Source of the DNA: Candidatus Giovannonibacteria bacterium | GTDB taxonomy: Bacteria; Patescibacteriota; Minisyncoccia; UBA11713; 2-01-FULL-45-33 | Reading direction: 5' to 3' | NCBI GenBank assembly: GCA_016432405.1 | Contig: CP066687.1 | Coordinates: forward strand, 586,629 to 650,628 | Length of the DNA: 64,000 bases | In this document: positions 1-64,000 of the stretch, in pieces | Layout: every line of letters starts with the position of its first letter | How positions within the stretch are numbered: the first letter of the stretch is position 1 | Notes under the pieces: model-generated | What the model saw: the letters and a program-made list of their open reading frames with translations, nothing else | The model's database searches: none | Told to the model about the DNA's origin: nothing | Position numbers and translations under genes: made by a program

Positions 1-20
1 CGTAAATCCTTTTTTATCAA

Positions 21-509
21 TCATTGCCAGTTGAGCATGTACTCTTCTAATTCAAATGATTGCTGGCCGAACCTTTCTTCCCAGGAAACTTTTGATTTTA
101 TTTTAACTTCGTCCGTGCCTATGGTTTCTAAAGTAATTTTTCTTATAAAAATCGTTGGCGTGCCGGCGCCGTAACTATAAAGGCCGGAAGCTGAAGCCAG
201 ATTAAGCGCCGGGCAGGAAGCGCCGCAGGAATCTATCTCCGAAGTTACGGCGTCTATTTTGCAGCTATTCGGAGTAAGGCAGGCGTTCATGCCAAAAAGC
301 CAATTCCGGCCTCCCAAAACATTGCTTGAGCGGTAATTGCGGATAAGCTCAATCCCCTCCTGCGCCAAGCTGGCCGCCAAAAGGCCGTTCTTCGCCTGCG
401 AAAAAGATTTTATGCTTGTTGAGGCAAGCGTCAGCGGGCCGACCACGGCGATTATTAAAATCGCTACTGCGACGGTGGTTTCTAAGAGCGAAAAACCCGG
501 CTTTTTCAT
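21..509 (-). CDS. prepilin-type N-terminal cleavage/methylation domain protein (minor pilin/pseudopilin)
   Basis: N-terminus MKKPGFSLLETTVAVAILIIAV matches the type IV pilin leader (G|F-x-x-x-E) and hydrophobic helix; lies in the pilus cluster. Confidence 0.6.
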   Translation of the reverse strand: MKKPGFSLLETTVAVAILIIAVVGPLTLASTSIKSFSQAKNGLLAASLAQEGIELIRNYRSSNVLGGRNWLFGMNACLTPNSCKIDAVTSEIDSCGASCPALNLASASGLYSYGAGTPTIFIRKITLETIGTDEVKIKSKVSWEERFGQQSFELEEYMLNWQ

Positions 510-1100
510 TTATTCAATTGATATCTGCCCGGTAGACCTTACCACGACCTTTTTTGAAACAGTCCCGTCGGCGGAATCCAAGCGCACCTCGGCGTAATTA
601 TAATCCGCGCCGATGCCTGTTATGAAAATTGCCGGCCCCGGGCGGACGTATAAGATTGAAAGCTCCGTCAAATCGCACCCGGAAGAGCATATGCCCGCGT
701 CAAACCCGCGGAGCCATCCTATGCTTGCCTTGCTTTCAATAAGTATGCTCCCAACCGTTTCCTCCACCGGAGCGGAGTCGTAATATTTCGTGCAATTCGC
801 GTCGCCGTAAATAAAATAATGGGTTTTATCGGCCATAGAAAAAAAGAGACCGTATCCCGGGAATTTGACGGGCGGATTTTGACAATAGGGGTCATCGTTG
901 AAAGACGAGTTAAATTCCCGCACCGCGAGCGCGTAGGACTGGGCTTTGCGCAAAGAAAGCGCGAGCTTGCTTGCCTCATGATCAACCGCGATTTGCCTCT
1001 GAAATCTCGGGAAATTCGCCAACATCAAAGAAGAAATAAGCCCCATAACTCCCAAAACGACGACTACTTCAATAAGAGTAAAGCCGGAAAATCGCTTCAT
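510..1100 (-). CDS. prepilin-type N-terminal cleavage/methylation domain protein
   Basis: N-terminus MKRFSGFTLIEVVVVLGV is a class III signal peptide motif; adjacent to pilD. Confidence 0.6.
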   Translation of the reverse strand: MKRFSGFTLIEVVVVLGVMGLISSLMLANFPRFQRQIAVDHEASKLALSLRKAQSYALAVREFNSSFNDDPYCQNPPVKFPGYGLFFSMADKTHYFIYGDANCTKYYDSAPVEETVGSILIESKASIGWLRGFDAGICSSGCDLTELSILYVRPGPAIFITGIGADYNYAEVRLDSADGTVSKKVVVRSTGQISIE

Positions 1101-1107
1101 TAGAAAA

Positions 1108-1908
1108 TTATATCATAATATCGTAAAAAGCGCGGAAAAAATCCGGGAAAAGCCAAACGGCGAATACGGCGCCCGCCAAAAAGGGCGCGAAAGGAATCTC
1201 GCTTTTAAGCCCAAACTGTTTAACGCCGAAAGGCAATCCGATTGCCAAGCCACTTGGCAATCGGATTGCCAAGAGAAGAACGGCCCCGAAAAGCCCCCCA
1301 AGCCAAAAAGACAAAAAGAGCATGCCAAGATTTAACGGCCAACCCAAAAAGAGAGAGACCCAAAAAGCGGCGTCGGCGTCTCCCCTGCCCATCCAGCGCC
1401 CGCCGGAAGCGCGCCACAAAAGATAAAAAAGGAGCGCTATCAAAAAAGAGGAAGCGGCATCTTTTGTGAAATCGCCCCGGCTTACAAATTCAACCGCCGA
1501 GAACGCCGCGAAGGCGTAAAGAAAATGCGAATCTATTATTTTATTTTTAAAATCGTAGGCGGCCAGTAAAAATAGCAAAGAGAAAGCGGCAAAGTAAAAC
1601 AACCATGAAGTTAGAAGTTGGAAGTTAGAAGTTGGAAGCTTAGAATAAATCAAGACCCCAATTATTCCACTGCTAATCTCCACTATCGGGTACTGCCATG
1701 ATATTTTGCTCCCGCAGTAAGAACATCTTCCGCGCAAAGAAACAAAACTCAAAACAGGGACATTCTGCCACCATGCCAATTTTTTCCCGCAAGAAAAACA
1801 CCGGGAGCCGTTTTTCACGATTGACTCGCCGGTGTTTTTTCTCAATAAAACTACATTAAAGAAGCTCCCCAGAATCAGGCCGAAAATAAAAACGAAGAGT
1901 TTCTCCAC
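1108..1908 (-). CDS. pilD: prepilin peptidase (A24 family)
   Basis: Polytopic membrane protein with N-terminal CxxC...CxxC zinc motif (CFSCGKKL...CSYCGSKI) typical of PilD/A24 peptidases; pilin genes on both sides. Confidence 0.75.
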   Translation of the reverse strand: MEKLFVFIFGLILGSFFNVVLLRKNTGESIVKNGSRCFSCGKKLAWWQNVPVLSFVSLRGRCSYCGSKISWQYPIVEISSGIIGVLIYSKLPTSNFQLLTSWLFYFAAFSLLFLLAAYDFKNKIIDSHFLYAFAAFSAVEFVSRGDFTKDAASSFLIALLFYLLWRASGGRWMGRGDADAAFWVSLFLGWPLNLGMLFLSFWLGGLFGAVLLLAIRLPSGLAIGLPFGVKQFGLKSEIPFAPFLAGAVFAVWLFPDFFRAFYDIMI

Positions 1909-1917
1909 GCTTTCATT

Positions 1918-2433
1918 TTACGGCTTTACGTCGTAGCAAAGCGCCCCCGTGTCAGCCGCGTTGCACTTACCGCTGTCCGCTCCGGAGAAATCAGCTGCGC
2001 TCCCGGTGCAGGCGGTGCCCGCCGAGGCATCAGCGTCTGAATTTTTAGCAGGGTTGGTGCTTTCCTCCAAAGAAGTTCCCAAGTGATACGAAGTGCAGGA
2101 GCTGCCGCTGCCCAAAGCAGAATAGCTGTAAGCAGTGCTGCCAACCGGGTCAGTCGGAATCTGGGCAATGCATGCCCCTCCGCCGCAGCCGGTCGTGAGC
2201 CCGGACAAAGCAGTCGGGTAGTTGCCGGTGTTGCCGTCAAAATAAAGTTCAAGCGCGACTTGAAGCTGTTTGACGTCCGCTAGGCGCCTGGCGTCGCGCG
2301 ACTTTTTGCGCGCCGAGTTTAAGGAAGCCAAAACAACCGAGGCCAATATACCGATAATGGCGATGACCACTAAAAGTTCAATGAGCGTAAACCCAAACCC
2401 GCCGGCCATGCCCTTTACCCCGTCCTTTTTCAT
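1918..2433 (-). CDS. type IV pilin (PilA-like)
   Basis: GFTLIELLVVIAIIGILASV prepilin motif and Cys-containing C-terminal region; probable start at MKKDG inside the longer ORF. Confidence 0.65.
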   Translation of the reverse strand: MKKDGVKGMAGGFGFTLIELLVVIAIIGILASVVLASLNSARKKSRDARRLADVKQLQVALELYFDGNTGNYPTALSGLTTGCGGGACIAQIPTDPVGSTAYSYSALGSGSSCTSYHLGTSLEESTNPAKNSDADASAGTACTGSAADFSGADSGKCNAADTGALCYDVKP

Positions 2434-2520
2434 AGATCTAAACATAAACAAGTAAATAATACTGCTAAATTAAGAGAATCGACCTCTCAAGGTTAATTAT
2501 AGCAAAAATAAAGCCGGACG

Positions 2521-3741
2521 CTAGAAAGCTGTGGATATGTTATAAATGGGCACCAGGACCGCCGCGACCAATATTCCCACTCCCAAGCCCAAGGCCACAA
2601 TCAAAACCGGCTCAATCAAGCTCACCAAGTTGTCTATAAAGTTATCCACATCTCTTCTGTAAAATCCGGCGACACTTTTTAAAATATAATCCAGCTTGCC
2701 CGTCTCCTCGCCTATCCTTATCATCTGCGAAAGGAGCGGCGGGATGTCCTCGTATTTTGAAAATGACTCGGAGATCATATTGCCGCTTTTCACAGATTCC
2801 ATTGAATCCAGAAGTATTTTCCTGTAGATTTCGTTGCCGACTACTTCGGAGGTAATCTCAAGCGCCCGGACGACCGTGATGCCTCCGGAAAGCAGAGTGT
2901 GGAGATTGTCCGATATGCGGGAGAGGTAGATTTTTTTATAAAGCCCGCCGATGAGCGGCGCGGCTATGACCAGGCGCGAAAAATAAATTTTGCCATTTTC
3001 GGTCTTGGCGTATCTGGCGAGAAAAACGCCGAGCGCCGCCAAAAGCAAAATCAAAATGATTCCGAAATTGCGCAGGAGGTCGGAAAACCCGATGATGATG
3101 CGCGTGTATATCGGTATCTTCTGGCCCGATTCCACAAGAATGTTCGCCAAATTGGGGACGACGAAAATAAGCATCATCGCCATAACGGCGATGAAAGCCG
3201 AGAGCACGAATGCCGGATAAATCAGGGCGTTTCTGGCTTTTCTGGCAAGCTCATAAGAGCGCTCAAGGTAGTCCGCCAGAAAACGGAAGATTTCTTCCAA
3301 TTTTCCCGACTCTTCGCCTGACCGGACCATCGCCACGTAAAATTTTGAAAACACCTCCGGCCGGCGCGACATCGCCTGCGACATCGGCATGCCTCCCTGA
3401 ATGTCGTCCAAAAGGTCGGAGATGTTTTTCCGGAGCGCGCGGCTTTCGGTTTCTCCGATAATGATTTTTAAGGACTCAACCACCGGCACTTTCGCTTCAA
3501 AAAGCGTGGAGAGCTGGCGGGTTAAAATCACCACGTCTTCCATCGGGATTCTTTCAAAAACGCCGAGCCACTCGGCGATTTTGCCGACTCCCATGCCCGC
3601 GGCGCCTTCAATCGGCTCAATTGAAAGCACTAAAAAATTTCTCTGCTGAAGGGAAGACACGGCCAAGTCCACGCTCGCCGCCTCAATCACGCCCTCCGTC
3701 GCCCCGCCTTCCCCCGTCCTTGCTTTATACCGGAATTGCAT
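2521..3741 (-). CDS. pilC: type IV pilus assembly platform protein PilC / GspF family
   Basis: ~400 aa polytopic protein with duplicated T2SS-F-like segments; sits between pilin and pilT. Confidence 0.8.
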   Translation of the reverse strand: MQFRYKARTGEGGATEGVIEAASVDLAVSSLQQRNFLVLSIEPIEGAAGMGVGKIAEWLGVFERIPMEDVVILTRQLSTLFEAKVPVVESLKIIIGETESRALRKNISDLLDDIQGGMPMSQAMSRRPEVFSKFYVAMVRSGEESGKLEEIFRFLADYLERSYELARKARNALIYPAFVLSAFIAVMAMMLIFVVPNLANILVESGQKIPIYTRIIIGFSDLLRNFGIILILLLAALGVFLARYAKTENGKIYFSRLVIAAPLIGGLYKKIYLSRISDNLHTLLSGGITVVRALEITSEVVGNEIYRKILLDSMESVKSGNMISESFSKYEDIPPLLSQMIRIGEETGKLDYILKSVAGFYRRDVDNFIDNLVSLIEPVLIVALGLGVGILVAAVLVPIYNISTAF

Positions 3742-3797
3742 ATTGACTTTATTTTAACATATATGCTAGGATGCATCTAGAAAAGGAGGGTCTTATA

Positions 3798-4259
3798 ATG
3801 GAAACAATTACTATTGTTCTTTTGAGCGCCTTCGCTTACTTGGTAATCGGCTGCCGATTCGCCAAGTTTAACCAAGCACTGTGGAACGCGAAGATTTCCG
3901 GCTCTGGTTTTAATCCGAATGTGAACTTCTTTGGAGAAAAAACACACAAAATCTGTGAGAACCTGATGTTTATCTCGCTCTTCCCGGTGACAACATTCTT
4001 TGCCGCGATAAATCAGCTTGGCGCGAGCCCGCTCTCATTTTGGCGCCGCCATATGTGCGATAAGAAATACGATCGCGACCTCACTTTTGTAACGATTTTT
4101 TGGCCGGCAAAGCTTGTGTTGAACACGGCAACGATTACTATCTTGCTCGCCGTTATCGTACCAGCTATGTTTGTTGTCAGCATCATCTATTCCTCGCTTA
4201 CAATTTTCTCGGAAAAACCGATCGCCGAAGAAAAACCGAGAGAGGCCACTGCCAAGTAG
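3798..4259 (+). CDS. hypothetical membrane protein
   Basis: Strong RBS gaaaaggaggg before METITIV; multiple hydrophobic segments; no recognised family. Confidence 0.4.
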   Translation: METITIVLLSAFAYLVIGCRFAKFNQALWNAKISGSGFNPNVNFFGEKTHKICENLMFISLFPVTTFFAAINQLGASPLSFWRRHMCDKKYDRDLTFVTIFWPAKLVLNTATITILLAVIVPAMFVVSIIYSSLTIFSEKPIAEEKPREATAK

Positions 4260-4281
4260 GCCTTTTTTATTTTTACAAAAA

Positions 4282-5355
4282 TTACTTCCCCGCCAAGATT
4301 CTTAATTCCTGCGGATTGAGAGAAAACAGCAAAGCGTTTTCCATTGTTATCTCGCCCCTGCGCACAAGCTCAATCAAAGAGCGGTTGAAACTGACCATTC
4401 CGGCCTCGGCGTTGGTCTCTATCACCAAATCAATCTCATGCACTTTATTTTCGCGGATGAGGTTGCGGACGGCGGCGTTGGAAATCAAAAGCTCGTAAGC
4501 AGGTATCAGCCCGCCCGAGACGCGCAGAATCAGCCGCTGGGAAAAGATGCCAATGAGAGTGCTCGCAAGCTGCGTCCGAATCTGCCCCTGCTGGTCTCCG
4601 GGGAAAGTGTCTATGATGCGGTCAATTGTCTGGGCGGCGTTGTTTGTATGAAGCGACGAGAGCACCAAGTGCCCCGTCTCGGCCGCCGTCACGGCGGCCG
4701 ACATCGTCTCCGGATCGCGCATCTCGCCTATCATGGCGACGTTTACGTCCTCGCGGAACATTGAGCGCAGCGCCGTGTGGAAATCCTTCGTGTCCAGCCC
4801 GACCTCCCTTTGGTCAATGATTGACCTGTCCGGGGTAAAAATATATTCAATCGGGTCTTCAATAGTGATGATGTGCTCGGTGCGGGTGTGGTTAATCATA
4901 TCAACCAAAGCCGCCAAGGTCGTGGATTTGCCGTGCCCGGTCGGCCCCACCACCAGGAAAAACCCCTGTTCTTTTTTGGAAAACTCCGCCAAAACCGGCG
5001 GGATATTCAGCTCTTCCAGAGTTTTTATTTTATACGGGACTATTCTCAAGGCGGCGCCTATAAAACCCTTTTGGAAATAAGAATTCACCCGGAAGCGGAT
5101 TTTGTCTTTGTAAGAATAAGAAAAATCCTTTTCCTTGCTCCGCAAAAATTCCTGGAAGTTTTCTTTGTCCATCATCGCCGCAACCAGCCCTTCCGTGTCG
5201 GCAGACGTAAGAATCGGCCTCTTGGCAAGCGGGACGAGTTGTCCTGAAATCCGGAGCACCGGGTGCCTGCCCACGGCAAGATGCAGGTCGGATGCACCCT
5301 CTTCCGCCACCTGCGTTATCAATTCCTCCAAAAGTTTATTGTATTCGGTCGCCAT
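4282..5355 (-). CDS. pilT: type IV pilus retraction ATPase PilT
   Basis: ~357 aa secretion ATPase with a GPTGHGKSTT Walker A motif and PilT-like N-terminus MATEYNKLLEELI. Confidence 0.8.
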   Translation of the reverse strand: MATEYNKLLEELITQVAEEGASDLHLAVGRHPVLRISGQLVPLAKRPILTSADTEGLVAAMMDKENFQEFLRSKEKDFSYSYKDKIRFRVNSYFQKGFIGAALRIVPYKIKTLEELNIPPVLAEFSKKEQGFFLVVGPTGHGKSTTLAALVDMINHTRTEHIITIEDPIEYIFTPDRSIIDQREVGLDTKDFHTALRSMFREDVNVAMIGEMRDPETMSAAVTAAETGHLVLSSLHTNNAAQTIDRIIDTFPGDQQGQIRTQLASTLIGIFSQRLILRVSGGLIPAYELLISNAAVRNLIRENKVHEIDLVIETNAEAGMVSFNRSLIELVRRGEITMENALLFSLNPQELRILAGK

Positions 5356-5367
5356 TTTAAAGCTTAT

Positions 5368-5814
5368 TTAAATATGGAAATCACCGGACGCGCCGGATGC
5401 CGGCCCGCCGGATGCCTGCGTCTTACTGCCCAAAAGCCCCCTCACTTTCGCCACAACCTCCGACGGCGTGAAATGCGCTTTTACTATGTAATCGGTCGCG
5501 CCAAGCTTAAGCCCCCGTTCAACGTCCTCCTTTTGCCCAAGATTCGTCAAAATCACAATGACGGCGTTCGGCGCGAGATTGTCTTTTTTGAGCGCGCGCA
5601 GCACGTCAAACCCGTCCATTTTTGGCATAACGATATCCAAAAGTATCACGTCCGGTTCTGCGCTTTTGGATTTAGCGAGCGCCTCCTCGCCGTTTTTCGC
5701 AATATCAACCGCGAAGCCGGACTCCTTGAACTTGATGGCGTACATGTCCAAAAGGAAAGCGTCGTCGTCAACTATCAAAACCTTTGTCGGGTTCATGGGT
5801 TTACCGTCTGCCAT
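5368..5814 (-). CDS. response regulator receiver (CheY-like, PilH-like)
   Basis: KVLIVDDDAFLL...DVILLDIVMPKMDGFDVLRALK is a REC domain with phospho-acceptor Asp; no output domain. Confidence 0.7.
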   Translation of the reverse strand: MADGKPMNPTKVLIVDDDAFLLDMYAIKFKESGFAVDIAKNGEEALAKSKSAEPDVILLDIVMPKMDGFDVLRALKKDNLAPNAVIVILTNLGQKEDVERGLKLGATDYIVKAHFTPSEVVAKVRGLLGSKTQASGGPASGASGDFHI

Positions 5815-6239
5815 CCGGGATTCTTGCCCCTGATGGAATTAGTTTCTAAAAAATACCGGATGGTGTAAGAAATGCCGTCCGCGGATTGGTAGCAGTATAA
5901 AAACGAGTTTGCCCCGCCGCAGCTCCCAGAGCCGGTGTATTTTGGGTCCAATGGCATAGTTTTTATCGCCCCTTCCGAAAGAAGCAAAGACGAAAGGCAA
6001 TCATTGCTGCCGTCTATCGCGGTTTCCTGCTGGCAGACGGGATAAACGTTTTTTTGGTTTATGTAAAGATTAAGCGCGCTTTGTACGGATTTAATATCCT
6101 CCTCGCGCCGGGCATCTCTCCCCTTGGCGGCGGAGGGAGAAAACAAAACCATGGCGATAGCCGCCATCAGCCCGATAATCCCCAGAACCACCAAAAGCTC
6201 TATTATGGTAAACCCCCGTTTTTTAAGCGCTATCCCCAT
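5793..6239 (-). CDS. type IV pilin / pseudopilin
   Basis: MGIALKKRGFTIIELLVVLGIIGLMAAIA prepilin motif. Confidence 0.6.
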   Translation of the reverse strand: MGIALKKRGFTIIELLVVLGIIGLMAAIAMVLFSPSAAKGRDARREEDIKSVQSALNLYINQKNVYPVCQQETAIDGSNDCLSSLLLSEGAIKTMPLDPKYTGSGSCGGANSFLYCYQSADGISYTIRYFLETNSIRGKNPGWQTVNP

Positions 6240-6244
6240 ATCTT

Positions 6245-7957
6245 CTATATTACTTCCAACAGCTCTTCCAGTCCAATCTTGCCTTCCAGCACCCTCAAAA
6301 TGCCGTCTTGACGCAAAGTTGTCATCCCTTGCTTCCGGGCCTCTTCTTCTATTTTCGGCTCCGGAGCTTTTTCAAGGATAAGCGCCTCCAGTTCCTTGGT
6401 TGCTCCTAAGACCTCAAAAATGGCGATGCGCCCTTTTGAGCCCTTGGGGCAGGTTCCGGAAATCTTCGGCCGGTAAATCGCTTTCGGCAGTTTGATTTTT
6501 TTCTTTACGCCGTCGGGCATCGCTTCAATCTCTTTTAAAATGACTTCTTTCGTCTTGCCTTCCAGCGGCACCTCTTCTTTGGAATCTTCGCAAAGCGTCC
6601 GCACCAGCCGCTGGCCTATGGCCATAATCAAAGTCGGGGCGATGAGATACGGGTCCACCCCCATGTCTATGAGCCGGGGAATAACCCCGACCGCGGTGTT
6701 GGTATGCAAGGTCGCTAAAACCAGATGCCCGGTAAGGGCGGCGTGTATGGCAAGCTGGGCGGTTTCTTTGTCGCGTATCTCGCCTACCATTATAACATCC
6801 GGGTCCTGGCGGAGAATATGCCGAAGGCCCTCCGCAAAATCGTAGCCGATTTCCGGCCGGACCTGCGATTGGTTTATGCCCTGGATGGCGTATTCAACAG
6901 GGTCTTCCAAACTGACCGTGTTCCAGCGGTCTTCGTTTAAGGATTTAAGCATCGCGTAAAGCGTGGTTGATTTTCCGGAACCGGTGGGGCCGGTGAGCAA
7001 AATCAGGCCGTAGGGCTCGGAGAGGGCGTTTTTGACTTTTTTGTAATCGTCTTCGGAAAAGCCGAGGTCGTCCAGGGTCTTAATCCCGGTCTCGGGGTCC
7101 AAGATGCGGATGGCGACTTTCTCGCCGAAATAAGTCGGGAAAGTGGAAACCCTGAAATCAATTTCGCGGTTTTCAATTCTCGCGCTGAAGCGGCCGTCCT
7201 GGGGCTTTCGCTTTTCGTCCAGCTGCATATTGGTGAGGATTTTTACGCGCGAGACAATAGAGTCATGCACTTTCATCGGCAAAAAAAGACTGGTATATAG
7301 AATGCCGTCCACGCGGAAGCGAACGCGGAGCTTATCCCTGCCCGGCTCAATGTGGACGTCGGAGGCCCGGCCCTCGGTCGCGTGCCGCAAAATCACCGCC
7401 ACCATTTTTGTGATGGGGGCTTCTTCAACGAACGAGGTTTCCGCGCGCTCAAGCGCTTTCGGCAAAGTCGGCTCCTCGGAAAGCGCCACCTCAAGCTCGC
7501 CCAAAACTTTCGTCACCTCGCCGGAGATGCCTTTGTACTCTTCAAGCACGCCAGCCAGGTCGCGGCGCGAGATGAGGAAAATTTTAAACGGCTGGTTGAG
7601 CCGGGCCGCGATAAATTTAAGCGCTTCTCTGGCCTCAATGTTGTCTGGGTCAATCATGCCGATGGAAATCATCCCGTTTTCCTGCCCCACCGGCGCGAAC
7701 TGGTAATGCCGGGCGGATTCCTCCGGAATATTTTTTAAAAGGTCAAAAGGAATTTTTTTGCCTGCCAAGGACAGCACCGGGATGCCCAGCGCCTCGCCTT
7801 TGGCGTTTAAAATTTTCTGCTCGTCCAATCCGCGCTCCAAGAGCTCCTCTTCAATGGAGATGTTTTTGCTCCGCGCCATTTTTTTTACTTCGGTCGCCTC
7901 CTGGAGCGTAACGTCTCCGGAAGCCGCCAAAACGTCTAAAATTCCCTTCGCCGCCAT
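6245..7957 (-). CDS. pilB: type IV pilus assembly ATPase PilB / GspE
   Basis: 570 aa; N-terminal T2SE_Nter-like region, LLTGPTGSGKSTTLYAML Walker A motif, and tetracysteine-like region. Confidence 0.85.
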   Translation of the reverse strand: MAAKGILDVLAASGDVTLQEATEVKKMARSKNISIEEELLERGLDEQKILNAKGEALGIPVLSLAGKKIPFDLLKNIPEESARHYQFAPVGQENGMISIGMIDPDNIEAREALKFIAARLNQPFKIFLISRRDLAGVLEEYKGISGEVTKVLGELEVALSEEPTLPKALERAETSFVEEAPITKMVAVILRHATEGRASDVHIEPGRDKLRVRFRVDGILYTSLFLPMKVHDSIVSRVKILTNMQLDEKRKPQDGRFSARIENREIDFRVSTFPTYFGEKVAIRILDPETGIKTLDDLGFSEDDYKKVKNALSEPYGLILLTGPTGSGKSTTLYAMLKSLNEDRWNTVSLEDPVEYAIQGINQSQVRPEIGYDFAEGLRHILRQDPDVIMVGEIRDKETAQLAIHAALTGHLVLATLHTNTAVGVIPRLIDMGVDPYLIAPTLIMAIGQRLVRTLCEDSKEEVPLEGKTKEVILKEIEAMPDGVKKKIKLPKAIYRPKISGTCPKGSKGRIAIFEVLGATKELEALILEKAPEPKIEEEARKQGMTTLRQDGILRVLEGKIGLEELLEVI

Positions 7958-8041
7958 GGAACTATTTTAGCATATTGACAAAATCAAGCCATTTGCTAAG
8001 AATAAGGCAGACAAAATAAACGAAAGAAAAGGAGAGCGGAT

Positions 8042-8296
8042 ATGGGACTTACTGAACTTGCGGCAAAACATTGGGAAGGTATGCAAACCGCGGATAGAAA
8101 AAAGCTTCTGCGAGAACTGGAGTTGACCGCTCACGATCTTGACGGCTACACCGTCGCCGAGGCTTCCGAGACCGCTGACTTCAATTCGTTGCCACTTATT
8201 GTCCGCGGTTGCCTTATCACGGCAGTAACTCTTGACGGGTTTTCCGTAGAGGAGCGCTTATCCCGAGTTGAAAAAATGCGAAAATCGCGAGATTAA
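8042..8296 (+). CDS. hypothetical protein
   Basis: Upstream TTGACA-16-TAAGAAT promoter-like sequence and aaaaggagag RBS; no recognised domain. Confidence 0.45.
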   Translation: MGLTELAAKHWEGMQTADRKKLLRELELTAHDLDGYTVAEASETADFNSLPLIVRGCLITAVTLDGFSVEERLSRVEKMRKSRD

Positions 8297-8403
8297 TCCG
8301 TACGGGTTCGCCCGGCGGTTTTTATTTACTAAAATTATGGAGCGATCGTTTTATAATTTTAGTGAACCGCACTATTTACCAACTTAGACGTCAGACGTCT
8401 AAA

Positions 8404-8432
8404 TGAGGGCGAGTCCACCCTCATTTTTTTAT
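8404..8432 (+). terminator. rho-independent terminator (atgagggcg-agtcca-ccctcat + T7)
   Basis: 7-bp perfect stem followed by a run of 7 T. Confidence 0.5.
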
Positions 8433-8442
8433 TTTTAGTTTT

Positions 8443-8727
8443 TTATCTCCTCCCCGGAGCAAAGGGGTTGGTCTTGCCTTTTGAAACGCCTTCCAAAGAT
8501 GTCTTTGGGGCGGCTTCCAATTCCAGAAATTGCGCGTCGTTGAAAAATGCCGTGTCTATTTTTATGTTTTTGAGCCGCCGCACCAGCTCCAACGCCGGCC
8601 CTTCCGTCTCGCCCCCCTGGCTTATGGCGACTTCCCCGCCGCCGGATGACAGCAGCCACCAAACCGCTCCCGCGATTAAAATTAAAACCGCTGCTCCGGT
8701 TATTATATTTTTATTCAGCATTGTCAT
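8443..8727 (-). CDS. hypothetical membrane-anchored pilus assembly protein (PilP-like?)
   Basis: N-terminal TM helix; start codon overlaps stop of upstream pilO-like gene (ATGA). Confidence 0.35.
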   Translation of the reverse strand: MTMLNKNIITGAAVLILIAGAVWWLLSSGGGEVAISQGGETEGPALELVRRLKNIKIDTAFFNDAQFLELEAAPKTSLEGVSKGKTNPFAPGRR

Positions 8728-9281
8728 CTTTGGTAATACGATTTGGCTTTTAAGGTGAATTCAAAAAGGTTTGAACTGCCGCCGGCGAAAGATATGTCGG
8801 TTATGTCCGCCACGCGCAGATTTTTCTCCAGCGCCGCCAAAAAGGACCTGAAGGATTCGTAGGACGCGGAAAGGGTGAAGCTGTAAGAAATAACGTTGGC
8901 GGCGGCTTCTTCCTTGACCGCTATCCTCGCCGGCCCCGCTGTCTGCGGGGCGGTTGCCTGGGAATCTTTTATGAAATCAATTCTCCTTAAGCGCACTCCC
9001 CTGTCTCTGGCTATTCTTTCCAGCGCCACCAAAATATTTCCGCTGTCGGGCTTAGGCGGAAGCAAGTCGTAAAGCCGTTCTACTTTGCTCCGCGGAATGG
9101 AATTGTAGGCATCTAAAAGCTCGTCCCTCAACCCTTCCAATTCGTGAAGGCGCGCGAGGGTGTCTTCAATCGCGCCGATTTCGGCGCGCAGCCCCGAAAC
9201 GTCGCTCCAGATCGGGCGCGCCGCCCAAAAAATCAAACCCACGGCGGCCGCCAGAAAAATTATTGTAAGAGCGGCTTTCAT
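8724..9281 (-). CDS. pilO: type IV pilus assembly protein PilO-like
   Basis: N-terminal TM helix plus coiled coil; position between pilN-like and pilP-like genes. Confidence 0.55.
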   Translation of the reverse strand: MKAALTIIFLAAAVGLIFWAARPIWSDVSGLRAEIGAIEDTLARLHELEGLRDELLDAYNSIPRSKVERLYDLLPPKPDSGNILVALERIARDRGVRLRRIDFIKDSQATAPQTAGPARIAVKEEAAANVISYSFTLSASYESFRSFLAALEKNLRVADITDISFAGGSSNLFEFTLKAKSYYQR

Positions 9282-9808
9282 TTTTTTAAAGCAATATTTA
9301 AAGTAAAGCCGACCGCTCCGGTTTCTCTAAGCGAAAGATTCCCAAAAGTGGCGCTGGCAACGTTCGGCAGCGCCTCAAAAGCGCTGGACTGGGCGGAAAC
9401 GTCGGCGTAGCTCGCCGCTTCCCCGGTCAAAGTAACAGTGTTTTTTTCGGCCGAGTAGCCGAAAGTGGCGAAACTTGCCGAGGGAATCGTATTGGCTTCT
9501 ATCATGTCAAAGGTCGCCGAGGTTTTTTGGTGGCCACGCAAAATCACCCGCGCTGCGGAGATAGAGTTGGAAACCCTTTCCAGCTCCGCTATCAAAGATG
9601 GTTCAAAAGCGACCTCCAGTTTTTGCAAAACCGATTTCTGGCGCGCAATATTGTTTACCAGATAGTTTCTGTAAAGATAAAGCCCGCCGGTCAGAAAAGC
9701 CGAGGCCATAAAAAGTATGAAAGCAATCCGCAAAAAAACTCCCAAACCGCCCGGGGCATAAATCTGGCTTTGCGGCAATTTTTTTGGTATTAAAGATTCT
9801 TCCGCCAT
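9278..9808 (-). CDS. pilN: type IV pilus assembly protein PilN-like
   Basis: Single N-terminal TM helix; start overlaps pilM stop; conserved pilMNO order. Confidence 0.55.
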   Translation of the reverse strand: MAEESLIPKKLPQSQIYAPGGLGVFLRIAFILFMASAFLTGGLYLYRNYLVNNIARQKSVLQKLEVAFEPSLIAELERVSNSISAARVILRGHQKTSATFDMIEANTIPSASFATFGYSAEKNTVTLTGEAASYADVSAQSSAFEALPNVASATFGNLSLRETGAVGFTLNIALKK

Positions 9809-9811
9809 TTT

Positions 9812-10930
9812 TTAAAACTCCCTTAAGGCGAGGCCCACGGCGCTCGCGAAGGCCGCGCCAACTTCTTTTAACGCCGGCTCCAAAAATGCCGGATAAACAA
9901 CTTTTGAAAAGGGGTTCGCGACTAAAACTTCCACCCCGAATTTTTTTACAAACACATCCCCCACCCCCTTAAGCATTGCTCCTCCGCCCCCCAAAACCAC
10001 TTTGGACACCGCCCGGCCGCCGCGCCTTTTCCAATCCAGCAAAAACCTTTCGCCCTCGGAAGCCCAAAGCTCAACTAAGGGCTCAATCACCGAGGCCACG
10101 CCTTCCGTCTCCGGCCGGCGGATTACTCCGCTTTCCCTTTTTAAAATCTCCGCTCTCTCCCAATCCACCCCCAAGGACTGCGAAAGCGCCAAGGTAAGCT
10201 CCTGCGAGCCGCGGTCAAAGCTGTGCGAAGCCCTTACCACTCCGCCGTCGGCGATTGTCATCTTCACCGAAGAAGCGCCTATATCCATCAAAAGCACCGC
10301 CCCGAAATCGCGCTTTAAAGCCGCGCGGGCGAAAGAAAACACTTCTATCTCAAAGGCGACCGCGGCGAATCCTGCGCCGTCAAAAATGCCTTTGTATTTC
10401 AAAATCGTTTCTTTGGGCACGGCAGCCAAAAGCACTTTGTGGAATTTTCTTTTTCCGGAGCCGATTGAAGTTTCGGAGGCCTCTCTGCTCTCCGGCGGCA
10501 AAATCCACCAATCCATTATCACTTCGCTTACAGGTATGGGAATATATTTCCGCGCTTCGTACGGCACGGCTTCTTTCATATTTTCCTCGCTCATCTCCGG
10601 CAAATCCATTGAGGTGAGAAAGCTGTCTTTTAAAGGAATGGAAACAATGGCCGCCTTGGCGCTCACTTGTGACTCCCGCGCGATGTCTTTGAGCGCCTCG
10701 GTAAGCTTGGTGTCAATAAGCCGAACCGACCGGCTGACGTTGCCGTCGCCGTATTTAGCAAGCGACAGCTCTCCATAGGTCTCCAGAATCGCGCGTTCAC
10801 GCTCCTTCCGAAGCTGAACGAGCTTAATGGAAGACGTTCCGATATCTACGCCCAAGAACCGGCTTTCACGCTTAAAAAGCTGGGATGGGTTTTTTAGGCC
10901 AAACTTTTCCAATAGCGACGCGAAATCCAT
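9812..10930 (-). CDS. pilM: type IV pilus assembly ATPase-like protein PilM
   Basis: Actin/FtsA-like fold signature FLGVDIGTSSIKLVQL near N-terminus; ~370 aa. Confidence 0.75.
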   Translation of the reverse strand: MDFASLLEKFGLKNPSQLFKRESRFLGVDIGTSSIKLVQLRKERERAILETYGELSLAKYGDGNVSRSVRLIDTKLTEALKDIARESQVSAKAAIVSIPLKDSFLTSMDLPEMSEENMKEAVPYEARKYIPIPVSEVIMDWWILPPESREASETSIGSGKRKFHKVLLAAVPKETILKYKGIFDGAGFAAVAFEIEVFSFARAALKRDFGAVLLMDIGASSVKMTIADGGVVRASHSFDRGSQELTLALSQSLGVDWERAEILKRESGVIRRPETEGVASVIEPLVELWASEGERFLLDWKRRGGRAVSKVVLGGGGAMLKGVGDVFVKKFGVEVLVANPFSKVVYPAFLEPALKEVGAAFASAVGLALREF

Positions 10931-10967
10931 TGCTCATAATTCTAGCATCTGATTTAATAATACCACA

Positions 10968-11729
10968 ATGAACGGCTTCCGTGAAAGGATTATCCACACA
11001 TCCCGCCTCATCGGCGGGCGGGTTTTAGACCTCTTTTTCCCCCAAAAATGCGTTTCCTGCTCCAAGCCCGGCGAGACATTGTGCGCCGCCTGCCGCAGCG
11101 CGCTCTTCAGGCCCGGCGGGCAGTGCTTAGTATGCGGGTTCAGGAATAACGACGGAAAAATTTGCCGCGAGCACCGCCTGGGGAAGTTAAAGATTCTTTG
11201 GGCCGGGAGATACGACGGCGCGCTCAAAGACGCGGTCTGGAATTTAAAATATAAAAACAGAAAAGCGCTGGCGGAGCCGCTTGCCAAGATGCTTTTTCAA
11301 AAATTCTCCGAGATGTTTCCGACTGCCTTGCCAAGTCAAGGCGGGGATTTCAAAAACGAAAATTTTATAATCGTCCCTGTCCCGCTCCACAAAAACAAAT
11401 TGCGCCGGCGGGGATTCAACCAAGCCGAGCTTTTGGCCCGCGGGTTTTCAAAACTTTCCAATATCCAACTCCTAACCGGCTCACTTCTAAAAATAAAAGA
11501 AACCCCCGCGCAGGTGGATGTCCAAAACAGAGAAACGAGATTAAAAAATCTGGATGGGGCGTTTTCGGCAGATTCTGAAAAACTTACGGCTTACGGCGTA
11601 GGGCATAAAGCAATTATTTTAATTGACGACGTTTCAACCACCGGCGCGACTCTAATCCATGCTTCAGCCGCGCTTCAGCGCGCAGGCGCCCAAAAAATAA
11701 TCGGGCTTGTTGCTGCGCACGGGGGGTAG
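10968..11729 (+). CDS. comF: ComF family protein (double zinc ribbon + phosphoribosyltransferase domain)
   Basis: CVSCSKPGETLCAACRS...CLVCGF zinc ribbon, then a PRTase motif IILIDDVSTTGATL. Confidence 0.75.
   Translation: MNGFRERIIHTSRLIGGRVLDLFFPQKCVSCSKPGETLCAACRSALFRPGGQCLVCGFRNNDGKICREHRLGKLKILWAGRYDGALKDAVWNLKYKNRKALAEPLAKMLFQKFSEMFPTALPSQGGDFKNENFIIVPVPLHKNKLRRRGFNQAELLARGFSKLSNIQLLTGSLLKIKETPAQVDVQNRETRLKNLDGAFSADSEKLTAYGVGHKAIILIDDVSTTGATLIHASAALQRAGAQKIIGLVAAHGG
11700..11729. repeat. direct repeat copy 1 (comF 3' end atcgggcttgttgctgcgcacggggggtag)
   Basis: 23/23 identical plus 5/7 following nt to copy at 12572-12601. Confidence 0.8.
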
Positions 11730-11759
11730 TGATCCCGCACAGCGGGACTACTACCCCCC
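11721..11759. terminator. nested perfect hairpin (ggggggtagt...cccgcacagcggg...actacccccc) after comF stop
   Basis: 9-bp outer stem enclosing a 5-bp inner stem. Confidence 0.4.
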
Positions 11760-11818
11760 ACGGATAAAAAAGAGGCGGCCGTTCTTAACGGACGCCCCAA
11801 AAACAACTTGCTTTAGAG

Positions 11819-12112
11819 TTAGAGGACTTCAGAAATCTGGTCTCGTTCGACCCAAACATGTTTGCCGTCGTGTAAATAATCCACATCCGTTACTTCGACG
11901 TCGGTCTCGAGGTCAACCGTGGCTTTTGCTCCAAAATGCAGCGGTGGCTTAAGGCCAGTAATACGCCCCTCGCATGAGATCAGCCCGAAAATAAATTTGA
12001 CTCTCTGGCCAATCTTTAGAGGAATGCAATACTTCTCATGTTTCTTTATCAACTTGCTGTCTTTGGAGCTTTCCCCACATATCTCACAATAGAAAACATA
12101 AAACTTTTTCAT
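11819..12112 (-). CDS. hypothetical small Cys-containing protein
   Basis: RBS aaaggagaata before ATG; CEICG...C...C pattern; 1-nt spacer to upstream ORF; no recognised family. Confidence 0.4.
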   Translation of the reverse strand: MKKFYVFYCEICGESSKDSKLIKKHEKYCIPLKIGQRVKFIFGLISCEGRITGLKPPLHFGAKATVDLETDVEVTDVDYLHDGKHVWVERDQISEVL

Positions 12113-12113
12113 T

Positions 12114-12482
12114 CTATTCTCCTTTCCAGCGCTTCCACAATTCTCGTGCTTGTTTTCTTGACTCGCGGTCGATGGCTTCCGGGTCGCCGCCCGCCGCCCG
12201 AATCAAGCGGTTGATATCTTCGTCGGTGTACAGCTTAAATATAATTTCATCCGCCACGGCTTCCGGAAGTTCTGCCGGCTTGACGTCCTTGCCATACTTG
12301 CAGTTTAGGCCAGTCCTGCATGGACCTACGGAGCGGACCTCTGTCTTTCCGGACACCTCGCCTCTTTCTGGTGTCGCCACATAATAATGTTTGACACCGT
12401 CGCATAGTTCATAGTGTTCCATTCTTGGACCAATCGTACCCGATGTATGAGACATGCCGTATTTCTTCCAAGTTACGTCCAT
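12114..12482 (-). CDS. hypothetical protein (122 aa from MDVTWKKYG)
   Basis: Strong RBS aacaggaggttgat before internal ATG of the 144-aa ORF; translationally coupled to downstream ORF. Confidence 0.4.
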   Translation of the reverse strand: MDVTWKKYGMSHTSGTIGPRMEHYELCDGVKHYYVATPERGEVSGKTEVRSVGPCRTGLNCKYGKDVKPAELPEAVADEIIFKLYTDEDINRLIRAAGGDPEAIDRESRKQARELWKRWKGE

Positions 12483-12571
12483 ATCAACCTCCTGTTTGAG
12501 AAAAATATAACCCAAAGCCATGCTAGCACATAGCTCCGGGTTTAACAAGATGCAGGTTTTGCGTAACCATC

Positions 12572-12601
12572 ATCGGGCTTGTTGCTGCGCACGGAGGATA
12601 G
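12572..12601. repeat. direct repeat copy 2 (duplicated comF 3' end, encodes IIGLVAAHGG*)
   Basis: See copy 1 at 11700-11729. Confidence 0.8.
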
Positions 12602-12618
12602 CGGTAAAATGAAGGCAT

Positions 12619-13608
12619 ATGTGGAAAAAACTGTTAGTCCCGGCTTTAATCGTAATCGTGGCGGCGGGCTTAATAATATGGCTGGCGGGGCCAAGCCAAA
12701 AACAGCCCAAAAACTACAGGATAGGAATTATAAAACCCTCCCCCTCTCTTGAGCCGGCCGTAAAAGGATTTAAATCCGAGATGGCAAAATTGGGGTATAA
12801 AGAAGGTGTGAATTTGGAATACGTCGCGGCAGAGGCGGCGCAGGACAAAGCGGCCACCGAAGAGCGCCTCAAAGCATTAATTGAGTCCCCGGTGGATTTA
12901 ATAGTCGTAACCGGCGTGCGCGAAACGCGCTCAATCAGGGAAGCCACGGAAAAATTTTCTCCGTCGCTCCCCGTCGTGTTCGGAGTGGTTTCCGATCCGG
13001 TTGGCAGCGGCGTCGTTAAAGCCATCCAAAGCTCCGGCAACAATCTAACGGGGGTCACCCCGGCCAATGAGATATTGGTCGCCAAGCGGGCAAAGCTGGT
13101 TTTAGGCCTTGTGCCGTCAGCCAAGCGCCTGGTTATGGCCTGGAATAATCCGAACACCAGCGGAATAGAAAATCTTCGCGCGCAAATAAAAGAGCTCGGG
13201 GTGGAACTTTTTGACAAAAAAGTCAACGACGCGAAAGAATTAGATAATTTTTTGGCGACGTTCAGGCCGCGGCCGGGCGATATTTATATAAGAGCGACGG
13301 ACACCGTAAGCGCGGACAGGGTCAAAGAAATTGTTGAATGGGGGCTGAAAAATAAAGTGCCGGTTTCCGGCACCAACATCGGAGACGCGGAGCGCGGCGC
13401 CTTTATGAGCTACGGGGCGGATTATGAATCAATCGGCTTTCAGGTGGCGCGGCTGGCTGACAGAATTTTCAAAGGCGCCAAGCCGTCCGAATTGCCCATT
13501 GAGCCGCCGGGCAAAGTTGAATTGATAGTAAACTCCCAAACCGCCGAAAAGCTGGGCATCACAATCCCCCAATCCGCCGCAATCGGAGTGAATAAGTTCA
13601 TTAAGTAA
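12619..13608 (+). CDS. ABC transporter substrate-binding protein (ABC_sub_bind-type)
   Basis: N-terminal TM/signal anchor; periplasmic binding fold signatures (KNYRIGIIKPSP, VTGVRET, GTNIGDAERGAFMSYGADYESIGFQ). Confidence 0.55.
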   Translation: MWKKLLVPALIVIVAAGLIIWLAGPSQKQPKNYRIGIIKPSPSLEPAVKGFKSEMAKLGYKEGVNLEYVAAEAAQDKAATEERLKALIESPVDLIVVTGVRETRSIREATEKFSPSLPVVFGVVSDPVGSGVVKAIQSSGNNLTGVTPANEILVAKRAKLVLGLVPSAKRLVMAWNNPNTSGIENLRAQIKELGVELFDKKVNDAKELDNFLATFRPRPGDIYIRATDTVSADRVKEIVEWGLKNKVPVSGTNIGDAERGAFMSYGADYESIGFQVARLADRIFKGAKPSELPIEPPGKVELIVNSQTAEKLGITIPQSAAIGVNKFIK

Positions 13609-13725
13609 AATCCTCCGCTGTTACCTCAAAATAACCTTCAGTAATTCAGGAAATTCCTCTTCTTTTTTGAATTTTTCATAATCCGGTTCCCATTTATTTT
13701 TTTAGTACCCATAATTTTTGAATTT

Positions 13726-13813
13726 CGGAAGCGGGAGGATTCGAACCTCCGAGGGGCTTTTGGCCCCTAACGCATTAGCAGTGCGCTGCTTTAGACCGCT
13801 CAGCCACGCTTCC
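13726..13813 (-). tRNA. tRNA-Ser (anticodon GCT)
   Basis: Manual fold: acceptor ggaagcg/cgcttcc, anticodon loop cuGCUaa, long variable arm, T-arm ggagg-ttcgaat-cctcc. Confidence 0.85.
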
Positions 13814-13863
13814 ATAACTTCTGTAATTTAGCACAAAAATATATATTTTGCTATAATAACTCT

Positions 13864-14349
13864 ATGGATCCGAAAGAAGACCAAATCGGCAAGATATTCA
13901 TAAGCTGGGAGGCGCACGAATATTTCCACCACGAAAAAGGCAACGACTGGTATTGGTGGACAGGGCTTGCGGCGCTGGTTTTGCTGGGGCTCGCGATTTA
14001 CCAGAGCTCTTTCCTTTTCGGCGTTTTGGTTTTGGTGGGCTGGTTTACAATCGTGCTCTACGCCGTCCGCCCGCCGCGCACGCTGAAGTTCTCGCTCGCC
14101 GAGCGTGGGGTCTTGGTGGAGAAAACCCTCTACCCATGGCAGACGCTGAAGTCCTTTTGGATTTTTTACAACCCGCCGCTGCACAAGGATTTGTCTTTGG
14201 AATCAAAAAAAATGTTCGTTCCGTTCATCAAAATCCCTTTGGGCAAAATGGAGCCCCAAAAAGTCCGCGAGATTGTAATAAAATTCCTCCCCGAGGTTGA
14301 GCAGGAAGAATCGCTGATTGACAATCTCTCCCATTTGGCTAGGTTTTAA
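13864..14349 (+). CDS. hypothetical membrane protein
   Basis: Two hydrophobic helices after N-terminal region; no recognised family. Confidence 0.45.
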   Translation: MDPKEDQIGKIFISWEAHEYFHHEKGNDWYWWTGLAALVLLGLAIYQSSFLFGVLVLVGWFTIVLYAVRPPRTLKFSLAERGVLVEKTLYPWQTLKSFWIFYNPPLHKDLSLESKKMFVPFIKIPLGKMEPQKVREIVIKFLPEVEQEESLIDNLSHLARF

Positions 14350-14357
14350 TCGTGTTT

Positions 14358-14429
14358 GTCCCCATAGCTCAACGGATAGAGTGTGGGTTTGCGGAACCCA
14401 AGATCGAGGTTCGATTCCTCGTGGGGACG
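14358..14429 (+). tRNA. tRNA-Arg (anticodon GCG)
   Basis: Manual fold: 72 nt, acceptor gtcccca/tggggac, anticodon loop uuGCGga with G37, T-arm cgagg-ttcgatt-cctcg. Confidence 0.7.
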
Positions 14430-14439
14430 TAAAAACATA

Positions 14440-14466
14440 AAAAAGCCACGTATGTGGCCTTGATAT
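14440..14466 (-). terminator. rho-independent terminator on minus strand (ggccacatacgtggc + T6)
   Basis: Hairpin followed by ttttttatg when read on the minus strand; downstream of small ORF 14553-14681. Confidence 0.4.
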
Positions 14467-14552
14467 CGGGCTGGTTTTTCATTTTGCAAGAGTAATTTTA
14501 AACCCGATGGAGTCGAGTGAGTATGGCGAACTGAACGGATCCACAACTTTTC

Positions 14553-14681
14553 TCACGCCCGGGGAAATAATTTTTCTGATGCCACGGAGATTCGCTTTCT
14601 CCAGCTTTCTCCGTCCGGCACCAGGACGATACCGATAACTCTACCTTTTTCGTCTTTCAAAATCTCGTGCTTTATCTGCAT
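14553..14681 (-). CDS. small ORF, 42 aa (MQIKHEILKDEKGRVIGIVLVPDGESWRKRISVASEKLFPRA)
   Basis: Strong RBS gggaggag 5 nt before ATG; not in ORF track (<60 aa); palindromic operator-like site upstream. Confidence 0.3.
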   Translation of the reverse strand: MQIKHEILKDEKGRVIGIVLVPDGESWRKRISVASEKLFPRA

Positions 14682-14754
14682 AAGCTCTCCTCCCTTGGAT
14701 TTAAACAATCTAGAAATAAACTAGCAAATCCATTAAACTTGTCAACCCATAAGG

Positions 14755-14793
14755 TTACTAAGGTATTTTGACGATCGTTTAGTTACCTTAGTA
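14755..14793. promoter_or_regulatory. 11-bp perfect inverted repeat ttactaaggta-N17-taccttagtaa between divergent small ORF and recG
   Basis: Read directly from sequence; overlaps TTGACG -35-like hexamer. Confidence 0.35.
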
Positions 14794-14831
14794 ACTAGTA
14801 ATAAAGCGTGAAATAATTTAAACTTTGCAAT

Positions 14832-16949
14832 ATGGATTTGGCCACTCCTCTTGAGCAAATTTTTAAGCAACTGACGCCGAGGCAGAAAGCGGCGCTGAAA
14901 AACTTGGGGTTAAAAACGGTTCGCGATCTTTTGTACCATTTCCCCTACCGCTATGAAAATCCGGCGGATTTAAAAAAAATCGGCGAAGTTTTTGAGGGCG
15001 AAAAAGTGCGCATTTGGGGGCGCGTTAAAAAAATTGACTACGAAAAAACCTGGAAGAAAAAACTGAACATCGCCTACGCCACGGTTGAAGACCCGACCGG
15101 GCGGATTAGGATTGTCTGGTTCCGCCAGCCCTACATCGCTAAAATGCTCCCGGAGGGGGCTTGCGCCATTTTTTCCGGAAAAGTAGCGATGCGCGGGCAG
15201 GAAAAATATATCGCCAACCCGCTTTATGATATCGTCCCCTGTAGCGTGATACCGGCTTTTTCACGCGAGGATGCCGCAAAACTCCAGCCACTTTACCCCG
15301 CCACGGCGGGACTTTCCTCCCTTTGGATATCCAAGGCGATTTCAAGAATACTGCCCAAAATTGATGTCACCGAATTTTTGCCCAGAGAAATTGTCGGGAA
15401 ATACCATCTGCCGGAATTAAATACCGCGCTCCGCTGGGCGCATTTCCCAAAAACTGAAGACCACGCCTCGGCCGCGAAAAAACGCTTCGCGTTTGAAGAA
15501 GTTTTTTTGATGCAGCTCCTCCGAATGTCGCAAAAAGAGGAAATCAAAAAGGCCTCGGGCATAAAACTCACGGATATTGACTCTCTAAAAGACGAATTTA
15601 TTAAACTATTGCCTTTCGGGCTGACCGGCGCGCAAAAAAAAGCGGTTGAAGAAGTTTTAAAGGACTTAAAATCCGGCCATCCCATGAACCGGCTTTTGGA
15701 AGGCGATGTGGGAAGCGGCAAAACAGCCGTCGCCGGCTGCGCCGCCTACATCATCGCTAAAAATGGCATGCAGGCGACTTATATGGCGCCGACGGAAATT
15801 TTGGCGAGGCAGCATTTTGAAACCTTTTATAAATTGCTCACGGGCATGGGAACAAAAATCGGGCTTTTGACTTCATCCATCTCCGAAAAATTCCCTTCAA
15901 AAATAAATCTGAAGCTCTCCACGCACGTCTCCAAAAGCCAGCTTTTAAAATGGGTTCGCGAGGGCGAGATCCAAATTTTAATCGGCACGCATTCGCTCAT
16001 TGAAAAAAGCGTCGTGTTTAAAAAGCTGGGGCTCGCGATGGTTGACGAACAGCACCGGTTCGGCGTCATGCAGCGCTCGCGGCTTTTTAAAAAGTCTTCT
16101 TTAGCCCCTCATTTTTTGACTATGACCGCGACCCCGATCCCCAGAACGCTGGCTCTTACAATCTACGCTGATTTGGATGTTTCTTTAATTGATGAAATGC
16201 CCGCAGACAGAAAGCCGATTGAGACAAAAATTGTCCCGCCAAAAGAAAGAAATTTGGCGTATGAGTTTATAAGAAGCAAACTTGCCGAAGGCGGCCAGGC
16301 GTTTGTGATTTGCCCAAGAATTGAACCAAAAGACCCAAGCAAAGAAGGATGGATTAAAGCAGAGATGAAATCCGTTAAAGAAGAATATAAAAAACTGAAA
16401 GAAAAAATCTTTCCGGAGCTTGAAATCGGAATCATGCACGGTAAGCTCACTCCCAAAGAAAAAGAGGGAACCATGCGAAAGTTCCGTGAAGGAAAAATTA
16501 AAATCTTGGTTTCCACTTCCGTGGTTGAGGTCGGAGTAGACGTTCCCAACGCGACAATAATGCTCATTGAGGGCGCGGAGAGGTTCGGCCTTGCCCAGCT
16601 TCACCAATTTCGCGGAAGAGTGGGGAGAGGCGAAAAAAAATCTTACTGCTTTATTTTGGCCGGGAGTTATTCGGCCAATATTTTCAGGCGCTTAAAAGCG
16701 CTCACAACCGCCAAAACCGGGTTTGAACTCGCCGAATACGATCTGGAATTCCGCGGTGCCGGCGAGCTTGCGGGACATCGCCAATGGGGCATCTCCGACA
16801 TTGGGATGGAGGCCTTGCGGAATTTAAAAATGGTGGAAGCCGCCCGCACAGAAGCCCGCGCGATTATTGAAGAAAGGGCTTTAGAAAAATATCCGCTTTT
16901 ACAGGAAAAAATAAGGCGGCTCCAGACAGAACCGCTGCATTTTGAATAA
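14832..16949 (+). CDS. recG: ATP-dependent DNA helicase RecG
   Basis: 705 aa; wedge-domain N-terminus, helicase motifs GDVGSGKT and DEQHRFGV, C-terminal RecG-type helicase domain. Confidence 0.85.
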   Translation: MDLATPLEQIFKQLTPRQKAALKNLGLKTVRDLLYHFPYRYENPADLKKIGEVFEGEKVRIWGRVKKIDYEKTWKKKLNIAYATVEDPTGRIRIVWFRQPYIAKMLPEGACAIFSGKVAMRGQEKYIANPLYDIVPCSVIPAFSREDAAKLQPLYPATAGLSSLWISKAISRILPKIDVTEFLPREIVGKYHLPELNTALRWAHFPKTEDHASAAKKRFAFEEVFLMQLLRMSQKEEIKKASGIKLTDIDSLKDEFIKLLPFGLTGAQKKAVEEVLKDLKSGHPMNRLLEGDVGSGKTAVAGCAAYIIAKNGMQATYMAPTEILARQHFETFYKLLTGMGTKIGLLTSSISEKFPSKINLKLSTHVSKSQLLKWVREGEIQILIGTHSLIEKSVVFKKLGLAMVDEQHRFGVMQRSRLFKKSSLAPHFLTMTATPIPRTLALTIYADLDVSLIDEMPADRKPIETKIVPPKERNLAYEFIRSKLAEGGQAFVICPRIEPKDPSKEGWIKAEMKSVKEEYKKLKEKIFPELEIGIMHGKLTPKEKEGTMRKFREGKIKILVSTSVVEVGVDVPNATIMLIEGAERFGLAQLHQFRGRVGRGEKKSYCFILAGSYSANIFRRLKALTTAKTGFELAEYDLEFRGAGELAGHRQWGISDIGMEALRNLKMVEAARTEARAIIEERALEKYPLLQEKIRRLQTEPLHFE

Positions 16950-16951
16950 AA

Positions 16952-18511
16952 TTATTTCCTGTGTTTCGGGGTTATCCAAAAACCCATATATTTGCCGAGC
17001 ATGAGGCGGGTCTGGGCGTCTAATGCGGGAATCGCGCCGAAGGCGATGATGGTAAACGGCACCAAAATCCATTGTAAAACCATGCTCATCGTCCGCAATT
17101 TTCCATAATGCGGCGGGCGCGGAGGCAGAAGCTGCATTGAAATTATCGCTGAAGTAACCAGCCCCACCATCGCGAAAGTCATAATCGTGCGGGTGATTGT
17201 CGGCAGATTGTACGCCAAAACCAAAGTGTTAAATTCCCTTCCCCCCAAAAACACCGGGAGCCATCCTAAAGCAAAAAGCAAAAGCGCGTTCGTGGACCAG
17301 GACCAGTATCCCTCAACCATATTAAAAATATAATATGCCTTGGTACGGAAAGGGATTTTTTTATTCTTCAAAAATCCGAAGGCGACGTAAGGGAAATTCT
17401 CCACACCCCACGCCCAGCGCCTTTGCTGGCGGTAAACGTTTTTTACGGTGCGCCAAAAAGTCGGCGCCAAATTCGCGTCCATAGAAACCGGGTAAGAAAG
17501 CGGGATGGATTCGTATCGGCCGTCATAGAAAAGAAGTGAATTCCAGAAAATCCGCGAATCCTCGGATACGATATTTGTCTGCCAAAAATCCAAATCGACA
17601 AGCGTTTTAAAGCTCATGGAGTGCGATGAAAAGGTGACCATGCGCTCCGGCCGTTCCTGCTGCATCATCTGCCAGAAAGTGCCAGATGTCGCGACAACCC
17701 GAGAGAGCGCCGGCGCGGCCCAGATGTTATTGTTGAAAACCGGCACTGGCTGATAGGAGGCCTGTACCGGATTTTTTGCGGCAAGAAAATGCCAGGCGAG
17801 ACACTCAAAATACTGCGGATAAATCTGCGTGTCTATGTCAAAGGAAGATACAATTATGTTTTCGTAAGGGATTTTTCGCGGGTCTATAAAAATCCTTTTT
17901 GCTTCCCTGGCCGCCCAGGTTTCATTCCCCCCTTTGCCCGGTATCTCGCCCTCCAGGCCCGCGGAATGCATTGTTGAGAAAATATTGGGCAGCGAGCTGC
18001 CGAATTCAGCCAAAATTTTCTCCGCCACTTCCCTGCCGTGCCCGCCGTACCGCTCCTCGTAAGAGAGCGCGATTATCATCCTCTCCTTTGGCCAGGCACT
18101 TTTCAAAATCGCCTCAACGGAGCTTTTTACCACTTCGCGGGATTCGTTGGCCATCGGGAAAACAACCAAGTGCCAGACATGTTCCGCGCGTAAGCGGCGC
18201 AATCTTTCCGCCCAGTCAGTCCCGAGGTGCATTTTCATCCTCCCGGCGTTTGCCCGCAGATGCAGCGACAAAAAAACGGTTTTCACAAGCCAGTAAAGGT
18301 CAAAAATAATTATAAAAAAGGCGGCATAGACCGGAATAAAATAAGAAGCCAAAAACATTCCCGAAAGCGTCCCCCACGCTAAAGCCCCCGGAAAGATTTC
18401 CAGCGCGCGGTAAATCAGCCGGTCCCTTCCCGCGAGTTCCGGCGAGAACGCTATTTTCAGATAAGATTTTTTATTTTCCATTATGAAATTAAGAATATCA
18501 AAAAACAACAA
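16952..18511 (-). CDS. membrane glycosyltransferase, family 2 processive type (QxxRW)
   Basis: QQRRWAWG motif characteristic of processive GT2 synthases; multiple TM helices at both ends. Confidence 0.6.
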   Translation of the reverse strand: MLFFDILNFIMENKKSYLKIAFSPELAGRDRLIYRALEIFPGALAWGTLSGMFLASYFIPVYAAFFIIIFDLYWLVKTVFLSLHLRANAGRMKMHLGTDWAERLRRLRAEHVWHLVVFPMANESREVVKSSVEAILKSAWPKERMIIALSYEERYGGHGREVAEKILAEFGSSLPNIFSTMHSAGLEGEIPGKGGNETWAAREAKRIFIDPRKIPYENIIVSSFDIDTQIYPQYFECLAWHFLAAKNPVQASYQPVPVFNNNIWAAPALSRVVATSGTFWQMMQQERPERMVTFSSHSMSFKTLVDLDFWQTNIVSEDSRIFWNSLLFYDGRYESIPLSYPVSMDANLAPTFWRTVKNVYRQQRRWAWGVENFPYVAFGFLKNKKIPFRTKAYYIFNMVEGYWSWSTNALLLFALGWLPVFLGGREFNTLVLAYNLPTITRTIMTFAMVGLVTSAIISMQLLPPRPPHYGKLRTMSMVLQWILVPFTIIAFGAIPALDAQTRLMLGKYMGFWITPKHRK

Positions 18512-18537
18512 AATAAAAAGCCCGACTTGCGCCGGGG

Positions 18538-19065
18538 CTACTGCAAAAAAGCTATGCGCGGCAGCTCAACTTTTCCGTTCGCCACCTCTTCGGGAAGAGC
18601 GACTGAAGCAGTCAAAACCTGTTCGTTTTTGTAGATTACTTCAATCTTGGAAGATTCCCTCAACTTTAGATCGGCGCGGAGCATGGCGTCTCTCCGAAAC
18701 ATATCTTCTATTAAAAGAATCCGCTCCCAGGGATATTTTCCGTAATCGTAAAACATTTCTATTTTTTCCGCGCCTGTTTGCTGGATGCCGCTCCATGACC
18801 CTTTTCTGCCGGAAACTTTTCTTCGCACTAATTTTAGAAGACTGTCGTGCAAAAAATTAATCTGGAACTCCGGACCTTCCAAAACTATGGCCGGCCAAGA
18901 ATCAAACACATCTACCGGCGACAAAACGACGACGGGGCTTCCGGGAAAAACATCTTTGAGCACAACGCGCTGGTCATCGGCAAAACCTAAAAATGGCCTT
19001 GAAGCAAATATTCCGCGTTTTCTGTTTTTAAAAAGCTCGTCCAAATACGTTTTGTCAAAAGCCAT
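18538..19065 (-). CDS. hypothetical protein
   Basis: ORF with typical coding composition; no recognised domain. Confidence 0.4.
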   Translation of the reverse strand: MAFDKTYLDELFKNRKRGIFASRPFLGFADDQRVVLKDVFPGSPVVVLSPVDVFDSWPAIVLEGPEFQINFLHDSLLKLVRRKVSGRKGSWSGIQQTGAEKIEMFYDYGKYPWERILLIEDMFRRDAMLRADLKLRESSKIEVIYKNEQVLTASVALPEEVANGKVELPRIAFLQ

Positions 19066-19161
19066 ATTATGCCCCCTTCAATCTCCAAAATCTAATTATG
19101 AAACTATCACATGTAATAAAAAATAAAAAGGGTTGGTGATAACGCCAACCCATTACACAGC

Positions 19162-19653
19162 TCAAGAAAAAGCAAAAGAGAAATGGAGCTGCCTGTTTTC
19201 CTCAAGGCACCAAGATTCAGGTATATCCTGTTGGGATTCCCCCAAATCATAAAAATGAGGCAGCCACCTTTCTATAAGTTCTCGCAATGGATCGTCCTCT
19301 GCTAAATCATCGGCCTCTATCCCACCTCCATTAAGCGCCTCCTCCAGTTGATCTTGAAATTTGCCATAGTGTATGCACATATCAAACTCTTCTTCGTCAA
19401 TTGCATCGGTTAGAAGACGCCAATCTCCATCGCAGCGGAGGCATAATTTAAAATCTAAAAATCCGTTCCAAAATCTGCCTTTCCAATATATATACTTCTG
19501 GCCCGGCGCTATCGCCTCGTGGCACTCGCCGCATTCATGTTCTTTTCTGGCTGTCCTTGTTTTAATATCGTAAAATTCCGGCGGATCGCACCCATTACAC
19601 ATATACATATAAAGGTTCCTCCTATACAAAGTATACAATTCCCATATTTGCAA
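19162..19653 (-). CDS. hypothetical Cys-rich (zinc-ribbon-like) protein
   Basis: CNGC...CGEC...CLRC pattern; hairpin terminator gggttgg-N8-ccaaccc downstream on minus strand at ~19105-19140. Confidence 0.4.
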   Translation of the reverse strand: MQIWELYTLYRRNLYMYMCNGCDPPEFYDIKTRTARKEHECGECHEAIAPGQKYIYWKGRFWNGFLDFKLCLRCDGDWRLLTDAIDEEEFDMCIHYGKFQDQLEEALNGGGIEADDLAEDDPLRELIERWLPHFYDLGESQQDIPESWCLEENRQLHFSFAFS

Positions 19654-19697
19654 GTAAACATCAATGGCAAAAAAGGAGTATTATAAGTATAAGCGCT

Positions 19698-20240
19698 ATG
19701 GAGAAAATAAGGGAAAATGAGGACGAAATTTTGGTAAAAAAGGCCCAGGAGAGCCCCGAGGCCTATGAAGCGCTTTACAAAAAATACGGCAAGCGCGTTT
19801 ACGATTATTTCTGGTACCGCGCGGGACGGATAAAAGAAGTAGCCGAGGACTTGGCGCAGGAAACTTTTATAAAAGCGTTCCAAAAACTCCCAAAATTCCG
19901 CCTGCGCGCCTATTCCTATTTTTCCTATCTTAAAACCGTCGCCCACAATACGCTCGTAAAATATTATAAAAAACCGAAAGACGTATCGCTTGAGAGTCTG
20001 GACGGGGAAATTGCGGGCGAGTCGCCAATTACCAAGCTTGAGGAAGCCGGGGAAGCGAGGATTCTTTTGGAAAACATGGCCCGCCTCCCCAAATCGGAGA
20101 AAAAGATAATGCTTTTAAGATACGGGTGGGAGCTTTCAATAAAAGAAATAGCCCAAAAGACCGGCAAGAGCGAAAACGCGGTAAAGCTGGTCATTTCGCG
20201 GGCTAGGAAGAAAATTGCCGGAAAAATCGGGAATAAATGA
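19698..20240 (+). CDS. RNA polymerase sigma factor, ECF (sigma-24) subfamily
   Basis: Region 2-like AQETFIKAFQKL and region 4 HTH LLRYGWELSIKEIAQKTGKSENAVKLVISRARKKI. Confidence 0.75.
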   Translation: MEKIRENEDEILVKKAQESPEAYEALYKKYGKRVYDYFWYRAGRIKEVAEDLAQETFIKAFQKLPKFRLRAYSYFSYLKTVAHNTLVKYYKKPKDVSLESLDGEIAGESPITKLEEAGEARILLENMARLPKSEKKIMLLRYGWELSIKEIAQKTGKSENAVKLVISRARKKIAGKIGNK

Positions 20241-20446
20241 CACCTTTTCGCCCCCCGGGGGTTATATATAGTGAAGACCTGCAAATTAACAATTTAATAC
20301 GAACCGTAAATAAAAAGCGCCCAACCGGACACTTTATCATGTGAGATTCGCATCCCGCTCGCCTAAGGGGAAAACTGGCCTGTCGGCTTAAGCATCCTTC
20401 AAGGCAAAAAACAAACGCACAAACCCTCCAATTTTCATACACCCAT

Positions 20447-20494
20447 CGGAGGGTTTTTGAGTTTTAGAGAATTACTCTATGCGAGCGGTGTTTT
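20447..20494. repeat. island direct repeat A (cggagggtttttgagttttagagaattactctatgcgagcggtgtttt)
   Basis: Aligns with 24279-24331; includes the last codons (PLA*) of the 931-aa gene and a ccctcc/ggaggg hairpin. Confidence 0.7.
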
Positions 20495-23272
20495 AATCAT
20501 TGATATTATTGAATCAATTTGCTCTCTCAATGTTTTATCTCTAGTTATTCCATCACTGATTTTCTCAAAAGCATAAAGCACAGTCGTATGATCCAGCCCA
20601 AATATCCTTCCAATGGAAGGGAAAGATAAACCTATCATCGTTCGAATAAGATACATGGCGATTTGTCTTGCATGGGCAATTGTGCCTTTTCGTGTCCTTT
20701 TCTTTATTTCTACCAAGCTAAGATTGTAGAATTGAGCAACCGACGCAACAATTTTTTTAGCAGTGAAATTTATTTCTTTCTCTCTTTCTTTAATATAATC
20801 TCTTGGATCTTCATCAGAGTAATAGTACTCACCATATTTTTTAGCAAGAGCTTTGTTAACTATTTGGCGAACGCGCTCCCGAGTAATCTCAAATCTTTGC
20901 GCAATCTCTTCCAAAGTGTGCGGTCTTTGATCATTAAGACCAAATCGCATTTCAACCATTTGTTTTTCTCGGTCCTCCATTCCCTCAACAAGGTCTTTAT
21001 CGCCAAGAGTTTGTCCCTGTTTTGCTTCTTCAAGTTGTTTTTCTCGTCTTGTTTCCCATGCCAACGGCTCTTCCACAAAATGGTCATAAATTCCTGGCCC
21101 AACCTCAAACTTCTTTTGAGCAATGTATACAGGGATATCGATAGCAGGTCCGTAATTTTGTGGAATAGCACCTTTTTGATAAGCTTCCGGGATCATTGCT
21201 CCTAGCGATTCGCTTAAAATAAGCTCCGCCAAATATAGTTGCGCTTCACGAGATTTCTCTACATCGCGCTTTTGTGGATTATCCCCAAAATAATATCTGT
21301 TGATGGGGTGATTCGAGTTGATAAGTATAAAGCCCTGAGTGGGACTTCCTAGCATTGGGTCGTAAGTGGTCTGTAGATGTTTTGGCACCCCATCATCAAA
21401 GTCCCAATCCTTAAATTTACCAGTCGGGCCGGTTGGCGAAGGTTTGATGCGATCCTTAATATCTATCCGGCATTGCGCCGAATAATCCTCAAAATTTGCC
21501 TTAACAATACCAGATTCATCATTCTTTTTGCCCACAAAAGGCACTTCAATTTTTGCCACTTGACTTGTGCTACGCATTCGGCGCGGCACCACGACCCATC
21601 TGTATTTTAGGGCTATTGAGTTGTTGGAACTTGAAAGAGAGATTTTTTTGCCGATCTTTATAACATTCAAATCAACATAAAGATTCAATGTGCTTTCTCT
21701 ATTCGCTGTAGTTCTTATGTAATCTGGACTAAAAACAATACCGTTTTCTGGATACACTATCTCCTCGGACACAATAGAAACCACCACCGAAGCGCTACGT
21801 TTTCCACTTTTTGCTTCTAATGTATCGGCAGTCCTCGCATTCGCACCAGTAACAATGATGGTCTTCACGAGGATGTCATTGCTATCCTCCGGTGCGTCGT
21901 GGACCTCAATTGTAGTCGGCGAAAAACCTATTTTACCTCTTGAAGATTTAAGAGATATTTTAGAACTGGGCTTGATAATTCGGGTATCAATGAATAGTTG
22001 TAGGCCATAGCGCCTTCCTGCAGTGATAGTTATGTTACTCCTAGCAAACTCAATACCTCCAACAGGGCGCGCCTTTTTCTTTATACGGATAACGCCGTTT
22101 GTATCTTCCCCAGTAAGTTGAGCATACAACTTGTTAAGTTCTTCAAGGGCCTTACGGTGATTCTCTTTTGTTATTTCGGAAACACCCTCGTCGGACCTTC
22201 TACGTCTTTCTTCATTGAGAATTGGGTATAACCAATCTTTCACTTCTAAGGCAAGTTTTTTGTAGAAGTCATGTTGGGTATTAAATCCATCCCGAGAATC
22301 GGAAAGTATCGCTTCGGGATGTTTCGGATCATTGATTTTATTGAGAATGATTTCTCTTGCTCCAGTCAGTTTCATGAAGCCGAAAAATTTGTCTGCACCC
22401 GGTAAGCTATCCCAACCGAAAAATGTTTGGGCGTATACGGCTTCTTTATTATCATGAACCAACAAGCCGTTTTCTCTTTCGTCTCCGACGATTTGAAGCG
22501 GCGTAGAAGATTTGTACAGTTCAACATCAATTTTCACGGGGTTATATTTCTCGAATTGCAAAGTAAATTCCTTATGCTCAACCAAATCACCCTTCGGAAA
22601 TTGATATCTAATAACACTTTTTTTAGTGCCTTTCTGGTCCTTGTAAATTAACTGGACCGAGCGTCTATCACTTGAGTTGATAAGGCGAAGCATGAAGAAA
22701 ACACCCACCTTTTTTATTAAGTTGTCATAGTCGTGTATGGTGGTATTATCAAGTACAAATTCGGCAACCGTTCCATGTTTGCTGTTTATACCCCATTCCT
22801 TAGCTAGTTTTTCTGCTAGCTCTTTTTGTTTTTCAACACTAATAAATGGTCTTTCTTTTTTCCAGTAGAAGTTGCAAATGGAGGCTTCGCCGTCCTTGAC
22901 AGATTTTATTTTCCCCTCGCGGTGGTAGAAAAGGACATCCGAAATACCTTGGCCAAAAATTCCTCTCGAACTAAAGCCTTCATAGGCCCCGCTCTTTGCT
23001 GCTCCATATTCTTTAAATTTCTCCTCTAGTTCAGCGGTAGTCATTCCTTGGGCATGGTCTGTTATACGGACTAATCTTTTCGTCTTATCAATAAAAATAG
23101 TAATCGGGAACACCTCTCCGCCATCGTCTTGGCTCGATTCAATTATTTTCCTGTAGCTATCATCGGAATTGGTAATTGGTTCTGTTAGGGTTTTCAGCAA
23201 GCTTTTCCCGACAGCATCCGAAAATTGCCGTTTTATATACCGTGAAGCATATTGTACTGCGATTTCGGTCAT
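20477..23272 (-). CDS. multidomain protein: N-terminal GHKL-type ATPase, central unknown, sigma-70 region-4-like HTH, C-terminal DnaA domain-IV-like DNA-binding domain
   Basis: Motifs read in translation: EPITNSDDS (N-box-like), DHAQGM (G1-like), GIFGQGISD (G2-like); EDREKQMVEMRFGLNDQRPHTLEEIAQRFEITRERVRQIVNKALAKK; SLVEIKKRTRKGTIAHARQIAMYLIRTMIGLSFPSIGRIFGLDHTTVLYAFEKI. Confidence 0.6.
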   Translation of the reverse strand: MTEIAVQYASRYIKRQFSDAVGKSLLKTLTEPITNSDDSYRKIIESSQDDGGEVFPITIFIDKTKRLVRITDHAQGMTTAELEEKFKEYGAAKSGAYEGFSSRGIFGQGISDVLFYHREGKIKSVKDGEASICNFYWKKERPFISVEKQKELAEKLAKEWGINSKHGTVAEFVLDNTTIHDYDNLIKKVGVFFMLRLINSSDRRSVQLIYKDQKGTKKSVIRYQFPKGDLVEHKEFTLQFEKYNPVKIDVELYKSSTPLQIVGDERENGLLVHDNKEAVYAQTFFGWDSLPGADKFFGFMKLTGAREIILNKINDPKHPEAILSDSRDGFNTQHDFYKKLALEVKDWLYPILNEERRRRSDEGVSEITKENHRKALEELNKLYAQLTGEDTNGVIRIKKKARPVGGIEFARSNITITAGRRYGLQLFIDTRIIKPSSKISLKSSRGKIGFSPTTIEVHDAPEDSNDILVKTIIVTGANARTADTLEAKSGKRSASVVVSIVSEEIVYPENGIVFSPDYIRTTANRESTLNLYVDLNVIKIGKKISLSSSNNSIALKYRWVVVPRRMRSTSQVAKIEVPFVGKKNDESGIVKANFEDYSAQCRIDIKDRIKPSPTGPTGKFKDWDFDDGVPKHLQTTYDPMLGSPTQGFILINSNHPINRYYFGDNPQKRDVEKSREAQLYLAELILSESLGAMIPEAYQKGAIPQNYGPAIDIPVYIAQKKFEVGPGIYDHFVEEPLAWETRREKQLEEAKQGQTLGDKDLVEGMEDREKQMVEMRFGLNDQRPHTLEEIAQRFEITRERVRQIVNKALAKKYGEYYYSDEDPRDYIKEREKEINFTAKKIVASVAQFYNLSLVEIKKRTRKGTIAHARQIAMYLIRTMIGLSFPSIGRIFGLDHTTVLYAFEKISDGITRDKTLREQIDSIISMIKTPLA

Positions 23273-23278
23273 ATCAGT

Positions 23279-23935
23279 TTAAAAAAGTAGGTTGCTAAAC
23301 TTTTTCTCAAGCCAAGACAAAAATTCCAACACCTCTTTATCTTTTGTCGTTGTGGCAGAAACTTTAAGTCGTTTCAAGTGTTCAGCCAAAAGCTGCTTTG
23401 GCGTATATGGTGCAGCTTTCAAGAAAGCAAAAAATTCATAATTATTGACTTCCTCATTTGCGAACCACTTCTTAAAAGCTTCTGATACTCGTATTTCTCG
23501 TATATCATCACCGGGGGACTTTCCTCTTGATTTGCTAACTATAATGGGCTTGCGGTCCTTTCTCGGTAAAGGATTCTTCAGTGAACCGGAAACTTGTTTT
23601 GCCATTTCGCGTCCCAAGTCAGTCAGATGAAAGCCGTTTTCAATATTACCTGTTGCCCAATGTTTTCTCTTTTGGTCAGTCAAGCGCCGTAGTGCTTTAC
23701 TGATTCGGTTAGTATCTGGATATTGAATAAAGTTAGCCATTGAAAACTTTCTAGGAAACAATCTGAATAAACCGACAGCAATAAAATCAAAATAGAGGGG
23801 TATCTTCTTTCCTTCAAGCGCGTAAAGCGTATAAACCACTAGACGGTCTAAATCAAAACTATCGTAGTTCACGAAAGGAAAATGTTTTACCCCAAGCAAC
23901 ACCCTTTTTATATTTATACCGTTTTGATTTTTCAT
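23279..23935 (-). CDS. hypothetical protein (operon partner)
   Basis: 6-nt gap to downstream 931-aa gene; no recognised domain. Confidence 0.4.
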   Translation of the reverse strand: MKNQNGINIKRVLLGVKHFPFVNYDSFDLDRLVVYTLYALEGKKIPLYFDFIAVGLFRLFPRKFSMANFIQYPDTNRISKALRRLTDQKRKHWATGNIENGFHLTDLGREMAKQVSGSLKNPLPRKDRKPIIVSKSRGKSPGDDIREIRVSEAFKKWFANEEVNNYEFFAFLKAAPYTPKQLLAEHLKRLKVSATTTKDKEVLEFLSWLEKKFSNLLF

Positions 23936-24156
23936 AATTTAAATTCTTTATTTTTAGGAAAGTGAAATTTTGCTTTGGTCTCGCGGACTCGGCGCTCAAT
24001 TTCGGAAAATATTTTGTTCACCTCTTCTTCGGTGTATTCATACGCACTTCTGTTAGAACAATTACCTAAAACTTTAAGTCTTTGAAGGACTGAATTTGTT
24101 CTTTGCGTCCCTAAGCGCTTAAACCTTTCCCGTTTTTGCTCACGATTATTGTCCAT
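23932..24156 (-). CDS. hypothetical small basic protein (operon first gene)
   Basis: Start overlaps next gene by 4 nt; Lys/Arg-rich; DnaA-box-like tgtggataa in its upstream region. Confidence 0.35.
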   Translation of the reverse strand: MDNNREQKRERFKRLGTQRTNSVLQRLKVLGNCSNRSAYEYTEEEVNKIFSEIERRVRETKAKFHFPKNKEFKL

Positions 24157-24278
24157 AGCTATTATTATAGCTTATTGTATAAATACTCACAATAGTTATA
24201 AGGATAGTCCACCCTTATTAAAAAGTCAATACCCCCTACTGTGGATAAGATTCTTAACCAAAAACCCCTCCCGCAATG

Positions 24279-24331
24279 CGGGAGGGGTTTTGAGTTTTAA
24301 AAAATCCTTTTATGCGAGCGGCTGTGGTTTT
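24279..24331. repeat. island direct repeat B (remnant gene 3' end ...KPQPLA* + perfect hairpin cccctcccgc-aat-gcgggagggg)
   Basis: Aligns with repeat A; lies immediately 3' of tRNA-Ile. Confidence 0.7.
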
Positions 24332-24338
24332 CACTTTT

Positions 24339-24412
24339 TGGGCCAGGATGGATTCGAACCATCGCTCCCCGTCTTATAAGGACGGTGCTTTAAACCGCTA
24401 AGCTACTGGCCC
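24339..24412 (-). tRNA. tRNA-Ile (anticodon TAT)
   Basis: Manual fold: acceptor gggccag/ctggccc, D-stem gctt/aagc, anticodon loop cuUAUaa, T-arm gatgg-ttcgaat-ccatc. Confidence 0.65.
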
Positions 24413-25076
24413 TTTTTGAAAAATAATCGCGAATAACTTCTAGACCCATAAAAATCCTTTTTGCCAACTTAGCATCTCCAATTATAACATTACAAGTGCC
24501 ATGGCCGAATCCCCCTTTATAAGTTAAAGAACTGCGTTTAGTTTTCTTGATATAAGGTTTTGTAAACTGCGAGAAAGGAATTTTAAGTTCTTCGGACCAA
24601 AATTTAATCTCTCCCCGAACATTCATATCTTCATAAAGATGCAATTTAATTCGCAGCTTGTTTTTTGGGACATTTAAGATTTTCGTAAGCCAATGTATAA
24701 ATATTTTTAAAATTGCAGGATCAGTATTTGATAATGAAAGTTCATACTCCTTTGTTTTACCTCCCTCTCCAAGATATAGAAATAGTCCGCCTATAAATAT
24801 TTCTTGTTGAGATAGAGGTAAAATTATATTTTTTTCCTTAATATATATTTCCCTTAAAATGTTCTCTCGTTTTCTCCGGCGAGTTTCAATGTAATGTTCT
24901 ATCCTCGCTTGATTCCAATCCCTTAATTCCCGAATCCTTTTCACAGACAAAGGATGGTTTCTAAGCCAGTAGCTAAGGGTGGATTTGCTCACTCCCAACA
25001 CTTTCTTAATTTGGGCGTAGCTTTGTCCTAATTTGCGTAAACGCAGGGCTTTTTGCCTTTCTTTTATTTTCGCCAT
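24390..25076 (-). CDS. HTH-containing protein, possibly degenerate LAGLIDADG-type endonuclease
   Basis: N-terminal HTH QSYAQIKKVLGVSKSTLSYWLRN; GLFLYLGEGGK resembles a LAGLIDADG motif; 3' end overlaps tRNA-Ile 5' region; AT-rich. Confidence 0.35.
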   Translation of the reverse strand: MAKIKERQKALRLRKLGQSYAQIKKVLGVSKSTLSYWLRNHPLSVKRIRELRDWNQARIEHYIETRRRKRENILREIYIKEKNIILPLSQQEIFIGGLFLYLGEGGKTKEYELSLSNTDPAILKIFIHWLTKILNVPKNKLRIKLHLYEDMNVRGEIKFWSEELKIPFSQFTKPYIKKTKRSSLTYKGGFGHGTCNVIIGDAKLAKRIFMGLEVIRDYFSKRASSLAV

Positions 25077-25145
25077 AAATAAAACGAACCTGTAAATATT
25101 GTTTACATTATATCATAATAAAGGTTCGTAAAAAAACAGCTTATC

Positions 25146-26975
25146 TTACGCGACTCCGTGGGCGCGGGTGAATTTGGCAAACTCGTCTCTCTCCACGGTT
25201 TCCTCTTTTATGAGTTTATGGGCCAGGGCGTCCAAGGCGTTTTTGTGCCTGGCCAAAACATCCTTGGCGCGCTTTTTCGCGTTTTGCATAAGCCGCGAGA
25301 CCTCTTTGTCTATCAAAGTCGCCAAGGTTTCGGAGTAATCACGCTCCGCGCTAAAATCTTTTCCTAAAAACACGTACTCTTCGCGGCCGCCGAAAGCCAA
25401 TGGGCCAACTTTCTCCGACATTCCGTATTTGGTAACCAAGGCCCGCGCGAGGTCGGTAGCTTTTTTAAGGTCGTCGTGCGGTCCGGTGGTAATCTCCCCA
25501 AACACAAGCTCCTCGGCGACAAACCCGCCCAGAGAAATTGCGAGCTCCGAAAGAAAATGTTTTTTTGAATAAAGATGGCGGTCCTCAATCGGAAGCTTCA
25601 GTGTAAAGCCGGCCGCGCGGCCGCGGGAAATTATGGAAATCTTATGCACCGGGTCGGCCTCAGGCGAAGCCGCCGCAACCAAAGCGTGGCCGGCCTCGTG
25701 GTAGGCGGATATCTCCTTTTCCTTTTCGGAAAGCACATGGCTCTTTCGCTCCGGCCCCAAAAGCACTTTCTCTATTGAGTTTATGAGGTCCATCTGGGTA
25801 ATTTGCTTTCTGGATTCGCGCGCCGCCAAAATCGCCGCCTCGTTCACCAGATTCGCCAAATCCGCGCCGGAAAAACCCGGCGTTCGCTCGGCGATTCTCC
25901 GCATGTTCACCTCTTCGGCGAGCGGCTTTTTGCGGGAATGAATTTTTAAAATCTCCTCGCGGTCGTTAATGTCCGGCAAATCCAAAATCACCCGGCGGTC
26001 AAACCTTCCCGGGCGAAGCAGCGCCGGGTCCAAAACATCCGGCCGGTTGGTGGCCGCCATGACTATCACCGACTCGTTTGTTTCAAAGCCGTCCAATTCC
26101 ACCAAAATCTGGTTTAATGTCTGCTCCCTTTCGTCATGCCCGCCTCCCAAGCCCGCTCCGCGGTGGCGCCCTACAGCGTCAATCTCGTCCACAAATATGA
26201 TAGAAGGCGCTGATTTTTTCGCCATCTTAAAAAGATCTCTGACTCTGGAAGCCCCCACGCCCACGAACATCTCAACGAATTCCGAGGCGGACATATGGAA
26301 AAATGGCACACTCGCCTCCCCGGCCACGGCCTTGGCCAGCATGGTTTTCCCGGTTCCCGGCGCGCCCATCAAAAGCACCCCCTTGGGAATCCGTGCGCCG
26401 ATGTCTATGAATTTTTTGGGAGAGCGCAGAAAATCAACTATCTCCACAAGTTCCTCTTTTGCCTCTTTGGCGCCCGCGACGTCTTTGAATAAAACCCTCT
26501 CTTTTAAATTATTGGGTTGGATTATCCGCGCGCGGGACTGCCCGAAAGTGAACGCCTGGATGTTCGCCCGCTGGACCTGGCGCGCCGTCATCCAAAAAAA
26601 AGCCACAATCAAAAGAAACGGCAAAATGAAAGGCAAAAGGACTCCCAGCCAGTAAAGAAGCCCGCTGGGATTTTGGACATCAATTGAAACCTGGCGCAGT
26701 TTTTCCTCCGAGACGCCGTAGTTTTTGAATGTCTCCGAAAGAGCGGCCTCGTTTTCTTTTTTTGAGCGGAGCTCGGAGTCGTCTTTTAAGGTTACATCCA
26801 AATCCGAATCCCGGACGACGATTTTCGCGACCTCGCCCGCGTTGATTTTTGCCACCAGCTCGGAGAGGGAAATTTCCCTGACCTCTCGGAACATTCCGGC
26901 AAAAGAAGTATATAAAAACGCCAGCATCATAAGTATCAAAAGCGCGCCTACGATATTTTTTGACAAGAGTTGCAT
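25146..26975 (-). CDS. ftsH: ATP-dependent zinc metalloprotease FtsH
   Basis: N-terminal TMs, AAA+ GPPGTGKT and SRF motifs, zinc site HEAGHALV. Confidence 0.9.
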
Positions 26976-27074
26976 AGATTTACATTTTAGTATGAAAATT
27001 ATTAAAAGTCAAAGGCCCCCGTCTCGTTTGAGCGGGGGCCGAAAGCCATCACAGCTTTCCAGCCGCAAAAGCGG

Positions 27075-27902
27075 CTAAGACTCGGAATTGGCCAGGCGAG
27101 AGGCGGCGGGACCCTGCTTCTTTTTTTTCAGAAACTCGCGGATGCGCGTGTTCACGTCATCCAGTACTCTCAAGCTCTTGCAAAGCGCCACCCCCTGCTC
27201 GTTTGCTCCCCAGTACCAATGGTCGCAGAGTTGGCGATGGTGATCCGGGCAGTTCTTAACAGTCCAGGACACGGCGGCATTGCTGAAAGATTGATGCTTA
27301 TCCGACCATTCCTTAAGCTGCTGCGCCGGGACACACTCCATCCACCCGTCCTTCTCAACGAACCGGTAGAGATGCCTCGCATAGCCGTCTTTGAGCTCGT
27401 TTATGGTCTTATCGCTGATCTCTCCGCCGGCCTTGAGTTGCTGAAGCGCATCATTGCCTTTCTGAACCAGCGCTTTAACTTCCTCGTGGACCCTGCGGAA
27501 TTTCAGAAGCTTCGCCGCGAAGGGGTTTTTTTTGTCCTCCTCGCTAGCTTTTTGCATCATCTCTTTCAATTGCGCTGCCTTGGCGCGCAGTGTCATGATT
27601 GGAGGCGTGTCCTCAAAGATGTCCAGAAATGTGTTATTTTCCGTCATCTTTTTGATACGCGCTTCCACCTGCGCGAGCTTCTCGGCGGCCGCACGGTAAA
27701 CATTTTCCCCTTTTTCAATGGCCTCCATTTGCTTGGCGACGCCCTCAACGAACGCGGCATTGGAGCGCTCGATGGCGTCATTGTCCAAGTCCTTCATCAG
27801 GGCCTCCACATCGTTCACATCCATACCGCCATTGCTCGCCGCCTTCAATTCTCCAATCTCTCGCAGACTGCCCACAGTTTGGGGCTTTTTATTATTTTTC
27901 AT
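27075..27902 (-). CDS. hypothetical coiled-coil protein with C-terminal Cys/His cluster
   Basis: Probable start MKNNKK; CPDHHRQLCDHWYW near C-terminus; no recognised family. Confidence 0.4.
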   Translation of the reverse strand: MKNNKKPQTVGSLREIGELKAASNGGMDVNDVEALMKDLDNDAIERSNAAFVEGVAKQMEAIEKGENVYRAAAEKLAQVEARIKKMTENNTFLDIFEDTPPIMTLRAKAAQLKEMMQKASEEDKKNPFAAKLLKFRRVHEEVKALVQKGNDALQQLKAGGEISDKTINELKDGYARHLYRFVEKDGWMECVPAQQLKEWSDKHQSFSNAAVSWTVKNCPDHHRQLCDHWYWGANEQGVALCKSLRVLDDVNTRIREFLKKKKQGPAASRLANSES

Positions 27903-28100
27903 AGCCGCTCCTTCTTGGCCTATCGGCCGGTTTTTGGGCGCAAAGCGCCCGCCACTGAAATAAAGCATTTTTGACCGCTACGCTGCAGACATTCAACCCA
28001 ACTCTTAACGCGCCTAAAAACGCCTCCTTTCCGAGTATATATTAGGTTGTAAATCCTAGCCCATTATAGTCCAAAACAAATATTTTGTCAATAGGGGGTA

Positions 28101-28129
28101 TTGACTTATAATGTGTTTGGGTGTATAAT
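28101..28129 (+). promoter_or_regulatory. consensus sigma-70 promoter TTGACT-17-TATAAT
   Basis: Perfect -10 and near-perfect -35 with 17-nt spacer, 45 nt upstream of 28175 start; leader shared with locus at 52754. Confidence 0.5.
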
Positions 28130-28174
28130 GGGGGCAGAGTCGGATAGGCTCAAAATTTACAAAGGAGGTGGCCA

Positions 28175-29056
28175 ATGGCCATTGCGGAAAGAATAAAGGT
28201 GATAGTAAGATGGTTCAACAGTAAGAGGGGTTATGGTTTGGGTGATGGGGCTAACGAAAAGGTGTATATTCTACACTTTTCCCAGATCGCTTCTCACGGA
28301 ACTGGGTTCAGAAGTTTGGACCCAGGCGAAGAAGTTGAAATCACGCCAGTGCTTTCAGGCGACCCGACCAAGGGGCCGAGAGCGGAAGACGTCAGAAGAA
28401 TCACGAAAAAGCTCAAACCTCTTTCCAGCAAGGCGCCCGAGTATCGTTTTGAAAAAACGCGGCGCTTTCTGGAATTGACCGTGGGTTGGGATAACAACAT
28501 TGTTTTCCCAAATCCACTGGGCGGCTGCGACAGGGATTACGTCTCCGGCAATGTTGAGGCATTTTACCTCGGCGCGCCGGGATACTACAGAGAGCTTCCG
28601 CCGCTTTCTGTTGAGCTCCAAAAAACTATGGTTCGTGGGAACACAGCCATAGTTGGAGTGAACGAAGACGGCGGGGTTTTGCCGAGACGGTTTCTCTACG
28701 ACTTCCGCCCGGGGCACTTTGTTCTTGCGGTTACGGTAGATGGTGGAAAAGTATATGCGGAGGCAAAGCAAATAAGCTTCCGCATGCAAAACAGCACCAA
28801 TTCCATCGCTCCGCAAGACCATGGCGTCTGGGTCGTCGCGGATACCGTGTTCAAAAAGGTCTTTGAGGGCCTGCCGGACACGGAGAATGAGTACGAGCTC
28901 AAAATGGCAATTCGGGACCAGATACCCGACCCCGAAAACTTTGAAACCAAAAAAAGGAATACGAGTATGAAAGTTTTCGGGAAAGCCATAGCCCAATGCA
29001 TTTTAGAGCTCAAGCCAGACCCGGTCGTAGCCCAAGCCGCCCAAGCCACCGCCTAA
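28175..29056 (+). CDS. cold-shock domain (CSD) protein with ~220-aa C-terminal extension of unknown function
   Basis: N-terminus IKVIVRWFNSKRGYGLGDG...VYILHFSQI matches CspA-like RNP1/RNP2 motifs; RBS aaaggagg. Confidence 0.6.
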   Translation: MAIAERIKVIVRWFNSKRGYGLGDGANEKVYILHFSQIASHGTGFRSLDPGEEVEITPVLSGDPTKGPRAEDVRRITKKLKPLSSKAPEYRFEKTRRFLELTVGWDNNIVFPNPLGGCDRDYVSGNVEAFYLGAPGYYRELPPLSVELQKTMVRGNTAIVGVNEDGGVLPRRFLYDFRPGHFVLAVTVDGGKVYAEAKQISFRMQNSTNSIAPQDHGVWVVADTVFKKVFEGLPDTENEYELKMAIRDQIPDPENFETKKRNTSMKVFGKAIAQCILELKPDPVVAQAAQATA

Positions 29057-29100
29057 TCCAACCACTTCCGCAATCCGCCAACTGGCGGAGCGGGAAAGAA

Positions 29101-29130
29101 AAAAGGGGAACGCATCGTCGTTCCCCTTTG
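29101..29130. terminator. bidirectional terminator hairpin ggggaacg-catcgt-cgttcccc
   Basis: 8-bp stem flanked by A-run and T-rich tract between convergent genes. Confidence 0.5.
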
Positions 29131-29136
29131 CCATTT

Positions 29137-29412
29137 CTAGATGCCCCAAGTTGGATTCAAGGTTTTGATGCGCGGCTGCTCTTCCCCTTTTGGATAGGCA
29201 GTATAAGCCAGGATTGCGCCGGTTTCAACCGTTTTTTTATCAATCACCTGTCTCCAAGTAAACGGGATTGTATGTTCTGGCTTGGCGCAGTCTTTCGGGC
29301 ATTTTAGCTCCACATCGTGGAGCGTTCCTGTTCCGGTTTTCCAATCAAAATAGCGAACTTCACCTTTTCCTCTTAGCATATATTTCTCCTTCTTCCGAAA
29401 ATCTGTTTTCAT
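29137..29412 (-). CDS. hypothetical protein
   Basis: ORF only; no recognised domain. Confidence 0.35.
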   Translation of the reverse strand: MKTDFRKKEKYMLRGKGEVRYFDWKTGTGTLHDVELKCPKDCAKPEHTIPFTWRQVIDKKTVETGAILAYTAYPKGEEQPRIKTLNPTWGI

Positions 29413-29431
29413 TATACTCCTTTCATTTTAT

Positions 29432-30355
29432 TTGTCAAACAATATTTTTTGTGCTTATATAAATCTTATGGCGGAAAATATTAATGAAATTAAAATCGGG
29501 GGCGCCGGATATCCGGAGGCGCTAAAGGAGATTCCCTTTCCGCCCAAAAAAATTTCCATTTGGTCTTCTAACGGCCGACTCCCTGCTTCTAACTTCTATA
29601 TTTCTATAGTAGGCACGCGGCGCTCATCCGCTTACGGGGAAGAAATTTTAAGAAAAATCCTCGCTGGCCTCGCGCCCTACGGCTTCGCAACCGTTTCGGG
29701 GATGGCTACCGGGATTGACACAATAGTCGCCAAAGCAAGTTTGGAAAATAAAATGCCGACGATTGCCGTCTTGGGCTCCGGCATGGCACGTGAAGTATTT
29801 TATCCGTCAAAAAACTGGGCGCTCGCCGAGCGTATTGTGGAGGAAGGCGGCGCGATTCTTTCCGAATACGAGCACGATATGAAAGCGACGCTTTGGAGCT
29901 TCCCGCAGAGAAACCGGATTATCTCCGGCCTCTCCTCGGCAACGCTGGTCGTGGAGGCGCCGGAAAAAAGCGGGGCGCTGATTACGGCGAAGTTCGCCTT
30001 GGACCAAAACCGCGATGTTCTTGCCATCCCCGGCTCGGCTTTTTCTACAAACTCCTCCGGCACGAACAAGCTTATAAAACAAGGCGCGGCGCTTGTTGAA
30101 TCGGCGGAGGATGTTTTGCGGGCTTACGGGATTGAGGAAGTAGAACGTCCGACGTCCGATCGGACGTCGGACGTCCAAAGATTGGATTTATCTCCGGAGG
30201 AAAATAAAATTTTAGAAATTTTGCTGGAGCCGCTGGATATTGACTCTTTAATCAGAAAGAGTAAAATGCCCTCTCATACCGCGCAGTCCGTAATCGGACT
30301 TCTGGAAATCCGCGGTATCATTAAAAAACTCGGCAACGAATACGTAAGAACATAA
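29432..30355 (+). CDS. dprA: DNA processing protein DprA (Smf)
   Basis: Rossmann-like DprA core ...GSGMAREVFYP...RNRIISGLS...LAIPG; precedes topA (common synteny). Confidence 0.8.
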   Translation: MSNNIFCAYINLMAENINEIKIGGAGYPEALKEIPFPPKKISIWSSNGRLPASNFYISIVGTRRSSAYGEEILRKILAGLAPYGFATVSGMATGIDTIVAKASLENKMPTIAVLGSGMAREVFYPSKNWALAERIVEEGGAILSEYEHDMKATLWSFPQRNRIISGLSSATLVVEAPEKSGALITAKFALDQNRDVLAIPGSAFSTNSSGTNKLIKQGAALVESAEDVLRAYGIEEVERPTSDRTSDVQRLDLSPEENKILEILLEPLDIDSLIRKSKMPSHTAQSVIGLLEIRGIIKKLGNEYVRT

Positions 30356-30357
30356 AG

Positions 30358-32367
30358 ATGAAGCTTGTAATTGTTGAATCGCCAACTAAAGCAAAGACGA
30401 TTTCCCAATTTCTTGGGAAAGATTCCGCCACGGCGGGCGAGTTTGTTATTGAATCAAGCTACGGGCATGTGCGCGATCTGCCGAAGTCGCAGCTCGGAGT
30501 GGACGTGGAAAATAATTTCCAGCCGAAATACATTGTCCCCTTAAAAGCCAGAAAAAACGTAAGCGCTTTAAAGAAAAAAGCGGCTAAAGCCGAAAAAATA
30601 ATTCTGGCGACGGATGAAGATCGCGAAGGCGAAGCCATCGCCTGGCATCTGCTCTCCGCCTTGGGGCTGGAAGACCGCCCCGAGGATAACATTCTGCGGA
30701 TAGTTTTTCATGAAATAACTAAAAAGGCGATAGAAAAAGCGCTGAAAAATCCGCGCGATATAGACATGCACATGGTCAACGCCCAGCAGGCGCGGAGGAT
30801 CTTGGACCGGCTGGTGGGCTACAAGCTTTCTCCGTTTTTGTGGCAAAAAGTGGCCCGGGGGCTTTCAGCGGGGAGAGTGCAGTCCGTTGCCGTGCGGCTG
30901 ATAGTTGAGCGCGAAGCAGAGATTGATGCGTTTAAAAAAGAAGAATATTGGACGATTGAAGGAATTTTTTCCGCCAAAGGCGGATCCGCCTCCAGCGGAA
31001 AAAAAGACGACAATTCTTTTAAGGGTGAACTTTATAAGATTGGCGAGAAAGTGCTGGAAAAATTTGACATAAAAAACGAAACTGAAGCCAAAAAAATCTT
31101 GGATAAGTTGGAGGGAAAAAATGCCGAAGTTATTTCCGTGGAAAAAAGCGCGGAAGAGCGCCACGTCCCGCCGCCCTTTACCACCTCAACTCTGCAGCAG
31201 GCGGCTTTTCAACGGCTCCGAATGTCCGCCAAAGAAACCATGCGCAACGCCCAGCGCCTCTACGAGGAGGGCTACATAACTTACATGCGCACGGATTCGC
31301 TGAATCTTTCGCAGGAATCGCTCTCTGAAGCCGCCGGCTGGATTAAAGAAAACCTCGGCGGCAAATATTTATTACCGAAGCCGAGGATTTTTAAAACCAA
31401 ATCAAAATCCGCCCAGGAAGCGCACGAAGCCATCCGCCCCACGGACCCTTCCCGCAGGCCGGAAGATTTAAAAAAATCCACCGACCCGAGAGAAGCAAGG
31501 TTATACGAGCTTATCTGGCGGAGATTCATTTCCTCACAGCTCCCCAGCGCAGTTTTGGAAAACACGAAAGCAGATATTGATATTGACGGCCATACTTTCC
31601 GCGCAAACGGCACGCGGCTTGTCTTTGACGGATTTTTAAAAATTTATCAGATGAAGTTTTCGGAAAATATCCTTCCGGAGCTTAGAGAAAAAGAAGGATT
31701 GAAAACTGAATCAATCGCGCCGATTCAGCACTTTACCGAGCCGCCGCCCAGATTCAACGAAGCGAGCTTGGTAAAAGCATTGGAGAAAAACGGCATAGGC
31801 CGACCATCAACCTACGCGCCGACCATAGCCACAATCCAAGACCGCGGATACGTGGAAAAGGACGAGCAAAGGCGGCTCCGCCCGACCGAAACCGGGAAAA
31901 TTGTAAACGCGATGCTGGTGGAAAACTTTCCGGAAATAGTGGACATCAGCTTTACGGCAAAAATGGAAGAGGGGCTGGACGAGATTGCGGAAGGGCGCAG
32001 AGAATGGCCACCGGTCATCCGCGAATTTTACGAGCCGTTTTCAAAACACCTTGAAACAAAATATGAAAGCGTGGATTCCCAAAAAATTGAGGAAAAAACT
32101 GACGAGAGCTGCCCGAATTGCGGCAAACCAATAGTCATAAAACGCGGAAGGTTTGGAAGATTCATGGCCTGCTCCGGCTTCCCGGAATGCAAAACGACAA
32201 AAAAACTACCGGAGCCGGCCCTCAATATAAAATGTCCGAAGTGTCTTGAGGGCGACGTCGTCCGCCGCCGCGGCAAAAAAAACGGGCGCTATTTCTTCGG
32301 CTGCTCTAGGTGGCCCGCCTGCGACTTCGTTTCCTGGACACTACCCGGCAGGGAAAAGAAAGAGTAA
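30358..32367 (+). CDS. topA: DNA topoisomerase I
   Basis: TOPRIM N-terminus MKLVIVESPTKAKTI, catalytic region, C-terminal Cys4 zinc ribbons. Confidence 0.9.
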   Translation: MKLVIVESPTKAKTISQFLGKDSATAGEFVIESSYGHVRDLPKSQLGVDVENNFQPKYIVPLKARKNVSALKKKAAKAEKIILATDEDREGEAIAWHLLSALGLEDRPEDNILRIVFHEITKKAIEKALKNPRDIDMHMVNAQQARRILDRLVGYKLSPFLWQKVARGLSAGRVQSVAVRLIVEREAEIDAFKKEEYWTIEGIFSAKGGSASSGKKDDNSFKGELYKIGEKVLEKFDIKNETEAKKILDKLEGKNAEVISVEKSAEERHVPPPFTTSTLQQAAFQRLRMSAKETMRNAQRLYEEGYITYMRTDSLNLSQESLSEAAGWIKENLGGKYLLPKPRIFKTKSKSAQEAHEAIRPTDPSRRPEDLKKSTDPREARLYELIWRRFISSQLPSAVLENTKADIDIDGHTFRANGTRLVFDGFLKIYQMKFSENILPELREKEGLKTESIAPIQHFTEPPPRFNEASLVKALEKNGIGRPSTYAPTIATIQDRGYVEKDEQRRLRPTETGKIVNAMLVENFPEIVDISFTAKMEEGLDEIAEGRREWPPVIREFYEPFSKHLETKYESVDSQKIEEKTDESCPNCGKPIVIKRGRFGRFMACSGFPECKTTKKLPEPALNIKCPKCLEGDVVRRRGKKNGRYFFGCSRWPACDFVSWTLPGREKKE

Positions 32368-32445
32368 ACCCCCACACCAAAATTTTTAACATGCCGCAAT
32401 AGTATGGTTGTAGATTCTTTGGTGTGGGGGTAAAGTAAGAACACA

Positions 32446-34158
32446 ATGGAGTGGGAGGAATACGAAAAAAAACTGCGCGAATTGGGGTATAAAGATGAAG
32501 CTATAAGCATTATCAAATCCGCTTTCGCTTACGCCGCGAAAATACACGCCGATGAGAAGCGCGCCTCCGGCGACCCTTATATCACCCACCCCATGGCGGT
32601 GTCCTTAAACGTCGCCAAAATTAAAATGGACGCCCCGACCGTCGCCGCCGCGCTTCTTCACGACATCGTTGAAAATAAAGGGATAAAGCCGGAAGAACTA
32701 AAAAAGCAATTTGGAGAAGAAATTGCTTTTTTAGTTGACGCCCTGACAAAAGCCGAGCGCGTGCAATACAGGGGGGTTGAGCGCGCGGTGGAATCTTTGC
32801 GCAAAATGTTTTTGGCGCTAGCCCAAGACATACGCGTGGTCATAATCAAGCTCATGGACCGGCTCCACAACATGGAAACGCTTAGATTTCTTCCTTTGGA
32901 AAAACAGCGCCGCATAGCGATGGAAACCTTGGAGCTCTACGCCCCGCTTGCGGACCGCTTGGGCATCTGGGAAGTGAAAGCAAGATTGGAGGATTTGGCT
33001 TTCTCTTACGTTTATCCGGAAGAATACAAATGGCTGATGTTTCAAATTAAAAATAGACGGGAAGAAGACGAAAAGTATCTGGAAAAATTGAAGCCCACCG
33101 TGGAGTCGGAGCTCAAAAAAGAGAACGTAAACGCCGTGCGCGTCACCTGCCGGGCGAAGCATTTCTACAGCATCTGGAAAAAACTCATAAAACACGAAAT
33201 GAATTTTGACAGAATTTTGGATTTGGTTTCAATGAGGATAATTTTGCGAAATAGCGAAGATTGCTACCGGGCGCTTGGAATAATACATAAACTCTGGAAA
33301 CCGATGCCCGGAAGAATTAAAGATTACATCGCGCTCCCCAAATCCAACGGCTACCGAAGCATCCACACTACGGTTTTCGGGCCGGAAGAAAAAAAGGTTG
33401 ACATTCAGATAAGAACCGCGGAGATGGACGATGAAGCGGAGCACGGCATCGCCGCGCACTGGTTTTACGAAGAGCAAGGCAAAAAATCGGTCACGAAAAA
33501 ATTGGGAGATAAAAGATTTTCCTGGGTCAGCCAGTTGCAGGAATGGCAAAAAGCGCATGCCAACGCGCCGTCAGCCGAAGCGCTCGCGGCGCTTAAAATT
33601 GATTTTTTCAAAGACAGGATATTCGTTTTCACTCCGAAAGGCGACGTCGCAGACCTGCCGGAAGGAGCTACGCCGATAGATTTTGCCTACCATATCCACT
33701 CGGAAATCGGCGACCATATGTCGGGGGCAAAAGTGAACGGCAAGCTGGTCCATTTTTCGCACCAGCTTAAATCCGGCGACCGGGTAGAGATTCTCACCCA
33801 AAAAAATAAAAGGCCGACTTCCGACTGGCTAGAATTTGCCAAAACGTCGATGGCTAAAAACCATATAAGATCCGCCCTAAGAAAACTCGGCGTAATGGAG
33901 CCGGTGAAGAAAAAATTACCGCTTCTGGAAGCGGTTGTCACAGCCAAGGACCGGCTGGGTCTGTTGAAAGATTTGTCCGCGGCATTCGCGCGGCTCGGCA
34001 TAAATATAGTCGGAGTGAAAATTGACCCAAAAAATAAAGCGTATCCTAAAACGTTGTTTCATTTTCACCCCAAAGCCGGCGTGCCGAATTCCAGATTACT
34101 CACCGCGCTCCGGCAAATCAAAAGTGTTGAAGACGCGGCAATCAAAGAAGTTAAATAA
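32446..34158 (+). CDS. bifunctional (p)ppGpp synthetase/hydrolase (RelA/SpoT family)
   Basis: HD domain (HDIVEN), RelA_SpoT synthetase motif region, TGS and ACT-like C-terminus. Confidence 0.85.
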   Translation: MEWEEYEKKLRELGYKDEAISIIKSAFAYAAKIHADEKRASGDPYITHPMAVSLNVAKIKMDAPTVAAALLHDIVENKGIKPEELKKQFGEEIAFLVDALTKAERVQYRGVERAVESLRKMFLALAQDIRVVIIKLMDRLHNMETLRFLPLEKQRRIAMETLELYAPLADRLGIWEVKARLEDLAFSYVYPEEYKWLMFQIKNRREEDEKYLEKLKPTVESELKKENVNAVRVTCRAKHFYSIWKKLIKHEMNFDRILDLVSMRIILRNSEDCYRALGIIHKLWKPMPGRIKDYIALPKSNGYRSIHTTVFGPEEKKVDIQIRTAEMDDEAEHGIAAHWFYEEQGKKSVTKKLGDKRFSWVSQLQEWQKAHANAPSAEALAALKIDFFKDRIFVFTPKGDVADLPEGATPIDFAYHIHSEIGDHMSGAKVNGKLVHFSHQLKSGDRVEILTQKNKRPTSDWLEFAKTSMAKNHIRSALRKLGVMEPVKKKLPLLEAVVTAKDRLGLLKDLSAAFARLGINIVGVKIDPKNKAYPKTLFHFHPKAGVPNSRLLTALRQIKSVEDAAIKEVK

Positions 34159-35005
34159 AAGAAGCAGGCGCCGGAACTATTTTATCCGATATTGATTTAA
34201 GCTCCTCATCCGAGAAAAATTCTATATAAATCTTACCTTTAGGCCCGCGCTTTTCTATGTGCACTCTCGTGCCCAAAACACTTTCCATTCTCTCCTGAAG
34301 CGCTCTTGTTTCAGGGTCCAAAAAAGCGCGGGCCTTCTCGCGCGCAATATTTCTGGCGGCGCGCTCGGCTTCGCGCACGGACAAACTGCTCGTCAAAATG
34401 TTCTGGTAAAGCTGGTTTTGGTCGTCCGGATGGCCGGAGAGCATAAGAAGTGGCCTGGTGTGCCCCTCGCTGATTTTACCCGCGGCAACCGCTTCCTGCA
34501 TCGCCTCCGGCAACTGGAGAAGCCGCAAGGTGTTTGCGACAACCTCCCTGCTTTTGCCGATTCTCTCCGCCACGTCTGCTTGGCGCAGTCCGAATTGTTC
34601 AATAAGCCGCTTGAAGGCGCGCGCTTTTTCTATCGGGTTTAAATCCGCGCGCTGGAGATTTTCCACCAAAGCAAGCTCAAGTTTAACTTTGTCCGAAGTG
34701 TCGTCCCGTATAATCGCGGGGATTTGCGGAAGGGCGATAATCCTCGCGGCGCGCAGCCGCCGCTCGCCGGCCAAAAGCTCGTATTCAACGGACAGGACTT
34801 GCCCCGTTCCCTCTCCGCTTAATTCCTTTCTGGTAACTACGATTGGCTGCAAAACGCCGTACTCGCGGATTGATTCGGCAAGTTCTTTTAAGGAACTTTC
34901 GTCAAACTCCCGCCTCGGCTGCAGTGGATTGGGCTTGATTTTATCCAGCTCTATCCAAAAAACTGATTCTTTAACTTTTGCCGGCTGATTGATTTTTTCG
35001 TCCAT
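34151..35005 (-). CDS. parB: chromosome partitioning protein ParB/Spo0J
   Basis: ParB box LLAGERRLRAARI and HTH; ~284 aa. Confidence 0.8.
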   Translation of the reverse strand: MDEKINQPAKVKESVFWIELDKIKPNPLQPRREFDESSLKELAESIREYGVLQPIVVTRKELSGEGTGQVLSVEYELLAGERRLRAARIIALPQIPAIIRDDTSDKVKLELALVENLQRADLNPIEKARAFKRLIEQFGLRQADVAERIGKSREVVANTLRLLQLPEAMQEAVAAGKISEGHTRPLLMLSGHPDDQNQLYQNILTSSLSVREAERAARNIAREKARAFLDPETRALQERMESVLGTRVHIEKRGPKGKIYIEFFSDEELKSISDKIVPAPASFI

Positions 35006-35047
35006 TATGTTTAAAATAACAAAACGAAGAAATTTGTAAATACGCGC

Positions 35048-35131
35048 GCCTAGGTGGCGGAATCGGTATACGCGAAGGTCTCAAAAACCTTTGGGCGCAA
35101 GCCCTTGGGAGTTCGAGTCTCCCCCTAGGCA
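35048..35131 (+). tRNA. tRNA-Leu (anticodon CAA)
   Basis: Manual fold: acceptor gcctagg/cctaggc, anticodon loop cuCAAaa, long variable arm tgggcgcaagccc, T-arm gggag-ttcgagt-ctccc. Confidence 0.8.
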
Positions 35132-35132
35132 T

Positions 35133-35714
35133 TTGGAAAAGAGATTAAGCAAAAATAAAAAATTAAAAGCATACGTTGTAGGCCTAGCTCTTGGCGACGG
35201 CAATCTTTCCAATCCCAATGGACGGGCTGTAAGATTGCGTATAACTTGCGACAAGAAATACCCAAACCTTATACAGAATATTTATAGTTCTGTTCAAAAA
35301 CTTTTTCCAGACAATAAAGTCGCGGTCGTTAATCATAAAAGATACATAGATATAAGTTGTTATTCCAATAAATTAGAATCTATTTTGGGATGGAAAGCTA
35401 AGGGCGGATCAAAATATAAACAAAACGTTTCTATTCCCCATTGGATAAAGCTTAATAAAATATTTGCGAGAGAATGCCTTAGAGGATTGCTTCAAACAGA
35501 CGGATCTATTTATCGCGACCGCGGATATCTTATGGTAAATTTTGTAAATCACACACCGGCCTTATCAAGAGATGTTTTTTTATTGATGCAAAAATTGGGA
35601 TTTAAGCCCAATATCCAGAAATTGAGAAATAAAAACGGCTCAACAAAACATACTATCAGAATATCAAAAGATACAGAAAGATTTATAAACATAATAAAGC
35701 TTTCGAAAAGCTAG
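35133..35714 (+). CDS. LAGLIDADG-family homing endonuclease
   Basis: Two motifs YVVGLALGDGNL and LRGLLQTDGSIY; track ORF begins inside the tRNA, so real start lies after 35131 (possibly TTG at 35133). Confidence 0.55.
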   Translation: MEKRLSKNKKLKAYVVGLALGDGNLSNPNGRAVRLRITCDKKYPNLIQNIYSSVQKLFPDNKVAVVNHKRYIDISCYSNKLESILGWKAKGGSKYKQNVSIPHWIKLNKIFARECLRGLLQTDGSIYRDRGYLMVNFVNHTPALSRDVFLLMQKLGFKPNIQKLRNKNGSTKHTIRISKDTERFINIIKLSKS

Positions 35715-35770
35715 AAATAAAAATAAGCATATGCTATACCAAAAACATCGGCTCGAACCATATTTTAATT

Positions 35771-36592
35771 TTGGGGGAAGAAAAATTTTTAATTCTTATG
35801 ACTAAATCTAAAAAGCAATGGTGGAAAACTTTGTTCGATGAGAAGTATCTAAAAACATACATTGATACTGTTACTCCCGAACTCACTAAACGACAAATTC
35901 CCTTTTTACTAAAACGACTCCAACTCAAAAAGGGCGCGGAAATTTTGGATTTGGCATGTGGACACGGCAGACATGCTATCGAGTTGGCAAAGCGTGGATA
36001 TAAAGTTACTGGCTTAGATTTTTCTAAGCACTTTATTGACATCGCCAAGAAAGACGCAAATGAAAAGGGTGTGAAAGTTAATTTTATCCAAGGCGATATG
36101 CGTAATCTCTCTTTCGTCAATAAATTCGACGCTATTATAAACATATTTACATCTTTCGGATATTTCGATGATGAGAGCGACAATGAACTTGTGCTTCGAA
36201 AAATTTCTCGTGCCCTTAAACCAAACGGAAAATTTTTGATTGAAATTAATAATGCTATGGGCAAATTAGCTCGCATGTCACAGGAAGGAAAAACCGATAA
36301 AAAAACCGGATTTTTGACTAATGTAAAAAAAGATAAATTATCGAATAGTCTCATAGTTACAACGAAAGATGAATTTAATCCTGCGACAATGCGATGGTCC
36401 ATGACACGAACATGGAAAGAAAAAGGTAGGTTGAAAATTTACAAAACAAATGTACGTATGTTTTCTCCACCCGAATTAAATAATATGATGAAGCGAAATG
36501 ACTTGCGTATTGAAAAAACGTGGGGAGATTTGCAAGGTTCTCCGTTTGGTTTTGCCGCTCGTCGTTTGGTTGTATTAGCGCGAAAATCATAG
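35771..36592 (+). CDS. class I SAM-dependent methyltransferase
   Basis: Motif I ILDLACGHGRHAIELA and motif post-I VTGLDFS. Confidence 0.7.
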   Translation: MGEEKFLILMTKSKKQWWKTLFDEKYLKTYIDTVTPELTKRQIPFLLKRLQLKKGAEILDLACGHGRHAIELAKRGYKVTGLDFSKHFIDIAKKDANEKGVKVNFIQGDMRNLSFVNKFDAIINIFTSFGYFDDESDNELVLRKISRALKPNGKFLIEINNAMGKLARMSQEGKTDKKTGFLTNVKKDKLSNSLIVTTKDEFNPATMRWSMTRTWKEKGRLKIYKTNVRMFSPPELNNMMKRNDLRIEKTWGDLQGSPFGFAARRLVVLARKS

Positions 36593-36681
36593 TTGTTTTT
36601 GAATTTGAATTTGCCGCCAAAGAAAAACTTGCTTGTCCGCCACAGCCCGAAGGGCGACGGCGGAAAATTGTCGGGTTTTAA

Positions 36682-37167
36682 TTAATTCAAGTATCCTGCA
36701 AAATTCTTTAGTAAAATTTTAACCAGCCAAGCGCTTAAAATGCCGATAACCGCGCCGCCCAAAATATCCGATGTCCAATGGATGCCGGCGGCGACGCGGC
36801 TGAAGCTTATCGTAAGCGCCGCGGCGTAAAATAAAACTCCCCACCATTTTTTGTAAAAAAACACTCCGGTCGCGAGCGCGAAGAAAAACGCGGCGTGTCC
36901 CGAGGGAAAAGCTCCGCCCGGGGAATGCTGCATTAGCTGGTAAACATTGCCCAAAACTTCAAATGGCCGCGGGCGATCGTAAAAATAGCGGATGATGTCT
37001 GTAAAAATAAACCGCGCAACCAACGCCGCGGCGAAAGAATGAATTATCATCAATAACTCCCGTTTTTTATCGCGCCCTAAAACGTAAAACGCCAAAATTC
37101 CAACGCCCACCCACCAAGGCAGATATTCCGCCATAAAAATAATTGTTGTTTCGTAAGACAAATACAT
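36682..37167 (-). CDS. PAP2-family phosphatase (membrane)
   Basis: PSGHAAFFFALA and SRVAAGIHWTSD motifs of the acid phosphatase/PAP2 family. Confidence 0.65.
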   Translation of the reverse strand: MYLSYETTIIFMAEYLPWWVGVGILAFYVLGRDKKRELLMIIHSFAAALVARFIFTDIIRYFYDRPRPFEVLGNVYQLMQHSPGGAFPSGHAAFFFALATGVFFYKKWWGVLFYAAALTISFSRVAAGIHWTSDILGGAVIGILSAWLVKILLKNFAGYLN

Positions 37168-37176
37168 AAATATATT

Positions 37177-37998
37177 TTAGCTTTTTTTAATCAACTCCAC
37201 CAAATTCTTAAAAAGCATAGCCACTGTCAAGGGACCGACTCCGCCCGGGACCGGAGTGAAAATTGATGCCTTATCAGCGACTTTTTGGTTAAAATCTCCG
37301 AGCAGTTTTCCAGCAGCTTCCGATGTTCCACAGTCAATCGCTATAACTCCATCTTTTACCATTTGCGGGCCTACGAGATTCGGCTCCCCAACTCCGGAGA
37401 TTATTATATCCGCGTCCGTCGTATGCAACGTCGGGTCGGCTATATTTTCGTCAATCACAGTCACTGCCGCGCCCTGATTGATTAGCCAATTCGCAGCCGG
37501 CTTGCCCACCAATCGCCCGGCGCCGATTACAACCGCTTTTTTGCTTCTCACATCAACATTATGTTTATCAAAAATATATTTAATCGCCCCGACAACCGGC
37601 GGCAAAATTTTGCTTCTGCCTGAAGAAAATAAACCAACGCTTTTTGAAGAAAGCATGTCCGGGTCTTTTCCCGGCATTATCGCGTCTAGAATATATTGGG
37701 GGTTTATTTGCTTGGGCAATGGCAGCTGCACAATCACGCCAGTATTTTCTTTAATATGCACGATTTCCGCTAATTTTTTACGCAGCTGATTTGTTGAAAT
37801 AGTTTCCGGCAAATCGTAAATCCTAACGTCAATTCCAACCGCCTCGCCGAATTTCTTTTTCTGCTCCAAAAATTTTTCAGTAACTTTATCATCTCCGACT
37901 TTCACTACAGCAAGCCGTATTTTTTTATTTAACCCAAAAACTTCCGCTTTCAATTCGGCCTTAATCTCCTCCGCCAATTTTTTCCCGTCAATAATCAT
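37177..37998 (-). CDS. folD: bifunctional methylenetetrahydrofolate dehydrogenase/cyclohydrolase FolD
   Basis: MIIDGKKLAEEIK N-terminus and NAD(P)-binding GRSKILP...PGGVGP region. Confidence 0.85.
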   Translation of the reverse strand: MIIDGKKLAEEIKAELKAEVFGLNKKIRLAVVKVGDDKVTEKFLEQKKKFGEAVGIDVRIYDLPETISTNQLRKKLAEIVHIKENTGVIVQLPLPKQINPQYILDAIMPGKDPDMLSSKSVGLFSSGRSKILPPVVGAIKYIFDKHNVDVRSKKAVVIGAGRLVGKPAANWLINQGAAVTVIDENIADPTLHTTDADIIISGVGEPNLVGPQMVKDGVIAIDCGTSEAAGKLLGDFNQKVADKASIFTPVPGGVGPLTVAMLFKNLVELIKKS

Positions 37999-38105
37999 GG
38001 CGTCCTCAAAATATCATGCGCGCCTACCCTTCTGCTAATTTTTTTATATTATCTGGGAGCGCCGCGTAATCCTCATCAAACGACTTAGTTGTGAGGATAT
38101 GCATA

Positions 38106-38360
38106 TTATTTTTTTGATCGTATTTTGGTTTTCTTTAAATGCCCAATTAAATCTCGCGCGGAAAAAAATGGGCCAGAAACCTTTCCTTTAACTATATCTT
38201 GGTCCGCCTCCAGTTCTTTTTTTTGCCACTCCGGCGTCCAAAACCACTCTTCGCCTTTGCGTATTTGCACGGCTTTTTTAAGCATATTAAACTCTTCGTA
38301 CTCCTTTTTGGGTATTAAGACAAACTCTCCCTTTTTTGGAACTGTGATTATATTGTTCAC
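38106..38360 (-). CDS. hypothetical small protein
   Basis: ORF only; no recognised domain. Confidence 0.3.
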   Translation of the reverse strand: MNNIITVPKKGEFVLIPKKEYEEFNMLKKAVQIRKGEEWFWTPEWQKKELEADQDIVKGKVSGPFFSARDLIGHLKKTKIRSKK

Positions 38361-38450
38361 ATAAATACTATATCATACCCAACAAAAAATTCAAAATATC
38401 GCGATTTATACCCCGTTTCGGCTTTTATTTCTTCAGTCAACTTTTCTCCA

Positions 38451-39683
38451 TCAATAATCATAATTTTTCAAAATCTTATCTATTTTTTGAGCGATTTTTT
38501 TCATGTCTTCTTCTTTCATCCCTTGAGTAGTTACGGTGGCAGCGCCAATGCGGATGCCGGATGGGTCAAAGGGAGAACGGGTGTCGTAGGGAATCGTGTT
38601 TTTGTTCACGATGATTTTTTTTGCCTCCAAAAGCTCTTGCGCGGTTTTGCCGGAAAGCCCACTTGCCCAAGTGTCCACCAAAAATAAATGCGAATCCGTG
38701 CCGCCGGAAATTATCCGCCAGCCGCGCCTTTGAAGCTCGCGCGCCAAAGCTCGCGCGTTTCTCACAACTTGCCTAGCATATTTTTTAAAATTCGGGTTCA
38801 TTGCTTCTTTCAGGCAAACAGCCACTGCCGCAATCTGATTTTCGTGCGGCCCGCCTTGTAAACCCGGGAAAACTGCTTTATCTATTAAATCGCTTATTGA
38901 AAACCTCCCCTTTATCCCCTCCTTGGTAATGAGGGGAGGGGGGAGGTATACATCTCTTCTTGAAAAAATTATCGCGCTTCTCGGCCCGCGCAAGGTCTTG
39001 TGCGTTGTTGTTGTAACAACATCCGCGTATTTGAATGGCGAGGGATATACTCCGCCGGCAACGAGCCCAGCGAAATGCGACATATCCACCATTAAAAGCG
39101 CTTTCACCTCGTCGCAAATTTTTCTCAATTTTTTAAAATCAATAACTTGCGAATAAGCCGTAAATCCGGCGACTATCATTTTTGGTTTCGCGCGGCGTGC
39201 CGTTCTGCGGATTTCATCGTAATCCAAAAGTTCCGTTTTTTTTGAAACGCCAAAATGAATCCAATTCCAAAGTTTTCCGGTCGCCGAAACTTTATGCCCA
39301 TGCGTCAAATGCCCGCCCATTGAAAGCGACATTCCCATAATCTTCCCACCCAAAGGAACAAGTGCCAGGTATACAGCAAGATTTGCCGGCGAGCCAGAAT
39401 ACGGTTGGACATTAACGGACCATCCGCCGGCTGGCGGATTTAGAGATAATTTGAAAAGTTTTAGCGCCCGTTCCTTCGCCAAATTTTCAACTTTGTCTAC
39501 AATTTCATTTCCGCCGTAATACCTTTTACCCGGATATCCCTCGGCATATTTGTTTGTAAAAACAGAGCCCAGCGCCCGCAAAACATCTTTTGAAACATAA
39601 TTTTCAGACGCGATTAAATTAATCACGCCGCGCTGTCGTTTCTCCTCCAGTTTTATTAAGCGTTCTATCTCTTTATCTTTCAT
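38451..39683 (-). CDS. glyA: serine hydroxymethyltransferase
   Basis: PLP-binding region TTTTHKTLRGPR and conserved VFPGLQGGPHE. Confidence 0.9.
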   Translation of the reverse strand: MKDKEIERLIKLEEKRQRGVINLIASENYVSKDVLRALGSVFTNKYAEGYPGKRYYGGNEIVDKVENLAKERALKLFKLSLNPPAGGWSVNVQPYSGSPANLAVYLALVPLGGKIMGMSLSMGGHLTHGHKVSATGKLWNWIHFGVSKKTELLDYDEIRRTARRAKPKMIVAGFTAYSQVIDFKKLRKICDEVKALLMVDMSHFAGLVAGGVYPSPFKYADVVTTTTHKTLRGPRSAIIFSRRDVYLPPPLITKEGIKGRFSISDLIDKAVFPGLQGGPHENQIAAVAVCLKEAMNPNFKKYARQVVRNARALARELQRRGWRIISGGTDSHLFLVDTWASGLSGKTAQELLEAKKIIVNKNTIPYDTRSPFDPSGIRIGAATVTTQGMKEEDMKKIAQKIDKILKNYDY

Positions 39684-42628
39684 ATCACAAAATTTATAAG
39701 CCGTTTTGGGACAAAAATAATTTTACTCGGCTTCTTATCGCCCAAAATAAATTTAACTTTTGCGCGAGATAAAGACAAGCGCTCTGCCTCGGCTTCCGTG
39801 ATATTCACAGGCGCATCAAACTTGTCGCGTACCTTGCCGTTGATTTGGACGATCAGTTGGAAAGTGTTTTCTTGAATTAATTTCGCGTCATATTTTGGCC
39901 ATTCTTCAAGATGAATAGATTTTTTATTGCCGAGCTTTGACCAAATTTCTTCAGTAAGATGCGGAGCGAAAGGAGCGAGAAGTTTGAGAAAATAATAAAA
40001 TTCATTTTCAAAAACATCTCCTGTATGCTCATAACTCTCAAGCTCATACGACAAAACCATTAAATGAGAAATTGCCGTATTAAAATGGAATCCATCTATA
40101 TCCTCGCTTACCTTTTTTATGGCCTTATGAATGCTTCGTTGTATTGATTTAGTAGTTTGTTCATGATCGAATGGAAGATGTTCTTTAAGCATTTCTTCTC
40201 GGCTTTTGAATTTCTTTTTACTTATCTTATCGGCTAAGGAAAGAACTTTATTATCCAAAAATCTTTTAATTCCTAGAATCCCTTGCGGATTCCAAGGATA
40301 CGAGCCGGCTTCGTTATACGGGCCGATAAACGCCAAATACATCCGTACCGTGTCCGCGCCAAATTTGGCGACATATTCGTCCGGGTCAACCACGTTGCCT
40401 TTTGATTTGGACATTTTCTGTCCGTCCGGCCCTAAAATAATCCCGCGGTTTCTTCTTTCTTTGTACGGCTCATCCCCAAGCTCTTTGGGGATTAGCCCTA
40501 AATCGTACATCGCCTTATAAAAAAATCTGGAATACAAAAGATGCATAGTCGTATGCTCCGCGCCTCCGGAATATAAATCCACCGGCATCCAGTCTGCTGC
40601 CCTGAGCTTATCGAAGGGCTTCCTGCTGTTGTTTGGATCCGTATATCTCAAAAAATACCATGATGAATCAACAAAAGTATCCAGCGTATCGGTTTCGCGC
40701 TCGGCCTCGCCACCGCATTTCGGGCATTTCATTCTTAACCATTTTTCGGCTTTAGCTAAAGGAGATTTTCCTTCTCCGGTCGGCAGATAATCTTTGATTT
40801 CCGGCAATAAAACCGGCAAGTCCTTTTCCGGCGCGGCAACCGCGCCGCATTTTTCGCAATGAATTATCGGGATCGGCACTCCCCAATAACGCTGGCGCGA
40901 CACAACCCAATCCCGAAGTTTGTATTGCGTTTTGATTTGTCCACCAACAAACTTTGTAATTTCCAATTTTGCTTCTTCAGAATCTAGATTAGAAAATTTA
41001 CCAGAATCAATTAATTTTCCTCCGCCCAGCCAGATATAACTATCGCTTTTTAATCTCTCCCAAAACATTTCTGAATATCGAGAATCGCCAGCAACAGAAC
41101 CTTTTTTCAGAAACGGCAACACATCTTTTTCATTGACCCACAAGATATCATGCTTCTTGTATTCTTCATCTGACACAACTCCTTGCGTGCCGTCAATAAG
41201 CTCCAAATACATACCATATCCAAAAACATGCTGGTTTAAGTGCTTATGTGGAGCGTAAAAATCAGAAATATTTGGCCCACCAAGATATTTTACAAAACGA
41301 ACTTTTGTATATCCAGTTTCTTCTTTTATTTCCCGAATCATCGCATTTACATAATCTTCATTGGGTTCAACACCCCCAGTAATGAATCCGGTCCAACCAT
41401 TTTTCCAATCAAGCATCAAATATTTATTTTCAGACCAGTGCTTAACAATTCCAACCCCAATAATTCTATTTTTAGTTTCAACTTCAGATCGCGGTTTGCT
41501 ATTTTTAGTTGTGTCCAGAAAATATGGGGCGATAACATATTTCACCGGGATTTTAAACTTATTGGCAAACTCAAAATCGCGCTGGTCGTGCGCGGGGACG
41601 GCCATAATCGCGCCGGTTCCGTAACCCATAAGCACATAATCTGCGATCCAAATGGGAATTTCTTCTTGGTTTACGGGGTTAATTGCTTTGACACCCTTTA
41701 ATTCAACTCCCGTCTTTTCTTTTTCTTCTTTTTGCCTTTGCAGCTGTGTCTTTTGCTTGGCTTTCTTAATATACATTTGGACTTCGTCCCAATTTTCAAT
41801 TTTCAATTTCAAATTTTCAATTAAGGAATGTTCCGGCGCCAATACCATATAAGTCGCCCCGAAAAGCGTATCGGGACGAGTGGTAAAAACTTTAATTGAA
41901 AATTGAGAATTAGAAATTGAAAATTTTATCTCTGTGCCCTCCGACTTTCCTATCCAATTTTTTTGGGCTTCTTTGATTTCTTCTTTCCAGTTTAATTTTT
42001 CAAGACCAGCCAAAAGTTTTTCGGCGTAATCGGTAATTTTAAGCATCCATTGCTTCATATTTTTTTGCACAACCTCCGAGCCGCACCTTTCGCACTTTCC
42101 GCCAACTACCTGCTCGTTTGCGAGCACGGTTTTATCTTTTGGGCACCAGTTTACCGGCGTCTCCGCCTGGTACGCCAGCCCTTTTTCAAAAAGTTTTAAA
42201 AAAATCCACTGGGTCCATTTGTAATATTCAGGGTCGGAAGTAATAACTTCGCGGGCCCAATCAAAAGACGCGCCCATGGACTTAATTTGCTTCCGCATAT
42301 AATCAATATTTTCATAAGTCCATTTTTTGGGGTTAATTTTCCGCTGGATGGCGGCGTTTTCCGCCGGAAGACCGAAGGCGTCAAAACCGATCGGGAATAA
42401 AACATTTTTCCCCTCCATCCTTTTTTTCCGCGCGAAAATATCCGGCACGGAAAAAGCGTACCAATGGCCGGTATGGAGATTCCCCGAAGGATATGGAAAC
42501 TCTACTAAAGCATAAAAATTATCAGCTCCGTTTTTTTTGTCGGGCGTTTTATAAATCCCCGATTTTTCCCACTCCTTTTGCCATTTCTTCTCTATTTTTT
42601 TATGGTCATAGGAAGCCATATTGGCCAT
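39680..42628 (-). CDS. leuS: leucyl-tRNA synthetase (with inserted Nudix domain)
   Basis: HIGH-type motif NLHTGH, editing-domain markers TTRPDTLFGATY and AVPAHDQRDFEFA, KMSKS; Nudix box GGVEPNEDYVNAMIREIKEETGY inserted. Confidence 0.9.
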   Translation of the reverse strand: MANMASYDHKKIEKKWQKEWEKSGIYKTPDKKNGADNFYALVEFPYPSGNLHTGHWYAFSVPDIFARKKRMEGKNVLFPIGFDAFGLPAENAAIQRKINPKKWTYENIDYMRKQIKSMGASFDWAREVITSDPEYYKWTQWIFLKLFEKGLAYQAETPVNWCPKDKTVLANEQVVGGKCERCGSEVVQKNMKQWMLKITDYAEKLLAGLEKLNWKEEIKEAQKNWIGKSEGTEIKFSISNSQFSIKVFTTRPDTLFGATYMVLAPEHSLIENLKLKIENWDEVQMYIKKAKQKTQLQRQKEEKEKTGVELKGVKAINPVNQEEIPIWIADYVLMGYGTGAIMAVPAHDQRDFEFANKFKIPVKYVIAPYFLDTTKNSKPRSEVETKNRIIGVGIVKHWSENKYLMLDWKNGWTGFITGGVEPNEDYVNAMIREIKEETGYTKVRFVKYLGGPNISDFYAPHKHLNQHVFGYGMYLELIDGTQGVVSDEEYKKHDILWVNEKDVLPFLKKGSVAGDSRYSEMFWERLKSDSYIWLGGGKLIDSGKFSNLDSEEAKLEITKFVGGQIKTQYKLRDWVVSRQRYWGVPIPIIHCEKCGAVAAPEKDLPVLLPEIKDYLPTGEGKSPLAKAEKWLRMKCPKCGGEAERETDTLDTFVDSSWYFLRYTDPNNSRKPFDKLRAADWMPVDLYSGGAEHTTMHLLYSRFFYKAMYDLGLIPKELGDEPYKERRNRGIILGPDGQKMSKSKGNVVDPDEYVAKFGADTVRMYLAFIGPYNEAGSYPWNPQGILGIKRFLDNKVLSLADKISKKKFKSREEMLKEHLPFDHEQTTKSIQRSIHKAIKKVSEDIDGFHFNTAISHLMVLSYELESYEHTGDVFENEFYYFLKLLAPFAPHLTEEIWSKLGNKKSIHLEEWPKYDAKLIQENTFQLIVQINGKVRDKFDAPVNITEAEAERLSLSRAKVKFILGDKKPSKIIFVPKRLINFVI

Positions 42629-42640
42629 TATACCTATTTT

Positions 42641-43411
42641 TTATCTTAATCCAAAAATCTTTATAGCGTTTTTTGTTGTAACTCCGGCAACTTTTTCAAA
42701 ATCTTTGCCCAAAATCTTAGCGATTTTTTGAGCGACTTCCTCCACATACAACGGCTCATTTCTCTGCCCCCGATGAGCCGTTGGGGCGACGTACGGCGAG
42801 TCGGTTTCCAAAAGAATGCGGTCTAACGGAATAAATTTGATCAATTTTTCGTACTCGCGGGCAAATGTAATCACTCCGCCGAAAGAAAAAGAAAATCCCA
42901 AGTCCATAAGCTTTTCGGCGTCTTCTATTGTGCCGGAAAAAAAATGGCAAACACCGGGGGAGATTAGCCTCCCCACATTATCTTTAAGTATTGCGATCAA
43001 ATCAGAAAATGCTTCTCTACAATGGATCATCAGCGGCTTTTTAATTTCGCGCGCAAGCCGGATATGCTTTATAAAAACTTCTTTTTGCTTTTCTTTTGTT
43101 TCCTCGGTCAAGCGGTAATAATCCAGCCCACACTCTCCTATCGCCACGATTTTGGAATCCGCAGCCAACTTTTTATAAAAATCATAATTAAATTCCTCGC
43201 GGATTTCAGTCGGATGGAGCCCGGCTGTCGCGAAAACCCCCGGCTCATATTTATGAGCTAAACCGACCGCTGCTTCGGACATGCGCCAGTCCGTGCCAAT
43301 ATTCACCATCCAAATACCCGCATCCAGCGCGCGGCGGATAACGGCGTCGCGGTCGCCGTCAAACGCCGAAAATTGCGCGTGGGTATGGACATCGATTAAG
43401 CGCGGGGTCAT
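42641..43411 (-). CDS. tatD: TatD family hydrolase
   Basis: MTPRLIDVHTHAQF metal-binding N-terminus typical of TatD. Confidence 0.8.
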   Translation of the reverse strand: MTPRLIDVHTHAQFSAFDGDRDAVIRRALDAGIWMVNIGTDWRMSEAAVGLAHKYEPGVFATAGLHPTEIREEFNYDFYKKLAADSKIVAIGECGLDYYRLTEETKEKQKEVFIKHIRLAREIKKPLMIHCREAFSDLIAILKDNVGRLISPGVCHFFSGTIEDAEKLMDLGFSFSFGGVITFAREYEKLIKFIPLDRILLETDSPYVAPTAHRGQRNEPLYVEEVAQKIAKILGKDFEKVAGVTTKNAIKIFGLR

Positions 43412-45009
43412 TTTTTTAGCCGCGGGAAGAGATGAGCAGCTTCTCCCACTCTAAATTCGCTCCAGCCCTTGTCTAATTTTCCATCCGCGCCCAAAGTTTT
43501 TAAAATTTTCTCCGCGGTATCGGGCAAAAAGGGCCTCATCATCCAAGCACAGGACGCCAAAGAATACGCCAGATGCCACAAGACGGCTTTAGCTCCTTCC
43601 GGGTCAGATTTTAATTTTTTGTACGGCTTATATTCTTCCACATATTCATCCATCCTCCCCAAAAATATCCAAACGGTTTTTATCGCCTGCGAAATATCGT
43701 AGGACTCCATCGCTTTTTTGTACGCCGGCCAAAGCATGCCGTCCACGACGGATGCCGGAGTGGTTTCCTCAAAAGCAAATTTCGCGGCGTCGCTTGCCAG
43801 AAAATTCAAATTTTTCTTCAAGGGATAATTGGCCAACTTAGATTCTTCCGGTTTGATAACCGCCGGGAAAGTGCTCAACATTTTTGCTACTCTGGAGAGC
43901 AGGTTACCAAGCCCGTTCACTAAAAAGCCGTCGTAAACGCTTTCAAAATGCTCCGGCGAGTAATCACTGTCGCTGAAAGTTGAAATTTCATGCGCCAGAT
44001 AAAATCTCACCGCCTCCGCCCCGTACTCCTCAATCAAAGGAAACGGGTCAATCACATTGCCGACACTTTTGGACATTTTTTCGCCTTTTACGTTAATAAA
44101 TCCGTGCACGAAAATGGTTTTAGGGAGCAAAAGCCCCGCCGACATCAGCATCGCCGGCCAAAAAATCGTGTGGAACTTAACAATATCTTTGCCGATGACG
44201 TGGACATCGGCAGGCCAATATTTCTCAAACCTCCCATCTTCTCCGCCGTACCCCAACGCCGTAATATAATTCGGCAAGGCGTCGCACCAAACATACATCG
44301 TCTGCGAAGTGTCCCCCGGCACCGGCACGCCCCACAAAATATCTTTGGATGGGCGTGAGAAACTTATGTCGCCGATTTCCTCCAGCATATTAAGCGTTTC
44401 TGTTTTGCGCCAATCCGGCAAAATTTGAAGCTCGCCGGATTCAATTTTTTTCTTGAGCGTTTCTTTATATTTCGTGAGTTTAAAAAAATAATTTTCTTCC
44501 TCCACCGCTTCCGGCGGTTTTTTGTGCAACTCGCAAACCCCGTCTTTTAAATCCTTTTCCGTAACAAACGCCTCATGGCCCACGCAGTAAAGCCCCTTAT
44601 AAAAACTTTTATAGATATCGCCGGAGCCGGCAAGTTTTTTCCAAAGAAGCTGCGCGCCCGGCCAGTGCCGTTTTTGGTCGGAAGTGTGGATAAAATCATC
44701 GTTGGAAATGTTAAGCTTGCCCAGCAAATCCTGAAAAATTTCGGCCAGGCCATCAACAAATTCTTTAGGCGTTTTCCCGGCCGCCTCCGCCGCTCTCATA
44801 ACTTTAGCGCCATGTTCGTCAGCTCCGGAAAGAAAAAACACGTCTTTTCCCGAAAGCCGGTTGTATCTTGCCAAAGTGTCCGCCTGCAGCGCTTCCAGCG
44901 CGAACCCCAGATGCGGCGGGGCGTTGAGATAAGGGATAGAAGTTGTAATATAAAATTTTTCTTTCTCCGGCATCAGTTTATCTTGGCCTGGCTTTTTTCG
45001 CCGCGACAT
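43408..45009 (-). CDS. metG: methionyl-tRNA synthetase
   Basis: YITTSIPYLNAPPHLGF (HIGH-type region) and KMSKSVGN. Confidence 0.85.
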   Translation of the reverse strand: MSRRKKPGQDKLMPEKEKFYITTSIPYLNAPPHLGFALEALQADTLARYNRLSGKDVFFLSGADEHGAKVMRAAEAAGKTPKEFVDGLAEIFQDLLGKLNISNDDFIHTSDQKRHWPGAQLLWKKLAGSGDIYKSFYKGLYCVGHEAFVTEKDLKDGVCELHKKPPEAVEEENYFFKLTKYKETLKKKIESGELQILPDWRKTETLNMLEEIGDISFSRPSKDILWGVPVPGDTSQTMYVWCDALPNYITALGYGGEDGRFEKYWPADVHVIGKDIVKFHTIFWPAMLMSAGLLLPKTIFVHGFINVKGEKMSKSVGNVIDPFPLIEEYGAEAVRFYLAHEISTFSDSDYSPEHFESVYDGFLVNGLGNLLSRVAKMLSTFPAVIKPEESKLANYPLKKNLNFLASDAAKFAFEETTPASVVDGMLWPAYKKAMESYDISQAIKTVWIFLGRMDEYVEEYKPYKKLKSDPEGAKAVLWHLAYSLASCAWMMRPFLPDTAEKILKTLGADGKLDKGWSEFRVGEAAHLFPRLKK

Positions 45010-46018
45010 CGTTTAAAAACTCAACCAGCACCGAAGCTATCGGCACGGAGAGAATTATGCCGTAAAATCCGCCCAAGGTGCCGCCGACCACCAGAGAAAT
45101 CACGACCAAAAGCGGCGGGACGCCGATGGTTTTTCGGACGACCAGAGGATAAATAAGATGGTTTTCAAACTGCTGGACGATTATAAAAAGCCCCAAAACC
45201 ATGAGCCCGGAAAGGGGCGCTTGTATAAATGCTATGGCAACCGCAGGGATGGCCGCCATCACCGGCCCGAAAACCGGGATTATTTCAAAAATCGCCGCAA
45301 GTATGGCCAGAGAAATTGCGTATTTGACGTTTAAAATCGTAAGCCCCAAAAATACCATAACCCCCACCAAAACGCCGAGTAAAATCTGCCCCTGGAGCCA
45401 CCTGCCTATTTTTCTTTGGGACCTCCGCCAAAGGTCCAAAATGTATTCTTCGTCTTCCAAGGGAGTTACGACGCGTAAAAAATTTTCTATGCCGTGCTCC
45501 TGCACGGACAAATAAAAAGAGATTACTATAAGCAAAACCAGCGACAAAATCCCGCCGAACAAAGCCGTGCCCGCGGAAAAAACCCCCGGCGCCAGCTCAA
45601 TAATATATTCTTCAATAGAAACCGCCGCGCCCGCCACAAATTTGCTGAACTCCTGCGGGATTTCCGGGAAAAGCAGGAAAAATGTTCCGCGCGGACCGAC
45701 GGCTCCTTCTATGTAAGCAGGAAGCGCGGAGAGAAATTCCAAAATGTCGCCGAAGAGCGGCGGAACGATTAAATAAAACACCAGCGCGAATGTCAAAAAC
45801 GCCGCCAAGTATATGAAAACTACGGAAAGCACGCGGGGGGCGCGGTATCTCGCGAAGAAATGATTCGCCGGCTCAATGGCGGAAGCAATAACTATGGAAA
45901 GCAAAAGCACCGCGATAAAATCGCGCAATAACCAAAGCGCCCACAAAAGCAAAACCAAAAGCGCGGCCTTAAGCATCGTCCAAAAGGAAATTTCTATGAT
46001 TTGGTTTTTCTGCGGCAT
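44978..46018 (-). CDS. AI-2E family transporter (PerM-like)
   Basis: ~8 TM helices with AI-2E/UPF0118-like organisation. Confidence 0.65.
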   Translation of the reverse strand: MPQKNQIIEISFWTMLKAALLVLLLWALWLLRDFIAVLLLSIVIASAIEPANHFFARYRAPRVLSVVFIYLAAFLTFALVFYLIVPPLFGDILEFLSALPAYIEGAVGPRGTFFLLFPEIPQEFSKFVAGAAVSIEEYIIELAPGVFSAGTALFGGILSLVLLIVISFYLSVQEHGIENFLRVVTPLEDEEYILDLWRRSQRKIGRWLQGQILLGVLVGVMVFLGLTILNVKYAISLAILAAIFEIIPVFGPVMAAIPAVAIAFIQAPLSGLMVLGLFIIVQQFENHLIYPLVVRKTIGVPPLLVVISLVVGGTLGGFYGIILSVPIASVLVEFLNDVAAKKARPR

Positions 46019-46020
46019 GG

Positions 46021-47292
46021 CTAAAGCGTGTTTAAAACTTTCTCAAAATCAGCCGTATTTTCTTCGGGGGTAATGGCGGCAAGATTGACTTTCTCGCGCC
46101 TGAAAACGTCCCTTACTACTCCCATGATATCACTTCTCCTTACTTTCTCAATTTTCGCCAAAATCTCCTGCGGCGTCATTATCTTATTATAAAAAAGTTC
46201 CTGCGAGGCCAAAAAGGTGGCAACCTCGTCAGTGGACTCAAATGCAAGTGACATGGAGCCGCGGGCGTATTCCTTGGCAAAGTTTATTTCCCGTTCCGTC
46301 ACTCCTCTTGCTTTCAGGTGCTTCAAAATACCAACTATTTTCTTAACCGTCTTTAAAAAATTCGCGTGGGCCACCCCGGCCGTAGCCAGCAAATACCCCG
46401 TGTCCGTGGCTTCGTCGGGAGAAGCGCCTACGTAATAAGCTAATCCTGCTTTTTCACGAATTTCCCTAAACAAGTAACTGGACATGTTACCGCCAAAAAT
46501 CGTTGTCAGAACCTGAAGAGCGTATCTCTTCTCGTCGTACATATCATAAGCCCGCAAAGCAAGGCGGAGGTGCGTTTGGTCAACATCTTTTTTCTTGAAT
46601 TCCACGGCGGGTTTTTTTTGGCGCTCAAAAACTTTTTCTTTGCGCAATTTTCTTGCTTGGGGCATTTTTAAAAACGCTTTTTCAACTTTTTTGAAAACCG
46701 CGTCCGGCTCCACATTGCCAGCAACGGCGATCACGGCGTTGGAAGTAATATAGTGGCTTTTTTTGTAATTAATAATATCCTCGCGCGAAATTCCTTTCAC
46801 CGTATTTGGCGTGCCAGCGATATCCCATCCCGCCGGCTGGTCGCCATAAAGCAGTTCCTCAATAAGCTCATAGGCCTGGCGCTGGGGGTTGTCTTCATAC
46901 ATTGCGATTTCCTGCAATACGACTCCCCTTTCTTTTTCAATCTCCGTTTTTTTAAAAATCGGCTCAATTAAAATATCCGAAACAATATCCAGTCCGATAT
47001 CAAAGTGTTTGGCGGACGCTTTTACGTAGTATCCAGTATATTCCTTAGAGGTAAATGCGTTTTTTTGAGCGCCGATGCGGTCAAATTCGCGGGAAATTTG
47101 ATCTGGAGTCGGCCTGCTTTTTGTGCCTTTAAAAAACAGGTGCTCCAAAAAATGCGAGATGCCGTTGATTTTTTTTGTCTCGTATTTGGAGCCCGTCCCG
47201 AAAAGCGCCCACAATGTCACCGCCTCGGTGTCCTTCATCGGCGCCACCACGCACCGCAGCCCGTTTTTGAAAGTTCTCTTCTCAAACTTCAT
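46021..47292 (-). CDS. M16 family zinc peptidase (insulinase-like)
   Basis: Inverted zinc motif HFLEHLFFKGT. Confidence 0.75.
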   Translation of the reverse strand: MKFEKRTFKNGLRCVVAPMKDTEAVTLWALFGTGSKYETKKINGISHFLEHLFFKGTKSRPTPDQISREFDRIGAQKNAFTSKEYTGYYVKASAKHFDIGLDIVSDILIEPIFKKTEIEKERGVVLQEIAMYEDNPQRQAYELIEELLYGDQPAGWDIAGTPNTVKGISREDIINYKKSHYITSNAVIAVAGNVEPDAVFKKVEKAFLKMPQARKLRKEKVFERQKKPAVEFKKKDVDQTHLRLALRAYDMYDEKRYALQVLTTIFGGNMSSYLFREIREKAGLAYYVGASPDEATDTGYLLATAGVAHANFLKTVKKIVGILKHLKARGVTEREINFAKEYARGSMSLAFESTDEVATFLASQELFYNKIMTPQEILAKIEKVRRSDIMGVVRDVFRREKVNLAAITPEENTADFEKVLNTL

Positions 47293-47321
47293 TCTTTAAA
47301 TTCTAACACAAAATTATAAAA

Positions 47322-47345
47322 ACAATAAGGGCGAGTCTCGCCCTT
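47322..47345 (-). terminator. terminator hairpin aagggcgag-tct-cgccctt (copy 1)
   Basis: Perfect 9-bp stem; T-run when read on minus strand; identical copy at 47679. Confidence 0.55.
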
Positions 47346-47427
47346 ATTTATTTCTTTCAATTATCCTTTTATCTTTTTGGGGCGCCCTCGGGAATCAGTA
47401 AAAACAAATAGGTTATTAAACCCACAA

Positions 47428-47529
47428 TCAATCCACACCGATCGCTACCCAAATCCCTTCGCTATGAAAATATGCCAATACCGCAACAAAAACGGCGGTG
47501 CCGAGCGCCCAACCCAATTTATTAAACAT
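47428..47529 (-). CDS. small hydrophobic peptide, 33 aa (MFNKLGWALGTAVFVAVLAYFHSEGIWVAIGVD)
   Basis: Perfect RBS aaggagga 4 nt before ATG; followed by terminator copy 1; not in ORF track. Confidence 0.35.
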   Translation of the reverse strand: MFNKLGWALGTAVFVAVLAYFHSEGIWVAIGVD

Positions 47530-47678
47530 TTGTCCTCCTTATCTGCACTAGCTCCACTTAAATTCTTATCTCTGTTTAAATTATAATCCCATCAAAATAC
47601 TTATCAAGCTCGGCAATTTTATGGCGTTCTTAACAAAATGTGCCGATCGGTCAAGTTTGTTAAGTTATGAAAAAACAA

Positions 47679-47702
47679 TAAGGGCGAGTCTCGCCCTTAG
47701 AA
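47679..47702 (-). terminator. terminator hairpin aagggcgag-tct-cgccctt (copy 2)
   Basis: Identical to copy at 47322, including flanking aacaataa. Confidence 0.55.
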
Positions 47703-47706
47703 TGCC

Positions 47707-47901
47707 TTAATTATCCTCTGGCGGGCTGTTTTTCGAAAGCTGAAGTTGCCTAGCCACCAATATACTAACAGCGCACAAAGCAAGAAAAATCATTGCGATT
47801 GCCCCAGGAGGACTCGCCAACGGAGCCTCTGGAGAATAAAGACATATATTAACCACGCTAACAAAAAAGACGATCGCAAGGATATAGAAAAATTTTATCA
47901 T
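47707..47901 (-). CDS. small hydrophobic membrane protein, 64 aa
   Basis: RBS ggaggg before ATG; two hydrophobic helices; followed by terminator copy 2. Confidence 0.4.
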   Translation of the reverse strand: MIKFFYILAIVFFVSVVNICLYSPEAPLASPPGAIAMIFLALCAVSILVARQLQLSKNSPPEDN

Positions 47902-47923
47902 AAACTAGCCCTCCAATCTGAAT

Positions 47924-49141
47924 CTACCTTAGCATTTCTTCAAAGTATCTGTCAAGTCCTGTGGCTGAACAGCGGATTTGTTTGCCGGCATCGCGGGCGC
48001 GGACGGTGACAGTATCATCTTCCAAGGTCTGGTAGTCAATCGTCACGCACCAGGGCGTGCCGATTTCGTCTTGGCTGTAATAACGTTTGCCGATGTTACC
48101 GCGGTCGTCCCACACAATGGGAAATGAGAAGTGAGAAGTTAGAAGTTTGAGATTTTCGTAAACTTCGCGCGCTTTTTTGACCAAGTTTTCTTTGTTGGAA
48201 ACAAGAGGAAACACAGCAACTTTTATAGGGGCGAGTTTCGGCGGGAGTGAAAGCAGAACCCGCTCTCCGTCTTCGCGGTATACCGACAAAAGCACGGCAA
48301 ACAAAGTCCTGCCCAATCCGAAAGTCGGCTCAATCACGTGCGGGATAAATTTCTCTCCCGAAACGGGGTCGGTATAGCGCAAATCAACCCCGGAGTATTC
48401 CATATGTCTCTTTAGGTCGTAATCACAGCGATACGCAAGGCCGTAAAGCTCTTTTTTGCCGAAAGGCCAGTCAAATTCAAAGTCAACTGTGCGCTTGGAA
48501 TAATGCGCCCGTTCCCCCTCCGGCACATCAAGCTCGTGGACTTTTTCTTTATCAATTCCGACCTCTTCTATCCAAGCCCGCATTTCTTTCCGCCATTCCT
48601 CAAAATATTTTTCCCATTCCGGCTCTTTCACAAAATATTCAAACTCCATCAAATCAAACTCTCGGACTCTAAAAAGAAAATCGCGCGGCGCGATTTCGTT
48701 CCTGAAGGCCTTGCCGATCTGGGCAATACCAAAGGGCAATTCGGGGCGCATGGTATCCAAAACGTTTTTAAAATTAACGAACATCCCCTGCGCGATTTCA
48801 GGCCGCAGATATGCGGCCTTCTTTTCGGGTTGAACCGCTCCAATCTCGGTTTTAAACATCAAGTTAAAACGCTGGCCTTCGCCGAGCGGGTCAGAAAATC
48901 CTTCCAAATGCCCAGAGGCCTCCCAGACACGCTCCGGCATTAAGACGCTGGAGGCAAGTCCGAACATGTCTTTGCGCGAGCTGACAAAACGTTTCCACCA
49001 GAGCTCCTTGATGTTGTGCGCTAGTTCCGCGCCCAAAGGACCCAAATCCCAAGTGCCGGCAAAGCCCCCGTAAATCTCCGACCCCGGGAAAATAAATCCC
49101 CTTCTTTTTGCAAGCGAAACTATTTTTTCCAAATCGGCCAT
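47924..49141 (-). CDS. glyQS: glycyl-tRNA synthetase (class II, GlyQS type)
   Basis: N-terminus MADLEKIVSLAKRRGFIFPGSEIYGG characteristic of dimeric GlyRS; class II motifs. Confidence 0.8.
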   Translation of the reverse strand: MADLEKIVSLAKRRGFIFPGSEIYGGFAGTWDLGPLGAELAHNIKELWWKRFVSSRKDMFGLASSVLMPERVWEASGHLEGFSDPLGEGQRFNLMFKTEIGAVQPEKKAAYLRPEIAQGMFVNFKNVLDTMRPELPFGIAQIGKAFRNEIAPRDFLFRVREFDLMEFEYFVKEPEWEKYFEEWRKEMRAWIEEVGIDKEKVHELDVPEGERAHYSKRTVDFEFDWPFGKKELYGLAYRCDYDLKRHMEYSGVDLRYTDPVSGEKFIPHVIEPTFGLGRTLFAVLLSVYREDGERVLLSLPPKLAPIKVAVFPLVSNKENLVKKAREVYENLKLLTSHFSFPIVWDDRGNIGKRYYSQDEIGTPWCVTIDYQTLEDDTVTVRARDAGKQIRCSATGLDRYFEEMLR

Positions 49142-49150
49142 ACTCTGCGA

Positions 49151-51025
49151 TTATGGCACAACCCTTTTTTGATTTAAAGTGACATTCGGGTCGTCCGGCA
49201 AATCGGTGGTTATTTGCTCGTCCGAAGAAAACAAAATTTGGTTGGTGAACGTGTCCCTTCCGGAAGCCGAAACCTCGTTTATGATAACCGGAACCGTGTC
49301 CGCTTGGTTCGGCGAAGGCGTAAGGCCGACCTGAAAAGCAATCTGCGTCGCCGGGCGCAAAAATCCCGTGCCGGCCAACACTCTCCCCGCCTTCCAAATT
49401 ATTTCCCCGCTGGCTTTATCAAAAGACACATCCGCATCCCCCGGCAAAAGCGCGTTTTTGAAACTCATGTAAGGCGGCAGGGAGGACTTGACTACGACGT
49501 TGTCCAGGTCGTTCACCATGTTCGCCAAAGACCAAACTACGGTATAAGTGGTTTCCTCGCCGACTTTCGGCGGAAGAGGGCCGGTATTGGGCATCGGAGA
49601 GCTTGAGTAAAGCGCGCGCGAGATAATCTGCAGTTTTGAGGAAATTTTAACGTCGTAGGACGACTGGCCGGAAACGTCAACGCCCTCAAATCCGGGGACT
49701 TCCCCCGCGCCCGGCTTGAAAATCACGGTGATTTTTACGCTCGGCCGCGCCGAATCGCCGGAGAGCGGAAGCTGGCTTTTTATTTTGAAAGAAAAACTGA
49801 CGCTGTCTTCCTCTTCCGGAGCCAATACTTTAAATTTTTCATGCGTGGAAGCCGTCCACAAAACGCTCTTTGACGAATCGCGGTATGACCCGCCCTCAAC
49901 CCTTATTGACCCGATGTCAATCGGATTTCCAGCGCCTTCCATTTTCGCCTCCAAACTTGCGTTCTTCACCTCCGCGGGCAGATTGTTTTTTAATTTTAAA
50001 TCAATGGAAATCGTGTCGCCCGGGTAACTCACATAAGTATTCTGCCCATTCGCCAAAATGGCCGCTTCCATAAAAGGCGCGCGCAGAGTAACGGACTCCG
50101 AGGTCTCATCGTAAGGAAGAATCTGCTCGCCGTCGCCTTGTTGGAAACCCAAAACCGCCCTGAAAATTTTTGATTCCAAATTACTGCCCCTGATTATGCC
50201 TTTTATTTTAATAATTCCGGTCTGGGAGGGCTTCAGATCACCGACAACCCAAATATTTTTGTTTTTTGTCGGCGCAGGAGAAGCGGAAAGATACTCAAAG
50301 CCCTCCGGCAAAAAAACGCTCAAGAGAAGGTTCGGCACGGTCTCTTCCGATTGCGAGCCATAATTCACTTCCAGCTCAACTTGCTGGCCTATGCGCAAAT
50401 CCGGGGGAATTTTAAACGAAACCGCAACCGCAGAGCGCGCTATGGAAAACCTAAAGGCCGTGTCGGACGCAAAAACCGCGCTGCTCTCTTTGGGCCGATA
50501 TTCCAAGACGGCGGAAACTTCTTTGCTCTGGCCTCTGCCGCCGAAAACGTAGGCGTCAAAGCTCTCAAAAACGCTTTCCCCCGGGCGGAGCGGCCCCAGC
50601 GAACGGCGCTCCCGAAAAACGCCTTTGGGCGGCTGGCCGCTTATTGGCACTGCGCCCTCCGGGAAATTAAAAATCAAAGCCGCGTCTTCCAAAGCGGAAC
50701 TATTTTTATTGGTAATCCTCACTTGCCAGGTGATTTTGTCTCCACTTTTTATATCTTTGGCGCCCTCTATTTTTATCTCAACCCTTTCGGAATTAAAAAT
50801 CGCCGGCGAGCCGAATATAAAAAATAAAATTCCCAATAAGACCAAAATTGCAACAGCGGCCAGCGACCACAAAAACCACTTGCTCCTTTTGGCCTCCATG
50901 GCAGTTTCCCGCCAGAAAATTGTTTTTAATCTCTGCGGGCGCGCAAGCTCCGGAGGAACTATTCTCTCCCCGAAACTTTCTTTTTCTTTGTAAAGCCGTT
51001 TTTTTAATTCTTCAAGTGAGGCCAC
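49151..51025 (-). CDS. large membrane-anchored extracellular protein (repeated beta-sandwich-like segments)
   Basis: N-terminal TM anchor after ~45 aa; ~560 aa of repetitive beta-rich sequence; no recognised catalytic motif. Confidence 0.45.
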   Translation of the reverse strand: MASLEELKKRLYKEKESFGERIVPPELARPQRLKTIFWRETAMEAKRSKWFLWSLAAVAILVLLGILFFIFGSPAIFNSERVEIKIEGAKDIKSGDKITWQVRITNKNSSALEDAALIFNFPEGAVPISGQPPKGVFRERRSLGPLRPGESVFESFDAYVFGGRGQSKEVSAVLEYRPKESSAVFASDTAFRFSIARSAVAVSFKIPPDLRIGQQVELEVNYGSQSEETVPNLLLSVFLPEGFEYLSASPAPTKNKNIWVVGDLKPSQTGIIKIKGIIRGSNLESKIFRAVLGFQQGDGEQILPYDETSESVTLRAPFMEAAILANGQNTYVSYPGDTISIDLKLKNNLPAEVKNASLEAKMEGAGNPIDIGSIRVEGGSYRDSSKSVLWTASTHEKFKVLAPEEEDSVSFSFKIKSQLPLSGDSARPSVKITVIFKPGAGEVPGFEGVDVSGQSSYDVKISSKLQIISRALYSSSPMPNTGPLPPKVGEETTYTVVWSLANMVNDLDNVVVKSSLPPYMSFKNALLPGDADVSFDKASGEIIWKAGRVLAGTGFLRPATQIAFQVGLTPSPNQADTVPVIINEVSASGRDTFTNQILFSSDEQITTDLPDDPNVTLNQKRVVP

Positions 51026-51504
51026 AACTTTATTATACGCTCTTCAAATTCCGGTGGCAAAGTGCCGCCGTAGCCCTCATGTTTAAAAAAGTCGCGGAGA
51101 AAATTGAGCGCCTCAACCTCACTTTTTGATGTTTTAAAAAAATCCAGCAGAATAAAAAATAATTTCTCGTCCGAAGCCCCCGGAAAAATAACCACGTCAA
51201 TCACCTGTAAAATTCTGCCCATAACGGAAAGCTTGTCCGCGTCCGAAAACCAATCATTATATTTAGCGATAATCTCGGCGTCCATCAATGTCGGAATTCT
51301 TTCTCCATTTTTAACGAATTGCATGCGGATATGGTTTAAAGTATCCAAATGCGGATTCAGCTTTGAAGCGGTTTTCCGAGCTCCTTTCGCGAGCGCGTCC
51401 ATCTTGCCGAAATCGCGCGTTAAAACCCTCACCAAAAAATCCGCCTCTCCAAACGGCATTTTTTTAATAATCAATCCTTCAGTTTTAAAGTATTCGCTCG
51501 CCAT
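51004..51504 (-). CDS. recO: DNA repair protein RecO (short form)
   Basis: N-terminal OB-fold pattern EGLIIKKMPFGEADFLVRVLTRDFGKMDALAKGARK typical of RecO. Confidence 0.55.
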   Translation of the reverse strand: MASEYFKTEGLIIKKMPFGEADFLVRVLTRDFGKMDALAKGARKTASKLNPHLDTLNHIRMQFVKNGERIPTLMDAEIIAKYNDWFSDADKLSVMGRILQVIDVVIFPGASDEKLFFILLDFFKTSKSEVEALNFLRDFFKHEGYGGTLPPEFEERIIKLWPHLKN

Positions 51505-51517
51505 GCTACATTATTAA

Positions 51518-52168
51518 GTGTATATGAATAACGACTATCTCGTAAAACCAAAAAGGGCAAATGGGGCGGGAGTTGTGCTCATCCAGGAATGGTGGGGCGT
51601 GAACCAGCAGATAAAAGGCGTGGCCGACCGCCTGGCCGGCGAGGGCTACTTCGTATTGGCAGTTGACTTGTACGAAGGCAAAATCACGGAGAGGCCCGAG
51701 GAAGCCGAGGAAATGAAAAACGCCGTAAAAGACGAGTTCGCGCTCCGAAGAGTCGGCGAAGCCATAGAAAAGTTAAAATCGGAGGGCATCGCGCCGGCAA
51801 AAACCGCGGTGTGGGGATTTTGTTTTGGAGGGTCAGTTGCTTTCAAATCCGCGGCGGCGGACTTGGGCGCCGGGGCTTACGTAATTTACTACGGCAGCAT
51901 GGTTACCGACGACAAAGCGGTTTTGGCCAAAATCCAAAAACCAATCTTGGGAATCTTCGGCGGGCAGGACAAGGCCATCCCGCAGCTATTAGTGGAGAGC
52001 TTTCAAAAAAATCTAAACGAGCTCGGAAAAACAAATGAAATCTACGTTTATCCCGAAGCCGACCATGCGTTTTTCAACGAAGAGCGTCCAAAATACAATG
52101 CCGCCGCCTCTGCCGATTGCTGGGGCAAAACCCTTGCTTTCTTCAAAAAACACCTAAAGATATCTTAA
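51518..52168 (+). CDS. dienelactone hydrolase family protein
   Basis: alpha/beta hydrolase with nucleophile elbow GFCFGG and DLH-like layout. Confidence 0.7.
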   Translation: MYMNNDYLVKPKRANGAGVVLIQEWWGVNQQIKGVADRLAGEGYFVLAVDLYEGKITERPEEAEEMKNAVKDEFALRRVGEAIEKLKSEGIAPAKTAVWGFCFGGSVAFKSAAADLGAGAYVIYYGSMVTDDKAVLAKIQKPILGIFGGQDKAIPQLLVESFQKNLNELGKTNEIYVYPEADHAFFNEERPKYNAAASADCWGKTLAFFKKHLKIS

Positions 52169-52257
52169 GCTCCTGCGATTCATGCAGGGTGATTGATTTC
52201 AGATTCGTCTCTTTGGCTAAAGTTTTTTCGTTCTTTTTGGCGGCTTCTAAAATTTCT

Positions 52258-52506
52258 TTATTTTCTATAATGTTTAGTGATCTGGAAAATCTCTAATTCC
52301 TCATCTTCAATGAAATACAGCGCTCGATATTTTTTATCAATCCGAAAAGAATAAATGCCGCGATGCTTCGGCTCCATAAGTTCCGAATTAAGCGACGGAT
52401 GTTGAGGATTTATTAAAAACAAAGCAACGGCTTTTTGCCATTTCTTTTCAAGACGCCATTTTTTGATTCGCCGCAAGACGTGCTTTCCAAGTGGCCTAAG
52501 TCTCAT
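52258..52506 (-). CDS. type II toxin, RelE/ParE family
   Basis: Characteristic ...GIYSFRIDKKYRALYFIEDEELEIFQITKH C-terminal pattern. Confidence 0.65.
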   Translation of the reverse strand: MRLRPLGKHVLRRIKKWRLEKKWQKAVALFLINPQHPSLNSELMEPKHRGIYSFRIDKKYRALYFIEDEELEIFQITKHYRK

Positions 52507-52715
52507 TTTTTGGCTTTACTGGATTTTTCTAGTCCGCTTTTTAAGTCGCGCAGAAAAAGCTGGGAATATAGCCCGGTTTTCTTAAAATCTTCCACGATTT
52601 CGCTTATCGGTTCTGATTTAATTTTTTGAAAAAAAACGCCAGCAAGCTCTTCGTATGCTTGAGCTCTCTTTCGTAAAACATCGTATTCTAGTTTTGGGAT
52701 GGTAACAGTACTCAT
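52503..52715 (-). CDS. putative antitoxin (partner of RelE/ParE toxin)
   Basis: Start MSTVTIPKLEYDVL... overlaps toxin start by 4 nt; small acidic protein. Confidence 0.45.
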   Translation of the reverse strand: MSTVTIPKLEYDVLRKRAQAYEELAGVFFQKIKSEPISEIVEDFKKTGLYSQLFLRDLKSGLEKSSKAKK

Positions 52716-52753
52716 TGCCAAAAGGATAGCATAATATGACAGCGTTTCAAGTC

Positions 52754-52782
52754 TTGACAGATAAACTAATTGGGTGTATAAT
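52754..52782 (+). promoter_or_regulatory. consensus sigma-70 promoter TTGACA-17-TATAAT
   Basis: Perfect hexamers; leader shares ttgggtgtataatgg, ataggctcaaa and aaaggagg with the promoter/leader at 28101-28175. Confidence 0.5.
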
Positions 52783-52844
52783 GGAGCCAGGCACATTGGA
52801 ATAGGCGTAAATATAGGCTCAAATCAAAAAGGAGGGGGTTATTT

Positions 52845-53174
52845 ATGAAGAAGATTTTTGGCGTAATTCTTGGAGTTGTGATCAGTGCGGCAATCTACTT
52901 TAATATAGGCTACGCTGCCGCAAAACTCTGGGATAATGTTTGCGTAAATGGCGGCAAGGCCACAACCACAATGGAAAAAGTGATCACGATAGACGGCGAC
53001 TTGCTGTTGCAAAATTGTGATAACAACAGAGGGAATGCTGGGCATATGGACAACGTAAACTTTATCGCGCACACAATATTCTGGCCATTCTTTTCCGTTG
53101 TACTCCCATTGCTTGATTATGCAATCTATTACATTTTCTTCGGTGGCATGGTTAAGCTTATTGGATTGGGGTAA
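52845..53174 (+). CDS. hypothetical small membrane/secreted protein
   Basis: Strong RBS aaaaaggaggggg; N-terminal hydrophobic helix, Cys residues, C-terminal hydrophobic helix; hairpin terminator downstream. Confidence 0.45.
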   Translation: MKKIFGVILGVVISAAIYFNIGYAAAKLWDNVCVNGGKATTTMEKVITIDGDLLLQNCDNNRGNAGHMDNVNFIAHTIFWPFFSVVLPLLDYAIYYIFFGGMVKLIGLG

Positions 53175-53223
53175 TGACAGCATTTTTCTCAAGGGGCAGC
53201 GGAAATCAAACGCTCCCCTTTTT

Positions 53224-56200
53224 CTATTGCAGCGAAATTTTTGTTTCTTGAGATTCGGAAAATTGGAGAGACTTTAAGTTTGTTTCTTTAATTAAATCTT
53301 TTTCGTGTTTTTTGGCAATCTCTAAAGTTTCTCTGGGCAAGGAAATTTGGGCGGCAACTTTATCTTTTGGTTTAAGCCCCGCGGCCTTCCTTGCGGCTTG
53401 AATTTCGCGGATGAGGTCGCGGAGGATTCCTTCTTCGCGAAGTTCGGGGGTGATTTTGAGATCAAGCTCGAATGGAGGGGCATCTTGACCTCTGCCTTTT
53501 TCTAAAACAACTTCTTTAACATTGATTTCGTCTTTCAAAATTTTCACAAGTTCATCCCAATACTTCGGCGCTTTGCCGTCGTATTTAATTGAAAACCTTT
53601 GTAGTGGCTGGCGCACTCTTATATTTTCTTCCGCGCGTTTCGTTAATGCCGTAGACGCAAATGATCTTACAAAACTCATGCCGCTCAACAAATCCGTGTC
53701 TATTTTTTTATTTGAGGAAGGCCAATCCTCCAAATGCACGCTATTTTTATTCCCGAGCTCCATCCATATCTTTTCGGAAATAAACGGCGCGAAGGGCGCG
53801 AGGAGTTTTGAAACTTCACCCAAAAGATATGCCAAAACGGAGCTGGTTTCTCCGACGCTCGGCTTTGCCGAGGTCGGAGCCCCGACTCCTTCAGACGTCG
53901 GGGCTTTCATCACATCGCGAATTCTGCGGACATACCAGCGCGAGACATCTTCAACGATAAAATTTTCCAAATCACGCGCCGCGCCGACGATGTCGTAGGC
54001 GTCCAGTTTTTTTGTGACGATATTAATTGTTTCTTGGAGTTTGAGAGTGGCCCAGCGGTTAATCAATAACCCCACCCTCTCCCCCCCTCCCCTTCGTAAG
54101 GGGAGGGGGTTGGGGGAGAGGTTGCCTCCACCGCTCCTGCTGCCGCCAATTTTCTCGTAAAGTTTCCAAAATTGCAGCACGTTCCACAAAATCATGAAAA
54201 ATCTCCGCGAAGCGTCCTTGACGTCTTCATCTTTGAAAAATTTGGAATCCCACGGCTGGTTGATTGTAAAAAAATACCAGCGCGTCGCGTCCGCCCCGTA
54301 TTTTTCTATCAGCGCCATCGGGTCAACGACGTTCCCCAGCGACTTGGACATTTTCTTGCCATTTTTATCCAAAACATGCCCGAGCGAAATCGCGTTTTTA
54401 TACGGCGCACTTTTGCCCAAAAGAGCGCTTACGGCCAAAAGACCATAAAACCACCCCCGCGTCTGGTCTACCGCTTCAACTATATAATCAGCAGGGTAAT
54501 TTAATTTTTTAGTTTCAAACGGATAATGATTTTGCGCAAAAGGCATACTTCCGGAATCAAACCACGCGTCAATCACCTCCGGAATTCTCCGCATCTCGCC
54601 TCCGCATCCACATTTCAGTTTAACGTCGTCAATAAAGGGCTTATGTAAATCCAGAACTAAATTTTCGTCCCGCGGGAGCGCTGAAAAGTTAGGGCTTAAT
54701 TCAATAAACTCCGCGGTTTTTACAAACTGGGGGCGCTTTTCGCTTTCCAGAAGCGACTCCGTATTATTTTTGCCTTCCGCAGCCGCCCAAAGCATCCAAA
54801 TAGAATCCTCGTGGCTTATTATTAAAATAGTTTTATTTTTATACCTTGATTCAATCTCGGAAAACGCATCCCAAACCCTTTTTTTAACGTCCATAAACGA
54901 TTCCCCGCCCGGCGGAGCTTTTGTGAATTTATCCAACGGATTTTTATAATAAACGTGATATTTGGCAGGGTCAGTATCATCAAAAATCCCCCAATATGCT
55001 TCCCCGAACCGTGGGTCAATTTTGACATTTTCCTGACTCACCCCCAACTTTTCTCCAAGAATCCGCGCGGTTTCCTGCGCGCGCAAAAACGGCGAGGCGA
55101 AAATAATGTCTATCTTGATTTTTTTCTTGAGCATCTCATCTGCCGCCGCCCCAACTTGTTTTCTACCCCGCTCGGTGAGGCGGTAATGGTTTTTATTGAT
55201 GTCGCCATTGACAATGTTTTTTACATTGCTTTCTGCCTCGCCGTGTCTCATTACAAAATATCTGTTTCCGGAAGTCACTGCGCGTTTTTTTAATTCCTCA
55301 ATTGAGCCGACGGCTTCCCATTTTCCGCATCCGCCAGCTGGCGGACCGCACTTCCAAACCGGCAAGGGCGTTCCCCAAAACCGCTCGCGGGAAAAAGCCC
55401 AGTTCTTTTTTTCTTTCAGCCACTCGCCCATTCGCCCGTCTTTAATATGCGAAGGAAGCCAATTTATTTTTTGATTATTTCGCAAAAGCTTCGGCCTGAC
55501 GGCGTTTACATCCACCCACCAGGTTTTGCGCGCAAGGTACATCAGCGGATTTTTACATCGCCAGCAAAATGGATAATCATGTTCGTATGACTCGGTTTTA
55601 AAAAGAAGCCCGCGCGATTTTAAATCGTCAATTATCATCTTGTCCGCTTTTTTGAACCACAAATTATTCCACGGCTTTCCTGGAGTTTGCATAATGCCCT
55701 GTTCGCTTGTCGTAGCAAGAACAGGCAAATCATATTTTTTGGAGAGCGAAAAATCGTCGTCTCCGAAAGCCGGCGCTATATGCACTATTCCCGTTCCTTC
55801 CTCGGTTGAAACAAAATCTCCGGCAACAACACGGCATGGCGCCTTATTTGGATAAAGCGGTTCGTATTTTAGACCAACCAAGTCGGCTCCTTTGATTTTT
55901 TTAATAATTTTGTAATCTGCGCCGATGATTTTAATTCGCTCTTCGGCTAACACCAACTTCTCGCCTCTAATCTCTAACATCACATATTCAACTTTCGGAT
56001 TTACCGCCAAAGCAACGTTCCCCGGCAGAGTCCAGGGAGTTGTGGTCCAGACAAGAAAGTAAGAGTTTGGAAATTGGAAACCTGCCCGTCCGGCAGGCGG
56101 GTTGGAAATTGGAAATTTAACGTATACCGATTCTTCTTTTACTTCTTCATACCCCTGCGCAAGCTCATGTGAAGAAAGCGCTGTCCCGCAGCGCGCGCAC

Positions 56201-56709
56201 CAAGGAACAACTTTGTAGTCCTCGTACAAATACTTTTTTTGGGCAAATTCTTTGATAACCCACCAGAGAGATTCTACATAATTATTTTCATAAGTGATAT
56301 AAGGATGCGCCATGTCTATCCAAAAGCCCATCCGGGCAGTCAGCTTTTCCCAAAGTTCTTTGTATTTCCAAACCGACTCTCGGCATTTTTTATTGAAAGC
56401 GGCAACGCCGAATTTTTCTATGTCTTTTTTATTTTTCAGCCCCAAGGTTTTTTCCACTTCAACTTCAACAGGTAACCCGTGGGTGTCCCACCCCGCGCGG
56501 CGCGGCGCGAAAAAACCCTTCATGGTTTTGTATCTTAAAACTACATCCTTAAACGCGCGCGATTCAACGTGGTGCACGCCGGGAACGCCGTTGGCCGTCG
56601 GCGGCCCTTCAAAAAAAACGAAGTTTTTTTTACCCTTTCTTTTAGAAACGGACTTCTCAAAAATCTTATTTTTCTCCCAAAATTCCAAAATTTCCTTTTC
56701 ATCAAACAT
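53224..56709 (-). CDS. ileS: isoleucyl-tRNA synthetase (with inserted histidine-phosphatase domain)
   Basis: HIGH-type PTANGVPGVHH, WTTTPWTLP, KMSKSLGN; inserted domain carries FVMRHGEAESN and IISHEDS (RHG phosphatase signatures). Confidence 0.9.
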   Translation of the reverse strand: MFDEKEILEFWEKNKIFEKSVSKRKGKKNFVFFEGPPTANGVPGVHHVESRAFKDVVLRYKTMKGFFAPRRAGWDTHGLPVEVEVEKTLGLKNKKDIEKFGVAAFNKKCRESVWKYKELWEKLTARMGFWIDMAHPYITYENNYVESLWWVIKEFAQKKYLYEDYKVVPWCARCGTALSSHELAQGYEEVKEESVYVKFPISNPPAGRAGFQFPNSYFLVWTTTPWTLPGNVALAVNPKVEYVMLEIRGEKLVLAEERIKIIGADYKIIKKIKGADLVGLKYEPLYPNKAPCRVVAGDFVSTEEGTGIVHIAPAFGDDDFSLSKKYDLPVLATTSEQGIMQTPGKPWNNLWFKKADKMIIDDLKSRGLLFKTESYEHDYPFCWRCKNPLMYLARKTWWVDVNAVRPKLLRNNQKINWLPSHIKDGRMGEWLKEKKNWAFSRERFWGTPLPVWKCGPPAGGCGKWEAVGSIEELKKRAVTSGNRYFVMRHGEAESNVKNIVNGDINKNHYRLTERGRKQVGAAADEMLKKKIKIDIIFASPFLRAQETARILGEKLGVSQENVKIDPRFGEAYWGIFDDTDPAKYHVYYKNPLDKFTKAPPGGESFMDVKKRVWDAFSEIESRYKNKTILIISHEDSIWMLWAAAEGKNNTESLLESEKRPQFVKTAEFIELSPNFSALPRDENLVLDLHKPFIDDVKLKCGCGGEMRRIPEVIDAWFDSGSMPFAQNHYPFETKKLNYPADYIVEAVDQTRGWFYGLLAVSALLGKSAPYKNAISLGHVLDKNGKKMSKSLGNVVDPMALIEKYGADATRWYFFTINQPWDSKFFKDEDVKDASRRFFMILWNVLQFWKLYEKIGGSRSGGGNLSPNPLPLRRGGGERVGLLINRWATLKLQETINIVTKKLDAYDIVGAARDLENFIVEDVSRWYVRRIRDVMKAPTSEGVGAPTSAKPSVGETSSVLAYLLGEVSKLLAPFAPFISEKIWMELGNKNSVHLEDWPSSNKKIDTDLLSGMSFVRSFASTALTKRAEENIRVRQPLQRFSIKYDGKAPKYWDELVKILKDEINVKEVVLEKGRGQDAPPFELDLKITPELREEGILRDLIREIQAARKAAGLKPKDKVAAQISLPRETLEIAKKHEKDLIKETNLKSLQFSESQETKISLQ

Positions 56710-56730
56710 ACCAGGTAGTAGAACTTCGCG

Positions 56731-56994
56731 TTATGCTTTATAAAAATATTCTTTTAATCGACGCTTTAACATTCTAGCGCCAATATTGGTTTTTAGATAT
56801 TTTTCTCGACGCCCAGCATCAACCTTATTAAGACACGCCTCGTAATAAATAAGCCGCCACGGCCGAAATGGCTTGGTCGAAAAATTAAGTCCTCGATTAT
56901 GTTCATCCAACCTTTTCCTAAGGTCGTTCGTGTAACCTATGTACAACTTGCTATTTTTTATGCTTTCCAACACGTAAACATAGAACATAATCGG
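56731..56994 (-). CDS. GIY-YIG nuclease family protein (YhbQ-like)
   Basis: FYVYVLES...LYIGYTNDL...RLDEHN motifs; start likely MFYVYV inside the longer ORF. Confidence 0.7.
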   Translation of the reverse strand, partial: PIMFYVYVLESIKNSKLYIGYTNDLRKRLDEHNRGLNFSTKPFRPWRLIYYEACLNKVDAGRREKYLKTNIGARMLKRRLKEYFYKA

Positions 56995-57057
56995 ACGCGA
57001 AGTTTCACTACCTGGCATAAAAAAAGTATAACAAAAAAATAGCCGTTTCGGAAACGG

Positions 57058-57744
57058 CTAATGGACCCCGAGGCGGTTTTGTATCTCTTGCCGAAGAGTT
57101 GGGCGGATTTTGTACTCCGCCAAGATTATTTCCAAAAACTCCCTCTGCATTGCAGGCGCCACCCCTTGAGCCAAAATATACATAGCGATCCCTCCAACTT
57201 CTTCATCGTCAAAGCGAAACCCGCCAGCGCCCGGCTTGACCATGATGTAGCGCCTAGCGTGAGGGTAGTGCGCCACCAACCCCATGAGAATTTGCCGCCC
57301 CAGCGCTTGATAAACAGGGTCTGGTGCGCCACCGGTGCTTGCTACATTCATCATAAACCGCCGCCGGCAAAGGTCTTCTTTTTCCTGATTACGCTCCATC
57401 AACGCAGCGGCTTGGCAGAAAAATAGCTCCCGTCTGAACATGTGAATCTCCTGCTTCTCAACGTCGAGATACAGAATCGCCATCCTTAAAATGGCCTCCG
57501 CTTTCAGCGGCGAGTCGGGATATTTCTCCAAAAATGCGCTGAACCGACCCACCTGCGCCACGAGCATGGCGCGGTAATCCGGAACAAGGGTTCCATCCTT
57601 GATCCAAGGTATCGGCCCCGACGCCAACCCTTCAAACTCCGCAAAATCCGGCGGGCGCTCTTGGGCTTGCGCCAAAATCGAAGAACTGCCAGCCAACACT
57701 AAAAACACAAACAATCCAGCTATAAAACCGCTTAATTTGTTCAT
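57058..57744 (-). CDS. hypothetical secreted protein
   Basis: Signal peptide MNKLSGFIAGLFVFLVLAGSSSILAQA; visibly GC-richer than neighbours. Confidence 0.45.
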   Translation of the reverse strand: MNKLSGFIAGLFVFLVLAGSSSILAQAQERPPDFAEFEGLASGPIPWIKDGTLVPDYRAMLVAQVGRFSAFLEKYPDSPLKAEAILRMAILYLDVEKQEIHMFRRELFFCQAAALMERNQEKEDLCRRRFMMNVASTGGAPDPVYQALGRQILMGLVAHYPHARRYIMVKPGAGGFRFDDEEVGGIAMYILAQGVAPAMQREFLEIILAEYKIRPTLRQEIQNRLGVH

Positions 57745-57771
57745 AGAGCTATCCTCCCTAAAGCCATGATA

Positions 57772-59349
57772 TCACATCTTCTCCGGCGCGGCAATCCCCA
57801 TCAAAGAGAGAGTGGTTTTGATAGTTTTTTGCGCCGCAGAAACCAAAAATAGCCGGGCTTGCGTTAATTCGGGGTTTTTAGAATCAACCACATGATGCTT
57901 TTCATAAAAATTTGTGAAAGTTTTCGCAAGCTCATAAGCGTAGCGCGGCAAGCGGTGGGCTTGGTAATCTTCCGCGGTGTCTTCAATGATTTCCGTAAGT
58001 TGCAGAATTTTCTTGATGAGAGTAAGTTCTTCGGGTTGGGTTAGCAGATTGAGATCCACTTTTTTTGATTGCCCCCCTTTTTTTAAAATACTGCAAGCCC
58101 TCGCATGCGCGTACTGCACGTAATAAACCGGATTTTTCTTGTTTCTTTCTTTAGCCAAATCCAAATCAAAATCCATATGCGTATCCGGGCTTCTCTCCAA
58201 AAAAAACCACCGCGCCGCGTCCACACCGACTTCTTTCAACAAATCGTCCAAAGTTACAAATTCTCCTGTTCTTTTAGACATCCGCACCTCCTTGCCGCCG
58301 CTCGTAAGCCGCACCAGCTGTAGCACCCTAATGTTAAGTCTTTCTGGATTAACACTTAACGCTTCAATTCCTTTTTTCATTCTTTCAACGTAACCATAAT
58401 GATCCGCCCCCCAAACGTTAATCGCCAGATCAAACTTTCTTTTTATGAATTTATCGTAGTGGTACGCCAAGTCCGCCAAAAAATAAGCATATTCCTGATT
58501 TGATTTAACGACTACGGCGTCCCCCAGCCATAACGCTCCTTCTCTTTCTTTTAATGCATTTTTTTTATTTAAAAATTCCAATGTTTTTTTAAGTTCTCCC
58601 TTTTTGCGCATATCCGCTTCCGAAAACCAGACATCAAATTCAATGCCGGCTTTTTTGAGAGATTTTTTGATTTCTCCTAGCAAAATTTTTGCCGCGGCTT
58701 CCGCCGTTTTGCCTTTTAGTTTCTTTATGTAATCGCCCTTGTAATATTCTTCTTTCGCCGGTCCGCCAGCCAGCACTTTGCCCGCCGCCGCTAAAATAGA
58801 CTCGCCCAAAATTCTTATCTGGTTCCCGGCATCGTTAATATAGTACTCTCGCGTAACTTTATGCCCCACTGCCTCCAAAACATTCGCCAGCGCGTCTCCG
58901 TAAAACCCGCCTCGCCCGTTGGCCATTGTTAATGGCCCGGTGGGATTTGCCGAAACGAATTCGATATTTATCTTTTTTATCTTGGTCGAAAAACTCTCGG
59001 ATAAAAATTTTAGGTGTGGGCGCGCGCCTGCCCGTCTTCGGGCAGGTAGGGATAAGAAATTTTTAGATGAGAGTTTTTTGACCAACGCCCCGCGCGAAAT
59101 AAAAAAATTCAAAAATCCCGGACCGGCGATATCTATTTTTTCAACCCACTTAGCAATCCGATTGCTAAGTAACTTATTTTTCAAATCCTCCGCGACATCG
59201 CGCGGGTTTTTCCCAAGCTCCTTTGCCAATACCAGCGCGATGTTGGACGAGTAATCTCCGTGCTCCGGGTTATCCGGCTTTTCAGCGCTAAAAACCGCTC
59301 CCGGCGGCGTAACGCTTTCTATCCCCTTCCGTATCTGCGAGCGCAACAT
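57772..59349 (-). CDS. argS: arginyl-tRNA synthetase
   Basis: N-terminal Arg_tRNA_synt_N-like region, class I core, C-terminal DALR-type anticodon-binding region. Confidence 0.85.
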   Translation of the reverse strand: MLRSQIRKGIESVTPPGAVFSAEKPDNPEHGDYSSNIALVLAKELGKNPRDVAEDLKNKLLSNRIAKWVEKIDIAGPGFLNFFISRGALVKKLSSKNFLSLPARRRAGARPHLKFLSESFSTKIKKINIEFVSANPTGPLTMANGRGGFYGDALANVLEAVGHKVTREYYINDAGNQIRILGESILAAAGKVLAGGPAKEEYYKGDYIKKLKGKTAEAAAKILLGEIKKSLKKAGIEFDVWFSEADMRKKGELKKTLEFLNKKNALKEREGALWLGDAVVVKSNQEYAYFLADLAYHYDKFIKRKFDLAINVWGADHYGYVERMKKGIEALSVNPERLNIRVLQLVRLTSGGKEVRMSKRTGEFVTLDDLLKEVGVDAARWFFLERSPDTHMDFDLDLAKERNKKNPVYYVQYAHARACSILKKGGQSKKVDLNLLTQPEELTLIKKILQLTEIIEDTAEDYQAHRLPRYAYELAKTFTNFYEKHHVVDSKNPELTQARLFLVSAAQKTIKTTLSLMGIAAPEKM

Positions 59350-59448
59350 CGTCTTAACTCTACTCCAAAAAATAAGACAAAAAAAGGCCGCCGGGCGGTG
59401 TTTACAAATTCTAGATTTCTGCTATTGTAGATATAGGAGGATAAAATA

Positions 59449-59751
59449 ATGCGAATAACCAGATGGTTTGTGGAGCCGCTTGATTGCGGTTTCACCAACG
59501 AAGTAATCGCGCGCTATATTCCCAGCGAAAATCACAAACAAGTGGATGAAAAGCATTTATGGGAATGCCCGTACGCGTTTATAGAGCAGCTCAAAGCCAG
59601 CCGTTCCAGATGGGGAGTAAAATTCAAAATATTCAAGCAAGAGGGCGGCGGGAAGATGCGCAAGTTTGACGAGACGATCTTTTCAAAAAAAAGAAGACTC
59701 GCCCAAAAAATAAAGGTGGGGCTGGCCCGAAGCTGCCTAGACCGTTCATAA
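59449..59751 (+). CDS. hypothetical protein
   Basis: RBS ataggagga; no recognised domain. Confidence 0.4.
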   Translation: MRITRWFVEPLDCGFTNEVIARYIPSENHKQVDEKHLWECPYAFIEQLKASRSRWGVKFKIFKQEGGGKMRKFDETIFSKKRRLAQKIKVGLARSCLDRS

Positions 59752-59772
59752 GAACGGTTTTATTTTTTCTGC

Positions 59773-60240
59773 GTGTTCTGTCAAAATGGATTTATGACAA
59801 CCTTGGCGGAAAACCGAAAAGCAAAGTTTGAGTTTGAAGTTCTGGAAACCTTTGAGGCGGGGCTGGAGCTTTTTGGGTATGAAGTAAAATCAGTCAAAGG
59901 GCGGAGGATTAGTTTGGAGGGTTCTTACGTTTTTCCGCGGCGGGGCGAGTTTTATCTGGTAGGCGCGACCATCGCGCCATATCAGCCCAAAAACACGCCC
60001 AAGGATTACGACCAGGCACGTGAACGGAAGCTCCTCCTGCACAAAAAAGAAATAAATTATTTGATAGGAAAGGCCGCCACCAAAGGTTTGACAATCCTCC
60101 CTCTTCGGGTATATACTAAGGGCGCGAGGATAAAGCTGGAAATGGCCATTGCGCGGCGGCTGAAGAAACATGACCGAAGGGAGCGCATTAAAGAAAGGGA
60201 AGCCAAAAGAAAAATAGACCGCGAGATAAAAGAAATTTAA
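59773..60240 (+). CDS. smpB: SsrA-binding protein SmpB
   Basis: Conserved SmpB core ...KKEINYLIGK...LKKHDRRERIKEREAK; immediately upstream of tmRNA. Confidence 0.85.
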   Translation: MFCQNGFMTTLAENRKAKFEFEVLETFEAGLELFGYEVKSVKGRRISLEGSYVFPRRGEFYLVGATIAPYQPKNTPKDYDQARERKLLLHKKEINYLIGKAATKGLTILPLRVYTKGARIKLEMAIARRLKKHDRRERIKEREAKRKIDREIKEI

Positions 60241-60251
60241 CATTTAAATAC

Positions 60252-60578
60252 GGGGATGACAGGCCTCGAGGAAGAGCGAAGCGCCAAGCGCTCAGGCAGA
60301 GTTTGCGAAAGCATCTCTTAAAACTGCTTTCGCGATCAATAAGTGCAAACTTATTTAACAAAGTCGTAAATGCGTTGAGACCAATGCAGCTTGCGACTTC
60401 CTACGCTTAACAAAGCATAGGCATCCGTCTCTGATTCTCGCTAGGAGGTCGCGGGTGTTATAAGCGGGACTCCCCCGCCGAGCGGGCGGGAAAAACAATC
60501 TTCGGCTGAAAAGCTGATAAGCCTGTAAACCGCCGGTTCCGACCTTTTCCGACCCGGGTTCAACTCCCGGCATCTCCA
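60252..60578 (+). ncRNA. ssrA: tmRNA (ssrA)
   Basis: 5' GGGGAUGACAGGCCUCGAGG pairs with 3' CAUCUCCA acceptor; T-arm ccggg-ttcaact-cccgg; directly follows smpB. Confidence 0.8.
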
Positions 60579-60636
60579 TTAAAAATAAAAAACATAGTAA
60601 TATAATCTTATCCAAAGACTACGGCTCAACAAACAA

Positions 60637-61116
60637 ATAACCGCGCGCGAGGTGCGGGTGATAGACCAAGAAGGGCAAAACCTGGGCGTTTTGCCGACGG
60701 AGGAGGCCATTCGGCGCGCGCACGAAGCAGGACTAGACCTTATTGAGATTTCCCCCACCGCACAACCTCCGGTAGCCAAAATAATGGACCGGGGGAAATA
60801 TTTTTACGAGCAGGAGAAAAAAAGGAGGCAGGCAGCGAAAAAACAGCGCGACGTTGAGATAAAAAACGTGAGAATCGGCATCGGCACCTCGCTTCACGAC
60901 CTTGAAATCCGCGCCAAACAGGCCGACGAATTTTTAAGAGGAGGCGATAAAATAAAAGTTGACCTCTTTTTGCGGGGGCGGGAAAAATATCTGGACAAAA
61001 AGTTTCTGGAAGGACGCATTGAGCGCTTTTTGGCCATAATCCCCAGCCGGTTTGACAAAGAGCCGGTAAAAAAGGGGCCGAGGGGGCTCTCCTTGACCAT
61101 CTCACCTAAGAAGTAG
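60637..61116 (+). CDS. infC: translation initiation factor IF-3
   Basis: IF-3 N- and C-domain pattern (VRVIDQEGQNLGV...IKNVRIG...); non-canonical start likely (ATA at 60637, or GTG at 60652 as in ORF track). Confidence 0.8.
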   Translation: MTAREVRVIDQEGQNLGVLPTEEAIRRAHEAGLDLIEISPTAQPPVAKIMDRGKYFYEQEKKRRQAAKKQRDVEIKNVRIGIGTSLHDLEIRAKQADEFLRGGDKIKVDLFLRGREKYLDKKFLEGRIERFLAIIPSRFDKEPVKKGPRGLSLTISPKK

Positions 61117-61211
61117 TAATATAATGCAAATCCACGAATGGTATCCGAATGCAACAAATAATTATTCGTAGTTTGTATTATTCGCATAAGATTTATAGAT
61201 TAGTATTATTT

Positions 61212-61400
61212 ATGGCGAAAACCAGAAAATCAATATTAAAAAGGATGCGCATGACCTCTTCCGGAAAAATTTTGCACGGCGGTTCCGGCATTAATCATTT
61301 TCAGGCAAAAAAAAGCCGCAGGAAACAACTTACCAAAAAGCGCTCCGCGCAACTTGATGTTATCCAAAAAAAGATGGTAAAGTCGTATTTATACCATTAA
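61212..61400 (+). CDS. rpmI: 50S ribosomal protein L35
   Basis: MAKTRKSILKRMRMTSSGKILH... basic ~62-aa protein; infC-rpmI-rplT order. Confidence 0.85.
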   Translation: MAKTRKSILKRMRMTSSGKILHGGSGINHFQAKKSRRKQLTKKRSAQLDVIQKKMVKSYLYH

Positions 61401-61490
61401 CGAATTTCCAATTCTCAATTTTCAATGAAAATTAAATAATTGATAATTGATTGAAAATTGCAAAATTGAAAATTAGAAATTAAACAAAAT

Positions 61491-61850
61491 ATGAGTAGAG
61501 TCAAGCGAGGAAAAATAGCCCTAAAACGCCGCAGAAAAATATTGCGGCAGACCAAGGGTTTTCGCTGGCAGAGAAAATCCAAAGAGCGCGCCGCCAAGGA
61601 AGCCCTCTTGCACGCGGGCGTTCACGCTTTTGGCGACCGCAGAAAAAAGAAAAGAAATTTCCGCGCGCTTTGGAATATCAAAATAAACGCCGCCGTCCGC
61701 CAGTTGGCGGATAAACCCAGTCTTTCTTACAGTAAATTTATATATCAACTCAAAAAATCCGGCATCGGGCTGAACAGAAAAATCCTCGCCGAACTCGCCG
61801 AAAAACATCCGGAGGTTTTTAAGAAAATTCTTACGGAAATCACCTTCTGA
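61491..61850 (+). CDS. rplT: 50S ribosomal protein L20
   Basis: MSRVKRGKIALKRRRKILRQTKGF... canonical L20 N-terminus. Confidence 0.9.
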   Translation: MSRVKRGKIALKRRRKILRQTKGFRWQRKSKERAAKEALLHAGVHAFGDRRKKKRNFRALWNIKINAAVRQLADKPSLSYSKFIYQLKKSGIGLNRKILAELAEKHPEVFKKILTEITF

Positions 61851-62643
61851 AAAAGATTGAGATAAAAAAGAGGGCGCCGGAGACAAGGATGAACGCCGGG
61901 CCGGGAGGCAGGCCGTAAAAACGCGAGATTAAAATACCCAAAACCGCGCCTAAAACTCCTAAAATCGCGGAGAGCGTTATGTATTGGTTCATGCTGTGGG
62001 CGATATTGCGCGAAGTCGCGGCGGGAATAATGATAAGCGAGCCCATAAGCAAGGCGCCGACAAATTTAATTCCGACCGCGACAGTCAAAGCAAAAATCAA
62101 AAGAAACGAAAGCTCCAGAAGATGAGGCCGGAACCCGGCCGAGAGCGCGAGATCCGGGGAAATCAAAGAAAGCGTGAAGCGGCGGGCGAAAAACAAAAGC
62201 AGTGACATTATAATCACAGCGCCGGCCGCGGCCAGCCAAAAGTCCAATTGGCTTATTCGGGTAATGTCTCCGAATAAAGCGTCCAAAATCTCCTCCTCCG
62301 GAGTAATCAGCGCGCCGATAGCCAAAGCCAGAGTGAAAAACACGCCCACCAAAGTATCCACCGGCAGTTTGGTTTTGTGCTCAACCGCCCAAATGCCCAA
62401 AGTGCCTAAAACCAAAAACGTCCCCGCTCCTAAAAATAAATTAAAATTAAGTAAAATTCCAAGAGCTATCCCGGGAAGCGCCACGTGCGAGAGGGCGTCC
62501 CCCACCAATGCCATCCGGCGAAGGAGCGCGAAAGAACCAAGCATGCCCCCGGCGGCCGCGATCAAAGAACCTGCTACAAAAATTTGTAATTCAGGAGTGA
62601 GCATGGTGGTAAAACTTTCTGTCTCCGCCGTATAATTTGGCAA
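61840..62643 (-). CDS. metal ABC transporter permease (ABC-3 / ZnuB-like)
   Basis: 8-TM ABC-3 type permease; adjacent to ATPase gene. Confidence 0.7.
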   Translation of the reverse strand: MPNYTAETESFTTMLTPELQIFVAGSLIAAAGGMLGSFALLRRMALVGDALSHVALPGIALGILLNFNLFLGAGTFLVLGTLGIWAVEHKTKLPVDTLVGVFFTLALAIGALITPEEEILDALFGDITRISQLDFWLAAAGAVIIMSLLLFFARRFTLSLISPDLALSAGFRPHLLELSFLLIFALTVAVGIKFVGALLMGSLIIIPAATSRNIAHSMNQYITLSAILGVLGAVLGILISRFYGLPPGPAFILVSGALFFISIFFRR

Positions 62644-63268
62644 GCTCCGCGGGCGTCAAAACTTCGCCAGGAACACCGAAGCATACTTGCTGGCGGTTTA
62701 AACAAAGCACTTTGTTGGCATAACGATACACCACGGTAAGATCGTGAGAAATCAAAATCAAAGCAAGATTATGCTCTTCTTGAAGCTTATGCAAAAGTTC
62801 ATACACCGTCCTTTGGCCAGCGACGTCAACGCTCGCAGTTGGCTCGTCAAATAAAAGCAAATCCGGGCGGCCAATAATCGCCCAGGCGATAAGGACTCTT
62901 TGAAGCTCTCCAGAGGACAGCTCCCCGATTCTTTTATTTAAAAAAGTTGGCGCCAAATCAACTGCTTTAAGCGCTTTTTCCGGCGCCGAGCGGCTTCTTA
63001 AAGCCAAAAATTCTTTGACGGTAATCGGTAAATCTCTTTCCAAATCAATTTTTTGCGGGACATATCCTATCCGCGTTTCCGGGCTTAAAATTACCTCGCC
63101 AGTGTAGCGCGAAGCACCAAGGATAGCGCGGAGTAAGGTCGTCTTGCCTGAGCCGTTTGGGCCGATGATCGCCAACGCGTCCCCGCGTTCCAAATCAAAA
63201 GAAATATCGTCCAAAACGGCTTGCTCTCCGTAGCGCACGCTTAAGTTTTTGATTTCCAAAATTGGCAT
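62591..63268 (-). CDS. metal ABC transporter ATP-binding protein (ZnuC-like)
   Basis: Walker A GPNGSGKTTL, signature LSSGELQRV, Walker B LLLFDEP. Confidence 0.75.
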   Translation of the reverse strand: MPILEIKNLSVRYGEQAVLDDISFDLERGDALAIIGPNGSGKTTLLRAILGASRYTGEVILSPETRIGYVPQKIDLERDLPITVKEFLALRSRSAPEKALKAVDLAPTFLNKRIGELSSGELQRVLIAWAIIGRPDLLLFDEPTASVDVAGQRTVYELLHKLQEEHNLALILISHDLTVVYRYANKVLCLNRQQVCFGVPGEVLTPAELAKLYGGDRKFYHHAHS

Positions 63269-63273
63269 TTACT

Positions 63274-63966
63274 TTACTTTAACATTTTCAGCATCTTCTC
63301 CAAAGGCCAAGCGTTGATGATGTCCTTTTTTTCAGCCCAGCCGCGGCGGGCTTGGGAGATTCCGATTTCAAGAAATTTGAAATGCGAGGCGGAGTGCGCG
63401 TCTGAATCAATGGACATTTTCACTCCGGCCTCAACGCATTTTCTTATGTACTCGTCTTTGATATCCAAGCGGTCAGGATAAGCGTCAATCTCCAAAACAG
63501 TCCCGGTGCGTTTGGCGGCTTTTATGATTTCATCAACATCAATATCTATCGGCTCGCGCCGGTTGATTACCCGGCCGGTTAAATGAAAAATAATATCAAC
63601 GTTGGGATTTTCCATCGCCTTAATCACGCGGCGCGTCTCTTCGCCGCGCGAAAGCTTAAAATGGCTGTGCACAGCCGCCCCCACAACGTCCAGCTTGGCC
63701 AAAACTTTATCTTCAATATCCAGAGAGCCGTTCTTACCGATATTTACTTCAGCGCCTTTTAAAATTTTAAAATTCTTAAATTGTTTATTTAGCTTATCAA
63801 TTTCCGCCATCTGCTTCAGCAATTTTTTTTCATCCGCGCCGCCGGTCATGACCAAAGATTTTGTGTGGTCGGTAATTACGATATATTCCAAACCCGCGTC
63901 GGACGCGGCTTTTGCCATTGTTTCAATAGAGTCCTTGCCGTCGGTCCAGTTCGTCTGCGTCTGCAA
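63274..63966 (-). CDS. PHP-domain phosphoesterase
   Basis: PHP-like His/Asp motifs (IVITDHT, AVHSH, IDSDAHS); N-terminal limit uncertain near window end. Confidence 0.5.
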   Translation of the reverse strand: MQTQTNWTDGKDSIETMAKAASDAGLEYIVITDHTKSLVMTGGADEKKLLKQMAEIDKLNKQFKNFKILKGAEVNIGKNGSLDIEDKVLAKLDVVGAAVHSHFKLSRGEETRRVIKAMENPNVDIIFHLTGRVINRREPIDIDVDEIIKAAKRTGTVLEIDAYPDRLDIKDEYIRKCVEAGVKMSIDSDAHSASHFKFLEIGISQARRGWAEKKDIINAWPLEKMLKMLK

Positions 63967-64000
63967 ATCTCCTTTTAGTTCACCGTAGCCGATTAGCTTA

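Follow-up and report, generated by a model that had tools for sequence, protein, structure and literature searches.

A two-gene islet at the 3' end of comF in a Candidatus Giovannonibacteria genome, bounded by a duplicated comF tail

Gene gain is poorly documented in the CPR/Patescibacteria, whose genomes are tiny. Among described systems, CIMEs have lost their integration and transfer genes and have kept attL and attR (PMC5704250). They and other decayed integrative elements, of which the Streptococcus ICESt3/CIME system is an example (PMC5704250), sit at the 3' ends of protein-coding or tRNA genes. As in the locus described here, the insert is small and has no recombinase gene, the direct repeats around it are copies of the target gene's 3' end, the reading frame of the target is restored, and a relative has an empty site. 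Foreign DNA can also be added through short homology, as we propose for this locus, by Campbell integration or by homology-facilitated illegitimate recombination (PMC3240628). In the latter as described, one end is joined by homology and the other is illegitimate, and recipient DNA is normally replaced or deleted, whereas in the present locus 33 bp are duplicated instead. Natural competence is possible in CPR bacteria (PMC10633639), and the likeness to natural-transformation routes extends to a lineage with competence genes and a relative as the probable donor. With regard to cargo, type II toxin-antitoxin operons resemble this islet in their accessory location and in having a translationally coupled pair of small genes with signals of its own. 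Among single proteins, Ros/MucR are prokaryotic proteins of the C2H2 zinc-finger type, and PhnA/YjdM are proteins with a zinc module and a small barrel.

We analysed a stretch of 64,000 nucleotides (hereafter the window) from a Candidatus Giovannonibacteria genome, in which 839 bp with two small genes are joined onto the far 3' end of the competence gene comF. The features of the locus are as follows.

10968-11729, plus strand: comF, ComFC-type, with a double zinc ribbon and a PRTase domain; 253 aa, intact
11697-11729, plus strand: repeat copy 1, forming the functional 3'-terminal 11 codons of comF; aligns to L029 4739-4772
11721-11759: hairpin over the comF stop codon; 11 + 6 bp with a 1x1 mismatch, dG -34 kcal/mol, z -6
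11730-12568: inserted segment, 839 bp
11762-11798, minus strand: intrinsic terminator of the cassette, GGGGCGTCCGTTAAGAACGGCCGCCTC then TTTTTTAT, from the fold of 11715-11825 (minus strand)
11819-12112, minus strand: 97-aa ORF, NCBI locus tag HYW15_03560, annotated as hypothetical
12114-12482, minus strand: 122-aa ORF, encoding a two-domain protein
12483-12568, minus strand: upstream region and leader of the cassette, 30% diverged between the two strains (the window and L007)
12569-12601, plus strand: repeat copy 2, a relic comF tail without function; its junction to the SBP gene is that of the L029 empty site
12619-13608, plus strand: SBP gene (ABC-transporter substrate-binding protein), Pfam ABC_sub_bind, E 6.5e-42

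The target of the insertion is comF: its product matches DZR_2 (E 1e-8) and Pribosyltran (E 1e-4) in Pfam, and the gene is syntenic with pilM/N/O in every relative. The two minus-strand ORFs are coupled as originally predicted, with 1 nt between the TAG of one and the ATG of the other and with AGGAGG and AGGAGA, each 5 nt 5' of a start, as their ribosome-binding sites. In L069 and L070 the upstream gene appears as a 135-aa variant, but the DNA is identical and only the start call differs. The SBP gene starts 17 nt past repeat copy 2, at 12619; its product is 95% identical to the L029 protein encoded directly after comF in that genome. Originally, comF had this gene as its downstream neighbour. 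The order comF, islet, SBP gene is shared by 13 contigs, which come from independent sequencing runs, and by a second, diverged strain, L007; it is therefore not an assembly artefact. All 13 contigs that have this comF allele are occupied by the cassette, and the G+C content of the islet resembles that of its flanks.

A repeat search aligned the last 33 nt of comF (11697-11729) with 12569-12601 at 30 of 33 positions, with a spacing of 872. The perfect 23-nt core, ATCGGGCTTGTTGCTGCGCACGG, occurs exactly twice in the window (11700-11722 and 12572-12594), with up to 3 mismatches tolerated, and none of 100 shuffled controls gave a match. Both copies translate as IIGLVAAHGG*. The recurrence of the comF 3' end in front of the next gene, as first noticed, is thus borne out and is somewhat longer than the 30 nt described. 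The window has only these two copies, and the 30-mer did not prove to be a repeat widespread in the genome. Copy 1 has a junction of the hairpin type, and copy 2 has the L029-type junction to the SBP gene (TAG..TAAAAT.A.GGCATATG). Among the four repeat copies of the window and L007, five positions vary; every one is a third codon position in the comF frame, and this rule extends to the non-coding relic copy. The pattern fits two diverged comF alleles and not the decay of a fresh duplication. Between the window and L007 the repeats show 5 differences in 66 nt, compared to about 0.3-1% in the flanks, and the strains are otherwise about 99% identical. The GGAGGA in copy 2 was considered as a ribosome-binding site for the SBP gene and rejected, being about 20 nt from the ATG and too distant. 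A Xer/dif-type site was also rejected; judged by eye, the repeat has TGCGCA without a dif-like dyad and lies within a coding 3' end.

The closest relative outside this strain cluster is represented by L029/L030, with PilM 94% and SBP 95% identical. The proposed search for an empty site among close relatives succeeded here: in L029/L030 the SBP gene follows comF after 14 nt with nothing between them, and a single repeat copy is present. Window positions 8402-11730 align to L029 1441-4772, and 12569-13612 to L029 4739-5782, so that one 34-bp stretch of L029 (4739-4772) aligns to both window copies; this indicates an insertion, or conversely a deletion. The backbone on either side of the islet is L029-like, and the last 160 nt of comF are 92-93% identical. 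A chimeric comF with a gene body derived from the donor received no support, since identity to L029 is uniform across segments (78-86%). The sequence predicted for the empty-site junction is ...GCTGCGCACGG(A/G)GG(A/G)TAG(CGG)TAAAATGAAGGCATATG, with the comF body immediately adjoining, and that for the circle junction is ...GCAGGTTTTGCGTAACCATCATCGGGCTTGTTGCTGCGCACGGGGGGTAGTGATCCCGCACAGC.... The empty site does not by itself give the polarity of the change, and L029 could have lost the cassette through recombination between the repeats. Downstream of comF, the relatives show at least six different gene arrangements.

The hairpin at 11721-11759 exists and is unique within the window; it had been called perfect, which its 1x1 mismatch contradicts. 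Its outer stem (GGGGGGTAGT/ACTACCCCCC) is also found downstream of comF in L037 and L039. Over the 47 nt of 11750-11796, which comprise the right arm of the hairpin, the spacer and the terminator, blastn and alignment gave about 91% identity to the region 3' of comF in L037, and the full outer stem aligns too; at the protein level, ComF of L037 and ComF of the window share only 57% identity. The original prediction listed the hairpin among the features of an insertion or integration event. Hairpin and terminator are not peculiar to a mobile element, as they have homologues in the native sequence 3' of comF in other Giovannonibacteria. The resemblance of the left end of the insert to the comF flanks of L037 and L039 suggests that the donor was probably a related genome that brought its own comF tail. 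The strong conservation of hairpin and terminator could also stem from a function, for example as a recombination site, rather than from recent transfer. In both L037 and L039, comF faces convergent cargo unlike the window cassette; these ORFs were considered as cassette homologues and found to be unrelated to the cassette proteins.

The cassette has a terminator of its own and probably a promoter as well. In its upstream region, a weak sigma-70-like match was found by eye (TTGTTA at 12543-12548, 17 nt, TAGCAT at 12520-12525; 8 of 12 positions), which is a candidate promoter only; a consensus promoter scan of the region returned nothing above threshold. A consensus scan also gave one terminator-like stem at 12542-12509 on the minus strand. 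The insert contained no match to an Rfam family.

Our preferred reading, which we hold to be moderately probable, is that 11730-12568 is a two-gene islet acquired horizontally from another Giovannonibacterium, and that it entered through a single crossover in the comF tail. The original prediction of an insertion that duplicated its target stands with respect to the insertion and to the duplication of the comF 3' end, and needs correction with respect to a classical target-site duplication. Because the hairpin and terminator are a native comF flank elsewhere, the duplication is better read as the scar of a crossover between two comF tails. The donor would have been a Giovannonibacterium with the cassette convergent to comF and sharing the comF hairpin and terminator, and the recipient a chromosome whose SBP gene lay directly after comF. 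A second comF 3' end would have arrived with the donor DNA. We infer one Campbell-type crossover, which would have taken place within a stretch of about 33 bp (23 bp perfect) and through a circularised intermediate. The product would then read intact comF with copy 1, donor hairpin, terminator, cassette, relic copy 2 and SBP gene, with copy 1 composed of a left part from the recipient and a right part from the donor (GGGGGGTAG), and copy 2 of a left part from the donor and a right part from the recipient. Either RecA, using the short homology, or a recombinase acting in trans may have carried out the crossover. For RecA-dependent recombination, 23-33 bp is at the lower limit. A Campbell event requires a circular substrate, which for the islet is hypothetical because DNA imported by transformation is linear and single-stranded. 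The donor arrangement is likewise deduced, because the search found no genome with comF, hairpin and cassette but without the relic. No phage, plasmid or viral-contig relatives were found in protein and DNA-core scans of IMG/VR or in tblastn searches against INPHARED and PLSDB, with the sole exception of a weak, meaningless 36-aa match in L062.

The composite arrangement might instead be old and vertically inherited, with the empty site of L029/L030 arising secondarily through deletion between the 33-bp repeats. We regard this as unlikely, while giving it serious weight: a deletion between direct repeats leaves a single copy, which is the state of L029; the cassette is fixed in L007 and in 13 of 13 contigs with this comF allele; and its G+C content is not atypical. 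However, such a history alters only the polarity with respect to L029, and a relic tail fused to the SBP gene still needs an earlier insertion between comF and the SBP gene. The other relatives whose PilM is 75% or more identical (L014, L015 and L040) also have neither cassette nor hairpin. A transposon or MITE-like insertion, in which the 33-bp repeat would be a long target-site duplication from staggered cuts, appears very improbable and is already close to refuted. The insert is flanked exactly by direct repeats, and long, variable target duplications are produced by the IS1634 and IS1549 groups; nevertheless, it has no terminal inverted repeats and no transposase, and it is present as a single copy in the window and at all loci. 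Its 33-nt repeats are non-identical, differing only at synonymous comF positions, and its left end is homologous to comF flanks of other genomes. An integron gene cassette does not match either, given that there is no attC array and that no intI-like ORF was recognised; unlike such a cassette, the islet has its own terminator, and both of its genes are convergent to comF.

The likeness to CIMEs goes further. Under this rival reading the islet is a non-autonomous element whose 33-bp repeats are attL and attR, with the hairpin within att and with a tyrosine or serine recombinase that acted in trans or has decayed. Direct repeats of a gene 3' end (here 33 nt, 30 of 33 identical) with the ORF restored are the classical signature, retention of attL and attR in elements without integration or transfer genes is what defines CIMEs (PMC5704250), and an unoccupied site with a single repeat copy is present in L029/L030. 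In addition, the 23-bp core is perfect with the differences confined to the arms, the repeats are hot spots of variation relative to the flanks, and the comF hairpin is conserved in three lineages with differing cargo, as for a recurrent landing site. In contrast to CIMEs, no cognate integrase-bearing element is known for the comF site; the insert contains no integrase, and a crude regex search of the window ORFs recognised no recombinase. About 30 comF relatives yielded neither a second duplicated comF tail nor a comF-adjoining integrase, a scan of 2.9 million viral contigs did not find the core, and the DNA available for L037 and L039 contains no relic copy. The element measures only 0.84 kb, its "attP side" is a real comF tail with a native terminator from a related genome, and there is no sign that it excises or that the core has been used more than once. 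We therefore consider a CIME-like origin unlikely and retain the crossover between two comF tails. Also unlikely is the broader idea that the hairpin at the comF stop codon is a recurrent landing pad, and that the present event is one case of an undescribed general insertion route in CPR that duplicates 29-61 nt of 3' sequence. The units of such a route would be small and self-contained, without a recombinase of their own, and added just past a stop codon or terminator; its agent could be a host or trans-acting activity, or competence-linked recombination through short homology. If the duplication of 3' ends proves common, it would constitute a simple way of adding genes that spares compact operons and is possibly linked to competence. 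The comF islet itself is a gene gain resolved to the nucleotide, with an empty site, a scar and a likely kind of donor.

The cargo defines two small uncharacterised families, one combining a zinc finger with a Tudor-like domain and the other having an "LIRAAGGDP" helical domain. The 97-aa protein is modelled as an N-terminal beta-beta-alpha C2HC zinc finger (C9, C12, H25, C29) followed by a C-terminal barrel of the Tudor/SH3-like type. Its cysteines had been described as CxxC...C...C; the pattern is in fact C9-x2-C12-x12-H25-x3-C29. In the family alignment these four residues are invariant in 6 of 6 members, and C47 is not conserved. AF2 places two short strands and a helix (residues 19-28) at the N-terminus, and the profile matches C2H2 fingers in PDB (E 2e-6); with Pfam zf-C2H2, single sequences of the family fall below the cut-off. 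The N-terminus is thus a finger of the C2H2 (beta-beta-alpha) type, following C-x2-4-C-x12-H-x3-5-(H/C), with metal binding predicted, and the C-terminus is Tudor/SH3-like, a small five-stranded barrel superposable on known members. The only family signal was DUF7128, for which P0006 lies just over the gathering score and the window protein shows none. As leads for comparison, Ros/MucR and PhnA/YjdM also have a single zinc-binding module in about 100 aa, and in PhnA/YjdM a zinc module precedes an SH3-like barrel; the 97-aa protein differs from both in having no sequence match to their Pfam families and in its C2HC ligand set with the eukaryote-like spacing C-x2-C-x12-H-x3-C. The family alignment, a rough dN/dS of about 0.35 and a confident fold identify the 97-aa gene as a real gene. 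Between the two strains it is 15% diverged at the nucleotide level, compared to 1% for the 122-aa gene. The islet also records later allele swapping within the cassette. A diversity-generating retroelement was rejected as the source of the diverged allele, as there is no template repeat in the window and the changes are gene-wide.

The 122-aa protein is a two-domain, possibly metal-binding orphan that matches only itself among 5.8 billion clustered proteins. Homologues of its domains were found by exhaustive HMMER search and alignments, and these mark it, too, as the product of a real gene. The N-domain (about residues 1-85) has conserved Cys/His residues and resembles the standalone 81-aa protein P0012. 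The helical C-domain (about residues 70-121), with the motif YTDEDI..LIRAAGGDP.AIDR.SR.QAR.LW, resembles P0008, P0009, P0010 and P0013. The AF2 model of the whole protein is unreliable (pLDDT 49).

The pair had been proposed as a toxin-antitoxin or other addiction or defence module. A type II toxin-antitoxin system or similar mini-module, with selfish stabilisation keeping the islet in place, would account for two small, adjacent, co-transcribed genes with a 1-nt spacer, a ribosome-binding site each and their own regulatory signals at a variable spot, for the patchy distribution of the cassette, and for the unequal divergence of the two partners between the strains. SH3-like barrels are also known from the MazF and CcdB toxins. 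However, searches of Pfam, NCBIfam, PADLOC and PHROGs assigned no toxin, antitoxin or defence family to either protein and gave nothing past a weak zinc-finger signal, and the fold of the 97-aa protein is a zinc finger with a Tudor-like barrel, with the 122-aa model too poor for a verdict on its fold. Nor is the pair inherited as such across genomes. The five homologues of the 97-aa protein occupy four other contexts, solitary in L008 and L009 and beside a RAYT-like gene in L010, L011 and L013, and never accompany a 122-aa homologue; homologues of the C-domain of the 122-aa protein have unrelated downstream partners or none. Unlike type II operons, the islet has no toxin or antitoxin domain and no conserved partnership, and its two partners do not co-vary. 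We consider the toxin-antitoxin proposal improbable, and for defence and toxin-antitoxin biology the result is negative at present. On the basis of fold and motif resemblance, and with low confidence, the genes most likely encode a small accessory or regulatory pair that binds nucleic acid or protein.

Besides the varied gene arrangements downstream of comF, the broader insertion route has some further hints in its favour: duplicated 3' ends of 29-61 nt also border other small insertions, here and at further loci. Three repeat-flanked inserts, the comF islet included, are present in the 64-kb window. One of the others is a mini-gene for a hydrophobic 33-aa product between perfect 29-nt copies of a terminator, and the other is a 3.8-kb islet beside tRNA-Ile, between 41-nt repeats. 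At an unrelated locus with a homologue of the 97-aa protein, a duplicated folD tail surrounds a RAYT (REP-associated tyrosine transposase) unit. At another unrelated locus, a duplicated terminator surrounds the 97-aa homologue itself.

In this Candidatus Giovannonibacteria (CPR/Patescibacteria) genome, the last 33 nt of comF (...ATA ATC GGG CTT GTT GCT GCG CAC GGG GGG TAG) are repeated at 12569-12601 with three differences, all synonymous (ATC.., GGA GGA); the translation of both copies is IIGLVAAHGG*. The original prediction had described this duplicated 3' end and, between its copies, two coupled opposite-strand ORFs, each with a ribosome binding site. Both were confirmed in the sequence; the ORFs lie on the minus strand with a 1-nt gap. 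The nested hairpin over the comF stop, which had been called perfect, is strong but contains one mismatch. The 23-nt perfect core of the repeat is limited to two sites in the 64 kb, in a search tolerating 3 mismatches (0 in 100 shuffles), which argues against a common genomic repeat. The ATG of the gene for an ABC substrate-binding protein (SBP) is located 17 nt downstream of the second copy.

Features of the comF locus
10968-11729, plus strand: comF (DZR_2 and PRTase domains)
11721-11759: hairpin over the comF stop (11+6 bp, one mismatch, -34 kcal/mol, z -6)
11762-11798, minus strand: second hairpin and T-run, by folding the canonical terminator of the 97-aa gene
11819-12112, minus strand: 97-aa ORF, AGGAGA upstream
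12114-12482, minus strand: 122-aa ORF, AGGAGG 5 nt upstream of its ATG
12619-13608: SBP gene (ABC_sub_bind, E 6.5e-42)

The same arrangement was found on 13 independently sequenced contigs and in a second strain, which excludes an assembly artefact. The leader of the 122-aa gene contains a terminator-like stem (12509-12542, minus strand; 15 pairs including G-T, then ATATTTTTCT) that overlaps a putative -10 element. This stem could be an attenuator or could have arisen by chance, as shuffles yield 1.8 such sites in the region.

ComF scans gathered 48 related loci. Outside the strain cluster, the closest relative (L029/L030; PilM 94%, SBP 95%, and ComF 75% identical) carries the empty site that the original prediction had proposed to look for, its SBP gene beginning 14 nt after comF. 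In blastn comparisons, window 8402-11730 matches L029 1441-4772, and window 12569-13612 matches L029 4739-5782; a single 34-bp stretch of L029 is the counterpart of both repeat copies, and the 839 bp between them (11730-12568) have no counterpart in L029. The junction of the second copy with the SBP gene retains the L029 type, TAG[CGG]TAAAAT.A.GGCATATG. These matches support the interpretation of the 839-bp segment as an insertion. Relative to L029, the event could be a gain or a loss, as a repeat-to-repeat deletion yields an identical empty site; for a relic comF tail to be joined to the SBP gene, however, DNA must earlier have inserted at a comF-SBP junction. About 30 other comF loci were compared, and a second duplicated comF tail was seen in none.

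The insert was used as blastn query against all fetched loci. Unexpectedly, window 11750-11796, running from the hairpin's right arm through the spacer ACGGATAAAAAA to the terminator, matched the DNA directly 3' of comF in L037 with about 91% identity across 47 nt; L037 is a relative whose ComF is just 57% identical to that of the window. In the alignment, the comF stop of L037 also bears the left arm, GGGGGGTAGT, and is followed by a convergent 189-aa gene unrelated to the cassette. The comF stop of another relative, L039, likewise has the outer stem GGGGGGTAGT/ACTACCCCCC, followed by a different convergent gene. Hairpin and terminator therefore belong natively to the 3' flank of comF in one type of Giovannonibacteria genome, where the cargo lies convergent to comF. 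The left arm consists of the last two codons and stop of comF (GGGGGGTAGT...ACTACCCCCC), and this GC-rich hairpin is kept in three lineages whose convergent genes differ.

Location of the comF-stop hairpin region
L037: 1492-1564
L039: about 648-700
Window: 11721-11798

On both sides of the insert, the window backbone is of the L029 type, with comF co-directional with the SBP gene. ComF identity to L029 is uniform along its length (78-86%), and there is no sign of an imported comF gene body. Among the four repeat copies of the window and of L007, the second cassette-bearing strain, 5/5 variable positions fall at the third base of a comF-frame codon, the noncoding relic included. Decay of a fresh duplication fits this pattern less well than two comF alleles that had already diverged. 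The insert has no terminal inverted repeats, recombinase gene, or Rfam family; its G+C equals that of the flanks, and no relatives of it were found in the phage, plasmid, and viral collections searched.

In the simplest reading, the donor would be a relative of the hairpin type and the recipient an L029-type chromosome. The incoming DNA would have carried the last ~33 nt of the donor comF, the hairpin, the terminator, and the convergent cassette, and a single crossover within the shared comF tail would have integrated it. The first copy would then derive its left part from the recipient and its right part from the donor (GGGGGGTAG and hairpin), and the second copy its left part from the donor and its right part from the recipient (GGAGGATAG and SBP junction); both match what is observed. 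The evidence thus supports reading the duplication as the scar of a crossover in which two comF tails recombined and a related genome was the donor, a refinement of the target-duplicating insertion originally proposed. The crossover could have been catalysed either by RecA, using 23-33 bp of homology to a circularised molecule, or by a trans-acting site-specific recombinase. Natural competence is possible in CPR bacteria (PMC10633639), so related DNA was plausibly available. Small recombinase-free islets bounded by a duplicated gene 3' end are a known kind, of which this islet is a new example.

At least six arrangements occur 3' of comF among the relatives.

Gene(s) 3' of comF
Arrangement 1: SBP gene
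Arrangement 2: 577-645-aa SPFH-domain gene
Arrangement 3: 189-aa gene
Arrangement 4: 99-aa gene
Arrangement 5: 104-aa and 443-493-aa pair
Arrangement 6: the present cassette

L007 (SRR4343435) has the same cassette at the identical site, yet its divergence from window 11400-12900 is mosaic: at most about 1% in the flanks, hairpin, and 122-aa gene, 6-9% in the repeats, 15% in the 97-aa gene, and 30% in the leader.

Differences between L007 and the window
comF: 1 in about 300 nt (read from the alignment)
Repeat copy 1: 3 in 33
Hairpin: 0 in 30
97-aa gene: 44 in 294
122-aa gene: 4 in 369
Leader upstream of the 122-aa gene: 26 in 88
Repeat copy 2: 2 in 33
SBP gene: 2 in 282

The 97-aa gene differs by 17 synonymous and 18 non-synonymous codon changes (rough dN/dS ~0.35). 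The mosaic breaks at the distal edge of the terminator, where the likeness between window and L037 also ends. The comF site and the cassette continue to recombine; the mosaic implies that alleles were replaced within the cassette and that unsampled cassette-bearing lineages exist.

The 97-aa protein (NCBI HYW15_03560, annotated as hypothetical) has five homologues with 55-80% identity; C9, C12, H25, C29, and the motif LHDGKHVWV are invariant. The AF2 model of the protein has a pLDDT of 85. Its N-terminus is predicted to be a beta-beta-alpha C2HC finger, and the family profile matched PDB structures of C2H2 fingers (E 2e-6). DUF7128 scored slightly over the gathering score in one related protein (P0006), under it in another (P0004), and was undetected in the window protein.

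No full-length homologue of the 122-aa protein was found among 5.8 billion clustered proteins, and the AF2 model of it has a pLDDT of 49, too low to be reliable. Exhaustive HMMER searches divided it into two domains. The N-domain is similar to P0012, a standalone protein of 81 aa with which it shares three Cys and one His in a by-eye alignment; the helical C-domain, with the motif YTDEDI..LIRAAGGDP.AIDR.SR.QAR.LW, occurs in proteins of 65-177 aa. In L063 (1777-2342), a 70-aa LIRAAGGDP protein is followed by a gene for a basic 118-aa protein, overlapping by 4 nt; in L066 (871-1526), a 110-aa one is followed by a 108-aa membrane-protein gene, also with a 4-nt overlap. L066 resembles a phage- or mobile-element-like series of small co-directional genes.

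The cassette had been guessed to be a toxin-antitoxin or defence module, which we consider improbable: neither protein matches a toxin, antitoxin, or defence family, and only the layout of the gene pair fits. Homologues of the 97-aa protein are solitary or beside unrelated genes (L008, L009, L010, L011, L013), those of the C-domain precede unrelated overlapping genes (L063, L066) or have no downstream partner gene (L065), and no co-variation of the two partners is seen between strains. With low confidence, the cargo may be a small accessory or regulatory pair that binds nucleic acid or protein.

Duplicated 3' ends recur around other small inserts; this may be coincidence or a common gene-adding route in these genomes, and if the pattern were general, the comF islet would carry more weight. 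In L010 and L013, a unit of REP-hairpin, RAYT, and REP-hairpin is flanked on each side by a copy of the final 61 nt of folD, the same architecture as at comF. RAYTs are REP-associated tyrosine transposases, and the RAYT-like gene here encodes a Y1 transposase. The folD tails are about 80% identical, the second being an in-frame relic, after which comes a 94-aa homologue of the 97-aa protein.

Repeats in L010 and L013
folD tail copies: L010 1065-1125 and 1879-1939; L013 286-346 and 1098-1158
Palindromic REP-like hairpins: L010 1146-1166 and 1843-1863; L013 375-400 and 1072-1097

In L009, an intrinsic terminator present as two 34-nt copies (651-684 and 1238-1271; 91% identical) flanks a homologue of the 97-aa protein that is 138 aa long, which suggests an insertion that duplicated the 3' signal of the upstream gene. 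Within the window, a 41-nt direct repeat (20448-20488 and 24281-24321; 83% identical) that ends in the left half of a terminator hairpin bounds a 3.8-kb islet immediately downstream of tRNA-Ile. This islet contains no integrase, and its sole PADLOC match is a partial MzaA restricted to the HTH region.

Features of the tRNA-Ile islet
20477-23272, minus strand: 931-aa protein (HATPase_c_3, sigma-70 region 4, DnaA_C HTH)
23279-23935, minus strand: 218-aa ORF, no matches
24339-24412, minus strand: tRNA-Ile(tat)

A perfect 29-nt direct repeat forming a terminator-like hairpin, AAAAACAATAAGGGCGAGTCTCGCCCTTA (47318-47346 and 47671-47699), bounds a 353-bp unit with a 33-aa hydrophobic mini-ORF, MFNKLGWALGTAVFVAVLAYFHSEGIWVAIGVD (47428-47529, minus strand), preceded by AAGGAGGA. 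This unit looks like a small terminator-duplicating insertion, or a gene for a small membrane peptide or type-I-toxin-like product.

Follow-up and report, generated by a model that had tools for sequence, protein, structure and literature searches.

How a 3.8-kb block of 40% GC came to lie between 41-nt direct repeats, beside a tRNA-Ile gene and in surroundings of 47.5% GC, is the question raised by this locus of a Candidatus Giovannonibacteria genome, which we analysed in a 64-kb window (the whole stretch of DNA examined). The original prediction, of an island-like block bounded by imperfect direct repeats at tRNA-Ile, was confirmed: the repeats (41 nt, 83% identical) bracket a block of low GC. 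The block is a three-gene cassette without a recombinase and of unassigned function, located directly 3' of a core tRNA-Ile gene and flanked by two related terminator hairpins. The inserted block beside the tRNA therefore stands, and what we have revised is its interpretation as a footprint of site-specific integration with a remnant C-terminus in the repeat next to the tRNA. We suggest, with about even confidence, that the cassette was acquired without an integrase in a tRNA-adjacent hotspot and that the tRNA terminator was duplicated at the junction; the mechanism is offered as a proposal only. The elements at the two junctions are as follows.

24390..25076, minus strand: HTH228, a helix-turn-helix protein of 228 aa (Pfam HTH_23), syntenic core gene between ftsH and tRNA-Ile
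24339..24412, minus strand: tRNA-Ile(UAU), anticodon TAT (ARAGORN; Rfam tRNA, 72.5 bits)
24281..24321, minus strand: direct repeat copy B, 5' junction, made up of the 5' arm of hairpin B and 22 nt that lie outside the hairpin
24261..24291, minus strand: hairpin B, AAAACCCCTCCCGC-ATT-GCGGGAGGGGTTTT and then a U tract (inverted repeat I4)
20448..20488, minus strand: direct repeat copy A, 3' junction, covering the last four G931 codons, the stop codon and the 5' arm of hairpin A
20421..20456, minus strand: hairpin A, AAACCCTCCGAT-loop-ATTGGAGGGTTT and then GUGCGUUUGUUUUUUG (inverted repeat I10)
20300..20420, minus strand: 3' flank of about 100 nt with a second terminator-like hairpin (20314-20335) at its end, kept in locus L004

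The repeat finder reported a single family (20448-20488 and 24281-24321) with 34/41 positions (83%) identical and a start-to-start distance of 3833, and a MAFFT alignment of both copies agrees with it. The 19-nt core, GGAGGGKTTTTGAGTTTTA, has two sites only in the 64 kb when up to three mismatches are allowed (0.10 expected), and gapped local alignment of the junction regions scores 59, against a mean of 24.0 (sd 3.8) and a maximum of 36 for shuffles. A generic terminator family, which had been named as a possible refutation, was looked for across these 64 kb, with the two copies as the only finds. The likeness extends through the 3' arm of each hairpin, and the loops differ. Hairpins had been predicted at both copies and both are present as inverted repeats and on RNA folding: hairpin B (-37.7 kcal/mol, z-score -6.9) probably ends the HTH/tRNA-Ile transcript as its intrinsic terminator, and hairpin A (-26.5 kcal/mol, z-score -2.5) probably terminates the cassette operon. 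The 931-aa ORF (20477-23272, minus strand) does end in KTPLA-stop within copy A, as had been proposed. L004 shares its 3' junction with the window and carries a homologous repeat element; because that element is outside the ORF, 30 nt past the stop codon (its protein ends IKT-stop), the PLA-stop tail of G931 in the window would have arisen secondarily, by reading through into a terminator module that is itself non-coding. The 3' flank matches no Rfam family, and its conservation in L004 suggests either a part of the common junction or a small transcript.

The tRNA-Ile(UAU) gene is a core gene that marks an insertion hotspot and is outside the insert. It is present in 77/80 ftsH-centred loci of related genomes, ftsH-(HTH)-tRNA-Ile synteny likewise being kept in 77/80, and HTH228 has orthologues (47-57% identical) directly after ftsH in L009, L012, L019, L031, L033, L034, L036, L050 and L062. 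The interval first proposed, 20447-25076, must accordingly be shortened at its right boundary, which takes in this core tRNA and HTH gene. A search of related genomes for an empty site had been proposed, and L008 and L009 have one: there the glycosyltransferase-recG (GT-recG) genes come directly after the tRNA, within at most 29 nt; other, unrelated operons occupy the site in L006 (PrkA-DUF444-SpoVR) and L007 (proteasome/Pup ligase). DNA absent from related genomes is exactly bracketed by the direct repeats, on the evidence of distant relatives only. The comparison genomes are distant (FtsH 70-78% identical) because no empty site was available from a close relative, one more than 85% identical in core genes, and other routes of synteny loss remain compatible with the empty sites at that distance. 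Ten contigs of the same population yielded neither an excision product nor an empty site. We consider the insertion to be probably old, since a relative about 81% identical in DNA has the same 3' junction, which fits the 17% divergence of the repeat copies. On the left, DNA that is lineage-specific relative to L009 reaches further, to 18512, and takes in an ECF sigma gene and two small ORFs.

18538..20240, no strand assigned: lineage-specific block between the cassette and GT519-recG (h175, h163 and an ECF-type sigma factor)
18538-19065, minus strand: h175
19162-19653, minus strand: h163
19698-20240, plus strand: ECF-type sigma factor (Pfam sigma domains)

This block has an intermediate GC content (0.438), is missing at this position in L006-L009 and has no homologues in L006-L085. 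For the cassette itself, the AT-richness that had been noted by eye is borne out by computation (GC 0.399 vs 0.475 in the rest of the window). Low GC persists as far as about 25100, through the tRNA and HTH228 (0.351); both belong to the syntenic core, and the extent of the insert therefore cannot be read from GC alone.

Within the bracketed block, h74, h218 and G931 appear to form a conserved operon with its own promoter.

24240..24248, minus strand: perfect DnaA box TTATCCACA; the cassette promoter's -35 hexamer follows 10 nt downstream
24164..24229, minus strand: predicted cassette promoter region, TTGACT-17-TATCCT and TTGTGA-17-TATAAT
23932..24156, minus strand: h74, small basic protein of 74 aa, cassette gene 1, no family match
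23279..23935, minus strand: h218, 218 aa, cassette gene 2, 111 homologues
20477..23272, minus strand: G931, 931 aa, GHKL ATPase with sigma-70 region 4 and DnaA domain IV as a C-terminal fusion

Perfect DnaA boxes number four in the window (0.21 expected); the box-N10-TTGACT arrangement recurs in L118, and in L111 and L121 there are DnaA boxes close to the promoter. A palindrome, ATAAGGGTGGACTATCCTTAT (24198-24218), overlies the first -10 element, and related AAGGRTA...TAYCCTT palindromes take the equivalent position in other loci. In every locus compared, h74 is the first of the trio. Several h218 homologues are on the same contigs as homologues of the 931-aa protein, with the trio co-linear. 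The AlphaFold2 (AF2) model of h218 (pLDDT 87.7) gave weak DtxR/IdeR/MntR-type matches only in Foldseek (E >= 0.014) and no recombinase fold, and so the model bears at most a weak resemblance to winged-helix repressors.

G931 consists of a GHKL ATPase and transducer (about residues 1-400), a beta-rich part whose fold is unassigned (400-650), sigma-70 region 4 (760-812) and DnaA domain IV (826-927). Pfam reports PF08299 (9.7e-23), PF04545 (2.7e-13) and PF13589 (4.4e-4), the DnaA domain (Bac_DnaA_C, PF08299) scoring 80.4 bits against a cut-off of 31.5; an NCBIfam search supports the assignment, and the PDB sequence matches are DnaA (chains at about 5e-13) and sigma-A. HATPase_c_3 reaches 20.7 bits on G931 (cut-off 25) and is listed for several homologues. 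The AF2 model (pLDDT 79.5) and its top Foldseek matches (Hsp90/GRP94/GyrB/ParE, about 1e-11) give the fold as GHKL plus transducer, as in Hsp90 and GyrB. E31, N35, D72, G76 and G104-G109 are invariant in the homologue alignment, and we take these residues to be the GHKL ATP-binding motifs.

The absence of an integrase or recombinase inside the cassette had been noted beforehand and agrees with searches of Pfam, NCBIfam, PHROGs and PADLOC, together with AlphaFold2 and Foldseek for the 218-aa and 931-aa proteins, neither of which has a recombinase-like fold. Pfam found no recombinase or transposase family among the three cassette proteins, the neighbouring ORFs and 20 further mid-sized ORFs of the window. 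The cassette has no recombinase of its own and is not autonomous. Comparison of the window's flanks for terminal inverted repeats gave, besides the hairpins, a single inverted match, 17 nt at 82% (I21), and there is neither a terminal inverted repeat plus short target-site duplication nor, among the ORFs scanned, a transposase gene, as a transposon would have. To our knowledge, a direct repeat of 41-56 nt far exceeds known target-site duplications in length. Nor does the block look like an integron gene cassette, a lone promoterless ORF with an attC site at its end, arrayed beside an integron integrase: it is a three-gene operon with promoter-like sites of its own and no integrase nearby. As for the features of an island, the bracketed DNA is absent in relatives and its base composition is deviant, and it lacks a recombinase gene and repeats containing the 3' part of the tRNA.

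The cassette was found in about 20 other Patescibacteria contexts, among unrelated neighbourhoods, with the order of the trio kept in every locus with enough sequence (40-89% identity). DNA homology to 14 other copies ends at about 24100 and 20500, and in the window these boundaries coincide with the repeats. A tRNA lies at most 700 nt upstream in 6/20 independent loci (binomial P about 4e-4), a seventh, L128, having been found later, and the tRNAs near cassette copies are of seven different kinds. In GC-richer hosts the cassette is lower in GC than its flanks. Copies 80-85% identical in protein occur in MAGs labelled Giovannonibacteria, Sungbacteria and Nealsonbacteria, and one copy is 79.5% identical in DNA over 3.6 kb; between the window and a Sungiibacteriota genome, FtsH identity is only 71%. 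The family does not generally have direct repeats at its flanks: about 11/21 loci have none, in two the "repeats" are paralogous tRNAs or gene ends, and about six have inverted repeats instead. A duplicated tRNA-Gln terminator stands at both outer ends in L089/L106. In L089/L106, L005, L086, L119 and L136, the cassette lies between inverted copies of a GC-rich repeat of about 250-290 nt, which those genomes also carry away from the cassette; the element is not found at the cassette of the window, which has direct terminator repeats.

We suggest that a self-contained trio (h74, h218 and G931) with its own promoter would have been acquired horizontally, into a lineage-variable hotspot directly downstream of tRNA-Ile(UAU). 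Both repeat copies would be homologous versions of a single non-coding module, in which 22 nt are joined to an intrinsic terminator hairpin; at one junction it now ends the HTH/tRNA-Ile transcript, at the other the cassette operon. No more than about 10-20 nt separate either copy from the conserved block, so that the 3833-bp repeat unit is made up of the cassette and a single junction, the geometry expected where insertion duplicates its target. The likeliest route, we infer, would be a Campbell-type single crossover, in which the tRNA terminator recombined with a similar sequence carried by the incoming cassette in circular form, although no circular intermediate was observed; a recombinase provided in trans may have acted instead.

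The locus had been said to bear the classic footprint of site-specific integration, in which case the repeats would be attL and attR and a tyrosine or serine integrase would have been lost or, in a CIME-like manner, be encoded elsewhere and act in trans. Exact bracketing by direct repeats beside a tRNA, the enrichment of the cassette family beside tRNAs, and the duplicated tRNA-Ile 3' ends downstream of the gene in L007, L050 and L018, which indicate that integrases target tRNA-Ile in this clade, all speak for it. However, the 41-nt repeat includes nothing of the tRNA, whose 3' end lies 17 nt before it, and no tRNA-Ile fragment is found in 18000-24330 (the best local match scores 20, the shuffle mean being 20.7). 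Moreover, the copies are just 83% identical with no perfect core longer than 12 nt, no integrase or remnant occurs in the cassette, the 20 mid-sized ORFs or within 8 kb on either side of three other copies, and cassette copies at other sites have no common att-like end and mostly no direct repeats. We regard this explanation as unlikely. Copy B had also been read as a remnant C-terminus, which would make it the 3' end of an earlier G931-type gene, left by tandem duplication or by replacement of a resident cassette, with homologous recombination between paralogous ends. KPQPLA-stop in copy B does resemble KTPLA-stop in copy A, weak similarity continues for about 12 nt into the G931 coding sequence, and in L104/L112 the flanking repeats are indeed C-terminal ends of paralogous genes. 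Yet KPQPLA is just six in-frame codons between two stops, the remnant would need to stop 17 nt from the tRNA, no locus examined has a tandem cassette, and the non-coding position of the L004 element argues that the coding overlap of copy A is derived; we find the remnant improbable.

It is no more probable, in our judgement, that there is no insertion signature at all, the copies belonging to a genome-wide terminator or repeat family, or being homogenised by gene conversion, and the cassette being a vertically inherited accessory operon lost elsewhere. Copies A and B are both terminators, two other CCCTCC...GGAGGG hairpins occur in the window, an exact 11-nt CCGCTCGCATA common to both copies and missing from L004 hints at gene conversion, and cassettes of other genomes are flanked by the dispersed GC-rich repeat. 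Those two hairpins, however, match copies A and B only in the stem motif, while the copies also have the 22-nt non-hairpin part in common, a pattern found nowhere else in the 64 kb; simple vertical descent also fits poorly with the cassette's low GC, patchy distribution and changing contexts. An equally slim chance attaches to a self-mobilising element of a new kind, in which at least one of G931, h218 and h74 would catalyse or direct insertion beside tRNA genes and make long direct or inverted flanking repeats. This would account for the sharp conserved limits (from about -100 to -150 from the first ATG to the G931 stop codon, even in sub-lineages only 40-80% identical), the enrichment near tRNAs of seven kinds, the perfect inverted repeats of 30-340 nt that, in at least five loci, directly adjoin the stop codon, and the lack of any other mobility gene nearby. 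Against it, searches of the proteins gave no fold or motif of a nuclease, recombinase or transposase, the flanking repeats vary in both kind and sequence and are missing in half of the loci, and in one subfamily the inverted repeats turn out to be dispersed-repeat copies, a sign that mobilisation may occur in trans.

Integrase-less acquisition beside the tRNA, the reading we prefer, has partial parallels. CIMEs and integrase-less islets are small cargo between att direct repeats, without recombination genes and presumed to depend on trans functions; the att sites of CIMEs match those of a known cognate ICE integrase. The present cassette is likewise a small recombinase-less cargo block between direct repeats, but its repeats are just 83% identical and no cognate element or integrase is known for it. 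Composite units between two MITE-like repeats, such as integron mobilisation units, resemble the sister loci with inverted GC-rich repeats, whereas the window has direct terminator repeats and no target-site duplication or transposase was identified there. Similar in setting are tRNA-adjacent islands of streamlined genomes such as the Prochlorococcus islands fed by tycheposons, which are variable hotspots at a fixed place in a small genome, where the slot holds different cargo per lineage and older integrations leave remnants (bioRxiv 10.1101/2020.12.28.424599). Tycheposons carry tyrosine or serine integrases and their flanking repeats are partial tRNAs (bioRxiv 10.1101/2020.12.28.424599); the repeat of our cassette, in contrast, excludes the tRNA, and there is no integrase or integrase fragment.

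As to the cargo, neither the fusion of sigma-70 region 4 with DnaA domain IV nor the h74/h218 partners were found in the profile libraries or literature searched. Among the defence systems of PADLOC-DB v2, nothing matched h218 or h74, and G931 gave only a match of about 50 residues (761-811) to the sigma-70 region 4 segment of MzaA, the sigma-70-family protein of the MZA anti-phage system (NF041931, PDLC02203), at 52.9 bits against a cut-off of 800; the other Mza components are absent. The prokaryotic MORC/paraMORC GHKL ATPases (Iyer, Abhiman and Aravind 2008, PMC2292703) may be related to G931, which has an N-terminal GHKL domain plus transducer and a HATPase_c_3 match below the cut-off; its top fold matches are Hsp90 and GyrB, not MORC or MutL. 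ATPases of the MORC/paraMORC type belong to restriction-modification and conflict systems (PMC2292703), and a distant homologue pair lies beside DndB-like, methylase and Mrr genes, one neighbourhood that hints at a defence role. The sigma-4 and DnaA-IV tail of G931 may autoregulate the operon through the predicted DnaA box-N10-(-35) site. We suggest that the cargo resembles a GHKL ATPase system directed at DNA, either of the conflict/defence or of the chromosome-regulatory type.

We conclude that the locus is best explained by a cassette without an integrase that was acquired horizontally, long ago, at a tRNA-Ile hotspot, with the terminator module of the tRNA duplicated at the junctions. The cassette consists of three minus-strand genes (h74, h218 and G931) just downstream of tRNA-Ile(UAU), with the following features.

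Genes of the cassette and domains of G931
23932-24156, minus strand: h74, the first gene; no family match
23279-23935, minus strand: h218, the second gene
20477-23272, minus strand: G931, the third gene
G931 residues about 1-400: GHKL ATPase and transducer
G931 residues 400-650: beta-rich region, fold unknown
G931 residues 760-812: sigma-70 region 4
G931 residues 826-927: DnaA domain IV

G931 (931 aa) is identical to an NCBI entry labelled Candidatus Giovannonibacteria (Patescibacteria/CPR MAG). It has Pfam matches to PF08299 (9.7e-23), PF04545 (2.7e-13) and PF13589 (4.4e-4) and NCBIfam matches to DnaA, RpoD and the sigma-4 part of MzaA; comparison with PDB sequences matched DnaA and sigma-A, and the best Foldseek matches of its AlphaFold2 model (pLDDT 79.5) are Hsp90, GRP94, GyrB and ParE (about 1e-11). 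Residues E31, N35, D72, G76 and G104-G109 are invariant across 30 homologues, and we read them as the GHKL ATP-binding motifs. The domain combination was not found in protein-family libraries or literature searches, and PADLOC recognises only the sigma-4 segment of the cassette. We considered h218 as a cryptic recombinase and rejected the idea: its model is confident (pLDDT 87.7), the resemblance to DtxR/IdeR/MntR-type winged-helix repressors is weak (E at least 0.014) and nothing else was matched. The original remark that no integrase is encoded inside the insert is borne out, as none of the three cassette proteins matches a recombinase, transposase or nuclease family.

The imperfect direct repeats said to bound the insert are real: copy A (20448-20488, at the G931 end) and copy B (24281-24321, on the tRNA side) each span 41 nt, share 83% identity and are spaced 3833 bp from each other. 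Their 19-nt core occurs at only 2 sites within the 64 kb (0.10 expected), and the gapped alignment of one junction with the other scores 59, compared with 24.0 ± 3.8 (maximum 36) for shuffles. Copy B begins 17 nt past the 3′ end of tRNA-Ile(TAT) (24339-24412, minus strand). On the minus (transcribed) strand, copy B forms a hairpin of -37.7 kcal/mol (z = -6.9) and copy A one of -26.5 kcal/mol (z = -2.5), each followed by a U tract; the repeat thus combines a terminator module with 22 nt outside the hairpin, and both copies are predicted to act as terminators now. The junctions match no known RNA family. Two further CCCTCC...GGAGGG hairpins in the window are unrelated outside the stem, and a generic terminator family within the window was rejected.

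The origin of the repeat is clarified by L004, a homologue locus with 81% DNA identity to the window and a 3′ flank in common. Its copy-A-like element (TCGTATAAAAATTTTTAACACTCAAAAACCCTCC...GGAGGG) lies 30 nt past the stop codon (...IKT*), which places the repeat beyond the coding region and makes it non-coding in origin. The suggestion that copy B is a remnant gene end is consequently unlikely; the PLA* tail of the window's G931 would instead reflect a deletion of about 30 nt that let the reading frame run on into the repeat. Against 14 other cassettes, DNA homology runs out within h74 (about 24100) on one side and 30 nt short of the stop (about 20500) on the other, and L004 alone continues to 20345, hence sharing the 3′ junction of the window. 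This common junction makes the insertion older than the split of the two lineages, a dating that would fit the 17% divergence of copies A and B. An exact 11-nt stretch, CCGCTCGCATA, is present in both window copies and absent from L004, which suggests that some later gene conversion may have taken place between the window copies. About 100 nt at 20300-20420 (minus strand), from the cassette terminator to a second terminator-like hairpin (20314-20335), are also conserved with L004 and are a candidate small transcript; the sole Rfam match there is insignificant (Phe_leader, E = 0.55). L004 is the public Logan contig ERR10900101. Its two ends (1-22 and 3872-3893) are copies of the SMART/template-switch adaptor AGTGGTATCAACGCAGAGTAC and hence not genomic sequence; the library was either contaminated with adaptor or made from cDNA.

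The site itself is a variable slot. A scan for FtsH in species-representative genomes yielded 80 Paceibacteria-type loci centred on ftsH, and tRNA-Ile(tat) is present in 77 of them. Many have an orthologue (220-230 aa) of HTH228, the 228-aa HTH gene, between ftsH and the tRNA, with the syntenic genes GT519 and recG further on. Only 29 nt separate the tRNA from the GT519 orthologue in L009 (Giovannonibacteria RIFCSPLOWO2_01_FULL_46_13), and in L008 the gap is 3 nt; both are empty sites. The slot holds a PrkA-DUF444-SpoVR operon in L006 (12837-17597) and an Mpa-like ATPase, two Pup-ligase-family genes and a proteasome subunit in L007 (4184-10258), both unusual cargo for CPR genomes. In the window its content is 5.8 kb, made up of the cassette, an ECF sigma gene and two small ORFs. 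The comparison with relatives found loci without the insert; since these relatives are distant (FtsH 70-78% identical), it shows a variable slot and not a precise empty-site allele. An excised form or empty site in the same population was also sought, and all 10 contigs with an identical G931 share its context. The 3′ end of tRNA-Ile is partially duplicated 80-140 nt downstream in L007 (3711-3830), L050 (4378-4490) and L018 (about 15500-15647), the classical footprint of an integrase, which indicates that integrative elements of the clade use this site. These duplicates resemble what is left of former att sites, or else a small element, palindromic in structure, that inserts in tRNA-like sequence; those of L007 and L050 are interrupted by one palindrome, GCCTGCCTGCCGG(C/T)AGGCAGG.

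The AT-richness noted by eye is confirmed by calculation (GC 0.399 for the cassette against 0.475 for the rest of the window), and the low-GC tract also spans the tRNA and the adjacent HTH228 (0.351). In the segment 24339-26975 the HTH ORF and the 5′ end of the tRNA have 23 nt in common (10 nt in L009), and the C-terminal two-thirds of the HTH protein has no family match. A second ORF abutting a tRNA gene in the window encodes a 207-aa LAGLIDADG_3 protein (35048-35714) and starts inside or directly after tRNA-Leu(CAA); a relationship of HTH228 to LAGLIDADG proteins was unsupported on comparison with this ORF and with PDB sequences. Beside the ECF sigma gene, h163 (19162-19653, minus strand, 163 aa) matches phrog_7314 (E = 1.5e-10), a phage protein family of unknown function, and this match hints that the sigma/h163/h175 block may be a separate acquired piece.

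Protein searches returned about 54 full-length homologues of G931, alike in architecture, and 111 homologues of h218; every one came from a Patescibacteria-type source. Wherever the locus sequence sufficed, the genes run in the order h74-h218-G931 (40-89% identity), and the neighbourhoods vary (rpsT/guaA, an ABC ATPase/YgjP-like gene, a T4SS pilin, FBPase and others). In GC-richer hosts the cassette has a lower GC content than its flank (0.352 vs 0.485, 0.408 vs 0.523 and 0.378 vs 0.464). Copies with 80-85% protein identity occur in MAGs labelled by their depositors Giovannonibacteria, Sungbacteria and Nealsonbacteria, and one cross-lineage copy has 79.5% DNA identity over 3.6 kb, yet the FtsH of the window and that of a Sungiibacteriota genome are no more than 71% identical. 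That the cassette copies are more alike than FtsH across lineages points to horizontal transfer, an argument that relies on the depositors' taxon labels. Carriage by a phage or plasmid was rejected, there being no homologue in IMG/VR, a phage collection or PLSDB, and none of three long contigs examined has an integrase within ±8 kb of the cassette.

Proximity to tRNA genes was scored as a tRNA gene at most 700 nt upstream of h74.

Loci with an upstream tRNA gene
Window: tRNA-Ile
L087: tRNA-Asn
L090/L125: tRNA-His
L105: tRNA-Gln, opposite strand
L111: tRNA-Gly
L119: tRNA-Thr
L128: tRNA-Arg

Six of 20 loci have such a tRNA (binomial P about 4e-4, taking one tRNA per 15 kb as the background rate and the loci as independent); L128 was found later. 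Downstream tRNAs lie near the cassette in L106 (Gln) and L128 (Arg). The cassette of L128 sits exactly between tRNA-Arg(CCG) and tRNA-Arg(GCG) (6852-6924 and 10921-10995, both on the opposite strand) and appears to have dropped into a tRNA pair. Repeats flank the cassette at many loci of the family, and they vary in kind.

Flanking repeats of the cassette
Direct, window: terminator module
Direct, L128: copies are the two tRNA-Arg genes
Direct, L104/L112: C-terminal ends of paralogous genes
Direct, L093: 29 nt
Inverted, L089/L106: about 340 nt, arms 96-100% identical
Inverted, L100: at least 101 nt, 100% identical
Inverted, L096: 171 nt, 89% identical
Inverted, L005, L137, L139: 30-45 nt, at contig ends
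Inverted, L110: offset similarity at contig ends, by eye and unscored
None detected: about 11 loci

Given such heterogeneous kinds (tRNA-Arg genes in L128, paralogous gene ends in L104), we rejected flanking repeats as a universal signature of the family. At the loci where both inner ends of the inverted repeats could be placed (L005, L089/L106, L100 and L139), one lies 3-5 nt past, or overlaps, the G931 stop and the other lies at about -100 to -150 relative to the start codon of h74. The many homologue contigs of 3.85-3.93 kb arise because contigs break inside these repeats, leaving terminal inverted repeats of 30-45 nt; they lack direct terminal overlap, and a circular or plasmid form was rejected. 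One subfamily has as its inverted repeats a GC-rich, highly self-complementary element of about 250-290 nt.

Positions of the GC-rich repeat
L089: 243-597
L106: 3935-4284 and 8206-8404
L119: 1475-1745
L086: 3473-3747
L136: 3402-3660

Perfect inverted copies surround the cassette in several genomes, and the element also occurs away from it (L106, 8206-8404). It is absent from the window and matches no Rfam family; a structured RNA or an element of MITE type are both conceivable. At its outer edges, the L089/L106 structure has a repeat of the tRNA-Gln terminator together with the last 5 nt of the tRNA, which parallels the recurrence of the tRNA-Ile terminator module at the far end of the window's cassette.

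How the cassette entered the slot can be weighed on these observations. Site-specific integration at the tRNA, as originally proposed, accounts for a tRNA-adjacent insert bracketed by direct repeats, but the classical model of an integrase with att in the tRNA fails in two defining features, as the cassette encodes no integrase and tRNA sequence is missing from the repeat; nor does a tRNA fragment that might serve as a hidden att site occur between 18000 and 24330 of the window. The cassette may be a self-mobilising element, for which its sharp boundaries, tRNA preference and perfect inverted repeats speak; however, we looked in its proteins for a catalytic domain for DNA breakage and joining and detected none. 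We consider it rather unlikely that the trio is an undescribed mobile module of Patescibacteria, one that lacks a recognisable recombinase, favours tRNA genes whatever their identity, uses its own GHKL-ATPase and DNA-binding proteins or hijacks host recombination, leaves long direct or perfect inverted repeats abutting the G931 stop, and reads -35 elements and DnaA boxes with its sigma-4 and DnaA-IV tail. For the favoured horizontal insertion with a duplicated terminator module, the duplication would have arisen either from one crossover between homologous terminators, involving a circularised fragment, or through a recombinase acting in trans.

Upstream of h74 are promoter-like hexamers (TTGACT-17-TATCCT), with a palindrome (24198-24218) over the -10 element, and a perfect DnaA box, TTATCCACA (24240-24248, minus strand), exactly 10 nt upstream of the -35 TTGACT. 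This DnaA box-N10-(-35) site (24224-24248, minus strand) thus precedes an operon that closes with G931, the protein with sigma region 4 and then DnaA domain IV at its C-terminus. The spacing recurs in L118, boxes lie near the promoter in L111 and L121, and L104/L112 have a degenerate box, TTATTTACA. Autoregulation of the operon through the tandem sigma-4 and DnaA-IV domains at this putative bipartite site is possible and would fit the arrangement. We infer that the cargo is a DNA-targeted GHKL ATPase system. A distant pair of h218-like and GHKL genes, without the sigma-4/DnaA-IV tail, adjoins DndB-like, N6/N4 methylase and Mrr genes, a neighbourhood of the kind described for prokaryotic MORC/paraMORC ATPases (PMC2292703).

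Gene exchange is poorly understood in candidate-phyla-radiation bacteria, whose genomes are tiny and hold few recognisable mobile elements. The locus shows that insertions have a conserved hotspot downstream of ftsH-tRNA-Ile(UAU), and it presents a compact cassette, devoid of recombinase genes, that is spread over many genomes and tends to lie next to tRNA genes, as well as an uncharacterised protein in which a GHKL ATPase is joined to sigma region 4 and DnaA domain IV. If the cassette serves in defence or in replication control, a tail that reads DnaA boxes would suggest that its target is an unusual one; if its spread depends on its own proteins or on a specific partner in trans, that would be a new way in which genes move in these organisms.

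Follow-up and report, generated by a model that had tools for sequence, protein, structure and literature searches.

Two small hydrophobic-peptide units with identical terminators behind glyS in a Candidatus Giovannonibacteria genome, and their probable origin by 3'-end displacement

Bacterial small membrane proteins, such as AcrZ, KdpF and MgtS, are 30-65 aa long, carry one or two transmembrane helices, are individually expressed and lineage-restricted, and tend to elude homology searches. Type I toxin-antitoxin loci (Hok/Sok, Fst/RNAII, TisB/IstR, TxpA/RatA) likewise feature genes for short hydrophobic peptides, with both a strong ribosome-binding site and a strong terminator, in accessory DNA. 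As to how small genes come to be stacked at one site, streptococcal ICE/CIME accretion involves elements that integrate at a gene's 3' end and reconstitute the gene; direct repeats of the target gene's 3' end then flank the insert, and elements become arranged in tandem. In displacement arrays (rhs, CDI and Vibrio cholerae T6SS effector-immunity loci), homology is provided by a conserved gene upstream, the anchor, whose 3' end is exchanged for that of incoming DNA, so that the old end moves further along together with the small downstream gene; repeated rounds yield a row of small genes, each with a fossil gene end in front of it; such a mechanism has been proposed for T6SS immunity arrays (PMC5361080). 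The locus described here shares features with all of these systems.

The DNA analysed (the window) is a stretch of 64,000 nt from Candidatus Giovannonibacteria (CPR), an uncultured groundwater bacterium. Two ORFs, p64 and p33, occupy the gap between the genes for glycyl-tRNA synthetase (GlyRS, glyS) and an M16 peptidase. The original prediction had placed two short minus-strand genes here, of 64 and 33 aa, each with a strong ribosome-binding site, and both were found as described. It had also called them promoter-less, which proved wrong: a TTGATA-16-TATAAT sequence precedes p33, and a TTGACA-18-TAAGGT sequence within the end of the GlyRS gene precedes p64. The features of the region are as follows.

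47924..49141, minus strand: GlyRS gene (ORF), 405 aa, Pfam tRNA-synt_2b and HGTP_anticodon; left anchor of the variable gap.
47926..47955, minus strand: promoter-like TTGACA-18 nt-TAAGGT, within the last GlyRS codons (L-D-R ... M-L-R-stop).
47909..47914, minus strand: Shine-Dalgarno sequence GGAGGG, 7 nt 5' of the p64 ATG.
47707..47901, minus strand: p64 ORF, 64 aa; predicted helices at 2-22 and 31-58 with a Pro-rich loop between.
47669..47699, minus strand: putative terminator A, stem TAAGGGCGAG-A-CTCGCCCTTA (47679-47699), then TTGTTTTTTC; holds 29-mer copy A (47671-47699).
47629..47664, no strand assigned: imperfect palindrome CTTAACAAA...TTTGTTAAG, flanked by terminator A and the promoter of p33; folds at -9.3 kcal/mol (z=-3.25).
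47576..47632, minus strand: fossil of a displaced GlyRS 3' end; outer limits approximate, firm core 47595-47631.
47580..47607, minus strand: sigma-70-like promoter TTGATA-16-TATAAT (11/12 match), upstream of p33 and overlapping the fossil GlyRS codons.
47534..47540, minus strand: Shine-Dalgarno sequence AAGGAGG, 4 nt 5' of the p33 ATG.
47428..47529, minus strand: p33 ORF, 33 aa, an orphan hydrophobic peptide with one likely transmembrane segment.
47314..47348, minus strand: putative terminator B, stem AATAAGGGCGAG-A-CTCGCCCTTATT (47324-47348), then GTTTTTATAA; holds 29-mer copy B (47318-47346).
47300..47310, minus strand: TGTGTTAGAAT, an extended -10-like box 7 nt 5' of the M16 ATG; conserved in the window and in loci L090, L095 and L099.
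46021..47292, minus strand: M16 peptidase gene, 423 aa; right anchor of the variable gap.

Gene callers treat the two short ORFs inconsistently. The genes that flank them follow an order (624-aa protein, GlyRS, M16 peptidase, AI-2E permease) that is kept across about 80 Paceibacteria loci, and the window's GlyRS is 73-86% identical to those of Giovannonibacteria. The interval between the GlyRS gene and the next gene is below 100 bp in 41 of 75 loci; in the remaining loci it measures 190-3300 bp and holds unrelated cargo, including HicAB, RelE-like, PIN, NUDIX, MBL and ABC genes, small TM proteins and a reverse transcriptase. The TGTGTTAGAAT box at the far end of the gap is likely the M16 gene's own promoter, which would yield a nearly leaderless mRNA. 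Because six independent assemblies show the identical arrangement, the locus is not an assembly artefact. Population variants lacking one of the two units were also considered and rejected, the six assemblies being identical across the region. On balance the locus appears to be a strain-variable islet with two units, each self-contained for the expression of a small integral membrane protein, a description that we hold to be probable.

Evidence for the first of these units is comparative. A search of 1.84 billion protein representatives yielded a single homolog of p64, P0003 (61 aa, 44% identical, E=3.6e-5), whose gene also sits directly after GlyRS, in that case a GlyRS with a class I end (see below). 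The two proteins align with a z-score of 19.9; identity at the three codon positions is 0.59/0.69/0.49, and dN/dS is about 0.37. A word-index homology search with p64 returned the query sequences only. The codon-usage score of p64 is low (0.027, the 3.5th percentile of real-gene windows), yet its frame is the best of the six. The homolog at the equivalent place behind GlyRS marks p64 as a real gene. The protein is hydrophobic along most of its length, in the manner of membrane proteins, and its AlphaFold2 model is a helical hairpin (pLDDT 73.5). p64 looks like a two-helix hairpin that would insert into the membrane, and its assignment as a small hydrophobic membrane protein is probable and well supported. 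Its translation would start from its own Shine-Dalgarno sequence. The TTGACA-18-TAAGGT box within the glyS end is a candidate promoter, the alternative being read-through from the GlyRS gene, and in either case the transcript of this unit (unit A) would end at hairpin A. Relatives show the TTGACA-18-TAAnnT layout in their GlyRS ends as well, and non-coding relics have kept it.

A search of 5.8 billion clusters and of the related loci revealed no homolog of p33, and a word-index search with p33 and p27 (an overlapping 27-aa ORF at 47369-47452) found only the query sequences themselves. Together with the fast turnover of the gap and the accidental origin of the promoter from a gene fragment, this lends some weight to the idea that unit B encodes no functional peptide, the fossil promoter and the terminator bracketing a transcript of about 250 nt that is an sRNA or transcriptional noise, and the 33-codon ORF being incidental. 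We consider this a real but lesser possibility. A perfect AAGGAGG-N4-ATG is seldom seen in this genome and belongs for the most part to real genes: the two strands of the window together hold only 9 AAGGAGG sites, and four of these precede long genes. The in-frame codon score of p33 (0.227) is gene-like, above that of 98% of shadow ORFs and far better than in the other five frames, and p33 was called as a gene in 5 assemblies. A structured non-coding RNA was rejected as the product of the unit, since the fold of the predicted transcript is not more stable than that of shuffled sequences (z=-1.1) and an Rfam search matched no family. Also rejected, on alignments, was a frameshifted two-helix gene in which p33 would continue into p27, with p27 homologous to the 45-aa ORF of L090 cassette 3 (p45): p27 against p45 gave z=0.4 and p33 against p45 z=-0.6, and DNA alignment of the window unit with the L090 cassette 3 unit was unconvincing outside the relic and the hairpin. 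p33 is thus retained as a candidate gene with coding-like signals, plausibly for a small hydrophobic membrane protein. The near-consensus promoter in the glyS fossil, whose activity we infer from its consensus match, would serve this one-helix orphan peptide, and the transcript would end at hairpin B. The view that both are short hydrophobic membrane peptides, also part of the original prediction, is probably right, being plausible for p33 and well supported for p64.

The same prediction had likened the pair to type I toxin (Hok/Fst-like) or to bacteriocin or leader-peptide loci, and neither likeness found support in the analysis. A type I toxin of the Hok, Fst or TisB kind would consist of one or more membrane-damaging peptides with translation checked by an antisense or divergent sRNA, the terminators defining short stable mRNAs. 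Both peptides are indeed small and hydrophobic, with their own Shine-Dalgarno sequence and terminator, and type II toxin-antitoxin modules in the relatives' gap (HicAB in L009, PIN in L100, RelE-like in L070) indicate that addiction modules settle here. We nonetheless judge a toxin function to be quite improbable. Searches of Pfam and NCBIfam with p64, p33 and the relatives' peptides gave nothing at the curated cutoff, for bacteriocin or any other families, and the few weak sub-threshold matches were to unrelated families and not to toxin, holin or bacteriocin families; PADLOC gave no match for the same peptides. A search for antisense sRNA promoters had been suggested: the scan of the plus strand from 47300 to 47930 detected no promoter-like site, and relaxing it gave one weak site at 47558 (TTAAAT-18-TATAAT, 9/12 match). 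From this site, whose -35 box has 3/6 matches, an antisense RNA that overlaps the 3' portion of p64 might be transcribed. Furthermore, the p33 transcript has no unusually structured leader that would sequester the ribosome-binding site, the Shine-Dalgarno sequence being largely unpaired in the predicted fold, and p64, with its two helices and 64 aa, is atypical for such toxins and holds a fixed chromosomal position in two lineages. A bacteriocin or RiPP role, with p64 and p33 as precursors that the adjoining M16 peptidase might process, seems hardly credible. They do adjoin an M16-family peptidase and a membrane permease, but this adjacency is backbone synteny, because the M16 and AI-2E permease genes follow GlyRS in dozens of genomes without any peptide gene between. 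Neither p64 nor p33 has a double-glycine or other recognisable cleavage-motif leader, and both are hydrophobic over most of their length, like membrane proteins; no modification enzyme, C39 ABC exporter or dedicated export or immunity gene lies near the locus, the neighbours being backbone genes. Most likely p64 and p33 are non-toxic accessory membrane microproteins. They resemble proteins of the AcrZ, KdpF and MgtS type in size, in lineage restriction and elusive homology and, by prediction, in helix number and individual expression, although no partner complex is suggested by the gene neighbourhood here. A literature search for Giovannonibacteria small membrane proteins found nothing.

The two units have their ends in common. 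An exact 29-mer, AAAAACAATAAGGGCGAGTCTCGCCCTTA on the plus strand (= AAGGGCGAGACTCGCCCTTATTGTTTTT), is found at 47318-47346 and 47671-47699, with a spacing of 353 nt. No such repeat is expected by chance, and the 64 kb contain no third copy even with 3 mismatches. The corresponding minus-strand hairpins, A and B, have stems of 9 and 11 bp and a 3-nt loop (-13.5 and -15.8 kcal/mol, z about -5), lie 8 and 80 nt after the stop codons and run into the T-runs TTGTTTTTT and TTGTTTTTA. In each case a GC-rich stem-loop beyond a stop codon passes straight into a U-tract on the transcribed strand, and both hairpins look like strong Rho-independent terminators. They would insulate unit A from unit B and both units from the M16 gene, whose own -10-like box follows directly on hairpin B. 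With their GC-rich 9-11 bp stem, 3-nt loop and T-run after the stop codon they do not differ in kind from other intrinsic terminators; unusual is the identical 29-nt version in two adjacent units. The original prediction of identical terminators stands to the extent that the exact 29-mer with its hairpin occurs twice; the string and coordinates that it gave were off by a few bases, and the trailing TT is not common to the two copies. The imperfect palindrome that follows terminator A is possibly an operator or a junction scar.

If the 29-mer were dispersed over the genome, as a REP- or MITE-like repeat or just as the terminator used most often, the two copies would be uninformative. A relaxed version of the stem, AGGGCGAG-N-CTCGCCCTT, occurs in 113 unrelated metagenome contigs and is hence easy to evolve, and the terminators of the clade share an AGGGC...GCCCT-T5NT5 style, which may be the clade's terminator look and not necessarily a sign of common descent. 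A dispersed repeat is nevertheless very unlikely: only two copies are present in 64 kb, each of the ten or so further terminator-like hairpins of the window has a sequence of its own, the one match among the 113 that comes from a relative is at the orthologous gap, and the exact 28-mer of the hairpin is absent from JGI metagenome contigs and from viral contigs. Beyond the 29-mer, units A and B have no other significant similarity. A tandem duplication of one cassette was rejected, the units being no more alike than shuffles outside the 29-mer and the peptides unrelated (alignment z=0.5, in agreement with the original prediction that they are dissimilar). The duplicated cassette of that prediction is correct insofar as a duplication event was involved; what was duplicated is only the boundaries, namely the terminator and a GlyRS 3'-end fragment. 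The genes between these boundaries are unrelated, and the arrangement points to stacking of different cassettes and not to duplication of one.

The GlyRS 3'-end fragment lies downstream of the live glyS gene, in the same orientation. It reads ERHKIAELDKYFDGIII, matching the class I GlyRS tail of relatives, QERHKI(A/S)ELDKYF; it encodes ERHKIAELDKYF (class I), whereas the live gene ends in QIRCSATGLDRYFEEMLR (class II tail), so that the two represent different allele classes. The fossil core matches the L090 GlyRS 3' end at 33/37 nt (blastn, E=6e-8), its local alignment score is 29 against a shuffle maximum of 15, and a systematic scan recovered it again. The strong p33 promoter is built from its codons. 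Fossil glyS ends also punctuate the gap in three related lineages. L090 carries three cassettes, each consisting of a GlyRS-end copy, the cassette and an AGGGC...GCCCT-T-run hairpin, and two of the copies are relics; L100 has one relic, of 72 nt, after p52 and the PIN module; L104 has one, after a 60-aa ORF and a hairpin. The relics range from about 24 to 72 nt and share no identical core. Comparison of the window with L090 reveals mosaicism, identity being 64% in GlyRS and 87-95% in M16.

The identical hairpins and the glyS fossil are probably scars of 3'-end displacement, small membrane-protein cassettes having been stacked at glyS by its repetition. Incoming DNA from a related strain would have brought along a glyS 3' end together with p64 and the terminator of the gap; it would have entered by homologous recombination within glyS and illegitimate recombination just upstream of the resident glyS end, and the former end, p33 and the recipient's own copy of that terminator would thereby have been shifted downstream. 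How and in what order these events took place is a reconstruction, because relic and live glyS end now differ in sequence and a donor genome was not found: the arrangement class II GlyRS end-p64-hairpin-M16 is in no genome examined, the sole p64 homolog following a class I end. Three other traits of a displacement array were found: a fossil end in the same orientation, a fossil allele different from the live end and recurrence in related genomes. Direct repeats of a target gene's 3' end flanking inserts, the same site hit repeatedly in at least four lineages and three tandem copies in L090 would also suit a site-specific mode of integration, in which the glyS 3' end holds an attachment site, the cassettes resemble decayed integrative or stacked cis-mobilizable elements and the glyS-end copies are attL and attR. 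This alternative appears unlikely. No integrase or recombinase is encoded in or near the gap in any locus examined, the repeats are diverged and of variable length instead of sharing a fixed core as in ICE/CIME elements, the inserts measure only 350-500 bp, and the difference in allele class between relic and live end is what inter-strain recombination predicts. The displacement that we favour departs from that of rhs, CDI and T6SS arrays in several respects: their anchor is a toxin gene and here it is the essential housekeeping gene glyS, the displaced small genes are not known immunity genes, and the fossil ends span no more than 24-72 nt, with at least one of them turned into a near-consensus promoter.

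A tentative extension of this model, which we rate as possible though doubtful, is that the last 30-70 nt or so of glyS act as a recurrent landing pad in Giovannonibacteria, with a built-in promoter formed by the codons L-D-K (TTGACA) and M-L-K/R-stop (TAAnnT). Each displacement would leave behind a ready-made promoter and, with the gap's terminator, make any landed small ORF a self-contained cassette; the site would generate arrays of small membrane-protein genes and might also be where de novo genes, p33 for example, arise.

For annotation, both short ORFs are worth keeping, p64 with comparative support and p33 as a candidate only. Identical terminators after unrelated small genes can mark a recombination scar and not a toxin or bacteriocin locus. 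The locus is ordinary in kind, and its modest interest lies in its origin. Displacement of 3' ends is known mainly from polymorphic-toxin loci; here the locus illustrates how a discarded gene end may be put to use again as a promoter and, for CPR genome evolution, offers a compact example of accessory genes accumulating beside an essential gene through 3'-end displacement.

The genes for glycyl-tRNA synthetase (GlyRS, glyS) and an M16 peptidase are separated in the window by a gap of 631 bp, with a GC content of 39% versus 47% for the window as a whole. Two small ORFs, p64 and p33, lie in this gap, each followed by a terminator-like hairpin (A and B, respectively), in the following arrangement:

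47924-49141, minus strand: GlyRS, 405 aa
minus strand: 22-nt spacer from GlyRS to p64, containing GGAGGG
47707-47901, minus strand: p64, 64-codon ORF
minus strand, eight bases past p64: hairpin A, GC-rich, with T-run
between hairpin A and the p33 promoter-like site: stretch of about 60 nt including an imperfect palindrome
47607-47580, minus strand: near-consensus promoter-like TTGATA-16-TATAAT
47428-47529, minus strand: p33, 33-codon ORF preceded by AAGGAGG-N4-ATG
after an 80-nt spacer past p33: hairpin B with T-run
46021-47292, minus strand: M16 peptidase, 423 aa, its ATG 25 nt past hairpin B; an AI-2E-type permease is next

The two small ORFs and shared hairpin of the original prediction are real: the hairpin is an exact repeat in the window, and six independent assemblies from the same study agree at every base of the p64/p33 region. 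Elsewhere in the window are a predicted tRNA-Ile gene (24339-24412, minus strand) with anticodon TAT (UAU), an uncommon bacterial way of reading AUA, and a tmRNA gene (60252-60581, plus strand) with tag peptide ANLFNKVVNALRPMQLATSYA.

The hairpins are indeed identical, their originally assigned coordinates being slightly off; they sit inside an exact 29-nt direct repeat (47318-47346 and 47671-47699), for which zero occurrences are expected by chance. Their fold energies (-13.5 and -15.8 kcal/mol) are about five standard deviations better than those of shuffled sequences. A scan of the whole window found about ten further terminator-like hairpins, every one different in sequence. One of these, AAATGAGGGCGAGTCCACCCTCATTT followed by a T-run (8401-8426, plus strand), has a GGGCGAG core in common with the repeat, yet is no copy of it. 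We infer that hairpins A and B are Rho-independent terminators, each closing one small-membrane-protein unit. That the repeat is a dispersed element of the genome is highly improbable as judged from the 64-kb window, where no third copy was found even at three mismatches.

A word-index search with p64 returned only the query itself. An exhaustive HMMER scan of 1.84 billion representatives added a single protein, P0003 (61 aa, E=3.6e-5), whose gene lies directly 3' of GlyRS in eight contigs from other samples. The two proteins align without gaps over 59 residues with 44% identity (z=19.9 versus shuffles); identity by codon position is 0.59/0.69/0.49 and dN/dS about 0.37, with dS near saturation. 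The hydropathy profile shows a Pro-rich loop between two hydrophobic stretches, and the AlphaFold2 model (pLDDT 73.5) places helices at residues 2-22 and 31-58. On these grounds we regard p64 as a genuine small membrane protein with two helices that evolves fast and is confined to a narrow clade.

For p33, neither 5.8 billion clusters nor 1.4 Mb of related loci yielded a homolog. Read in frame, the ORF has a codon score of 0.227, a real-gene-like value above that of 98% of shadow ORFs; the other five frames score much lower. The AAGGAGG motif occurs nine times in the window, four times ahead of long genes and once ahead of p33, and the ORF is flanked by its own near-consensus, putative promoter and its own terminator hairpin. 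The description of these ORFs as promoter-less is thus wrong for p33. This intrinsic support makes p33 a plausible candidate orphan peptide gene. No Rfam family matched in the p33/p64 region, and the transcript predicted for p33 folds no better than shuffled sequence; it is quite possible, though less likely than not, that the p33 unit is a non-coding or accidental transcript.

An unexpected match emerged when the window was compared with L090, the contig on which the p64 homolog lies: of the 37 positions of the p33 promoter region at 47595-47631, 33 are shared with the GlyRS 3' end in L090 (E=6e-8; local alignment score 29, with shuffles reaching at most 15). Read in frame, this relic gives ERHKIAELDKYFDGIII, with a stop on either side, corresponding to the 'QERHKI(A/S)ELDKYF' tail of many relatives. 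The live GlyRS ends in 'QIRCSATGLDRYFEEMLR', a second allele class common to loci L009, L099 and L100. The -35 box of p33, TTGATA, consists of the old Leu-Asp-Lys codons, and the -10 box, TATAAT, lies at the former Met-Leu-Lys/Arg-stop. Live GlyRS ends in the clade also read as promoter-like (TTGACA-18-TAAGGT, TAAAGT or TAAGAT), so the gene end may double as a promoter for the downstream gene, in which case p64 may likewise have one. Between the p33 promoter and terminator A there is an imperfect palindrome, CTTAACAAA(CTTGACCGATCGGCAC)ATTTTGTTAAG (47629-47664), which in part overlaps the relic at its upstream end; it may be an operator or a scar left at a junction.

Fossil GlyRS ends are also present in L090 (two, ahead of the second and third cassettes, respectively), in L100 (72 nt, between a PIN module and ABC-F) and in L104 (one, past a 60-aa ORF and hairpin); a scan of the remaining loci detected none. 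What was inserted in each relic-bearing case is a block made up of a new GlyRS end, then a small ORF and an AGGGC...GCCCT-T5NT5-style hairpin. The spacer and Shine-Dalgarno sequence after GlyRS are near-identical in L090 (1479-1511) and L104 (4713-4745), reading TAGCGC[CT]AGA[GC]AGAAAATCA[GA]AGGAGGAAAA[TC]AAAAATG; behind this common leader, L090 encodes a 61-aa membrane protein and L104 an unrelated, Cys-rich soluble one of 60 aa, and the ORF seems to have been exchanged while its flanks were conserved. In both lineages (L104 5006-5031, L090 ~2236-2262) the terminator is followed by a near-identical palindrome, CCACTATGATATATCATAGTGG, behind differing ORFs.

In the 80 Paceibacteria loci compared, a 624-aa protein, GlyRS, the M16 peptidase and the AI-2E permease follow one another in a strongly conserved order, and the M16 peptidase is, by this synteny, a backbone gene and no partner of the peptides. 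The next backbone gene starts less than 100 bp past GlyRS in 41 of 75 loci; the others have gaps of 190-3300 bp with unrelated cargo. Such cargo in Paceibacteria includes HicB/HicA-like and RelE-like pairs, NUDIX and metallo-beta-lactamase-fold hydrolases, small membrane proteins and a reverse transcriptase. The window GlyRS is 73% identical to that of one Candidatus Giovannonibacteria MAG and at most 86% identical to other Giovannonibacteria proteins. Among its closest relatives (GlyRS 79-86% identical) gap content differs in nearly every lineage examined:

L097 and L101: nearly empty
L095: ABC-F fragment
L099: Rce1-like protease and HTH protein
L100: 52-aa two-helix peptide, antitoxin/PIN pair and ABC-F
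L102: 148-aa protein
L104: 60-aa soluble protein and ABC transporter

The window's gap is therefore one state of a hypervariable slot. Between the window and L090/L121, the flanking genes are strongly discordant (amino acid identity 64% for GlyRS, 87-95% for M16), indicating recombination or allele replacement on the glyS side; such mosaicism is the expected result if recombination repeatedly replaces that side.

The sequence relationships themselves are observed; transcription, an order of events and a cellular role for the peptides can be proposed from them. The pattern most likely reflects 3'-end (C-terminal) displacement, a process described for rhs, CDI and T6SS effector-immunity loci. 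In the Vibrio cholerae model, which refers to homology-facilitated illegitimate recombination, incoming DNA pairs homologously with a conserved upstream gene and makes an illegitimate join on the downstream side; the old gene end, together with the small gene that follows it, is thereby moved further along the chromosome (PMC5361080). Here, the recipient would have carried GlyRS with a class I end, p33, terminator and M16, and the donor DNA a GlyRS with a class II end, followed by p64 and its orthologous copy of that terminator; the join on the right would have fallen just upstream of the resident GlyRS end. Hairpins A and B would then be one gap terminator from two closely related strains, placed in tandem, which would explain their 100% identity beside unrelated genes. 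The duplication originally proposed holds for the boundaries; the genes themselves are unrelated, which points to stacking of different cassettes. The outcome would be a pair of independently transcribed small-membrane-protein units, each ending in a Rho-independent terminator, with M16 transcription restarting at its own conserved TGTGTTAGAAT box. This box lies 7-10 nt before the M16 ATG (window 47300-47310, minus strand, 7 nt; L090 2655-2675; also L095 and L099), a position suggestive of an extended -10 promoter and of an mRNA with little or no leader.

Site-specific integration at an attachment site in glyS would also fit the recurrent insertions at the glyS end, but it is rather unlikely, there being neither a recombinase nor a fixed core repeat in the loci examined. 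The peptides had further been likened to type I toxins or bacteriocins. Both are small and hydrophobic, and toxin-antitoxin modules do settle in the GlyRS-M16 gap of relatives. However, p64, p33 and the small proteins of the relatives' gaps matched nothing at curated cutoff in Pfam or NCBIfam and had no PADLOC match at all; the only antisense promoter-like site found is a weak 9/12 one; the p33 leader does not sequester the ribosome-binding site; and p64 is atypical of such toxins. A type I toxin is, on balance, distinctly improbable. A bacteriocin or RiPP is very unlikely, with no leader, no accessory genes and a peptidase that synteny assigns to the backbone. A few genes upstream of GlyRS (~52-53 kb; 106-644 in the coordinates of L001, the window's own locus), two ORFs of 97 and 82 aa, the latter weakly matching the YoeB toxin, are likely a type II toxin-antitoxin pair.

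Small membrane-protein genes, intrinsic terminators and displacement arrays are all known classes; the putative promoter function taken on by the fossil end of an aminoacyl-tRNA-synthetase gene in a CPR genome is neat rather than surprising.
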